This document shows, piece after piece, positions 1 through 32,000 of a stretch of 32,000 nt of DNA. Source of the stretch: Idiomarina loihiensis L2TR (lineage in GTDB: Bacteria; Pseudomonadota; Gammaproteobacteria; Enterobacterales; Alteromonadaceae); contig NC_006512.1 of the NCBI RefSeq assembly GCF_000008465.1, forward strand, positions 90,001 through 122,000, read 5' to 3'. Within the stretch, counting starts at the first letter, position 1, and each line of letters opens with the position of its first letter. The translations under genes were made by a program, and so were the position numbers. The notes beneath the pieces were generated by a model. That model was not told the origin of the DNA, made no database searches, and was given only the letters and a program-made list of their open reading frames with translations.

Positions 1-297
1 GGGTTGGCGAAAGTACTTAGCGGCACTCAAGTGACAGTTAACGCCATACTGCCCGGACCCACACGCTCAGAAGGCGTGCTTAATATGCTTAAAGACATGG
101 CTGAGGAAGAGGGCGTTTCACAGGAAACAATAGAGTCCCGCTTTGTTCAGGAGAACCGGCCTTCGTCCATTATTCAGCGCTTAGCAACGCCTGAAGAGGT
201 TGCTAATATGAGTGTTTACGTGGCATCGCCGCAGGCCAGCGCCACTACCGGCGCAGCGCTGCGAGTCGAAGGCGGTATTGTCGATACCTTAACTTAG
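1..297 (+). CDS. SDR-family oxidoreductase, C-terminal fragment (5' end lies outside the window)
   Basis: The frame is open to the window edge. The C-terminal SDR pattern is present (VNAILPGPTRSEG ... TGAALRVEGGI). Stop TAG at 295-297. Confidence 0.75.
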   Translation, partial: GLAKVLSGTQVTVNAILPGPTRSEGVLNMLKDMAEEEGVSQETIESRFVQENRPSSIIQRLATPEEVANMSVYVASPQASATTGAALRVEGGIVDTLT

Positions 298-300
298 CCT

Positions 301-1110
301 TTAGGCCGCGTTGTTATAGGCGCGACGGCGCCGACGAAAGCGACTTAAGCGAGCTGGCTGAGCATCCGAGAATGTGTATTTCATCAGCGACAGCTCGCCG
401 TCATGGTTTTCAAACAGAGCCGTGCAATTTTCCACCCAGTCACCGGTATTGGCGTACAGTAAGCCGTCAGACTCAACCAATTCTGGGTGATGAATGTGTC
501 CGCATACAATACCGTCTAAACCACGCTTTTTAGTTTCGCGGAATGAGGCCGCCCGATAGCGGCCAATGACTTCTTCGGCTTTACCAATTTGGCTTTTCAC
601 GTAGGCCGACAATGACCAGTAATTGTGGCCAAACAGGTTGCGAATGCGGTTTGTTGTTCGGTTAAGCCACAGTAAGAAGTCATAAAGATGGTCGCCAACA
701 AACGACAGCCAGCGGCTATGGCAGGTTTCGGCATCAAACGCGTCGCCGTGCATTACCAGCAAACGTTTGTTGTCAGCGGTAGTATGAATAGCCTGACGTT
801 GAATGCGAATACTGGCCACATCTGGATGGCGATATTTACGCATAACTTCGTCATGGTTGCCGGGAATGTAGATAACCTCGACACCGTTACGTGCCATTGC
901 CAGTATTTGCTGAAGTACCTTATGATGCTGATCCGGCCAAAATATCTGCCGTTTCATTGCCCAAAAGTCGACAATGTCGCCAACCAGATACAACCGCTCA
1001 ATATCAACGCGTTTGAGCAGGTGAAGCAGAAATTCGGCTTTGCAATCTTTAGAGCCAAGGTGTACGTCGGAAATAAACAAAGTTCGGGCGTTCAAGCGAG
1101 CCTGAGGCAT
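301..1110 (-). CDS. LpxH-like metallophosphoesterase (UDP-2,3-diacylglucosamine diphosphatase family)
   Basis: 269 aa. Calcineurin-type motifs occur in LpxH order: SDVHLG, VGDIVDFW, GNHDE, MHGD, CGHIHH. SD GGAGA lies 5 nt upstream of ATG 1110. Convergent with the SDR fragment, with only 3 nt between the stops. Confidence 0.75.
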   Translation of the reverse strand: MPQARLNARTLFISDVHLGSKDCKAEFLLHLLKRVDIERLYLVGDIVDFWAMKRQIFWPDQHHKVLQQILAMARNGVEVIYIPGNHDEVMRKYRHPDVASIRIQRQAIHTTADNKRLLVMHGDAFDAETCHSRWLSFVGDHLYDFLLWLNRTTNRIRNLFGHNYWSLSAYVKSQIGKAEEVIGRYRAASFRETKKRGLDGIVCGHIHHPELVESDGLLYANTGDWVENCTALFENHDGELSLMKYTFSDAQPARLSRFRRRRRAYNNAA

Positions 1111-1148
1111 AACGATCTCCCACTGTGGGTTTCGTCCATACTCCTCTG

Positions 1149-1189
1149 CTTAAATGAACCGCCGTTGACAGTTCATTTAAGCTTTTGTG
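1149..1189. other. Perfect 11-bp inverted repeat (cttaaatgaac / gttcatttaag, 11-nt loop) followed by CTTTTGTG
   Basis: Read directly. It lies between the small ORF at 1242-1469 and the LpxH-like start at 1110. The stem is AT-rich. Confidence 0.3.
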
Positions 1190-1241
1190 ACATCGGCAGA
1201 CTATTTGCGACAAGATCAGCTTTATTATGAATGGCATAAAG

Positions 1242-1469
1242 TCAGGAAGCATTGTGCACCGGCTCAGGCATTAACCAGGCATAATCTTTAAAACGCTCAT
1301 AGAGCCTGATACTCCGATCTAGCGTGCTTGTTCTACTTTTTGCCATGACGTCCCTGTCTATTGGGTAATGCGAATATGAAACCCGAAAACCATAAACCGG
1401 ACAAGCATCTTTACAGTAATCATACATGAGAACCAAGGGGCGCTTGATTCCCCGACGACTTTTGACCAT
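1242..1469 (-). CDS. Hypothetical small protein (75 aa)
   Basis: ORF only. No clear SD and no family recognised. Confidence 0.3.
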   Translation of the reverse strand: MVKSRRGIKRPLVLMYDYCKDACPVYGFRVSYSHYPIDRDVMAKSRTSTLDRSIRLYERFKDYAWLMPEPVHNAS

Positions 1470-1518
1470 GCTTATTTTAATTAAGTTACTGAGTAACGGT
1501 AAAAACTTGGAGGTTTAA

Positions 1519-1809
1519 ATGGATAACAAAGACGCATTTGAGAAAAAGCACGAAGCAAAAATAGAAGAAATGAAAGCTGAGATTGACCGCTTAAAAGCGA
1601 AAGCAAAGCAGTCGGAAGCGGAGTCTGAAATTAAGTATGAAGAAAAAATTAGTGAACTTGAAGCGTTAAGAAATGATGCAGAAACTAAGCTGGAAGAAGT
1701 TAAGAAATCCAGCAAAGACGCATGGTCTGACGTTAGTAAGGGACTTGAGTCGGCAACAGAGTCTTTATCAACGGCGCTGAAATCGGCCAGTCAGCAATTT
1801 AAAAAATAA
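1519..1809 (+). CDS. Small charged coiled-coil protein (96 aa), function unknown
   Basis: Strong SD GGAGG lies 6 nt upstream of the ATG. The sequence is a K/E-rich heptad-like stretch (KIEEMKAEIDRLKAKAKQSEAESE). Confidence 0.65.
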   Translation: MDNKDAFEKKHEAKIEEMKAEIDRLKAKAKQSEAESEIKYEEKISELEALRNDAETKLEEVKKSSKDAWSDVSKGLESATESLSTALKSASQQFKK

Positions 1810-1824
1810 AGGGTTTAGGGGTGG

Positions 1825-2064
1825 CTACTTGCTGGCTGTTAGCCACCCTGCAAAAAATGCTGCGGCAAGTGCCCCGGCAATAATAGCGATAAACCATGCA
1901 GCTCCAGCCCGCTTTCCTAAATTAATTGTCCAGCCAAGCATTGGATAAAATTTCGGCACCCAGCTGCGCGTATCTTTCTTGCTAAAGTATATGCCGAGCC
2001 ACAAAGGCCGTGACCAGTTGCTTTCGTCATGCCATTCCTGAGAATTGATTTCTTCTTGAGTCAT
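1825..2064 (-). CDS. Small membrane protein, DUF5808-like (79 aa)
   Basis: SD AGGAGG lies upstream of ATG 2064. Trp-rich N-terminus and a C-terminal TM helix (AAWFIAIIAGALAAAFFAGWL). The family name is from memory. Confidence 0.55.
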   Translation of the reverse strand: MTQEEINSQEWHDESNWSRPLWLGIYFSKKDTRSWVPKFYPMLGWTINLGKRAGAAWFIAIIAGALAAAFFAGWLTASK

Positions 2065-2178
2065 AAAGGCCTCCTAAGAACAAATAGTAGTCGATTTTTC
2101 CGGGAAATCACGGGGTGAGTTGATATCTCCCGCAACTCAATGTAATTTTCAGTCCATTCTCACTAATCTGAAGCCATT

Positions 2179-2427
2179 ATGTCCTCTTTGTTAAACTGGA
2201 TGAAAACTCTGGGCACGATACCTCTAGCCCTTTGCGTTCTTTTCGTTGTATTTCTGCCTTCAATTTTATTCGCGGCATTTATTGTCTGGATTTTCGACTT
2301 GCTGTTTTTAGACCTGGCATGGATGTCCTGGTCAACTTTTTGGTGGATACTGGGCGTTTGGGTTGTGACCATGATCATTGCGTTAGCTGGTCAAGCCGAC
2401 AAGATTCTGTTTGGTACGCCGAAGTAG
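2179..2427 (+). CDS. Small hydrophobic membrane protein (82 aa, about 3 TM helices)
   Basis: ORF with strongly hydrophobic content. No convincing SD. Confidence 0.4.
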   Translation: MSSLLNWMKTLGTIPLALCVLFVVFLPSILFAAFIVWIFDLLFLDLAWMSWSTFWWILGVWVVTMIIALAGQADKILFGTPK

Positions 2428-2428
2428 T

Positions 2429-4399
2429 CTAATCTTTAGGAACATAATATTCTCGCGATTGATACAAAATAGACGGCAACATAGCGAATGCTCTTATTTT
2501 TTTTAACTGCTCGGGGCTTAGCGGATCCTCTATCGGCTCTTGCTTATCGACTTCCGGGATATAGCGATAATGCTCAGTTGGCTTATTTACCCTAAGAACG
2601 GTTAAAGTCTCACCTTCCAACCATCCGTAGTTGTCGCCAAACTGCATCATTGCCCGGTTTCCGGGAGCTTTATCTGTGCGGCTTAAATCCTGCCCTACTG
2701 TTGGCAAATAGGCGGAAACACCTGCTAAAGAGAGTAATGTGGGAGCTAAATCAATTTGGCTTGCTGTCGACTTAATGGTTCGGGGTTCAAGATCTGCACC
2801 TAAAATCAGTCCTGGTATGTGGAATTTATTGACAGGGATTAAGTCGTCACCGTAAACCCGGGTATCATGATCGGCCACGACCAAAAATAAGGTGTTATCC
2901 CAGTAGTTACTTTGTCTGGCTTTTCTAAAGAACTCTCCGAGTGCGTAATCCGCATATTTAACCGCATTATTCACGGTATTTTTAGGCTCCTCATGAAGCT
3001 TTATAGTGTTATCGGGGAACTTAAACGGTTCGTGATTAGAGGAGCTAAAAGCCAGGGTGAAGGTGGGGTGTTTAGCTGTGTTGACTACTAATCGCTGATG
3101 TAGTTTATTAAATAAATCTTCATCGCTAACACCCCAGCTCCCAGTAAAATTCGGTGTTTTGTAATCATCTTGATCGATAATCGATTGAAAGCCATTACCG
3201 ACAAAAAAGTTGGCCATATTGTCAAAGTGAGCCTGGCCGCCGTAGATAAACTCGGTGAAATAACCCTGCCGGGATAAAACATCGGCAAGTGTAAAAAACT
3301 GACGCTGTGAGTTTGAAAGTTTCACGGTGCTTCGTGCTCTAGTCGGTAAAAAACCTGAAACAACAGCCTCTATACCGCGTACTGAACGGGTTCCTGTTGC
3401 GTAAAGCCGCTCAAACCACCAGCCATCTGATTTCAGTCGCTCCAGATTAGGTGTTACCGGTACGCCACCAAGTGATTCGACAAATGTCGCACCCAGGCTT
3501 TCTTCTAAAATAATGACAATATTAAGAGGTTTTTCTCTTTTCCGTGTCGCAGGCTGAAAGTGTACTGTGGGGTAATCTTTGTAAGGAAACTCATATTCTT
3601 TAAGGTGAGTGTTCTGCTTAACTGTTGTTAAAACTTCATCGGTTTTCATATCACCGTATATAAGATTTGCTTTTGATTCGTGTTTTAAATTGTAAAGTGC
3701 ATACTCTAAGGTATAAGTGGAATTCAGAATCAATGAATTGACCATGGCATCAGAGGTAACCGCGAAAAATGCTGGGTTAGCCGGGCGATGCGCTAGTGTT
3801 GAACGGATGCCGAGTACTACCATCACTAGAAGAAGAGGGTAAACACCCAACAAATACCGACGGCGCATTGGTTCTGGTTGAAATCGTTGAGCAATAATAC
3901 GGGCTATGCGCTTTAAAATGTATATGGTTAGTAAAGTAGAAGCCGCACCTATCATTAACCAAGTTTTGAATCCGTTCCATAGTGTGGAAAATACTTCGGC
4001 GGGATACTCTAGGTATTCAAAGAATAAGCGGTTGGGTCTAGTGTCGTACTGAGCCAAAAAAGCCGGTGTTGAAATCTCCATGAACCATAAAATGATGAAG
4101 CATAATGTAAACCACAGTAAAGCAGCACGATACCAGAGACTCTGGACTCGATATCGGTTCATAAAAGGAATAAAAAGTGGGAACGCAAGAAATGGGATGA
4201 TAATAAAATAGCTTACTTGCATAAGATCGGCTCGTAAGCCCAGAATGAAAAACTCTCCTAACCCTATAGCTTCGCTGACACGGTTGCTGTACAGAGAGAA
4301 GTGAAGAAAGCGGAATCCACTAAGCAGAGCGAGCGCAGAAACAAAGAAAAGAAATATTGGCCGCAATAATTCTGCAATTGGTAAAATTGGTTTGATCAT
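2429..4399 (-). CDS. LTA-synthase / phosphoglycerol-transferase family membrane enzyme (alkaline-phosphatase superfamily, MdoB/OpgB/LtaS-like)
   Basis: The N-terminal ~220 aa are multi-TM. A sulfatase-type domain follows (NIVIILEESLGATF, YATGTRSVRG, SSSNHEPF, LVVADHD). The ORF track starts at a TTG (4441). I prefer ATG 4399 because the regulatory boxes and a possible -10 lie at 4440-4483. Confidence 0.85.
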   Translation of the reverse strand: MIKPILPIAELLRPIFLFFVSALALLSGFRFLHFSLYSNRVSEAIGLGEFFILGLRADLMQVSYFIIIPFLAFPLFIPFMNRYRVQSLWYRAALLWFTLCFIILWFMEISTPAFLAQYDTRPNRLFFEYLEYPAEVFSTLWNGFKTWLMIGAASTLLTIYILKRIARIIAQRFQPEPMRRRYLLGVYPLLLVMVVLGIRSTLAHRPANPAFFAVTSDAMVNSLILNSTYTLEYALYNLKHESKANLIYGDMKTDEVLTTVKQNTHLKEYEFPYKDYPTVHFQPATRKREKPLNIVIILEESLGATFVESLGGVPVTPNLERLKSDGWWFERLYATGTRSVRGIEAVVSGFLPTRARSTVKLSNSQRQFFTLADVLSRQGYFTEFIYGGQAHFDNMANFFVGNGFQSIIDQDDYKTPNFTGSWGVSDEDLFNKLHQRLVVNTAKHPTFTLAFSSSNHEPFKFPDNTIKLHEEPKNTVNNAVKYADYALGEFFRKARQSNYWDNTLFLVVADHDTRVYGDDLIPVNKFHIPGLILGADLEPRTIKSTASQIDLAPTLLSLAGVSAYLPTVGQDLSRTDKAPGNRAMMQFGDNYGWLEGETLTVLRVNKPTEHYRYIPEVDKQEPIEDPLSPEQLKKIRAFAMLPSILYQSREYYVPKD

Positions 4400-4455
4400 A
4401 AATATTGTACTAGTTCTTTGTTGCTGCTTAATAAAAGGCAAACTAGCAGCGCATT

Positions 4456-4483
4456 CTTAAGTAAGCCTTAAGAAACATTTAAT
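4456..4483. promoter_or_regulatory. PmrA/BasR-box-like site 1: CTTAAG-taagc-CTTAAG-aaaca-TTTAAT (three YTTAAK hexamers at 11-bp phase)
   Basis: Read directly in the divergent intergenic region between the LTA-synthase-like gene and dgkA. CTTAAG is self-complementary, so the orientation is ambiguous. Confidence 0.6.
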
Positions 4484-4522
4484 AAGTTATTTAAAGATGT
4501 TGATGGCTAAGAGGGCGATAGA

Positions 4523-4882
4523 ATGAAACCGGGAAAGAAAGGCTTAGAACGAATTTGGTACGCAACTTTCAATTCGCTGCGAGGCCTGAAAAGTGCGTGG
4601 CAGTACGAGGCGGCCTTTCGACAGGAAGCACTAATGTGTTTGATTTTGGTACCTGTCGCTTTTTACGTTGAAGCATCGTTGGCTGAGCGGCTGCTATTGC
4701 TTGCAAGTCTTTTTATTCTGCTCATTACTGAGCTTCTTAATTCGGCGGTAGAAGCCGTTGTTGACCGTGTTGGGGCAGAGTTCCACGAGCTTAGTGGAAG
4801 GTCGAAAGACTTAGCCTCTGCAGCGGTATTTTTTGCCCTACTGTTTATGCTCGTGGTCTGGGTTAGCATTCTGTTTTTTTGA
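4523..4882 (+). CDS. dgkA: Diacylglycerol kinase
   Basis: 119 aa, colinear with E. coli DgkA (AAFRQE ... ELLNSAVEAVVDRVG.E.HELSGR.KD..SAAV). SD AGAGGG upstream. Confidence 0.9.
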   Translation: MKPGKKGLERIWYATFNSLRGLKSAWQYEAAFRQEALMCLILVPVAFYVEASLAERLLLLASLFILLITELLNSAVEAVVDRVGAEFHELSGRSKDLASAAVFFALLFMLVVWVSILFF

Positions 4883-4931
4883 TTTATTGGGTATGTTCAG
4901 GAACTTTCTACAAACTAACGCTCCACTATTC

Positions 4932-4974
4932 CTTAATAGCCCTTAAGGTTCTCTTAAGTAAACGCTCATACAGT
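4932..4974 (+). promoter_or_regulatory. PmrA/BasR-box-like site 2 plus -10: CTTAAT-agcc-CTTAAG-gttct-CTTAAG, then 10 nt, then TACAGT (4969-4974)
   Basis: Read directly. It lies 53 nt upstream of ATG 5027. The box-to-(-10) spacing is the same as at site 3. Confidence 0.6.
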
Positions 4975-5026
4975 AGCAGCATGAATGATTCTGTCAGCGA
5001 TGTCCGCTGGAAAAGGAGTAATCGTC

Positions 5027-5629
5027 ATGCGCTACCAATGGGTTACAACAACACAGGCTAACCGGTCGTCGGTTGAGGCTTTTATCTGTGAACGCTACTG
5101 GCTCAATTTTAATGCCTGCCTTAGTCAACTGCCCGAGGTGCTGCTAGCCCTGTACGAAAACGACACTCTGGTTGCGGCATGTGGTATTCAGTTTGCCGAA
5201 CAAAAGCCGTTGTTTTCAGAGTTCTATCTCGATAAGCCATTGCAACAATACTCTGTTGGCAACAAGCCGATGCCAGCGCTTGAAAATATAGCTGAAGTCG
5301 GTTCAATGGCCGCTCTGGCACCGCCTTATTTACCTTTGCTGTTTCAGGCGGTTATCGATTCTCTCTTGTCGAGAGGAATAACCGCTGTTGTCTTCACTGC
5401 AACCCGGGCTCTGCAAAAGTATTTCGCGAGACAAGGCATAGAATTAACCCTTCTAGCCGAAGCTAAGAAAAACGCTTTGCCCGAGTCTGTCCGCGATATA
5501 TGGGGCAATTACTATGAGCACACACCGCTTGTGCTGGGTGGTTGGCTGAGCCAGGGGCATGCGTTATTCACTAAGCAACGCCCTGCGTCTGTTTTCAGGT
5601 CGACAGTAGGGGCTGCGTCATGCCTGTAA
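5027..5629 (+). CDS. Thermostable-hemolysin family protein (delta-VPH-like; predicted GNAT-fold acyltransferase-like)
   Basis: About 200 aa. Resembles the Vibrio delta-VPH / Pfam T_hemolysin family from memory (VEAFI.ERY...F.A.L....P.LLAL ... IAEVGSMAA). SD AAGGAG at 5013-5018 favours ATG 5027 over the ORF-track start at 4985. The stop overlaps the next gene by 10 nt. Confidence 0.65.
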   Translation: MRYQWVTTTQANRSSVEAFICERYWLNFNACLSQLPEVLLALYENDTLVAACGIQFAEQKPLFSEFYLDKPLQQYSVGNKPMPALENIAEVGSMAALAPPYLPLLFQAVIDSLLSRGITAVVFTATRALQKYFARQGIELTLLAEAKKNALPESVRDIWGNYYEHTPLVLGGWLSQGHALFTKQRPASVFRSTVGAASCL

Positions 5630-6969
5630 CTGAGTTTTTTGACCAACTGCAAGCGCACGCAAAAAGTAATCCAAATCAGCTCTCTGTAAGTGACGAGCAA
5701 ACGGCTATTACTTACCACACGTTACTTAGTCGGGTGGCCGCCCGACGCGACTATTACCTGCAACAGCCAGACCCTGTTGTTCTTATCGACAAACCCAACT
5801 CCATTGATTGGGTTATAGATGACCTGGCGCTGCTGTGGGCGGGCAAAGTCAGTGTCCCGGTACCACCATTTTTTACTGAACAGCAGAAGCAGCATTTGGT
5901 TCAGCAAACCTTGTCGTCGCCGCAATTGCCGTCGATGACAGCTAAAATCACCTATACTTCAGGAACAACCGGTGAACCTAAAGGAGTTTGTCTTGCTGCC
6001 GCGTCTCAGATGGAAACAGTGAAAGCACTGGCGGAGCGTCTGGGAGCGGTGAAGGTTAAGCGGCATATGGTACTGATGCCGCTTGCTGTATTGCTGGAAA
6101 ATATTGCCGGGGTGTATCTATCGCTTTGGCTAGGTAATGAAGTGGTTCTGGTTGGTTCAGAAACTCTGGGGCTGAAAGGATCATCATCACTCTGTGCAGA
6201 GTCTTTTTTTGCTGCGCTACGGCTCTACCAACCGGATAGCCTAATTCTAACGCCTGCACTGTTGGCGGCTATTGTATCGGGTGTTGAGCAAGGTTTGTTA
6301 GATAGTCAGCAGTTCAAGTTGTTAGCGATAGGAGGCGCAAAATTACCCCTGCCGTTGGAGTCAAAAGCATTGGCATTAGGCCTGCCGCTGGTTCACGGCT
6401 ATGGATTGTCAGAGTTTTGTTCTGTTGTCGCATTGAACTCACCCGACCGTCCGGTTGTCGCTTCGGTTGGCAAACCGCTACCTCATGCACAGGTGACTAT
6501 TGATGAGGGCGAAGTTGTGGTCTCCGGCAACTGCATGCTGGGTTACCTGGGTGAGCCAGACTCCTGGTATCCGAAAAGGATAAGAACTGGCGACCTTGGC
6601 TCATGGGATGCTGAGGGCAACCTGCGCATTGGCGGGCGTATTAAGAATATTATTATTACGGCGTTTGGGCGCAATGTTGACCCTGAGTGGCCAGAAGCCC
6701 TGTTGAGCCTGCAGCCCAACATCCGACAAGCGGCCATTTGGGGCTCGGAAGAGTTACCCATTACCGCGCTGCTATATTCTCCTGAAAACATCGACTCTGT
6801 TGCCGCTCGTGTTAAAGCGGTTAATCAGCAGCTTCCTGACTACGCGCAAATCGAGCGGTATTTTCTTATCACTGAACCTTTTTCTCAGGCCAACCAACAG
6901 TTGACCGGAACCGGACGTCTTCGTCGTCAGCAAATTGCTAACGACTATTCCGAGCTATTAACGCTATAG
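5620..6969 (+). CDS. AMP-dependent synthetase/ligase (ANL adenylating enzyme), short form (449 aa)
   Basis: Core motifs TYTSGTTGEPKGV, HGYGLSEF and RTGDLGSWDAEGNLRIGGRIKN are present. Its start overlaps the upstream stop. Confidence 0.85.
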   Translation: MPVTEFFDQLQAHAKSNPNQLSVSDEQTAITYHTLLSRVAARRDYYLQQPDPVVLIDKPNSIDWVIDDLALLWAGKVSVPVPPFFTEQQKQHLVQQTLSSPQLPSMTAKITYTSGTTGEPKGVCLAAASQMETVKALAERLGAVKVKRHMVLMPLAVLLENIAGVYLSLWLGNEVVLVGSETLGLKGSSSLCAESFFAALRLYQPDSLILTPALLAAIVSGVEQGLLDSQQFKLLAIGGAKLPLPLESKALALGLPLVHGYGLSEFCSVVALNSPDRPVVASVGKPLPHAQVTIDEGEVVVSGNCMLGYLGEPDSWYPKRIRTGDLGSWDAEGNLRIGGRIKNIIITAFGRNVDPEWPEALLSLQPNIRQAAIWGSEELPITALLYSPENIDSVAARVKAVNQQLPDYAQIERYFLITEPFSQANQQLTGTGRLRRQQIANDYSELLTL

Positions 6970-6978
6970 AGGTATTTT

Positions 6979-7656
6979 ATGTCCTTTTTTAACACTTTAT
7001 GTGAGCAGACCCAGACAGAACAGCAGTATTTGCTGAGCGCAAGACCTATTCAACAGGCATTGCAGGGCGATATTTCATTGCCTCGTTATCAGGCTTTTTT
7101 AAGTCAGGCTTACCATCATGTAAAGCATACGGTTCCATTGCTGATGCGCTGTGGCAGCCGCCTGTCGCTAAACGATGAGTGGTTACGCAAAGCGGTTATT
7201 GAATACATTGGCGAAGAATATGGTCATGAGCGCTGGATACTCAACGACCTCGATGCCGCTGGCGGCGATGTGGATATGGTGCAGAACTCAGAGCCACATA
7301 CACCGACACAGGCCATGGTGTCTTTGGTTTATAACGCGATAGACAATGTGCATCCTACGGCGTTCTTTGGCATGGCACACGTACTGGAAGGAACCAGCGT
7401 GAAGCTGGCAACGGCCGCCGCACATAAAATCCAGAGCACACTTGGCTTGCCGGAGTCAGCTTTTAGTTATTTGCTGTCCCACGGAGACCTGGATCAGGAT
7501 CACGTTCAGTTTTTTGAGCAACTGATGAACCGAGTTGAAGACGCCGACGCGCAGCGCGCCATTATTCAAACCGCTAAACACGTTTATCGCTTGTATGGTG
7601 ATATGTTCAGAGCTTTGCCGGAGCTTGCGGGTGAACAACCGGAAGCGAGTGTATGA
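6979..7656 (+). CDS. Heme-oxygenase-like di-iron oxidase/oxygenase (HDO; iron-containing redox enzyme / TenA-PqqC-CADD-like fold)
   Basis: 225 aa, all-helical. Candidate ligand set: E80-x2-H83 (EEYGHE), E137 (AHVLEGTS), H168-x3-D172-x2-H175 (HGDLDQDH). SD AGAGG upstream. Confidence 0.65.
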   Translation: MSFFNTLCEQTQTEQQYLLSARPIQQALQGDISLPRYQAFLSQAYHHVKHTVPLLMRCGSRLSLNDEWLRKAVIEYIGEEYGHERWILNDLDAAGGDVDMVQNSEPHTPTQAMVSLVYNAIDNVHPTAFFGMAHVLEGTSVKLATAAAHKIQSTLGLPESAFSYLLSHGDLDQDHVQFFEQLMNRVEDADAQRAIIQTAKHVYRLYGDMFRALPELAGEQPEASV

Positions 7657-8450
7657 GCAAAATAAACTGGAAATCACAAAGCATAGTACTGACGGGCGCA
7701 TGCGGAGGGCTAGGTATTCAACTTGCCGAGCTGCTTAGTGCTAAAGGAGCAAAACTTTTATTATTAGGACGCTCAGAGCCCGAGCTAACTGCACTTGCCG
7801 CGCATTTGCAGCAGGACTGTTTTGTGTTGGATCTCTGTGCGTCCGATGCAATAAGCCATTTGCACCAGTTTATTGAGCAGAAAAACCTGCGCATTACCGG
7901 TCTTATCAATAATGCAGCAACCACACATGAAGGACTGCTTGAAGACGCAACCTCTGAGGACATTCAGCGTGTTATCGACACCAACCTAACCGTGCCCGTG
8001 GCTCTTATTCATAGGCTACTGCCTCGACTAAGAGCAAATCATGGCTGGGTCATGAATATTGGCTCTGTATTTGGCGCCATTGGTTTTCCGGGGCAGGCAC
8101 TTTATTGCGCCAGCAAGTTTGGCCTACGAGGGTTTAGTGAGGCGCTGCAGCGAGAGTTGCAACCAGAGGACGTACGAGTGCTTTACTGCGCCCCCAGAGC
8201 AATACAGACGCAACTCAATAACGGCGTTATCAGTCGTTTAAACCAGCAGTTGAAAACCTCGGCTGATGCGCCGGAATGGGTTGCGCAACAAATCGTTCAT
8301 CAAATTGAGCAACAACAACCACTGAAAACCCTGGGCTGGCCGGAAAAGTTATTTGCCCGGCTTAACGGGCTGTTACCGGAACTGGTTAACCGCAGTATGA
8401 AAAAGCCACGAATTTTATTACACCAATTGATCAAGGAAAAATCGCTATGA
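7653..8450 (+). CDS. SDR-family oxidoreductase
   Basis: TGACGGLG Rossmann motif, NNAA, and catalytic YCASK. ATGA overlap with the upstream gene. Confidence 0.85.
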   Translation: MSKINWKSQSIVLTGACGGLGIQLAELLSAKGAKLLLLGRSEPELTALAAHLQQDCFVLDLCASDAISHLHQFIEQKNLRITGLINNAATTHEGLLEDATSEDIQRVIDTNLTVPVALIHRLLPRLRANHGWVMNIGSVFGAIGFPGQALYCASKFGLRGFSEALQRELQPEDVRVLYCAPRAIQTQLNNGVISRLNQQLKTSADAPEWVAQQIVHQIEQQQPLKTLGWPEKLFARLNGLLPELVNRSMKKPRILLHQLIKEKSL

Positions 8451-9100
8451 AACCAATAACTGTATTAGTTACCTCAATGGCGTTAGCTGTAACGCTTTAC
8501 CTGTCGCCGGTTGCTGCAGAAGAAGTCAGCCAGTTGCTGAGCGTTCAGCAACGCTGGGCTGAAGTGAATTATAAGATCGAGGGCGACGAGCAGCTAAAAG
8601 CGTTTGAAGAACTGTCGGCGCAAGCTGAAAAATGGGTTGAGCAAGAGCCCGATAACGCCGAAGCGCATATTTGGCTGGGTATTATTAAAAGTACTCAGGC
8701 AGGTGCTGAAGGTGGATTGAGTGCGCTGGGTTTGGCAAAAGACGCGAGAAAATCTCTGCAAAGAGCATTGCAGCTTGACCCTCAAGCTTTGCAGGGTTCT
8801 GCTTATGCAAGTCTCGGTACGCTATATTACAAAGTTCCCGGCTGGCCGTTTGGTTTTGGTGACGACGACAAAGCCAGTGAATTATTGCAACGCGCATTGG
8901 AAATAAACCCCAACGGTATTGACCCTAACTACTTTTACGCCGACTATCTGTATGAACAGGGCAAGTACTCAGATGCAAGAAAATACGCAGAGCACGCGCT
9001 GAGCGCTGAAGTGCGGGAACAAAGACCATTAGCTGATGCGGAGCGACGCAAAGAGGTTCAGGCGTTACTGAAAAAGATTCATCACGAGCTGAAGAGGTAA
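8447..9100 (+). CDS. Secreted TPR-repeat protein
   Basis: Signal peptide (MKPITVLVTSMALAVTLYLSPVAA/EE). TPR-like helices (AEAHIWLGII..., ALQLDP, ALEINPN, YADYLYEQGKYSDARKYAEHAL). ATGA overlap with the SDR gene. Confidence 0.75.
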   Translation: MKPITVLVTSMALAVTLYLSPVAAEEVSQLLSVQQRWAEVNYKIEGDEQLKAFEELSAQAEKWVEQEPDNAEAHIWLGIIKSTQAGAEGGLSALGLAKDARKSLQRALQLDPQALQGSAYASLGTLYYKVPGWPFGFGDDDKASELLQRALEINPNGIDPNYFYADYLYEQGKYSDARKYAEHALSAEVREQRPLADAERRKEVQALLKKIHHELKR

Positions 9101-9108
9101 TTGGCCGC

Positions 9109-9771
9109 ATGGAGTTGTTACTGGTTGAAGATGATGCGATGTTAGGACAGGCTGTGGAACTCGGCTTGTCCGAGCGTCAGTTCCTGGTTCAGCGGGTACG
9201 CACGGGAGCGGCGGCTATTAGCGAGTTAAACCGAACTCACTACGATGCTGTTGTTCTGGATTTGGGGTTGCCGGATTTAGACGGAACCCGCGTTTTGGCC
9301 AGCCTCAGAAAAAAGGGTATGACGTTGCCTGTATTGGTTCTGACAGCGCGAGATCAATCCAGTGAAATTGTAAAGCAGCTGGATAACGGCGCTGACGACT
9401 ATATGATCAAACCGTTCGATATGAACGAACTGGCTGCCCGTCTGCGCGCGCTGGTTCGTCGCCAGCGCGGCTATGCTTCCCCGGAGTTAAAAGTGGGTGA
9501 TATTGTTTTGGACGACGCTAACCATAGCGTTGTTGTTGAAGGGCTGGCTGTTAACCTCTCCCGACGCGAATTTGAGCTACTGAAAGCATTAATGTCCGCA
9601 CCGGAACGTGTGCACAGCCGTGACAAGCTCGAGCAGGTTGTGTTTCAGAATGAAGCTCAGGTAGAGAGTAACGCGCTGGAGGTTCATGTGCATAATTTAC
9701 GTAAAAAGCTGGGCCATAAAGAGTGGATTCAGACTATTCGCGGTATTGGTTACCGACTGCAATGCAATTAG
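9109..9771 (+). CDS. OmpR-family response regulator, PmrA/BasR/QseB-like
   Basis: Receiver motifs EDD, VVLDLGLPDLDG, LVLTARD and YMIKPF. Winged-helix C-terminus (LEVHVHNLRKKLG ... IRGIGYRL). Colinear with Salmonella PmrA as I remember it. Confidence 0.9.
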   Translation: MELLLVEDDAMLGQAVELGLSERQFLVQRVRTGAAAISELNRTHYDAVVLDLGLPDLDGTRVLASLRKKGMTLPVLVLTARDQSSEIVKQLDNGADDYMIKPFDMNELAARLRALVRRQRGYASPELKVGDIVLDDANHSVVVEGLAVNLSRREFELLKALMSAPERVHSRDKLEQVVFQNEAQVESNALEVHVHNLRKKLGHKEWIQTIRGIGYRLQCN

Positions 9772-11105
9772 TTAAGCGTGTAAGGCACAAGCTAAACTCT
9801 ATTCGTAGGCGTATTCTTGTCGCTGTATCTCTTTTGTACCTTGTCAGTTCAACCTTGTCAGCAGTATGGATTTACTTTGAAGTGAGCCATGAGGTTGATG
9901 AACTCTTTGATGCGGAAATGCTGCAGCAGGCAAAAACCTTATCTGCATTTATGTCCGTGAATTCCGAGCGCTTGCCTGAAGCCGGGGTGATCATTGAATC
10001 AATCGGTGCGCACAACTATGAAGATAAGCTGTCTTATAGGATAGAAAACACTGAAGAGCTGCTTCTTATGCAAACTGAAGGCGCCCCGGATGCCAGTGCT
10101 TTTGAGTTTATCCCGGGTTTTTCAGTTAAGAGAGTGAAAGACGAACTTTGGCATGCATTTGGCTTAGAGAACGCAACTGGACAGCGAATACTAATGTTGC
10201 AGGAAGACGGCTTTCGTTCTGAACTTAGAATGGATTTAACCGTCGATACAGTTATTCCGATATTACTGATTTTACCTTTTATGCTTTGGTTGGGATGGTG
10301 GACCATCAACCGGAACTTCTCCAGCTTTAATCGCTTGGCTGGTGAGTTAAGGCGTAAACGTGCTGACGACTACACCAACTTTGTTGAAGATAACGACAGA
10401 GAGGAAGTTGCATTAGTAAAACGTTCTTTAAATCACTACATAAATCGTATAGAGCAAACGTTTTTACGTGAGAAGCGTTTTTCCGCAGATGCAGCTCATG
10501 AGCTTAGAACTCCTTTGGCCAGTTTGAAGGCTCAGATTCAGAGTCGACTTGGGAGCGCTACCTCAGAGCAGCAGAATGAGCTTCAGCCTCTGCTAGACAG
10601 TACCGAACGGTTGGTTAAATTGGTTGAAAGCTTATTGCAGTTGTCTAAAGCTGAGCTGCCACCTGAACAGCTAAAGCAAGTGAATGTTGCCAGTGTTCTC
10701 AGGCAGGTACTTGCCGACCAGTACGTCGCTGCGGAATCGAAGGGGCTGAGCTACCATGCACAACTTCCTACTGTGTTTCAGCAAACAAGTGATGAAAGTT
10801 ACCTCTATCTTTTGTTTGCTAACGCACTGGATAACGCAATTAAGTATGCGGTTCCGGGCTCTCATATCGGAATCGAAGTCACCGAAAACCAGATATTTGT
10901 TTGTAACCGCGTCGCTGCAGACCATGTTATTGATATTGACCGAATTACCGAGCGGTTTTATCGCGGAAAACAGCTAGATGTTGAGGGCTCCGGACTGGGT
11001 CTGAGTATTGTGAGGAATTTGGCCGAGCAACTCGGCGTTCAGATTAACTTTCGACATATCGATGATGAGTTCTGTTTTATTGTAACTTTTGATACGGATC
11101 AATAA
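9762..11105 (+). CDS. Sensor histidine kinase (PmrB/QseC-like architecture), G1 box degenerate
   Basis: ATG 9762 overlaps the RR stop by 10 nt. Two TM segments flank a ~150-aa periplasmic region. H-box FSADAAHELRTPL, N-box LDNAIKYA, G2 GSGLGLSIV. The DxGxG position reads NRVAA. Confidence 0.85.
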   Translation: MQLVKRVRHKLNSIRRRILVAVSLLYLVSSTLSAVWIYFEVSHEVDELFDAEMLQQAKTLSAFMSVNSERLPEAGVIIESIGAHNYEDKLSYRIENTEELLLMQTEGAPDASAFEFIPGFSVKRVKDELWHAFGLENATGQRILMLQEDGFRSELRMDLTVDTVIPILLILPFMLWLGWWTINRNFSSFNRLAGELRRKRADDYTNFVEDNDREEVALVKRSLNHYINRIEQTFLREKRFSADAAHELRTPLASLKAQIQSRLGSATSEQQNELQPLLDSTERLVKLVESLLQLSKAELPPEQLKQVNVASVLRQVLADQYVAAESKGLSYHAQLPTVFQQTSDESYLYLLFANALDNAIKYAVPGSHIGIEVTENQIFVCNRVAADHVIDIDRITERFYRGKQLDVEGSGLGLSIVRNLAEQLGVQINFRHIDDEFCFIVTFDTDQ

Positions 11106-11136
11106 GCGGCTGTATTCCCGGCGTTGAGCGCATAAG

Positions 11137-11169
11137 CTTAATATTTCCTTAAGGTAGTGTGCCTATACT
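11137..11169 (+). promoter_or_regulatory. PmrA/BasR-box-like site 3 plus -10: CTTAAT-atttc-CTTAAG, then 10 nt, then TATACT (11164-11169)
   Basis: Read directly. It lies 30 nt upstream of the cytochrome b561 ATG (SD GGAG at about 11190). Confidence 0.65.
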
Positions 11170-11198
11170 CAAGTCATTAAACACCTTTTGGAGTTGTT

Positions 11199-11708
11199 AT
11201 GGATATTCGATATTCGGGTTTGTCGCGAATAAACCACTGGTTCAGCGTGATCTTTGTGGTTGTCATGCTGACTCTGGGTTATATGATGTTTTTTGCAAAT
11301 GACAGAGCCTCTGGCTCATACGCCGAAGCCGCCCATATTGGCGTTGGATTTTTTGCCTTCTGGTTTTTGCTCTGGCGCACAATCTACCGTTTAAAAATGG
11401 GTTTCCCTGCGCACAAAAAACAAGATAGGCGCCACGAATTTGCCCGAGTTGTTCACTATTTGATTCTACTCGGGCTGACACTATTGATTATTACCGGTCC
11501 CTTGTATTTGTTTACCGAAAATGAAGGACTGGCGGTGTTTGACTGGTTTACCGTTAATCTTGATCTCACTGCTCTCAGTATTGTTCACGAACCGGCGGAA
11601 GAAGTGCATAAAATTACCGGCCTTTACGTACTGCCGGTTTTGCTTGTTGTGCATATTGCGGGTGCTGTTGTTACCTACTTGTCAGATGAGGGAGCAGCCC
11701 GATCATAA
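11199..11708 (+). CDS. Cytochrome b561 family protein (CybB-like, 4 TM, di-heme)
   Basis: 169 aa. N-terminal RINHW motif. Conserved His residues in TM helices (AAHIGVG, VHY, VVHIAG). Confidence 0.7.
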   Translation: MDIRYSGLSRINHWFSVIFVVVMLTLGYMMFFANDRASGSYAEAAHIGVGFFAFWFLLWRTIYRLKMGFPAHKKQDRRHEFARVVHYLILLGLTLLIITGPLYLFTENEGLAVFDWFTVNLDLTALSIVHEPAEEVHKITGLYVLPVLLVVHIAGAVVTYLSDEGAARS

Positions 11709-12750
11709 AGCTGAATTGGAAATAAATAGCGCAGATTGCTGCTGGCGCAGCTCTTCCGGGACAATACCCAGCCAGCGTTTGCAGGCGCGTCGAAAGTTGT
11801 TGGGGTTACTGTACCCCAGCTTCTGCGCAAGCTCGACATTGCTGTAGGGGTGTTTTTGCAGCAGGTTCAGCAGTTTGTGTAGACGCACCAGGTCATATAT
11901 TTGCTGAAAGCTGTAGCCATGACTGGCCAGCAGACGTTTGCACGAGGAAAGGCTAATGCCAATTTCAGCCGCCAACTCGGTTAGCGAGGCGTCATGGCCC
12001 GTTTCGAGCTGATAATCCAGCCACTTAAAAACGCTTAGCATGACAGAAGCTCGCGCCTGTGTCTGATGCTGCATCTGACAAAAGCTAAGTGCCTGATGAT
12101 ATTGGGCTAAGTTGCGCTCAGGCGAATGTTCCTGAAGCTGTTCCGCCGGAATAGAGAGTCCACAAATAGGGCGTGAACTCACCTTTTTTACCCATTTTTT
12201 CCAGGTGGGTAAGGGCGAAATATCATCAGGCAGAGCAACATGCCACTGGTTAATAGCTAAGCCTCGAGCTCTGCCCAGCATTAAAAGTATTGCTACACCA
12301 ATTTTGCAATTGGCAGAATAGCAGAGTTGATTCATTTTCCCTGACAGCCCCTCAACCGGAATAAAGTCCAGTTGTAAGTCGTTGGGTAGGGGTAAATAAA
12401 AAGGGCTGTAGCAGGCTTTGAAAGCGCGACAAATGAATAAGCGCCTGCTTTAGTGTTTTTGCGTGAACGGTCAGGTCAATCAGTGGGTTAAGTCTGTCAC
12501 TGAACAGTGTTTCTACAACCAATTGCCATAAGTGCGGGTCGTTAATTTTTTCTTCAGCAGACGCCAGTAACAACAGCATTTCATGATCGGTGAGCCGAAA
12601 GTTGTTTATCTGCAGTTTTTGTTCAGATAATGAGGTGCCCCTGAAAAGCTCCGAAGAGGAAATGCCGCGCCTCTCGGCAAGCGGCAGCAGCGCTCGTATA
12701 AAGGGTTTACCAAGCAAACGGCGTTGGTCGTTAGTTGGCCAGAGGCGCAT
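11703..12750 (-). pseudogene. AraC-family transcriptional regulator split by a frameshift (N-terminal ligand-binding-type part 12352-12750; C-terminal HTH part 11703-12335)
   Basis: The two adjacent ORFs are in different frames. The upstream one is an AraC N-terminal-type domain. The downstream one carries the AraC HTH (LAAEIGISLSSCKRLLASHGYSFQQI ... LGYSNPNNFRRACKRWLGIVPEELR). Both frames are open across 12355-12449. SD GAGGAG lies before ATG 12750. Confidence 0.6.
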
Positions 12751-13636
12751 AGTGAGTCATCTCCTCAACTTGCGTGTGTAATGCGGTGATTGCATCAACA
12801 GCCGAGAGTTCTTCAACGCGGTGAGTATGCACTTCCACACTCATGTAATTGGGTAACTCAAGTTCGGAGTTTAGGTTCTGAGCTATAACCTTCATTAACC
12901 TGTCCGCCTGAGACAAGCGAGTTTGCGGAAGCAGTATTAAGAAATGGTCACTGTGTTCCCGACACAGACAGTCCTGAGGCCTTAGCAGTAACACCATTAA
13001 CTCGCTGGCCTGATGCAGGAGTTCGTCTCCGGCTTTTGTACCCATTTCATGATTATACTGGGCGAAGTTTTTGAAATTAACGCTAACCAATACAGTCGAC
13101 TCTGCATCAGTACTGTTTTGTAACGCTATTTCCCGTTCAACCAGCTTGATAAAATAAGGGGTGGTGTATAGCGAGGTTAAAGGGTCGACCCACTGGTGAG
13201 ACCGAAGGTTCTTTTCGCGTACCATAAGTTGTCGCGACAGCATTTTGTTTTCACGCCGCCATTCAGCTGCGGCAAAACTAATGATAATAAGCCCCACCGG
13301 AAGCGGAAAGGACTCCAGCCAGCTTAATAACCGCAGGGCATCGGGATAGCGAAAAAATTCATCTAGTACGTCCAGCGTCATGGAAAAAATAAGTAATAGA
13401 CCACCGCTGTAAAAGAGGTTGGTTACATTACCCCGAGGCCGGTCAGTAACCATAAATATGACAATTAAAATGGTCAGGAACAGGGTCGAGCCCTCACCAA
13501 GAATGTCCAGCGGATCAACGATTTCATAGGGTTTAACGACACCCAGTTGACTGCTAAGCAGCAAACAAAGCAGAACCACTACGGCAATGAGCAGAACTCG
13601 CCAGTTGCTGATATAGCGTAAATTAATCAATTGCAT
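12731..13636 (-). CDS. Membrane protein with degenerate GGDEF domain (HSDHF in place of GGDEF; RxxD I-site retained)
   Basis: About 4-5 N-terminal TM helices. The GGDEF-domain scaffold is present (DPLTSLYTTPYF ... GDELL ... RPQDCLCREHSDHF). SD GGAGAC favours ATG 13636 over 13660. The stop overlaps the AraC start by 20 nt. Confidence 0.8.
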   Translation of the reverse strand: MQLINLRYISNWRVLLIAVVVLLCLLLSSQLGVVKPYEIVDPLDILGEGSTLFLTILIVIFMVTDRPRGNVTNLFYSGGLLLIFSMTLDVLDEFFRYPDALRLLSWLESFPLPVGLIIISFAAAEWRRENKMLSRQLMVREKNLRSHQWVDPLTSLYTTPYFIKLVEREIALQNSTDAESTVLVSVNFKNFAQYNHEMGTKAGDELLHQASELMVLLLRPQDCLCREHSDHFLILLPQTRLSQADRLMKVIAQNLNSELELPNYMSVEVHTHRVEELSAVDAITALHTQVEEMTHYAPLAN

Positions 13637-13672
13637 TGAAGTCTCCGCATATCTCGGCATTAGAACAAAGAC

Positions 13673-13706
13673 ACTTTAACCTCCGGTTGTGACAGTTTGG
13701 TGACGC
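13673..13706 (-). promoter_or_regulatory. Pho-box-like site (GCGTCAC-CAAA-CTGTCAC on the minus strand, 13706 to 13689), then 10 nt, then TAAAGT (13678 to 13673)
   Basis: Read directly in the divergent region between the GGDEF gene and the TonB-receptor/phytase operon. The second half-site is a perfect CTGTCAC. The first matches 5 of 7. Confidence 0.45.
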
Positions 13707-13832
13707 CGGTTTCGCTTTCTGAGCTTAACTGACCCGCATCAAAAGAGCTCATAAGCGGGCGATATGCATCCTCATATTGTCACTTTTTGCTTTTAAGGTA
13801 TGTCGCATCAATCAAAAAACGACAGGGTTTGA

Positions 13833-16379
13833 ATGATTATGAAAAAGACATATTTAGCTTGGCTTATTGCCGTTTCATGTGGTGCTACATCCCCACTTAT
13901 GGCTCAGGAAACGCAGGACCAGAGCGCAGATAAAACAGCCGAAGAAAAGCGCATTGAAGAAGTGCTTACTATTGGCTACAGCGACTCAATAAAACGTGCA
14001 GTGCAAGAGCAGCGAGAGTCCAGCGGTATTATCAATGTTCTGAAGAAAGATGACATGGGTAAGCTGCAGGACGACAGCGTTAGTGATGCGTTGCAGCGCA
14101 TTCCTGGTCTATCTGTAGAACGCGACCAGGGTGAAGGACGCTTTATTCGCATTCGTGGTTTAGCCCCCGATTTAAACTCGGTTTCATACAATGGCACCTC
14201 GCTGGCCGCTCCTGAAGCCGGACGCCGAGCCGTGGCGCTAGATGTTATTCCGGCGGATTTGCTGGAATCGGTTGTGGTTAATAAAACCCTGACGCCGGAT
14301 ATCTCAGCAGGCAGCCTTGGCGGTAATATTGAACTGCAAAGCATGACGGCCTTTGACCGTGAGGGCTCGTTCTACTCTTTTACTGCTGATGTTGGTTATA
14401 ACGAGCAGGCCAGCGAAACGAACCCAAAAGTTTCGGGTGTTGTCAGCAACACCTTTGATGTCGGCGATAAAGCGGACAGTTTTGGTATCGCCTTTGCCGG
14501 TAGTTATCAGGATCGCTCATTTACTACCGACAACGTTGAAACCGGCGGAAACTGGGACTTGGATGAACCGGGCCTGGAAGAGTTTGAGCAACGCGCCTAT
14601 TCGGTTACCCGTGAGCGAACCGGCTTAGCCTTAAACCTGGACTATCGTCCTTCCGATGATTCTGAATTCTACCTGCGCTCGCTGTACAGTGAGTTTGCGG
14701 ATACCGAAATTCGTCAGGGTATTGTGACTGAATTTTCTGATCCAATTGGCGCAGAAGCTAGTGCTGGCGGCGAAATTGTTCGTGAGCTTAAAGACCGTAA
14801 AGAAACCCAGGAAATTACAGCGATTGTGCTGGGCACTAAGCAGAAATTTGATGACTGGCATGTCACTTTGGAGGCAGGTACCAGTAAAGCCAGCGAAGAT
14901 CAGCCTTTTGCTATTGGTGGAGCCAAGTTTACGCAGGAATTTGACGAAGGCCTGGGCTACTCAGGTCTGAAACGCTTGCAACTGAACGCGCCAGATACTG
15001 CATATCAGGCGTCAGAATATGAAATTGATGAAGTGGAAGTGAGTGACGCCTACACCGAAGAGACTGAAAAGAACGTTAAGCTGGATGTGGCTTATGACTG
15101 GTTACAACCCAGCTATCAGGTTACTTTTAAAGGCGGTGTTAAGTTAAGCCAACGCGAAAATTCCGCAGAAGAAAACATCTTTATTATGAAAGACTTTGCT
15201 GACTTGGGTGTTACCGGATTAACGCTTGCTGACTACGAAACGTCGTCAAATGTTGAGTATGGCCTGGACAGATTTGGCCCCGGCGCTTCCGCCGGCAAAC
15301 TTTGGGACATGATTAATACCTTCGAGTTACAAAACTTCCGGGATGAAGTTGAATCGAGAATCGCCTCTTACGAAATTGATGAAGACATCAGTGCCGGTTA
15401 CCTGATGGCCGACATGGGCTTCGGTAAGTGGCAGGTTATTGCTGGCGCGCGGTATGAACATGAGGAGCGCGAAGGACGCGGTAACCGTTATGACGACGAA
15501 CTGGAAACCTTTACACCAGTTTCGGATAAATTCAGCGATGCAAACTGGCTTCCTAGTGTGGTGACGCGCTACGACTTAAGTAATGACACTATTATTCGTG
15601 CGGCATACAGCACCGGCCTTGTCAGACCTAACTTTGAACAGGTTAGATCCAGCTATTACCTGGAAAATGACGATGGCGACCTGAAAGCTGAATTCGGTAA
15701 CCCGGATCTTGAACCATTAACCACGCAGAACCTCGATTTTGGTATTGAGCATTACGATGAAACCTTGGGTGTTATTTCCGCCATGGCCTTTTACAAAGAC
15801 ATTAAAAACTTTGTCTATGAAGCCGATGTTGCCGGTCGCCCGGGTTACGAAAACTTCGATGAAGCCGTCACTTATATCAACGGTGATGACGCTTACGTCT
15901 ACGGTTTAGAAGTCAACTTTGTGCATCAGGTGTCTGGTTTTAATAACTGGCTGGATAACTTCTTAATCAATACCAACCTGACTTTCACTGACTCGGAAGC
16001 AACGGTTGACTGGATTGACGATGGTCAGCTTGTGTCACGCGACATTACGCTGCCGAGCCAGTCTGATACCACAGCAAACTTTGCGCTTGGCTACGAAGTT
16101 TATGATGTCAGCTTACGTTTGGCAGCGAACTATAAGTCAAAGTATCTGGCTGAGCTTGGTGACGTTGAAGACAGCCGTTATGACATTTATGAAGACGACA
16201 ATCTGACTCTGGACTTTTCCGCGAAATGGCTCATTAACGACCATGTCAGCCTGAGCTTTGCGGCCAACAACATTACCGATGAACCCTACTATGTTTACAC
16301 CGGCCAGAAGCGATACAACGCGCAGTACGAAAGCTATGGCCGCAGCTTCACTCTGGGTGTGCAGCTAATTAACTGGTAA
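13833..16379 (+). CDS. TonB-dependent outer-membrane receptor
   Basis: 848 aa. Signal peptide (..SPLMA/QE). Plug-domain motifs (DALQRIPGLSVERDQGEGRFIRIRGL). C-terminal aromatic terminus (..GVQLINW). Confidence 0.9.
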   Translation: MIMKKTYLAWLIAVSCGATSPLMAQETQDQSADKTAEEKRIEEVLTIGYSDSIKRAVQEQRESSGIINVLKKDDMGKLQDDSVSDALQRIPGLSVERDQGEGRFIRIRGLAPDLNSVSYNGTSLAAPEAGRRAVALDVIPADLLESVVVNKTLTPDISAGSLGGNIELQSMTAFDREGSFYSFTADVGYNEQASETNPKVSGVVSNTFDVGDKADSFGIAFAGSYQDRSFTTDNVETGGNWDLDEPGLEEFEQRAYSVTRERTGLALNLDYRPSDDSEFYLRSLYSEFADTEIRQGIVTEFSDPIGAEASAGGEIVRELKDRKETQEITAIVLGTKQKFDDWHVTLEAGTSKASEDQPFAIGGAKFTQEFDEGLGYSGLKRLQLNAPDTAYQASEYEIDEVEVSDAYTEETEKNVKLDVAYDWLQPSYQVTFKGGVKLSQRENSAEENIFIMKDFADLGVTGLTLADYETSSNVEYGLDRFGPGASAGKLWDMINTFELQNFRDEVESRIASYEIDEDISAGYLMADMGFGKWQVIAGARYEHEEREGRGNRYDDELETFTPVSDKFSDANWLPSVVTRYDLSNDTIIRAAYSTGLVRPNFEQVRSSYYLENDDGDLKAEFGNPDLEPLTTQNLDFGIEHYDETLGVISAMAFYKDIKNFVYEADVAGRPGYENFDEAVTYINGDDAYVYGLEVNFVHQVSGFNNWLDNFLINTNLTFTDSEATVDWIDDGQLVSRDITLPSQSDTTANFALGYEVYDVSLRLAANYKSKYLAELGDVEDSRYDIYEDDNLTLDFSAKWLINDHVSLSFAANNITDEPYYVYTGQKRYNAQYESYGRSFTLGVQLINW

Positions 16380-16408
16380 CACGGAATAACGGTATTTAAA
16401 GGATAACC

Positions 16409-18217
16409 ATGAGAAATAAAATGATTTTAAGCGCGGTAGCATCAAGTTTGATGCTACTTGCCGCTTGCGGTACGTCAGCGACAGAGACCAATGTTCGTCA
16501 TAAAGTCGCACTGAATAATGACTACCTGAAAGTCACTGCTGACGGACTCAGTCTGGGTGATAAACGCGTTGCCGAAGGCGATTTTTTCCACCTGCGAACT
16601 CTGCCGTTAAGTAATGGTGAAACCCTGATTGGCGCAATGGAAGGCAACACTCAGGAGCTTGTTCTCTGGCGTGCCAGCGGCAAAGCTATACAGCCGGTGT
16701 GGAAGGGCGAAATTACCAGCCGCGTGGTAGAGGATATCTGCTTTTACGAGAGCTACGAAAACCAGCAGCTGTCTGTATTCCTGCTTGGCGGCCGTGGCGG
16801 TGCAGAACAGCGATTGTTAAAGCAGGACGAAAAGTGGCTAAAAGAGCCGCTGGTTATCCGTAATATGAACGTACCTTTTGACAGCACGGCTTGTGTTGTA
16901 TCGAATGCGGAACAAAAGCTGTATGTTGCCGAAGCGGATCAGGCTGTGTGGGCGTATAACGCAGAGCCGGAAGTTGATCAGGGGCGCGACTTAATTGCGG
17001 CAGCCAAACCTTTTGGTGTTATTGAAGGCGAAGTGAAAGCGCTGGAGCTGCTTGATGACGGCAGTTTGCTGGTGCTTGAAGAAGAACCGCCGCGGTTGCT
17101 GGTGTATCGTCAGAATGAGCAGGGTTTTAAGTTTGATAAAGCCTTTGCAATTGACGACGCTGAAGCTTTAACCGATGTGTCTGATTTAGGAAATGGCGAG
17201 CTATTGCTGACAGAAGAAGACATGACCGCAACGAGCAAGCTGACAATTGATACTCTGGAGTCAAAACAGCGTTCGGTTAAAAAGCCGGTGTCTCAGGTTG
17301 AGGCAACACTGCAGACTGAACCCTCACCGTTACGCGGAGATGCAATTGATGATCCTGCTGTTTGGGTACATCCGGAAGCCCCTGAGAAAAGCCGCATTAT
17401 GGCTACGGACAAGCGCACGGGTCTCTATGTTTATGACATGTCCGGTAACATTGTTCAGGAATTCCCAGTGGGCCGCCTGAATAATGTCGATGTTCGGGGC
17501 TCCTGGGCAGTCGCTTCTTTGCGTGACAACAACAGCCTGCAATTGTTTGATATTAGCGCAGACGGAGAGCTTTCGGTTGGTACCAATGCGCTTACCGATA
17601 TTGACGAAATTTACGGTCTTTGCATGGGCTACAATGAGTCGACAGAACAGACCTCCGTTTATGTAAACGGCAAATCCGGCGTTATTCAGCAGTTTGTTAT
17701 AAGCAACGACGGCAAGATGGAAAAAGTTAGAGAGTTAAGCGTTCCTTCTCAGCCTGAAGGTTGTGTTGTCGATGATAAAACGCAACGTTTATTCGTTGGT
17801 GAAGAGGACGTTGCAGTATGGTTATTTGATGCTGCAGCGGATGGTTCAACCTCCGGTGAAGCCATTATTAATGTTGACCAACATGAAGAGCTGGTTGACG
17901 ACATTGAAGGCGTGACTTTCGCCCGGGTCAATGGCAGAGACTTATTGTTTGTGTCCAGTCAGGGCAACGACAGTTACATTGTGTTTGAAGGGCAGGCGCC
18001 CTGGTCGTTGCTTTCGCATTTTCGTATTCGCACCAATACCGAGTTAGCTATTGATGGCGCATCAGAAACCGATGGCATTGACGTAACAACTCGGTCTCTG
18101 GGTAAAGGGTTTGAGCAAGGCGCGTTTATGGTTCAGGACGGACGTAACCGCATGCCGGAAGCGGGTCAGAACCTTAAACTGGTGCCGTTAGAGAATATTC
18201 TTAAAACCATTAAGTAA
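16409..18217 (+). CDS. Beta-propeller phytase (3-phytase), tandem-domain lipoprotein
   Basis: Lipobox LLAAC. BPP signature DDPAVWVHPEAPEKSRIMATDKRTGLYVYDMSGN. An internal duplication is visible (ACVVSNAEQKLYVAEADQAVWAY vs GCVVDDKTQRLFVGEEDVAVWLF). Starts 29 nt after the receptor gene. Confidence 0.85.
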   Translation: MRNKMILSAVASSLMLLAACGTSATETNVRHKVALNNDYLKVTADGLSLGDKRVAEGDFFHLRTLPLSNGETLIGAMEGNTQELVLWRASGKAIQPVWKGEITSRVVEDICFYESYENQQLSVFLLGGRGGAEQRLLKQDEKWLKEPLVIRNMNVPFDSTACVVSNAEQKLYVAEADQAVWAYNAEPEVDQGRDLIAAAKPFGVIEGEVKALELLDDGSLLVLEEEPPRLLVYRQNEQGFKFDKAFAIDDAEALTDVSDLGNGELLLTEEDMTATSKLTIDTLESKQRSVKKPVSQVEATLQTEPSPLRGDAIDDPAVWVHPEAPEKSRIMATDKRTGLYVYDMSGNIVQEFPVGRLNNVDVRGSWAVASLRDNNSLQLFDISADGELSVGTNALTDIDEIYGLCMGYNESTEQTSVYVNGKSGVIQQFVISNDGKMEKVRELSVPSQPEGCVVDDKTQRLFVGEEDVAVWLFDAAADGSTSGEAIINVDQHEELVDDIEGVTFARVNGRDLLFVSSQGNDSYIVFEGQAPWSLLSHFRIRTNTELAIDGASETDGIDVTTRSLGKGFEQGAFMVQDGRNRMPEAGQNLKLVPLENILKTIK

Positions 18218-18247
18218 GTAGTTACTTCTTACACACTTACTGACAAA

Positions 18248-18284
18248 GCCGTCCGGTAGTTAACGCTGCCGGGCGGCTTTTGTT
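18248..18284 (+). terminator. Rho-independent terminator after the phytase gene
   Basis: 12-bp stem gccgtccggtag / ctgccgggcggc (two G-U pairs), 6-nt loop, then TTTTGTT. Confidence 0.7.
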
Positions 18285-18372
18285 CTTACGGCCTGAAGTT
18301 GCAGCTTTCTGGCTACATAAAAGCGAGTGCATTGTCTAGACTTAGTGCAAAGACACCAAATAGAGGAAAGCT

Positions 18373-19719
18373 ATGACAGGTACTGAGCGACAAGATCTTG
18401 GACTGTTCACAGATTTGTATCAGCTCACAATGCTCGATGCGTATTTGCAGGAAGGCATGCAAGACGACGCCGTTTTTACGTTGTTCGTCCGGCGGCTTCC
18501 GAATGAGCGGAAATTTCTGTTGGCTGCGGGGTTAGATCCCTTGCTTGAAACCATTGAAAACCTGTCGTTCAGCGATGACGATTTGCGCTACCTAAAAGAG
18601 CAAAACTTCTCTCAACAGCTTATCGATTATCTTCGTGATTTTGAGTTTACCGGGCAGGTCAGAGCGCTTCCTGAAGGTACGGTATTCTTTGAAAATGAAC
18701 CCATTGTCGAGATTAAAGCGCCGCTGCCACAGGCACAGCTTATTGAAACTCTGGTGATGAATCAGATACACCTGCAAACCTTATTGGCCTCAAAGGGGGC
18801 GCGAGTTGCCCATGCGGCAGAAAAGCGGCCGGTTCTGGATTTTGGTGCACGCAGGGTGCATGGCATTGATGCGGGCAAAAAAGGCAGCCGGGCACTGTAT
18901 TTAAGCGGTATTGCTGCCACTTCAAATATGCTGGCTGCGCGAACTTACGGTTTACCTGTAGCTGGCACTATGGCGCACAGCTATATTCAGGCTCACGATT
19001 CGGAATATCAGGCGTTAAAGAATTTTACCCAGGTTTTTCCGGAAACCGTCCTACTGGTAGACACCATCGATACCTTAAAAGGTGTAGAAAAAGTCATTCA
19101 GTTGGCCAATGAGCTGGGCGATGACTTTAAAGTAAAAGGCATTCGGCTTGACTCCGGTGATTTAGGTGATCTTGCTGTTAAAGCCAGAAAGCTGCTGGAC
19201 GAACATAACCTTCACCATTTAGAGATTATTGCCAGCGGCGGTCTGGACGAACATAAAATTGCGCAGTTAATAGCTGATAGAGCACCTATCGATGGTTTTG
19301 GTGTCGGCACCGGCATGGGGGTCTCCGACGATGCAGCGGCACTTGATATGGCCTACAAACTGGTTGAATACGCGGGCAAGGGGCGTTTGAAGCTTTCCAG
19401 TGGCAAGCCTGTTTTGCCGGGCGAAAAGCAAGTTTTTCGCGAGTCTGGAGACAACTTCCGTCGCGACACTATTGCTCGTGCAGAAGAGCAGTTACCCGGC
19501 GAACCATTGCTGAAAAAAGTGATGCAAAGCGGCAAAAGGTTGCCTTCTCACCAGCGCGACATTGAAGAAATTCGACAGTACGCGCAGCAACAGTTAAATA
19601 AATTACCCGAGTACGTCTCCTCGATAAGCAGCAAGGAGAAGTCTTATCCGATCGAGATAAGCGATAAACTAGCGAGCTACCAGAAAGAAATAACCGAACA
19701 CCTTAAACAAGAGGGTTAG
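18373..19719 (+). CDS. pncB: Nicotinate phosphoribosyltransferase
   Basis: 448 aa. N-terminal TDLYQLTM signature. Phosphoribosyltransferase core (GTMAHS, GIRLDSGD, GVGT). SD AGAGGA upstream. Confidence 0.85.
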   Translation: MTGTERQDLGLFTDLYQLTMLDAYLQEGMQDDAVFTLFVRRLPNERKFLLAAGLDPLLETIENLSFSDDDLRYLKEQNFSQQLIDYLRDFEFTGQVRALPEGTVFFENEPIVEIKAPLPQAQLIETLVMNQIHLQTLLASKGARVAHAAEKRPVLDFGARRVHGIDAGKKGSRALYLSGIAATSNMLAARTYGLPVAGTMAHSYIQAHDSEYQALKNFTQVFPETVLLVDTIDTLKGVEKVIQLANELGDDFKVKGIRLDSGDLGDLAVKARKLLDEHNLHHLEIIASGGLDEHKIAQLIADRAPIDGFGVGTGMGVSDDAAALDMAYKLVEYAGKGRLKLSSGKPVLPGEKQVFRESGDNFRRDTIARAEEQLPGEPLLKKVMQSGKRLPSHQRDIEEIRQYAQQQLNKLPEYVSSISSKEKSYPIEISDKLASYQKEITEHLKQEG

Positions 19720-19744
19720 CCCAGGTTTTCAGCGGAGGGTATTC

Positions 19745-20302
19745 ATGAAAGCGACTTTTGAACAAAACGATGCACTTATCATTGTGGATGTACAAAACGA
19801 TTTTTGTCCGGGCGGCAAGCTGGCGCTGGATGAAGGTGACGAGGTTGTGCCCGTTATTAATGCACTGAGCGCACAGGCTCAGGAGGCTGGCATTCCGGTC
19901 TTTGTTTCAAGAGACTGGCATCCGCGACATCATGTGAGTTTTGACGAGCGCGGCGGGCCATGGCCCGAGCATTGTGTACAGGATACCAAGGGCGCTGAGT
20001 TTCATCCTGATCTTATTTTGCCCGAGAACGCCCGTTTAGTCTCTAAAGGGGCTCGTTTCGATATTGATCAATATTCTGCGTTCGATAAAACGGGGTTGGT
20101 TTCGGAACTTGTGCACCTTAATATCAAACGCGTATGGGTTGTCGGCCTGGCGCTGGAAGTGTGTGTAAAAGCCACGGCACTAGACGCCACAAAAAATGAC
20201 TATGAAACTTTTTTAGTGGAAGAGGGCACCCGCTTTATCGATAGAGCTGACGCTGAGAAAGCCAGAGAAGAGCTCAGAGAGGCAGGTGTTATCTTTAAAT
20301 AA
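19745..20302 (+). CDS. pncA: Nicotinamidase (isochorismatase-family hydrolase)
   Basis: ALIIVDVQNDFCPGG, WHPRHHVSF, and the catalytic Cys context GLALEVCV. SD GGAGGG upstream. Starts 25 nt after pncB. Confidence 0.85.
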   Translation: MKATFEQNDALIIVDVQNDFCPGGKLALDEGDEVVPVINALSAQAQEAGIPVFVSRDWHPRHHVSFDERGGPWPEHCVQDTKGAEFHPDLILPENARLVSKGARFDIDQYSAFDKTGLVSELVHLNIKRVWVVGLALEVCVKATALDATKNDYETFLVEEGTRFIDRADAEKAREELREAGVIFK

Positions 20303-20313
20303 TCATCCAGGAA

Positions 20314-20817
20314 TCAATTATTAAGCGCTTGTTGATAATAGGCGAAGTCACTGTCACTGAATAAAACAAAGCGTATCATTTTGAGGTGGCTGAGCTTTTC
20401 AACATGCGCTTTTACGGTTTTTATTGCTAAATCTGTTGCTTCCTCGAAAGGGTAACCAAAAGCGCCGGTTGATATGGCCGGAAAAGCAATAGACTCGACT
20501 TTGTGCTTTTCGGTTAAATCCAGAGCATTTTTATAGCAGTCTGCCAGCAACTTATCGCTGGGTTCATCCGAGCCGTATACCGGACCTAAGCAATGAATAA
20601 CGTACTTATTGGGCAGATCGAACGCCTCAGTTATTACGGCTTCACCGGGTTTAATCGGCGCTAGCGAGCGTGTAGCTTTCTCAAGTTCAGGGCCAGCTGC
20701 TCGGTGAATAGCTCCGGCGACACCACCACCCGTTTGCAGTTTGGCGTTCGCAGCGTTAACAATGGCTTCTATTTCAGTTTGTTGGTTAATATCACCGTGT
20801 ACACATTCGTATTTCAT
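20314..20817 (-). CDS. Macro-domain protein (O-acetyl-ADP-ribose deacetylase / ADP-ribose binding, YmdB-like)
   Basis: Motifs IVNAANAKLQTGGGVAGAIH and IAFPAISTGAFGYP. SD GGAGGA at 20823-20828 fits the ATGATG at 20815-20820 rather than the TTG at 20865. Confidence 0.85.
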   Translation of the reverse strand: MKYECVHGDINQQTEIEAIVNAANAKLQTGGGVAGAIHRAAGPELEKATRSLAPIKPGEAVITEAFDLPNKYVIHCLGPVYGSDEPSDKLLADCYKNALDLTEKHKVESIAFPAISTGAFGYPFEEATDLAIKTVKAHVEKLSHLKMIRFVLFSDSDFAYYQQALNN

Positions 20818-20861
20818 CATCGTCCTCCGTGCCGTCCTTTTTATAAGGTAGTACATTAGAT

Positions 20862-21509
20862 TCAAAGAGCGACTTTGTTTTTCCTAAACAAAATGACACG
20901 ATCATTGACTATTTCAAGTTCTAACCGGAAATGCCGGGCTATCCACTGTATGGTTTTTGGTGTGTAAAAGCTGATATGGGTGGGATCCCCTTTGTAGCTC
21001 CACAGGTTAAAGTCGTCAGCCGTTTCTTTTGTGAACATGCAGGTCATTACTCCCAGCCAGCCGCCGGGTTTGACCAGGCCAATTAACTGCGCCCAGCTTT
21101 TATCGGGCTCCCGAAAGTGTTCTGCTACTTCGGTGCAGGTGACAAAGTCATACTGACGACTCAACTGGCCGGTATCCGGCGCGTAATAGATGTCATAAAC
21201 AGACATCTTCATCCCCTGTTCTTCAAGCATCAGGTTCAATGTTGGACCGGGACCGGAACCAAAATCAAGACCTTTCATACCCGGAGACAGTTTATCTAGT
21301 AAGGGGGTTGTCAGGTGGTTTAAAAACTCACAGTAGCCAATATCGTTTGGACCATTTTCATGATAGTCGTAAATGAGCTTCTCTTCGGTTTGAGACAGCA
21401 GAGTGTCGGGGTCTGCGAAAATAAGGTCGCACTCTGTGCAGCGAAAATACTGACGCTTTTTATCTGCACAAAAAGGCTGGGATATTGAGGAACATAGAGT
21501 ACATTGCAT
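20862..21509 (-). CDS. Class I SAM-dependent methyltransferase with N-terminal CxxC...CxxC zinc ribbon
   Basis: CTLC ... CTEC at the N-terminus. Motif I is GLDFGSGPGPT. Confidence 0.8.
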   Translation of the reverse strand: MQCTLCSSISQPFCADKKRQYFRCTECDLIFADPDTLLSQTEEKLIYDYHENGPNDIGYCEFLNHLTTPLLDKLSPGMKGLDFGSGPGPTLNLMLEEQGMKMSVYDIYYAPDTGQLSRQYDFVTCTEVAEHFREPDKSWAQLIGLVKPGGWLGVMTCMFTKETADDFNLWSYKGDPTHISFYTPKTIQWIARHFRLELEIVNDRVILFRKNKVAL

Positions 21510-21576
21510 GGGGGTATGCTACCTGACAGATTTAGAGTAAGCTAGTTTTTGAGCACATGGAAAAGGAGAATGGACA

Positions 21577-21858
21577 TTGTATAAACATATATTTTTTATT
21601 GCATCGGTTTTGTTGCTATCAGCGTGCGGTGCGACTAAGCCTGAACCTTACGAAAAAGATGTCAGCCCTGAAAATAGAGAGAAATACAGCGGTGCTGAAG
21701 GTATGGAGCAATATCAGAAAGATCAAAGCTATATCATGAATAAGGAACTCGCTGACAAGTGCGCGTCGGCGAAGATGGAGCTCCTTATTGCAGAGTCGGA
21801 AGAGAACATCAAAGAAATGGAAAAGCAAAAAGAGATAATAGAAGATACCTGTGTGTAA
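21577..21858 (+). CDS. Small lipoprotein (93 aa), TTG start
   Basis: Lipobox LLSAC. SD AAGGAG at 21563-21568 lies 8 nt upstream of TTG 21577. Confidence 0.55.
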   Translation: MYKHIFFIASVLLLSACGATKPEPYEKDVSPENREKYSGAEGMEQYQKDQSYIMNKELADKCASAKMELLIAESEENIKEMEKQKEIIEDTCV

Positions 21859-22098
21859 AAAGCCAGAAGAAAGCTGCTGCGTCTGAAACCTCAAATGCAG
21901 CGGCTTGTATCAATGTTCATTCCAAATTATTAAACACTTGCCTTAAAGTAACCGGCATTCCGATCTTTCCCTCTATTTCTCCTGTATCTATAAAACCTAT
22001 CAAAGCAAACGAAATCTTGCCTTTGAGTAAGTAGCCGGGCGTTGCTATAACTTACATAACAAATATTCAAATTGAGCACAGAAAATAAGGAAGGCTAA

Positions 22099-24276
<2,178 letters not shown>

Positions 24277-24303
24277 TCTGACATCAGGTTAGTGGGCAAT
24301 TAC

Positions 24304-24338
24304 AAAGGGCGCTTGATATCGAGCGCCCTTTTTCTTTG
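24304..24338 (+). terminator. Rho-independent terminator after katG (between convergent genes)
   Basis: Stem aaagggcgct / agcgcccttt, 8-nt loop, then TTTTTCTTT. Confidence 0.8.
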
Positions 24339-24360
24339 AACCGTTTAAGCTTTTAAATGC

Positions 24361-26667
24361 TTAAAACTCTGCCTCAAAACCAACACCAATTACCCTTGGT
24401 GCGCCGAATATCGCTAGTGGAACGTCAGTTCGTGCGTATTCAATGTATCCTTTATCGAAAATATTGTTGGCGAAAATATAGGCCGACCAGTCGAATTTAT
24501 CATAGCTGATTTTTGCGTTAAATAAGGTTCGTGATGACACTCTACTATCTGTCTCGCGAGTGGACATCAATACTGAGTCGCGGTAATTCGCATTAACGTT
24601 CACCGTCCAGTCTCGGGCAGGGTATAAATTTACGCCTAAAGCGGCCGTATGTTTGGGGGCATAGATAAATTCTGTTCCTGAAAAGTTTCGGACCTGAGCC
24701 CCGGCAATAGCCTCAAACTGGTCATACTGGGTTCTGGAATAAGAATACGAGCCGTACCAATCCATGTAGCTATTAACGTATTGACGTGCTTCCAGCTCCA
24801 TGCCATATAAATGGGCTTTGCCGGCATTCACTGTGTGGCTATCAAAACTGTTTAGGCCAAAATTAGCGCTAACCTGTTTATCTTCCCAGTCAATGTAATA
24901 AAGGTTGCTGCTGACAAATAGACTGTTATCTAACAGATGACTGCGCCACGCCAGTTCGTAGTTTGTGGTGAATTCAGGGTCATAAGCAAAAACTTCTGCA
25001 CGGGCAATATTGTAGGAGCTGCCACCGGAGCGGTAAGCACGCTGTACCGTTAAAGCCAGCGAATCGTTGTTATCGTAGTCCCAGCGCACCGCCAGCTTCG
25101 GCAAAAAGGCATTAAAGTCGCGGGTACTTTCGGGAATGCTGTTACCTGCGCGATCAACCAGGTTCAGTACTTCCTGATTGATGCCGCTGATAATGCTATG
25201 AGGGGCGGTGCCGGGCTCGCCGTAATTTGTTGGGTCGGGTAAGGTTCCGGCAAAGGCTGTTTCGGTGAGTGACTCGTAGGTATAACGTTCCGTGTCGTAA
25301 CGAAAGCCGGCAATTAAAGCGATATTCTCCGCTAAAGCGTATTCAACGTCAGCAAATATGGCACGGTTGGTCGAGCGATCATAGACATCACTTTCATAAT
25401 CAACAGGAATTAGAGGTAACTCCTGAGAGTAGCTGTTGGCAAATTGAGTGGCAGTGGTTTCATCCAGCCCCATATTTTGTAGTACGTCGACAATAGTGGT
25501 TACCGGAGTCGCAACGCCAGCCAATTGGTTATCCATTGCGTCTTTCTCACGGTTAGACCAGTAGCCGCCGAACAAACCATGAAAGTCAGGGTAATCAAAA
25601 CTCAGCCGTATTTCTTGTGACTGGTTTTTATAATCGTGGTTCATCTCGCCGTAGCGTTCGTCTTTTTCTGTTAAATCAATATCATACAAGCGCAGGGAGT
25701 CGGAATCTGACTGAGAGGTGACAGACGCCAGCGACCAATGTTCACTTAGCTCGTAACTTAAATCTAATGACACAATGTCCGTTGTAATATCGGTCACATT
25801 TTCGTGATCGGAAGTGGCTACCCGGTTGTCATAATAATTCTCTACATCGTAGCGGGTATAAGAAAATCGGTAAGGGTCTTCGCGGTCGTCACGCATAAAG
25901 TTTAATTTAGCAGTGAAGTCTCTTAGCCCGGCTGGATTCCAGAGCACTTTAAGGCGAGTCACTAAAGAGTCGACGGAGTCTTCCATCTCGTTGCGTGTTA
26001 TGTTTTTTGTATAGCCGTCAAAATCCCGTTTTTCGACAGCAACCCGGAAGGCGAGTTCGTCATCTATGATTGGACCGCCACCGGCAAACGCCAGGCGCCT
26101 GTCATTTGGGTCTGACCAAATAGCCCGGGTTTTCCAGGTCCAGTCCATGGTCGGATCCTGAGTACTGATAATAATCGCGCCAGCTAAGGAGTTTTCACCC
26201 TGAACCGTCGACTGCGAGCCGCGCAGAATCTCCACTTGAGCGATATCCCATAAGTCGGTTGGGCCAGCATCATTCACCTGGCTGGGTATGGCAACACCAT
26301 CAACATAAACTGTCGCTAACGGGTTAGCTGAGCTACCTTCGTCACTAATACCGCGAATAGTAAAACCAGAGCCGCCGTAAGTCTCCGAAACGTTTGCGGT
26401 GCGGGTAATAATGTCACTGAGGTCGAGTAAGTTTTCCTGATCAATTTTTTGTGCCGTTGTTACGGCGACACTACTGGTTGTTTCTGACAGTGAACGCTCG
26501 CGTTTTTCACCCTGAACTTTAATAATTTCCAGGCCGTCCTTTTGCGATTGATCCATAGCGTCTTCTGCTGAAACAAGGGGAGGGGTAAAAGCAGCTCCAA
26601 CAAAAATGAATGCACATAAACCTGTTATTATTCTTTCATTTTTTCTGGTCACTTTGTTGTTCTCCAT
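24361..26667 (-). CDS. TonB-dependent receptor (probably iron-complex uptake)
   Basis: 768 aa. Signal peptide (..PPLVSA/ED). Plug motifs (GFTIRGIS, VYVDGV). C-terminal ..GFEAEF. A Fur-box-like site lies upstream. Confidence 0.9.
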   Translation of the reverse strand: MENNKVTRKNERIITGLCAFIFVGAAFTPPLVSAEDAMDQSQKDGLEIIKVQGEKRERSLSETTSSVAVTTAQKIDQENLLDLSDIITRTANVSETYGGSGFTIRGISDEGSSANPLATVYVDGVAIPSQVNDAGPTDLWDIAQVEILRGSQSTVQGENSLAGAIIISTQDPTMDWTWKTRAIWSDPNDRRLAFAGGGPIIDDELAFRVAVEKRDFDGYTKNITRNEMEDSVDSLVTRLKVLWNPAGLRDFTAKLNFMRDDREDPYRFSYTRYDVENYYDNRVATSDHENVTDITTDIVSLDLSYELSEHWSLASVTSQSDSDSLRLYDIDLTEKDERYGEMNHDYKNQSQEIRLSFDYPDFHGLFGGYWSNREKDAMDNQLAGVATPVTTIVDVLQNMGLDETTATQFANSYSQELPLIPVDYESDVYDRSTNRAIFADVEYALAENIALIAGFRYDTERYTYESLTETAFAGTLPDPTNYGEPGTAPHSIISGINQEVLNLVDRAGNSIPESTRDFNAFLPKLAVRWDYDNNDSLALTVQRAYRSGGSSYNIARAEVFAYDPEFTTNYELAWRSHLLDNSLFVSSNLYYIDWEDKQVSANFGLNSFDSHTVNAGKAHLYGMELEARQYVNSYMDWYGSYSYSRTQYDQFEAIAGAQVRNFSGTEFIYAPKHTAALGVNLYPARDWTVNVNANYRDSVLMSTRETDSRVSSRTLFNAKISYDKFDWSAYIFANNIFDKGYIEYARTDVPLAIFGAPRVIGVGFEAEF

Positions 26668-26710
26668 GGTTTCGCTTGTGAGTCAGCCTTAATAAGAATG
26701 CTACTTTAAT

Positions 26711-26729
26711 GTAAATGAGAATCAGTATC
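26711..26729. promoter_or_regulatory. Fur-box-like site (gtaaatgagaatcagtatc, 15/19 to GATAATGATAATCATTATC)
   Basis: Hand-aligned. It lies in the divergent region between the TonB receptor (start 26667) and the SDR gene (start 26851). Confidence 0.6.
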
Positions 26730-26850
26730 AATATCATGTTGGTTTTTTCTTCGAAAGGGTATAAAGCGCAGTGCGTTATTATCCGTTGTTGATCGCTAAG
26801 CAAACTAGAAGAGTACAATAGAGCTAGAAACACGAATTTAAGGAGGAAGT

Positions 26851-27525
26851 ATGTCCAAAGTATTATTGATAACAGGTGCCTCAAGCGGCATTGGTGAAGC
26901 CAGTGCCCGAAAAGCGGCGAAAGAAGGATTAAAGCTGATATTAACGGCGCGCCGGAAAGAAAAACTGGATGCGCTGGTTAAGGAGTTTGGTGCGGATAAT
27001 GCTATTGGTGTGGCTGCCGATGCCGGAAATTATGACCAGTTAGCCGAGGCTGTAAAGCAGGGCGTTGATAAGTTTGGTCAGCTGGATGCGGTATTCGCTA
27101 ACGCCGGAACCGGGGTTTCGACCGCCGGAACAGAAGAAGGCGACCCAGACGAGTGGAAGTCTATGGTGGATGTGAATATCAATGGTCTTCTGTACACGGC
27201 GAAACTGACCTTACCGCATTTACGTAAAACTACCGGTCACTTTTTAATGACAGGCTCTGCCGCCGGGCGAATTACGCTAAAAGGTTCGGTTTATGGTGCG
27301 ACTAAGTGGTTCGTTCATGGCTTTGCCCAGAACCTGGCCGAAGAAATGAAAGAGTGGAACGGCCGCTGCACAACCATAGCACCGGGTATGGTCAATACGC
27401 CGTTCTTCGATGAACCTAAGCCGGACAAACTGGCTCCTGAAGACGTTGCCGATGCGGTATTGTATTCAATCAATGCGAATCCGCGTAATTGTGTGCGCGA
27501 AGTGTTCTTAATGCCGGCGTATTGA
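26851..27525 (+). CDS. SDR-family NAD(P)-dependent oxidoreductase
   Basis: TGASSGIGEA, NAG, YGATK. Strong SD AAGGAGG upstream. Confidence 0.85.
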   Translation: MSKVLLITGASSGIGEASARKAAKEGLKLILTARRKEKLDALVKEFGADNAIGVAADAGNYDQLAEAVKQGVDKFGQLDAVFANAGTGVSTAGTEEGDPDEWKSMVDVNINGLLYTAKLTLPHLRKTTGHFLMTGSAAGRITLKGSVYGATKWFVHGFAQNLAEEMKEWNGRCTTIAPGMVNTPFFDEPKPDKLAPEDVADAVLYSINANPRNCVREVFLMPAY

Positions 27526-27560
27526 TTTAGCTCATATTAAGAGACTTTAAAGACAAACAA

Positions 27561-27601
27561 CAATAGTTATCATTTAATACTTCTCAAGGTTCCTGTATAA
27601 T
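27561..27601 (+). promoter_or_regulatory. Candidate promoter (perfect TATAAT at 27596-27601) with a weak Fur-like sequence over the -35 region (27561-27579, 12/19)
   Basis: Read directly. The Fur match is weak. Confidence 0.35.
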
Positions 27602-27639
27602 TTTAAGCCTGATTATGACATGAGCCTTGAGGAGTACTC

Positions 27640-29541
27640 GTGTTTTCCCGATTCTTTTTCCCTATTGCCTTAATAGGCACATTACTTTTCTCCGGTCAGG
27701 CTTTGGCCAGTTCTTCAGCGGATACTCAAAGTTCTGACATGCGTCAGTTATTGCAGCTGGCGGAATACGTTGGCGTAGATTATTCCGAAGCGGTAGCCAA
27801 TGGTGAAGTCATTAATCCCGATGAATACAGCGAAATGACTGAGTTCGCCGGCCTTATTGGTGAAAAAACTGAACAGGCGCCGCAGGCGGTGCAAGCCGAA
27901 ATGCGTCAGTTGGTGAACAAGCTCAAGCAGCTGATTCATGATAAAGCTGACCCGGAAGCGGTGGTTACGCTAACCAGTGAGCTAAGAAACACTCTGCTGT
28001 CGGCTTTGCCAAAGCTAAGCCTCCCGTCAAAGCTGGCAAGTGAAAAGCACGTTGAGCAGTTATTTCAACAAAACTGCTCCGCCTGTCATGGTGCTGCCGG
28101 TCAGGGTGATGGCCCTGGTGCTACCGGGCTGGAGCCTGCCCCCACTAACTTTACCGACCGTGAACGCGCCAATAACCGCTCATTACTTGGGTTGTTTGAC
28201 GCTGTTTCCGATGGCATCGACGGCACGGCAATGGCGTCTTTTAGCCATTTAAGTGAAGAAGAGCGGTGGGCGTTAACTTTCTACGTGGGCAGTCTGGCGT
28301 TTAATGACAGTGCTGACTCTGAGCAAAAGGTGGCGCTGAGCGAGTTGATTAATTACAGCCCGAATACCTTACTGCAGCGCGGCATTTCGTCTAACGCTAT
28401 TGATTACTCGCGCACTCACGCTCGTGATTACTTTTCTGAAAGCTCAGTAAACAGTCCTATTGCAATTGCCCGCACAACCCTTGGCCAAGCTTTAAAGGCG
28501 TACCAACAAGACAATTATAGCGAAGCTAAGCGGTTGGCTATTTCGGCGTATCTCGATGGTTTCGAGTTAGCTGAAAACTCCCTTAATGCCAAAGCTCCGG
28601 AGCTAATGCGAACCATAGAACGTGACATGATGGCGTTGCGTGGAGTTATCAGTAAACCCGGCAAGCTGCAGCAGGTCGAACAAATGACTGCGAAGTTGCA
28701 ACAGGAACTGGATGTCGCGGCGAATACGTTGTCGGAAGATAAGCTGTCAGAATCCGCATTGTTTGCGGCAAGTGCCGTTATTCTGTTACGCGAAGGGCTT
28801 GAAGCCTTACTCATTGTTCTGGCAATTGGCACAGTACTGGCGCGCTCCGGACGCAAAGACGGACTGCGCTATGTGCACGCGGGATGGATCACGGCGCTGA
28901 TTGCGGGTGTCGGCACTTGGCTGGTGGCGGAATACTTCATCAGCATTAGTGGTGCCAGCCGCGAGATTATTGAAGGTGGAGCCGCGCTGCTGGCCGCCGT
29001 CATACTGTTCTATGTGGGTTACTGGATGCACAGCAAAACCCAGTCGCAGCAGTGGCAACGCTTTATTCAGGAAAAAGTGCAGACTCAGCTAAAGCAGGGC
29101 GCTTTATGGGGTCTTGCCGGCCTTGCCTTTTTAGCTGTGTATCGAGAAGTGTTTGAAACCGTATTGTTCTATCAGTCTTTATTGTTGCAGGCGCAGGACA
29201 ATGGCAGCAGTGTCGCCTACGGTTTTGTCTTTGGCCTGGTGGTTCTGGCGGTAGTGGCCTGGGCTGTCATTAAATACTCAGTCAAACTGCCAATGAATAC
29301 GTTTTTCAAGTTCACAACGTACATTATTCTGGCTCTGGTCTTTGTTTTGCTGGGCAAAGGCGTTAGCGCCCTGCAGGAAGCTGCCTGGTTTAGTCATACG
29401 GCGTTTCCAGTGGATGTAACCTTCGACTGGCTGGGTATTTACGCCAGCTGGGAGACCTTAGGTGCGCAATTGGTGTATTTGATTCTTGTGATGGCTTTAT
29501 TTAAACGGCAGGTTTCATCAAAATTGAATAAAGTCGTCTAA
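27640..29541 (+). CDS. Cytochrome c-FTR1 fusion: periplasmic mono-heme c domain fused to a high-affinity iron permease (EfeU/Ftr1 family)
   Basis: GTG start with SD GAGGAG 5 nt upstream. Signal peptide. CSACH heme motif (28075-28089). Two REXXE permease motifs (REGLE from 28789; REVFE). About 7 TM helices in the C-terminal half. Confidence 0.85.
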   Translation: MFSRFFFPIALIGTLLFSGQALASSSADTQSSDMRQLLQLAEYVGVDYSEAVANGEVINPDEYSEMTEFAGLIGEKTEQAPQAVQAEMRQLVNKLKQLIHDKADPEAVVTLTSELRNTLLSALPKLSLPSKLASEKHVEQLFQQNCSACHGAAGQGDGPGATGLEPAPTNFTDRERANNRSLLGLFDAVSDGIDGTAMASFSHLSEEERWALTFYVGSLAFNDSADSEQKVALSELINYSPNTLLQRGISSNAIDYSRTHARDYFSESSVNSPIAIARTTLGQALKAYQQDNYSEAKRLAISAYLDGFELAENSLNAKAPELMRTIERDMMALRGVISKPGKLQQVEQMTAKLQQELDVAANTLSEDKLSESALFAASAVILLREGLEALLIVLAIGTVLARSGRKDGLRYVHAGWITALIAGVGTWLVAEYFISISGASREIIEGGAALLAAVILFYVGYWMHSKTQSQQWQRFIQEKVQTQLKQGALWGLAGLAFLAVYREVFETVLFYQSLLLQAQDNGSSVAYGFVFGLVVLAVVAWAVIKYSVKLPMNTFFKFTTYIILALVFVLLGKGVSALQEAAWFSHTAFPVDVTFDWLGIYASWETLGAQLVYLILVMALFKRQVSSKLNKVV

Positions 29542-29616
29542 AAACTGTCATATTTAATCTTTAACATGCACCACAACTTAACATTGTTTGGTTATACTCC
29601 CTGGTTAAGTTTTTAT

Positions 29617-29643
29617 GCCCCCAATATTTGGGGGCTTTTTTTT
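29617..29643 (+). terminator. Rho-independent terminator after the FTR1-fusion gene
   Basis: Stem gcccccaa / ttgggggc, 3-nt loop, then a T8 run. Confidence 0.8.
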
Positions 29644-29655
29644 GGCTGTTTTAGA

Positions 29656-31773
29656 CTAAAAAGTGTATTTCACCTGCACCCCAAACGAACGTCCGGGCTG
29701 ACTGTACTGTTCCGTAGAGGCTTCGCTCTGAAGTCCTGCCACGCTCTGGTAGGGCACATAATATTTATCTGTTAAGTTACGCGCCGCAAGGTTAACTTGC
29801 CAGTTTGTCAGTGAGATACCGACCAGTATATCAACGGTTGCGTAGCCCGGTGTTTGAATAGATTCATCGGTTGGAACGCGACTCATGCTATTTACCGCAG
29901 TAACAACGCCGCGTACATACCAGTCATTGCCGTGGTAACCCACTGAAGCATTACCGGAAAGCGGTGACAGAGTGGTCAGGTAGTCGTCTGTTGTTTCATC
30001 CTTGCCGGTTGTGTAGGCCACTGACGAAGCCAATTGAATATTGTCATTCAGCCAGTGAGTCACTGAGGCTTCAACGCCTTTTATCGTCACTTCGTCCTTA
30101 TTAACATACTGGTACTCGACGCGATCCACACCCGGAATGTAGGTGGGACTGGTTCCGACGACCTGAGTATCGATAAAGTCGTCAAACTTGCTGTAAAAGG
30201 CTGACAGATTCCAGCGAGTGTTGTTGTCCGCAAATTTCAGGCCGGTTTCCAGCGATCGGCTGCTCTCAGGATCTAAGTCGGGATTAGGCAATATGGCATA
30301 AAAAGGTTCGATACCATGGTTCTGGTAAGCCTGATCATGAGGTGGAATTTTAAAGCCTTCGGCGTATTGAACGTATCCTCGAATATCATTTGAGAAAGTG
30401 TATATAGCCGCCAGTTTAGGTGACAGAGCCGTTTCACGTACATCACTTAATAGCGACATATCGTAGAGTGCATTGTCTTGAGGCGTCATGCGGTAATGGT
30501 CGATACGGACACCGGCAATGAATTTAATTGGGCTATCTTTCAGTTGAATGTTGTCCTGCAGGAAGAGCCCGGCTAACCATGTTTCTGCACCAGGAAAAGC
30601 TTTTTGCGGTTCGTTGTCCTGCAGTAAGGTGCCGTCTGCTGCGGTGCGAGTTTTAAAGCGTGGTCGCTCAGTGTCGTAGTAGTCAACATCGAACCCAAAT
30701 ACCAGGTCTTGTTCCACTTGGTTGCCGGACAACAAGGTTTCGCCCTGCCAGCGGGCACCAATAATACGTTGTTCAAAGCCGTAATCGTTATTGTCGATAT
30801 AAGGACCGCCCTGGTCCGCACCTTGCACTATCTGGTCACTGTTTTGCTCGTAATGACTCAAATACAATTGCCAGTTTTGGGTATCGGTCAGCCAGTTGCT
30901 GCTATTATTGAGATAGTCGATGGAAAAGGCGGTTTGTTTGTCTTCATCTTCGGTTTGCTCCGGCGGCTCCTGCAACTGCTCATTGTTTTGCTGGTAATGG
31001 TCCAGAGTAAACTTAAGTTCATTGTTATTCTCAAGCGCGATAGCCCACTTAGCCAGGACACCAACACTGTCGTAATCAAACTCCGGTAACGACTCCTCGT
31101 AGTTCTGGGTTTCGTTTCCTTTGCGGGCGGTGAGCTGAATGGATGCCTGTGATCCGGAAAACTGTTTTGCCGCCTGCACACCTAAACTGCGTTCGTCTGC
31201 AATGCTATCAAAACCCGCCTGCAGGGAGAGTGCGTTCGATTCACCTTGTAGCAAATCGTCAGGGTCAGGCGTAGTCAGAACAATAACCCCACCTAACCCG
31301 TCGGAGCCGTAAAGTGGCGATGCAGCGGCCTTAGCAACTTCCACCTGACTCAATTGTGAGACATCCAGGTAACCCCGGCCAACCAGATAGCCGCCACCGC
31401 CGGCATAGGCGTCGTTTAAGCGTCGGCCGTCTTTAATGTAGACCACCCGGTTACCGCCAATGCCACGTATTGACAGGGTTTGTGCCTGACCCTGACTGCC
31501 GGTTGAACTAATGCTGGGGTCATAACGAAAAATATCCGACAGACTGTTACTAACCTGAATATCAATTTCTTCGGCTGTCACCACGCTAACTGCACCGGCA
31601 ACATCTTCCAGTTTTTCTTTACTGCGGGAGCCGGTTACTACCAGTATTTCATCGGTTTCCAGCGTGGGTTTTGCCAAGTCAGCTGCGTAAACAGTGGCTT
31701 GTAAGGTAGCGAAAATGGCTGTCGCCAATAAGCTTTTTGCAAAGCCTCGAGTTGTCTTATGTCTTTTATTCAC
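29656..31773 (-). CDS. TonB-dependent receptor (iron complex, possibly heme type)
   Basis: 705 aa. GTG start with SD GGAGA. Signal peptide (..TVYA/AD). TonB box EILVVTG. Plug motifs (LSIRGIGGNRVVYIKDG). C-terminal ..VQVKYTF. Confidence 0.9.
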   Translation of the reverse strand: MNKRHKTTRGFAKSLLATAIFATLQATVYAADLAKPTLETDEILVVTGSRSKEKLEDVAGAVSVVTAEEIDIQVSNSLSDIFRYDPSISSTGSQGQAQTLSIRGIGGNRVVYIKDGRRLNDAYAGGGGYLVGRGYLDVSQLSQVEVAKAAASPLYGSDGLGGVIVLTTPDPDDLLQGESNALSLQAGFDSIADERSLGVQAAKQFSGSQASIQLTARKGNETQNYEESLPEFDYDSVGVLAKWAIALENNNELKFTLDHYQQNNEQLQEPPEQTEDEDKQTAFSIDYLNNSSNWLTDTQNWQLYLSHYEQNSDQIVQGADQGGPYIDNNDYGFEQRIIGARWQGETLLSGNQVEQDLVFGFDVDYYDTERPRFKTRTAADGTLLQDNEPQKAFPGAETWLAGLFLQDNIQLKDSPIKFIAGVRIDHYRMTPQDNALYDMSLLSDVRETALSPKLAAIYTFSNDIRGYVQYAEGFKIPPHDQAYQNHGIEPFYAILPNPDLDPESSRSLETGLKFADNNTRWNLSAFYSKFDDFIDTQVVGTSPTYIPGVDRVEYQYVNKDEVTIKGVEASVTHWLNDNIQLASSVAYTTGKDETTDDYLTTLSPLSGNASVGYHGNDWYVRGVVTAVNSMSRVPTDESIQTPGYATVDILVGISLTNWQVNLAARNLTDKYYVPYQSVAGLQSEASTEQYSQPGRSFGVQVKYTF

Positions 31774-31829
31774 TTTTCATCTCCAATCCTGATTAACACG
31801 TCGTATGAAAAAATCAATAAGATCTAAAC

Positions 31830-31848
31830 GAAAATGATTTGCATTTGC
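31830..31848. promoter_or_regulatory. Weak Fur-box-like site (gaaaatgatttgcatttgc, 13/19)
   Basis: Hand-aligned. It lies in the divergent region upstream of the receptor gene. Confidence 0.35.
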
Positions 31849-31912
31849 AAGTGAAAGTTACTATTTTTGATTTAGGACAAAAAAGAAAATCTAATTCAGG
31901 AGTTTGATTGTG

Positions 31913-32000
31913 ATGACAGGACGACAGTTTCTGGTTCATGCCGGAGCCGCTTTTCTATTGTTGTTTTCGTGGTTCGGCCAGGCTGAAGATACGCTGGATA
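31913..32000 (+). CDS. 5' fragment of a secreted protein (continues beyond the window)
   Basis: SD AGGAG at 31898-31902. ATG at 31913 (GTG at 31910 is an alternative). MTGRQFLVHAGAAFLLLFSWFGQAEDTLD looks like a signal peptide. Not in the ORF track because it is truncated. Confidence 0.4.
   Translation, partial: MTGRQFLVHAGAAFLLLFSWFGQAEDTLD

Follow-up and report, generated by a model that had tools for sequence, protein, structure and literature searches.

The response regulators PmrA/BasR, QseB and BqsR use closely similar binding sites. The pmra-box is a direct repeat of the hexamer XTTAAY/YTTAAK with a 5-nt spacer (PMC10570014, PMC3973317), and takes the place of the -35 element (PMC10570014). 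For QseB, the sequence bound in its own promoter is CTTAA-N6-CTTAA (PMC5053249), and the box of BqsR is TTAAG-N6-TTAAG, a type of site through which repression can occur too (PMC13522522). Here, we analysed a 32-kb stretch of Idiomarina loihiensis DNA (the window), in which boxes of this kind lie at three places around a seven-gene operon that encodes a two-component system. We consider it very likely that the three sites are operators of the operon-encoded regulator (PmrA/BasR-QseB-BqsR clade, OmpR/PhoB) and that they would activate four promoters, including that of the regulator itself. This local regulon is well conserved and follows a known regulatory design in a fairly ordinary way, and the most intriguing part of the system is the co-inherited cassette around a LuxI/FeeM-fold acyltransferase.

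Anatomy of the three boxes

The features of the locus, in window coordinates, are the following:

2429..4399, minus strand: LtaS/OpgB-related membrane-anchored sulfatase-fold enzyme, 656 aa (Pfam Sulfatase)
4440..4445, minus strand: -10-like TAGTTT, spaced exactly 10 nt from box A, predicted to serve the LtaS/OpgB-like gene as its promoter
4456..4472: box A, CTTAAG-taagc-CTTAAG, hexamers at 4456 and 4467 (motif match and conservation)
4483..4488, plus strand: -10-like TAAGTT, spaced exactly 10 nt from box A, predicted dgkA promoter
4523..4882, plus strand: dgkA, diacylglycerol kinase (Pfam DAGK_prokar, 1.7e-32)
4932..4937, plus strand: distal CTTAAT, separated by a 4-nt spacer (agcc), outside the conserved box
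4942..4958, plus strand: box B, CTTAAG-gttct-CTTAAG, hexamers at 4942 and 4953, upstream of the seven-gene operon
4969..4974, plus strand: -10-like TACAGT, 10 nt downstream of box B
5027..9100, plus strand: five-gene cassette (Pfam)
5027-5629, plus strand: GNAT-fold 'thermostable hemolysin' acyltransferase (Pfam T_hemolysin)
5620-6969, plus strand: acyl-AMP/CoA ligase (Pfam)
6979-7656, plus strand: heme-oxygenase-like iron enzyme (Pfam)
7653-8450, plus strand: SDR (Pfam)
8447-9100, plus strand: TPR protein (Pfam)
9109..9771, plus strand: response regulator, PmrA/QseB clade (NCBIfam, PDB, identity)
9723..11105, plus strand: QseC-like sensor histidine kinase; two TM helices, ~120-aa periplasmic domain
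11137..11153, plus strand: box C, CTTAAT-atttc-CTTAAG, hexamers at 11137 and 11148, upstream of the cytochrome b561 gene
11164..11169, plus strand: -10-like TATACT, 10 nt downstream of box C
11199..11708, plus strand: cytochrome b561 family membrane protein (Pfam Ni_hydr_CYTB, 1.7e-18)

The pattern YTTAAK-N5-YTTAAK has six strand matches in the window, equivalent to four pairs at three places, all of them intergenic in the window gene map. The starts of the sulfatase-family gene and the T_hemolysin gene were corrected to ATG 4399 and ATG 5027, respectively. Dinucleotide shuffles of the window gave 0.11 +/- 0.35 matches, very close to the roughly 0.1 chance pairs in 32 kb estimated by an earlier sequence-only reading of this DNA, and 0/100 shuffles reached six. 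Scanning spacers of 0 to 15 nt, we observed four pairs at N5 and 0-2 at any other spacing; in 633 kb of related loci there were 55 pairs at N5 vs 0-8 at other spacings. Single CTTAAK hexamers were not enriched in the window (45 observed vs 39.6 expected), and five of the nine CTTAAG copies lie inside the boxes. No larger repeat or Rfam family covers the boxes, whose spacers and flanks vary from site to site.

The hexamers, spacers and -10-like hexamers described in the sequence-only reading, as well as its statement that pairs at 5-nt spacing occur only at three sites, all intergenic, are borne out at each coordinate. It had also assigned three hexamers to each of the first two sites, and this part did not hold: each is a two-hexamer box, and the third hexamers are not conserved half-sites. 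The CTTAAT at 4932 is lineage-specific, being kept neither in the related loci L001 and L002 nor in any other locus, the closest relative included, and the TTTAAT at 4478-4483, which Pseudidiomarina lacks, runs into the -10-like hexamer of dgkA.

Since CTTAAG is its own reverse complement, box A reads alike on both strands and is thus able to serve divergent promoters. A canonical -35/-10 promoter was not found in 4300-5100, a stretch that includes the intergenic sequence on either side of boxes A and B. Transcription starts are predicted from the -10-like hexamers alone.

Conservation across relatives

We compared 30 genome loci of Idiomarina, Pseudidiomarina, Zobellella, Oceanisphaera and Oceanimonas, plus Zhongshania. 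The arrangement nTTAAG-N5-CTTAAG-N10-TAnnnT precedes the same seven-gene operon in 30/30 related loci and in Zhongshania, the pattern TTAAK-N6-TTAAK-N10-TANNNT lies upstream of the operon in 30/30 genome loci, and box B was found in all 33 operon promoters examined. This position-specific conservation spans genera with only 34-60% protein identity. In the information profile of the box B promoters the TTAAG cores vary little or not at all, with ~0 bits in the flanks. This invariance of the box columns is partly built in, because the profile sequences were anchored on the motif pattern. Independent evidence comes from the occurrence of the pattern, which all orthologous promoters contain and which is almost absent otherwise; a one-mismatch scan of ~630 kb returned, outside the orthologous promoters, only one homologous RBS-overlapping match, in loci L017 and L019. 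Furthermore, the T, A and final T of the operon's -10-like hexamer are invariant in 29 unique orthologous promoters, and the 10-nt distance between box and -10 is strictly invariant across >60 promoter instances. The conservation of box B upstream of the regulator's own operon in 30/30 loci, with its fixed geometry and its presence in Zhongshania, supports the autoregulation that had been proposed from the sequence.

The boxes of the other predicted targets are conserved too. Box C is kept in 10/10 Idiomarina loci having the cytochrome b561 gene, with TACATT, TAGATT or TACTCT as the -10-like hexamer at the same spacing, which argues for the suggested co-regulation of this gene. Box A is kept between the sulfatase-family gene and dgkA in all 13 loci holding the whole pair. 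On its sulfatase side, TAnnnT is found at N10 in 13/13 loci, and on its dgkA side in 10/13, the other three, from Pseudidiomarina, having TACAAA. In Pseudidiomarina the pair has been relocated and box A has moved along with it, and the box is missing in L001 and L003, where the sulfatase gene is missing. The expectation that 'dgkA and/or' the phosphotransferase is co-regulated would resolve to both, via one bidirectional box.

The sulfatase-family protein, whose orthologues are 56-82% identical, matches PDB 3lxq (Vibrio VP1736; E 1e-135) and also LtaS/LtaP, and phosphoglycerol transferase I is matched weakly. Diacylglycerol is probably a product of the phosphotransferase and would be recycled by DgkA, and by analogy this pairing would parallel the envelope remodelling under PmrA control.

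Proposed mechanism and alternatives

In the mechanism that we propose, the QseC-like kinase would phosphorylate the regulator, a dimer of which would sit head to tail on the direct repeat nTTAAG-N5-CTTAAK. Taking the conserved TAnnnT as the -10, the box would occupy the place of the -35, about -39 to -23, from where the bound dimer could recruit or position sigma-70 RNA polymerase. The targets would be the seven-gene operon itself (positive autoregulation), the cytochrome b561 gene and, through one common box with a -10 exactly 10 nt to either side, the LtaS/OpgB-like phosphotransferase gene and dgkA.

Both the binding and its direction, activation versus repression, we infer from sequence. 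The regulator is an OmpR/PhoB-family protein with PmrA/BasR and QseB as its best family and structure matches. In KpPmrA, N188, N196 and R210 make base contacts and T187, V192 and H195 hydrophobic contacts (PMC4660055). Five of these residues (N188, V192, H195, N196 and R210) are identical in the window regulator, and T187 is replaced by Ser. Among 29 aligned orthologues N188, R210 and V192 are invariant, N196 is His in six, T187 is Ser or Gly, and H195 is Ser in the Pseudidiomarina-type proteins. The operon-encoded regulator thus carries an appropriate recognition helix, which argues against the best-surviving alternative, namely that the boxes are real operators bound mainly by another PmrA/QseB/BqsR-family regulator encoded elsewhere, the operon being cross-regulated and not self-regulated. 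Members of this clade use a nearly identical box, in E. coli the qseBC promoter is a binding target of PmrA as well (PMC5053249), and our analysis of this genome covered only the window; the box and the two-component system are, however, co-inherited in every operon locus across several families. This includes the rearranged locus L023, in which the box directly upstream of the cassette is retained and a two-component system of this type, though diverged, sits upstream instead. The sole cassette without a two-component system on its contig, from Chromatiales, has no TTAAG box. We therefore regard control by another regulator as quite unlikely.

We give even less credence to the operon-encoded regulator binding the boxes as a repressor that occludes the -35 region. 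The box does overlap the expected sigma-70 region 4 site, and in P. aeruginosa BqsR boxes overlapping promoter elements were linked to negative or mixed regulation (PMC13522522), but no recognisable -35 hexamer is present to occlude, PmrA promoters of the same design are activated, and the invariant 10-nt distance fits a fixed activator-polymerase contact that occlusion would not need. Finally, although CTTAAG is a short AT-rich palindrome and single hexamers are not enriched, an origin of the pairs by chance or composition, or as part of a repeat or mobile element, is already refuted by the shuffles, the enrichment at one spacer length only, the differing spacers and flanks without any larger repeat or Rfam family, and the position-specific conservation across genera.

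The acyltransferase cassette and comparison with described systems

The gene order of the cassette is kept in all loci, and the AlphaFold model of the acyltransferase (pLDDT 90) has its best fold matches among AHL synthases and FeeM. Our literature search found nothing describing this five-gene cassette, and to our knowledge it is not part of any known PmrA operon. An improbable, more far-reaching reading is that the seven-gene operon forms a self-contained autoinduction circuit, a new kind of quorum-sensing module in which a signal synthase is joined to a two-component system whose kinase senses the N-acyl product of the cassette. The LuxI/FeeM-fold N-acyltransferase, supplied with substrate by its own acyl-AMP/CoA ligase, would then yield a diffusible N-acyl compound, tailored by the heme-oxygenase-like iron enzyme and the SDR. 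This compound would be the signal for the co-encoded QseC-like kinase, and the PmrA/QseB-like regulator would complete the positive feedback loop via box B, the outputs being the cytochrome b561 gene and the two envelope-lipid genes. If true, the logic of this autoinduction module would be analogous to that of PhcBSR or CqsA/CqsS, and the module would be conserved in Idiomarinaceae, in the Oceanimonas group and in Zhongshania. In a less exotic version, the cassette may serve envelope remodelling by making an aminolipid or an N-acyl amino acid.

As in the PmrA/BasR systems of Salmonella, E. coli and Klebsiella (pbgP/arn, ugd, pmrCAB/eptA-basRS), the boxes are direct-repeat hexamers with a 5-nt spacer that, by their predicted geometry, replace the -35 element; the E. 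coli eptA promoter reads CTTAAG-gttgg-CTTAAT. In all the orthologous promoters analysed here, TAnnnT stands exactly 10 nt downstream of the box. The predicted targets likewise include the regulator's own operon, a sulfatase/alkaline-phosphatase-fold envelope-lipid enzyme and dgkA, which is under BasRS control in E. coli (PMC8138132), and the DNA-reading residues are kept. The regulator matches KpPmrA in the PDB with an E of 1.5e-47, yet it is only 44% identical to E. coli BasR and scores 219.4 bits against NCBIfam PmrA (NF007928), below the equivalog cut-off of 330. Unlike BasS, the kinase has a large periplasmic domain; it aligns with BasS in the cytoplasmic part only (26%) and scores 124 bits against NCBIfam PmrB (cut-off 314), and we rejected a PmrB/BasS-type assignment over the sensor region. 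The target enzyme is LtaS/OpgB-like and not EptA or Arn, the operon includes the acyltransferase cassette, and the box lies 10 nt from the -10 vs ~8 in Klebsiella pbgP (box deduced at -37 to -21), a difference of ~2 bp.

Similarities to QseBC (E. coli, Aggregatibacter) and FirRS (Haemophilus) are equally close. Box B and its orthologues present, at the sequence level, the CTTAA-N6-CTTAA that QseB binds near the -35 of the promoter it autoregulates. PmrA and QseB have a box in common in E. coli, and here too a paralogue encoded elsewhere could act through these sites. Identity of the regulator to E. coli QseB is 46%, and the kinase aligns full-length to E. coli QseC (29% identity), juxtamembrane VDELFD included; its orthologues keep HE[VL][DE]ELFD and QEDxFRxE motifs. 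The acidic QseC signal motif EYRDD/EYRED (PMC5053249) is only partly kept: QEDGFRSE aligns with QEWEYRED of QseC, and the aromatic-Arg-x-acidic core is present in all orthologues, the first Glu not being kept. In E. coli, qseB has its promoter region in common with divergent ygiW; the operon here has no ygiW neighbour. Both proteins remain below the NCBIfam cut-offs (195.8 bits vs 345 for QseB, 202.7 vs 475 for QseC), and the co-operonic genes differ. Having missed both curated regulator cut-offs, the protein was rejected as a strict PmrA or QseB orthologue; 'PmrA-box-like', the term of the sequence-only reading, is apt for the sites, and the name PmrA is not established for the regulator.

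With BqsRS/CarRS of Pseudomonas aeruginosa the system has its core in common, as the BqsR box TTAAG-N6-TTAAG is literally present in boxes A and B, box C having TTAAT as its first half-site. The C-terminal hairpin Arg that is essential in BqsR is conserved in the regulator, and the acidic xExxE adjoining TM1, through which the BqsRS kinase senses metal, has a counterpart in a conserved HExxE adjoining TM1. BqsR/CarR was rejected as the closest relative, since the receiver domain scores 78 bits against CarR (8gc6) vs 107 against Klebsiella PmrA (3w9s), with 95 for Acinetobacter PmrA. Operon content also differs and, unlike BqsR boxes, which vary in position and act both positively and negatively, the boxes here have a fixed geometry. 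Judged by these sequence comparisons, the two-component system resembles QseBC as much as it does PmrAB.

A fixed hexamer spacing at three intergenic sites

The excess of hexamer pairs in the window is confined to a 5-nt spacer. Searching both strands for YTTAAK-N5-YTTAAK gave six strand hits, representing four pairs at three places, while dinucleotide-preserving shuffles yielded 0.11 ± 0.35 hits and none of 100 reached six; the chance expectation given in the sequence-only reading, about 0.1 or fewer pairs per 32 kb, is in line with this mean. Lone CTTAAK hexamers were not enriched in the window (45 versus 39.6 expected), and five of its nine CTTAAG hexamers fall inside the boxes. When pairs were counted by spacer, from 0 to 15 nt, we found four at N5 and 0–2 at any other spacing in the window, and 55 at N5 versus 0–8 at the others in 633 kb of related DNA. 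All sequence elements that had been described for the three sites were found on reading the sequence.

Sites in the window, by direct reading
Site 1 (box A, 4456-4472): CTTAAG at 4456, taagc, CTTAAG at 4467, aaaca, TTTAAT at 4478
Site 2 (box B, 4942-4958): CTTAAT at 4932, agcc, CTTAAG at 4942, gttct, CTTAAG at 4953, 10 nt, TACAGT at 4969
Site 3 (box C, 11137-11153): CTTAAT at 11137, atttc, CTTAAG at 11148, 10 nt, TATACT at 11164

Genes around the sites (dgkA, operon and cytochrome b561 gene from Pfam/NCBIfam matches)
ATG at 4399, minus strand: sulfatase-fold, LtaS/OpgB-like membrane enzyme of 656 aa, start set by orthologue alignments
4523-4882: dgkA
5027-9100: first five genes of a seven-gene operon (the cassette), encoding a T_hemolysin protein, an AMP-binding ligase, a heme-oxygenase-like iron enzyme, an SDR and a TPR protein
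9109-9771: operon gene 6, OmpR/PhoB-type response regulator
9723-11105: last operon gene, histidine kinase with two TM helices and a periplasmic domain of ~120 aa
11199-11708: cytochrome b561 gene

The paired hexamers thus held up, whereas the third hexamers that had been assigned to sites 1 and 2 did not prove to be conserved half-sites, and we rejected three-hexamer sites. CTTAAT at 4932 shows no conservation among related loci, and TTTAAT at 4478 is better read as tttaa running into the T that opens the dgkA -10; no equivalent of TTTAAT exists in Pseudidiomarina, which nevertheless retains a -10-like hexamer at N10. An Rfam search returned no family in the window and none over the boxes, and no larger repeat covering the boxes was found.

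Conservation of the boxes with their genes

Genome loci for comparison were collected, together with their 10-kb flanks, by alignment to the first operon protein. This gave 30 loci from Idiomarina, Pseudidiomarina, Zobellella, Oceanisphaera and Oceanimonas, the closest being that of I. rhizosphaerae (94% identity in this protein). We then added two contigs of Zhongshania and one Chromatiales MAG. The seven-gene order is kept throughout the compared loci. TTAAK-N6-TTAAK-N10-TANNNT lies directly upstream of the operon in 30/30 loci, and the Zhongshania promoter reads CTTAAG-ttttc-CTTAAA-N10-TACGCT. An information profile of the 29 unique promoters, whose sequences were anchored on the pattern, so that the independent evidence is its presence in every orthologous promoter and its absence elsewhere, showed an invariant TTAAG, a near-invariant CTTAAG, flanks of about zero bits and a -10-like hexamer with invariant T, A and final T. 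Allowing one mismatch across ~630 kb, the sole other matches come from two sister genomes, where they overlap a ribosome-binding site. Box C with its N10 hexamer likewise accompanies the cytochrome b561 gene in each of the 10 Idiomarina loci where this gene occurs.

Site 1 can be read on both strands, as CTTAAG-gctta-CTTAAG-aatgcgctgc-TAGTTT (minus) and CTTAAG-taagc-CTTAAG-aaacatttaa-TAAGTT (plus), and on its sequence we regard it as a single bidirectional box. Among the 13 loci with the divergent sulfatase/dgkA pair, the minus-strand arrangement of box, N10 and hexamer occurs in all, and the plus-strand arrangement in 10, the remaining three having TACAAA. In Pseudidiomarina the pair is placed downstream of the kinase instead of upstream of the operon, and the box went with it; in the two Idiomarina genomes that have no sulfatase gene, dgkA has no box. 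CTTAAG reads the same on both strands, so that a head-to-tail regulator dimer could occupy box A in either orientation; two divergent promoters could most simply be served by one box in this way.

Orthologues of the sulfatase-fold enzyme share 56-82% identity (tblastn). Its nearest solved relative is the uncharacterised Vibrio VP1736 (3lxq, E 1e-135), with LtaS/LtaP and OpgB more distant. Going by the known chemistry of these families, the diacylglycerol that a head-group transferase of LtaS/OpgB type should set free is recycled by DgkA, and the divergent pair would form a coherent module for envelope remodelling. In I. rhizosphaerae, the closest relative, the entire LtaS/OpgB-like gene is missing along with box A (9419-9496 of its locus corresponds to 2429-4522 of the window), and a second Idiomarina genome also has neither; close relatives are in this respect polymorphic for the presence of one regulon member.

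Two further features were noticed. The predicted 5' UTR of the operon contains a small hairpin (CAGCG-atgtc-CGCTG, 4995-5009) just 5' of the Shine-Dalgarno sequence at ~5012-5018, and other Idiomarina leaders have a hairpin at the equivalent place with arms CAGCA/TGCTG, TAGCGG/CCGCTA, CAGCC/GGCTG or CAGTCG/CGACTG, differences that suggest compensatory change. Single-sequence folds of the leader contained the hairpin; RNAalifold, run on an alignment in which MAFFT had misaligned the arms, returned no consensus structure. An AraC-family regulator appears on the minus strand as two ORFs (11703-12750; ligand-binding part 12352-12750, HTH part 11703-12335), and it is also two-part by tblastn in two related loci (L001, that of I. 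rhizosphaerae, and L024). A frameshift may lie behind this, or mechanical ORF listing and tblastn may have produced an apparent split.

The cassette and its sensor system

The T_hemolysin gene starts at 5027. Its longest ORF begins at ATG 4985, inside the predicted 5' UTR and conserved in the closest relatives only; homologues, which are 200 aa long, and an AAGGAG ribosome-binding site point to ATG 5027. The model of this ‘thermostable hemolysin’ has a GNAT fold (pLDDT 90), and its best solved matches (TM ~0.55-0.6) are the AHL synthases TofI, MesI, LasI, BjaI, RpaI and EsaI together with FeeM, an N-acyl amino acid synthase. PDB sequence searches with the heme-oxygenase-like enzyme and the ligase added little. 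Acyltransferase, acyl-AMP/CoA ligase, heme-oxygenase-like iron enzyme and SDR probably make a modified N-acyl compound, which may be either a lipid of the envelope or a signal that the co-encoded kinase senses. Cassette and sensor system are tightly linked in several families, and this suggests a functional tie between the cassette product and the signal. We found no description of the T_hemolysin cassette in the literature.

Among NCBIfam families the regulator scores best against PmrA (219 bits for a cut-off of 330) and QseB (196 bits for a cut-off of 345); as these curated cut-offs are missed, filing the system as PmrAB or QseBC was rejected. Of the solved relatives, Klebsiella PmrA/BasR matches best (E 1.5e-47), and identity is 44% to E. 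coli BasR and 46% to QseB. The regulator carries S-N...V..H-N and the hairpin Arg at the DNA-contact positions of Klebsiella PmrA, of which N188, V192 and R210 (KpPmrA numbering) are invariant among all 29 aligned orthologues.

One Idiomarina MAG (L023) has a diverged two-component system of the same type (regulator 38% and kinase 27% identical) upstream of the cassette, at 14-2040, rather than at its end. Its regulator retains the ESNSLEVHIHHLRKK helix and the box with its N10 -10 is still directly ahead of the cassette, suggesting that the sensor module was replaced or shuffled around a fixed promoter. The contig with the Chromatiales cassette has no two-component genes and no TTAAG box; at ~490-525, before the cassette, it has three TTAAC at 11-bp phase (CTTAAC-gaaat-TTTAAC-gttgg-TTTAAC), perhaps a variant operator used by another regulator.

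The kinase aligns with QseC over its full length at 29%, and with BasS in the cytoplasmic part only. In the QseC alignment, VDELFD follows TM1 and QEDGFRSE stands opposite QEWEYRED. HE[VL][DE]E, adjoining TM1, is kept in all kinase orthologues and resembles HExxE, the motif with which PmrB binds iron. One may reasonably guess that the signal is a metal, for instance iron.

Two motifs flank the periplasmic domain at residues ~55-65 and 160-170 (window 9795-9900 and 10220-10250). SHEVDELFDAE after TM1 and QEDxFRxE before TM2 are strictly conserved in the Idiomarinaceae orthologues, with the variants SHELEELFDAR and ERDDVRGE in the Oceanimonas group, and both are similar to the acidic motifs that sense metals in PmrB/BqsS and in QseC/FirS. 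In both Zhongshania contigs, genes for a cupredoxin, an FTR1-type iron permease and a 239-aa protein directly follow the kinase (L031 15129-17042, L032 15647-17489), which hints at a possible link of the signal to iron. Genes for an FTR1-cytochrome c fusion (27640-29541), for three TonB-dependent receptors and for a catalase-peroxidase are also present in the window, with no boxes near them.

Proposed promoter mechanism and relation to known systems

In PmrA-activated promoters the pmra-box, two hexamers 5 nt apart, takes the place of the -35, and PmrA touches sigma region 4 and the beta and beta' subunits (PMC10570014). Since no canonical -35/-10 promoter was detectable around boxes A and B in the window, and the distance from box to -10 was 10 nt in every instance, we infer that the operon-encoded regulator would activate four promoters in class-II fashion. 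The predicted starts lie near 4433 (minus strand), 4495, 4981 and 11176, and the box would span about -39 to -23.

The local regulon proposed in the sequence-only reading is thus supported at the sequence level, in an amended form with two-hexamer boxes, a bidirectional box A and a regulator that is not a strict PmrA orthologue. We believe that the main points of value are the bidirectional box and a sensor system whose coupling to an uncharacterised acyltransferase cassette is conserved. An uncharacterised two-component system of marine gammaproteobacteria gains a concrete, testable regulon of four promoters with predicted starts, and the palindromic-hexamer box with its mirror-image -10s could show how a head-to-tail dimer serves divergent promoters.

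None of these findings overturns current understanding. Our literature search found nothing relevant on PmrA/QseB in Idiomarina, and the box logic of PmrA, QseB and BqsR is extended here to lineages and targets without prior description, the new targets being the LtaS/OpgB-like phosphotransferase with dgkA, cytochrome b561 and the unstudied GNAT ‘thermostable hemolysin’ cassette. In E. coli, dgkA is under BasRS control (PMC8138132). The promoter of QseB itself has, around the -35, a CTTAA-N6-CTTAA to which QseB binds (PMC5053249); in E. coli the sequence reads CTTAAC-aactt-CTTAAG. BqsR binds TTAAG-N6-TTAAG (PMC13522522). In comparison to the Klebsiella pbgP scaffold, for which the box position was deduced as -37 to -21, the boxes of the window would lie ~2 bp farther upstream. 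The system probably works like PmrA, QseB and BqsR, yet is a strict orthologue of none.

Follow-up and report, generated by a model that had tools for sequence, protein, structure and literature searches.

In the window from Idiomarina loihiensis, i.e., the whole stretch of 32,000 nucleotides that was analysed, seven genes (g1–g7; Table 1) follow each other on one strand between positions 5027 and 11105. They are as tightly packed as a previous sequence-only reading had described, and its series of junctions agrees exactly with the sequence: g1 and g2 overlap by 10 nt (ATGCCTGTAA; from the ORF listing and direct reading of the junctions), g2 and g3 are separated by a 9-nt gap, g3/g4 and g4/g5 are joined by ATGA overlaps, g5 and g6 are separated by an 8-nt gap, and g6 and g7 overlap by 10 nt (ATGCAATTAG). 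For g1, the start at 5027 is preferred to that at 4985, since a GGAG motif is located 7 nt 5' of it and the orthologues begin at the same residue. Tight or overlapping junctions together with the conserved synteny described below indicate that 5027–11105 is a real seven-gene operon.

Table 1. Genes and candidate regulatory elements of the operon and its surroundings
Feature	Position	Strand	Basis
LtaS-like (sulfatase-family) membrane transferase	2429–4399	-	PF00884, E 2e-46
Two overlapping candidate boxes (4456–4472, 4467–4483), LtaS-like gene/dgkA intergenic region	4456–4483	+	followed by TAAGTT, 4483–4488
dgkA, diacylglycerol kinase	4523–4882	+	PF01219, E 2e-32
Candidate response-regulator box CTTAAGGTTCTCTTAAG, PmrA/BqsR-type direct repeat, upstream of g1	4942–4958	+	exact CTTAAG-N5-CTTAAG
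-10-like hexamer TACAGT, 10 nt 3' of g1 box	4969–4974	+	TAnnnT pattern
g1, T_hemolysin family, predicted LuxI/FeeM-like GNAT acyltransferase, cytoplasmic	5027–5629	+	PF12261, AF2 model, Foldseek
g2, short ANL adenylate-forming enzyme, 449 aa	5620–6969	+	PF00501, AMP-binding_C_3
g3, di-metal HDO, Haem_oxygenas_2	6979–7656	+	PF14518
g4, classical SDR oxidoreductase	7653–8450	+	adh_short, NF006565
g5, predicted periplasmic TPR protein, TatT/BstC lipid-binding type	8447–9100	+	TPR domain, AF2 model, Foldseek
g6, OmpR/PhoB-type response regulator, PmrA/QseB-like	9109–9771	+	Response_reg, Trans_reg_C
g7, sensor histidine kinase, two TM helices	9762–11105	+	HisKA, HATPase_c
Second candidate regulator box CTTAATATTTCCTTAAG, upstream of cytochrome b561 gene	11137–11153	+	followed by TATACT, 11164–11169
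Cytochrome b561 family membrane protein	11199–11708	+	PF01292, E 2e-18

Predicted products of the five-gene core

Pfam assigns g1–g5 to the families predicted from the sequence alone, i.e., T_hemolysin, AMP-binding, Haem_oxygenas_2, adh_short and TPR. In case of g1 (E 5e-50), the name and description of the family as well as genome annotations would suggest a thermostable pore-forming haemolysin with unrelated neighbours, and cloned genes from V. cholerae and V. parahaemolyticus are reported to be haemolytic (PMC4046660, PMC6262041). However, the confident AF2 model of g1 (pLDDT 89.9) displays the fold of LuxI/FeeM-type GNAT enzymes, with the AHL synthases TofI, LasI, RpaI, MesI, BjaI and EsaI and the N-acyl amino acid synthase FeeM as top Foldseek matches in the PDB (TM about 0.6). 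Moreover, g1 possesses neither a signal peptide nor a hydrophobic N-terminus or segment, is translationally coupled to the ANL gene and without exception precedes the same four genes; in Serratia, a g1 + ANL pair stands alongside a TauD dioxygenase and an MFS exporter (PMC4046660). A protein toxin is thus disfavoured and extremely improbable, and the modelled fold identifies the "hemolysin" as an acyltransferase of the LuxI/FeeM-like GNAT type. Haemolysis by the signal-peptide-less V. cholerae homologue, as recounted in PMC4046660 from Fallarino 2002, would be compatible with production of a surfactant lipid. At the sequence level, g1 falls outside the LuxI and NAS families and has no match to Pfam Autoind_synth. 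The V. cholerae AlmEFG system, proposed as an analogue in the sequence-only reading, compares poorly, since g1 is a LuxI/FeeM-like GNAT and no LpxL-type transferase; as that reading stated, the operon has no gene for a carrier protein.

While g2 matches the Pfam models AMP-binding and AMP-binding_C_3, all its NCBIfam matches remain far under cut-off and its nearest PDB entry, MenE, reaches only E 3e-19. An Arg replaces the A10 lysine, and 19 orthologues share the motif T-x-(N/T)-G-R-x-(R/K)-R without variation. The g3 product (Haem_oxygenas_2, E 5e-34) is identical (100 %) to an Idiomarina loihiensis protein and shares 57–60 % identity with proteins of Pseudomonas, Azotobacter, Aromatoleum and Thiobacillus. 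Judging from its invariant residues (E80-x2-H83, E137 and H168-x3-D172-x2-H175), g3 has a complete ligand set for a di-metal (di-iron) centre. Among PDB sequences, its profile matches 3DDE (5e-20) and CADD (1.5e-5), but the sacrificial tyrosine of CADD (Tyr27) is lacking and not conserved. The SDR g4 matches adh_short (E 1e-39) and, with 341.7 bits, exceeds the cut-off (238) of NCBIfam NF006565 (PRK09072).

The predicted secretion of the TPR protein g5 is in accord with a hydrophobic, signal-like N-terminus (residues 4–24). Its AF2 model (pLDDT 90.7) is most similar to the TPAT transporter TPR protein 8G52 and the sterol binder BstC (7T1S; TM 0.62–0.63), the latter being also the best natural profile match (E 4.7e-10), and the motif LYYKVPGWPxGFGD...NPxGIDPNYFY is nearly invariant among orthologues. 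The modelled structure of g5 is thus similar to those of TatT and BstC, which bind lipids in the periplasm.

Since proteins of the TatT and BstC type take part in uptake or trafficking, g5 might also capture an exogenous fatty or other hydrophobic acid in the periplasm, which the ANL enzyme would activate on entry and HDO, SDR and GNAT would modify or detoxify, with the two-component system as sensor. In P. alcaligenes, fungal exudates co-induce the ANL, HDO, SDR, TPR and regulator genes (389-, 373-, 318-, 107- and 38-fold, respectively), and the ANL gene ("fadD") is required for growth in exudate, which the authors read as fatty-acid utilisation (PMC8304167). In addition, the elongation of odd-chain fatty acids has a changed profile in a vca1110 transposon mutant of V. 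cholerae (PMC12208996). However, the operon contains no acyl-CoA dehydrogenase, hydratase, thiolase, FadL-like porin, TRAP or RND partner, acyl transfer by a GNAT is anabolic, and g1 alone gives haemolysis in E. coli according to a report as cited in PMC4046660. Uptake and conversion of exogenous lipids is therefore quite unlikely. The cluster has been noticed, but never characterised, in Pseudoalteromonas, in P. alcaligenes and as the dth region of V. cholerae (PMC12208996); earlier descriptions treat it as a cluster for "virulence" or "beta-oxidation" (PMC6262041, PMC8304167). Literature and profile searches revealed no characterised pathway with the gene set g1–g7, as had been supposed beforehand.

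Regulatory genes, boxes and flanking genes

The two last genes encode an OmpR-type two-component system, as anticipated. Best NCBIfam models are PmrA for g6 (219 bits, cut-off 330; QseB next with 196 bits, cut-off 345) and QseC for g7 (203 bits, cut-off 475; PmrB 124 bits, cut-off 314). Since all scores are under the equivalog cut-offs, orthology to PmrA, PmrB, QseB or QseC was rejected; the earlier designation "PmrAB-like, autoregulated" is right at the family level, because PmrA is the best model and PmrA-type boxes precede the operon. The kinase g7 has transmembrane segments at residues 17–39 and 157–183, a weak 2CSK_N match, and, in its periplasmic domain, the sequence H-E-V-D-E shortly after the first segment; HExxE is kept in most orthologues.

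In the 32-kb window, the pattern YTTAAK-N5-YTTAAK is confined to three intergenic regions around the operon, i.e., before dgkA, g1 and the cytochrome b561 gene, with 6 matches (palindromic sites counted once per strand) versus 0.11 expected; 6 matches were reached in none of 100 shuffles. In about 40 of 43 related loci, a TTAAG-N6-TTAAG box, which we take to be that of the iron-responsive regulators BqsR and PmrA, precedes the g1 orthologue by 67–196 nt; it is essentially unique within each 17–20 kb locus. At 18 of 25 sites checked, among them the three of the window, the box is followed by a TAnnnT hexamer at a distance of exactly 10 nt. A promoter-like element had been proposed at 4932–4974; no promoter was called there by a sigma-70 consensus scan, whereas the region does contain the g1 box and TACAGT. 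The silence of the scan is as expected for an activator-dependent promoter without -35 element.

The cytochrome b561-side box recurs at the matching position in the related loci L001 and L002, and the boxes between the LtaS-like gene and dgkA are conserved in L001, L003 and L005. The cytochrome b561 gene and dgkA are probable regulon members. A cytochrome b561 or b-type gene adjoins the core also on a V. parahaemolyticus plasmid, in Pantoea deleyi and in Salinivibrio. Models of phosphoglycerol transferase and of LtaS fit the LtaS-like protein weakly; for its periplasmic domain, there is a PDB match at E 1e-135, 3LXQ ("uncharacterized protein VP1736"). Judged from its locus tag, VP1736 is the direct neighbour of the operon copy VP1729–VP1735 in V. 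parahaemolyticus (PMC10469919). In many Idiomarinaceae, dgkA adjoins the LtaS-like gene and the cluster; placement of the LtaS-like gene relative to the core varies within the family, but linkage is maintained. In Idiomarinaceae and Vibrio, the LtaS-like protein probably serves the system as an accessory. Among the loci examined, neither gene is linked to the core outside these groups. The proposed analogy of g1–g5 to pmrC of Salmonella pmrCAB holds for position only: it is the LtaS-like gene and dgkA, upstream and outside the span 5027–11105, that resemble a module for head-group transfer under PmrA control.

Conservation across classes and proposed function

Synteny in other genomes had been set beforehand as a test, and the order g1–g5 is identical in all 43 related loci examined from Alpha-, Beta- and Gammaproteobacteria, which argues for more than a chance arrangement. 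By the same comparison, the cluster ranges from Idiomarina to Vibrio cholerae, where its counterparts are found at VCA1104–1111, and is not specific to the genome of I. loihiensis. Response regulator and kinase genes follow the core in most loci; g2 and g3 are fused in Pseudoalteromonas and Novosphingobium.

One may speculate that g1–g4 produce a diffusible acyl-amide or lipid signal, presented by g5 to g7 and amplified via g6 in a quorum-sensing-like loop. The nearest folds of g1 are AHL synthases, some of which are CoA-dependent and work with a ligase; biosynthetic genes, periplasmic binder and sensor/regulator stay together across three classes; and a box preceding an operon that encodes its own regulator implies positive feedback. 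Furthermore, an in-operon ECF sigma/FecR/TonB-dependent receptor set, a device for sensing extracellular ligands, replaces the two-component system in Novosphingobium. However, the H-E-x-x-E of g7 is a generic 2CSK_N feature typical of metal- or stress-sensing PmrB/QseC-type kinases, the boxed dgkA, cytochrome b561 and ArnT-like genes look like a stress regulon, on plasmids and in four Pseudidiomarina species the core is found with no two-component system linked to it, and g1 lacks the Autoind_synth signature. A self-made signal is therefore somewhat unlikely, even if LuxI-like fold and invariable sensor link would suit it as well as an envelope lipid.

Iron-related genes recur beside the core: VIT family genes in Pantoea and Variovorax, cupredoxin and FTR1 in Pseudoalteromonas and Alteromonas, and a TonB-dependent siderophore receptor with a PepSY protein in Alteromonas. 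Together with the Novosphingobium receptor set, they would suit a metallophore or a sensed ligand as well as an envelope lipid. HDOs include N-oxygenases, so that HDO, GNAT and ANL might form a lipophilic chelator, e.g., an N-oxygenated acyl amide, induced by an iron-sensing two-component system and handled in the periplasm by g5 and the recurrent cytochrome b561; the presumed iron-responsive type of the box would fit. However, a dedicated receptor, ABC importer or exporter is missing from most loci, inspection by eye revealed no convincing Fur box upstream of g1, the nearest characterised profile relatives of g3 are CADD-type enzymes, and the iron-related neighbours may simply be further targets of an iron-sensing regulator. 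A metal-handling metabolite is thus unlikely.

Tentatively, we favour a stress-cue-induced, autoregulated operon for a tailored acyl-amide amphiphile destined for the envelope. Idiomarinaceae and, by locus tag, V. parahaemolyticus keep the LtaS-like gene and dgkA in linkage with the core, and next to the core of Alteromonas macleodii, GT2-DedA-GT39 (ArnC/ArnT-like) genes are preceded by a second box. The co-induction of the P. alcaligenes genes and the need for the ANL gene in exudate (PMC8304167), as well as the haemolysis given by the V. cholerae g1 homologue, count in favour of this reading, too. Against it speak the lack of linked LtaS-like and dgkA genes outside Idiomarinaceae and Vibrio, the absence of any exporter or flippase in g1–g7, and the position of g1 outside the LuxI and NAS families at the sequence level.

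Established are the structure of the operon, its synteny, the conservation of the box, the folds and the set of metal ligands; from these we infer substrates, order of steps, product destination and inducing cue as follows. The kinase g7 would detect a periplasmic cue, most likely metal or iron-related envelope stress, upon which g6 would bind the TTAAG-N6-TTAAG box standing in for a -35 element and switch on g1–g7, in Idiomarina also dgkA (beside the LtaS-like gene) and cytochrome b561. In the cytoplasm, g1–g4 may then assemble a lipoamino-acid-like acyl-amide amphiphile, with g2 activating a carboxylate, g1 forming the amide bond, g3 oxidising an intermediate and g4 performing a keto/hydroxyl redox step. 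The periplasmic g5 would bind the hydrophobic product and ferry it through this compartment, either to the outer membrane or to the LtaS-like transferase, and the envelope would thereby be remodelled.

Organization of the operon and its neighbourhood

The operon consists of a five-gene core, encoding a 'thermostable hemolysin' family GNAT-like protein (g1), an adenylate-forming (ANL) enzyme (g2), a heme-oxygenase-like di-metal oxidase (HDO, g3), an SDR (g4) and a TPR protein (g5), followed by genes for a response regulator (g6) and a histidine kinase (g7). Read from the sequence, g1 and g2 overlap by 10 nt (ATGCCTGTAA), g2 and g3 are separated by 9 nt, g3/g4 and g4/g5 are each joined by ATGA, g5 and g6 lie 8 nt apart, and g6 and g7 again overlap by 10 nt (ATGCAATTAG). 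The start of g1 at 5027 has a GGAG 7 nt upstream and agrees with the orthologue alignments. The ORF listing contains no free + strand ORF of at least 60 aa between the seven genes, and a terminator scan found none within or directly 3' of the operon. Layout and junctions are thereby confirmed as given in a preceding sequence-only reading, and all of its domain predictions were borne out by the Pfam search; the LtaS-like, dgkA and cytochrome b561 genes nearby, the wide distribution of the cluster and its earlier mentions in the literature were missing from that account.

Operon genes, flanking genes and regulatory boxes (window positions)
Feature	Position	Strand	Basis or remark
LtaS/OpgB-like sulfatase-family membrane protein	2429-4399	-	Sulfatase domain only; weak LtaS/OpgB matches
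Boxes, two overlapping	4456-4483		Intergenic, LtaS-like gene/dgkA; pattern search
dgkA	4523-4882	+	Upstream of g1; LtaS-like gene divergent from dgkA
Box	4942-4958		Upstream of g1
g1, T_hemolysin	5027-5629	+	ORF listing, Pfam
g2, AMP-binding	5620-6969	+	ORF listing, Pfam
g2 C-terminus with A10 Lys->Arg motif	6880-6925		
g3, Haem_oxygenas_2	6979-7656	+	ORF listing, Pfam
g4, adh_short	7653-8450	+	ORF listing, Pfam
g5, TPR	8447-9100	+	ORF listing, Pfam
g6, Response_reg + Trans_reg_C	9109-9771	+	ORF listing, Pfam
g7, HisKA + HATPase_c	9762-11105	+	ORF listing, Pfam
Box	11137-11153		Upstream of cytochrome b561 gene; pattern search
Cytochrome b561 gene	11199-11708		Downstream of g7; own box and TATACT

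The LtaS-like gene probably starts with ATG at 4399 and not with TTG at 4441. The periplasmic domain of its product matches PDB 3LXQ ('uncharacterized protein VP1736') with E 1e-135. Since in V. parahaemolyticus the operon comprises VP1729 (T_hemolysin), VP1731 (HDO) and VP1735 (two-component system gene; PMC10469919), the LtaS-like gene abuts the cluster in Vibrio too, as judged by locus tag; chromosomal membership in V. cholerae and V. parahaemolyticus was taken from published locus tags and the 3LXQ entry name. The G+C content is about 0.50 over the operon (5001-10000) versus 0.42-0.44 in the 4 kb upstream (1001-5000), which contain the LtaS-like gene and dgkA; this contrast could hint at a different history of the two parts. 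Downstream, the cytochrome b561 might function in electron supply or as a metal reductase. Adjacent ORFs of 132 and 210 aa (11703-12750, - strand; 16 nt apart), the latter with an AraC-type HTH_18 domain, have the appearance of a single AraC-family regulator interrupted by a stop or frameshift, and a TonB-dependent receptor gene directly followed by a phytase gene (PF02333; 13833-18217, + strand) likely represents a phytate-utilisation pair.

A conserved box and the two-component system

Upstream of g1, a direct repeat of the PmrA/BqsR type (CTTAAG-GTTCT-CTTAAG) matches the consensus exactly. The pattern YTTAAK-N5-YTTAAK occurs at only three places in the 32-kb window (4456-4483, 4942-4958 and 11137-11153), versus 0.11 occurrences expected by chance, and the observed count was reached in 0 of 100 shuffles. 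Exactly 10 nt past each box follows a TAnnnT hexamer (TAAGTT, TACAGT, TATACT), a spacing kept at 18 of the 25 sites checked. Among the 43 loci compared, about 40 carry the box 67-196 nt upstream of the g1 orthologue, where it is essentially the sole occurrence per 17-20 kb locus; they include Betaproteobacteria (Aromatoleum, Variovorax) and Gammaproteobacteria (Pseudomonas, Pelagibaculum, Aeromonas, Pseudoalteromonas, Alteromonas, Vibrio, Salinivibrio). We take CTTAAG-N5-CTTAAG to be the PmrA and BqsR box motif, and as in PmrAB (BasRS) of Salmonella and E. coli and in BqsRS of P. aeruginosa, the box overlaps the -35 position. A scan for sigma-70 promoters yielded nothing above the shuffled expectation and did not single out the promoter-like element proposed earlier at 4932-4974; that interval nevertheless holds the box upstream of g1. 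Judged from the aligned sites, conserved box and spacing represent the phylogenetic footprint of a probable activator-dependent promoter, for which autoregulation by the encoded regulator g6 would be the most economical reading. No box was found in the window at the gene for a 633-aa protein with cytochrome c and FTR1 iron-permease domains (27640-29541, + strand) or at the genes for KatG (22099-24276) and two further TonB-dependent receptors located near it.

The lineage of Idiomarina sp. UBA6142 (locus L005) has the two-component system upstream of the core. Despite its divergence (regulator 38%, kinase 27% identical to g6 and g7 of the window), boxes precede the regulator gene and g1 alike (2620-2636 and 4801-4817 of that locus).

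Best NCBIfam match of g6 is PmrA (NF007928; 219.4 bits, cut-off 330) ahead of QseB (195.8 bits, cut-off 345), and that of g7 is QseC (202.7 bits, cut-off 475) ahead of PmrB (NF008025; 123.7 bits, cut-off 314). Since all scores fall below the cut-offs, the system is best classified, from these profiles, as PmrAB/QseBC-like and not as an orthologue of either. The earlier label 'PmrAB-like' thus holds at the family level, with PmrA as best model of g6 and a PmrA-type box, but not at the equivalog level. In PmrB, periplasmic ExxE motifs serve in Fe3+ or low-pH sensing; g7 has an H-E-x-x-E motif (H-E-V-D-E directly after TM1), which is kept in most orthologues but is generic among kinases with a 2CSK_N domain.

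The arrangement resembles pmrCAB and BqsRS in that the 3'-terminal genes encode the OmpR-type regulator and two-TM kinase that control, or here would control, the operon. Unlike pmrCAB, however, the genes upstream are a GNAT-ANL-HDO-SDR-TPR set and not eptA/pmrC, and Pfam detects neither EptA_B_N nor Sulfatase domains in g1-g5; the previously drawn analogy to pmrC is a loose one. The nearby transferase is LtaS/OpgB-like and, unlike EptA, lacks the EptA N-terminal domain. Similarities to PmrAB extend to the regulon, which in Idiomarina probably includes dgkA, beside the gene for an alkaline-phosphatase-superfamily membrane transferase, and in Alteromonas ArnC/ArnT-like genes: on an A. macleodii plasmid (L045, 3356-6633), a second box precedes GT2-DedA(VTT)-GT39 genes directly upstream of the core, with regulator, kinase, cupredoxin and FTR1 genes further upstream. 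Together with the LtaS-like/dgkA linkage in Idiomarina and Vibrio and the PmrA/BqsR-type operator, these ArnT-like genes suggest a regulon for envelope and metal stress, not one for housekeeping metabolism. The presence of dgkA fits such a regulon, because its product would recycle diacylglycerol released by head-group transfer.

PmrB and BqsS sense iron, and some recurrent neighbours of the cluster relate to metals, namely a VIT-family iron exporter (two lineages) and a cupredoxin/FTR1 pair (two lineages); a b561/b-type cytochrome recurs in four lineages (outside the window on a V. parahaemolyticus plasmid, in Pantoea and in Salinivibrio). A lipophilic metal-handling metabolite as product of the operon is nonetheless considered distinctly unlikely.

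Predicted functions of the core proteins

At E <= 0.01, g1 matches PF12261 as the only Pfam family. Neither a single-sequence search nor a profile of 63 family members retrieved a solved homologue from the PDB, and the profile did not find any AHL synthase among the PDB sequences. The AF2 model of g1 (pLDDT 89.9), by contrast, has the AHL synthases TofI, LasI, RpaI, MesI, BjaI and EsaI among its best Foldseek matches (E 6e-7 to 8e-5, TM 0.57-0.61), with chains of FeeM (2G0B) at ranks 10, 16, 25, 28 and 44 (TM 0.52-0.57). Cloning of dth (VCA1111), the V. cholerae gene adjoining the ANL gene VCA1110 (PMC12208996), results in haemolysis although a signal peptide is lacking, according to the account in PMC4046660 citing Fallarino 2002. 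A protein toxin of secreted or membrane-inserting architecture, in line with the description of PF12261 as a pore-forming thermostable haemolysin, is however highly improbable for g1, since the modelled GNAT fold is globular and neither a signal peptide nor a hydrophobic segment is present. Fold and missing signal peptide argue for g1 being an acyl-amide-forming GNAT, as predicted from the model, and not a pore-forming toxin. The idea of a C-terminal Cys of g1 acting as built-in acyl carrier was dropped: such a Cys occurs within the last five residues in 16 of the 63 family members, and in the window its codon TGC arises where g1 runs into the ATG of g2 (TCATGCCTGTAA), suggesting a by-product of translational coupling.

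In structure, g1 is matched best by LuxI-type AHL synthases (TM about 0.6). Among these, the CoA-dependent RpaI, BjaI and MesI cooperate with an acyl-CoA ligase, so that, as in the operon, a small GNAT-like acyl-amide synthase is paired with an adenylate-forming ligase. In contrast to LuxI systems, a two-component system takes the place of a LuxR-type receptor, and the operon additionally encodes HDO, SDR and a periplasmic TPR protein; no LuxR-type gene is present at the locus, and g1 has no Autoind_synth match. That the operon makes and itself senses a lipid signal is on balance unlikely. The order of acyl-amide synthase, adenylating enzyme and oxidative tailoring is also found in fee/NasY clusters, where the NasY-ThiF-nitroreductase route yields N-acyl dehydrotyrosines (PMC12479983). 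Differences are the ANL enzyme in place of ThiF, HDO and SDR in place of the nitroreductase, and the affiliation of g1 with PF12261 outside the NAS families; moreover, unlike this operon, FeeM/NasY clusters do not come with a two-component system or periplasmic binder of their own. FeeM and NasY produce long-chain N-acyl amino acids, and the products of their clusters are surfactant-like lipids; by analogy a surfactant-like product could explain the 'haemolysin' phenotype.

The short ANL enzyme g2, distantly related to MenE as its nearest solved relative, displays canonical A3, A5, A7 and A8 motifs, while the position of the A10 lysine is occupied by an invariant Arg (T-x-N/T-G-R-x-R/K-R) in 19 of 19 aligned orthologues. 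The HDO g3, 100% identical to an Idiomarina loihiensis protein, scores 118 bits against PF14518 (cut-off 28.9). Its 3 His/3 carboxylate ligand set is complete (E80-x2-H83, E137, H168-x3-D172-x2-H175), is invariant in 17 orthologues from three classes and follows the pattern of CADD, UndA and 3DDE within PF14518. UndA went undetected in sequence comparison with g3, and the uncharacterised 3DDE is distant (E 5e-20 versus 57-60% identity among true orthologues). By profile, CADD-type pABA synthases are the nearest characterised relatives. Assignment of g3 to this type was rejected, since g3 does not conserve Tyr27, the sacrificial residue in CADD (PMC9522330), and reaches 27.2 bits against TIGR04305 (cut-off 200); where CADD has 'HTFYVK', the aligned residues of g3 are non-aromatic. 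The g3 subfamily is not mentioned in an HDO review of 2026. The SDR g4 exceeds the NCBIfam PRK09072 equivalog cut-off. In Novosphingobium (L040, 6627-8663) and Pseudoalteromonas (L043, 7522-9681), ANL and HDO are fused into one polypeptide, which implies that the two enzymes probably act consecutively on one substrate.

A signal-like N-terminal segment (residues 4-24) is kept in orthologues of g5, which across classes share about 50% identity and an almost invariant aromatic motif. The AF2 model (pLDDT 90.7) has the TPAT (TatT-type) protein 8G52 and the sterol binder BstC (7T1S) as top Foldseek matches. BstC is also the best natural match by profile, with a score of 54.8 bits below the cut-off of 350 of its equivalog NF045602, and some orthologues carry a precomputed Pfam TAtT domain. 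Like TatT and BstC, g5 is thus a predicted periplasmic TPR protein with lipid-binder fold; unlike in their systems, TRAP (TatP/TatQM), SBP, RND or BstA/BstB partner genes are absent beside the core in all loci examined. In Pseudomonas alcaligenes AVO110 grown in fungal-exudate medium, the genes for ANL (389-fold), HDO (373-fold), SDR (318-fold), TPR protein (107-fold) and regulator (38-fold) are upregulated, the ANL gene is required for growth in this medium, and the authors attributed beta-oxidation to the cluster (PMC8304167). That the operon serves to take up and convert exogenous lipids nevertheless appears improbable.

Distribution and possible role

A genome scan with a g1-clade query (one genome per species), which covered the Idiomarinaceae clade only, matched 27 Idiomarina and Pseudidiomarina species, the closest g1 locus being that of I. 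rhizosphaerae (94%). All 27 have g1-g5 in the same order, with regulator and kinase adjoining the core in 23; many also have an LtaS-like gene and dgkA close by, though not at a fixed position. The wider context was assessed from HDO homologues and by tblastn against plasmids and chromids. Homologues of the HDO (57-60% identity) are present in Pseudomonas, Azotobacter, Aromatoleum, Thiobacillus and Pelagibaculum, and the three contexts inspected all show the full seven-gene order. On plasmids and chromids, the core was found in Pseudoalteromonas, Aeromonas, Alteromonas, Variovorax, Vibrio, Salinivibrio, Photobacterium, Pantoea, Citrobacter freundii (plasmid) and Novosphingobium; every annotated region contains all five core genes, and two plasmids lack the two-component system. 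At the Novosphingobium locus (L040, 10109-14601), genes for a SAM methyltransferase, an ECF sigma factor, FecR and a TonB-dependent receptor stand in the operon instead of the two-component system, and the TTAAG box is absent; the ECF sigma/FecR/receptor set is a cell-surface signalling system.

In the literature searched, the cluster is mentioned only in passing, with no functional characterisation and no product or pathway assigned. The V. cholerae regulator VCA1105 shows altered expression in vivo (PMC4441509). A plasmid cluster of Pseudoalteromonas carrageenovora (QseBC-like system, iron transporter, two 'acyl-CoA synthetases', thermostable hemolysin) has been described as a potential virulence cluster conserved in 24 genomes (PMC6262041). 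In Serratia 39006, a g1-ANL pair beside a TauD dioxygenase and an MFS exporter is 184-fold upregulated in an rsmA mutant (PMC4046660), a context showing that g1 and ANL constitute a portable biosynthetic pair.

The operon as a whole matches no characterised pathway; the known kinds it comes close to are two-component-controlled envelope or acyl-amide biosynthetic operons. With V. cholerae AlmEFG under CarRS/VprAB, the output of which is an envelope modification, it shares an ANL enzyme, an acyltransferase and a PmrA-like two-component system. This analogy, raised in the sequence-only reading, proved loose: Pfam detects no carrier protein (AlmF-type PP-binding domain) among the seven proteins, and AlmG is an LpxL-type transferase whereas g1 is a GNAT of PF12261. 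HDO, SDR and TPR protein have no counterpart in AlmEFG, and the two-component system is encoded outside that operon but inside the present one.

From the conserved core, the sensor/regulator pair with its operator, the enzyme folds, the ANL-HDO fusion and the lipid-binder fold, we infer a cytoplasmic pathway (g1-g4) that would produce a tailored acyl-amide amphiphile, which may then be passed on to the periplasm and envelope. A stress-induced operon providing such an amphiphile for the envelope is our tentative interpretation, possible though short of probable. The two roles proposed in the sequence-only reading, modification of envelope lipids and a lipid signal sensed by the operon that makes it, still rank ahead of the others considered. 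One may further speculate that the T_hemolysin family represents a third, unrecognised class of acyl-amide signal or lipid synthases beside LuxI and NAS, which with the ANL enzyme, the di-metal HDO and the SDR would make a new lipid, this lipid being bound in the periplasm by the TatT/BstC-like protein and read by the PmrB/QseC-like kinase; rather unlikely as this is, it would, if true, establish a circuit of autoinduction or envelope signalling that runs through a two-component system and is pan-proteobacterial, with V. cholerae, V. parahaemolyticus, Aeromonas, Pseudoalteromonas and many environmental bacteria among its carriers.

In thousands of genomes, including those of major pathogens, g1 is annotated as a haemolysin and scored as a virulence gene; with g1 as a predicted acyltransferase within a conserved biosynthetic operon, this annotation is probably misleading. 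The operon forms an exceptionally well-delimited unit in which five enzyme/carrier genes come with their cognate sensor/regulator pair and a conserved operator, and its regulation is directly testable owing to the conserved box and fixed promoter geometry. It would give PmrA/BqsR-type regulons of envelope and metal stress a further, so far unexplored output, and might lead to a bacterial lipid or signal not described before as well as to a new reaction type of the HDO superfamily.
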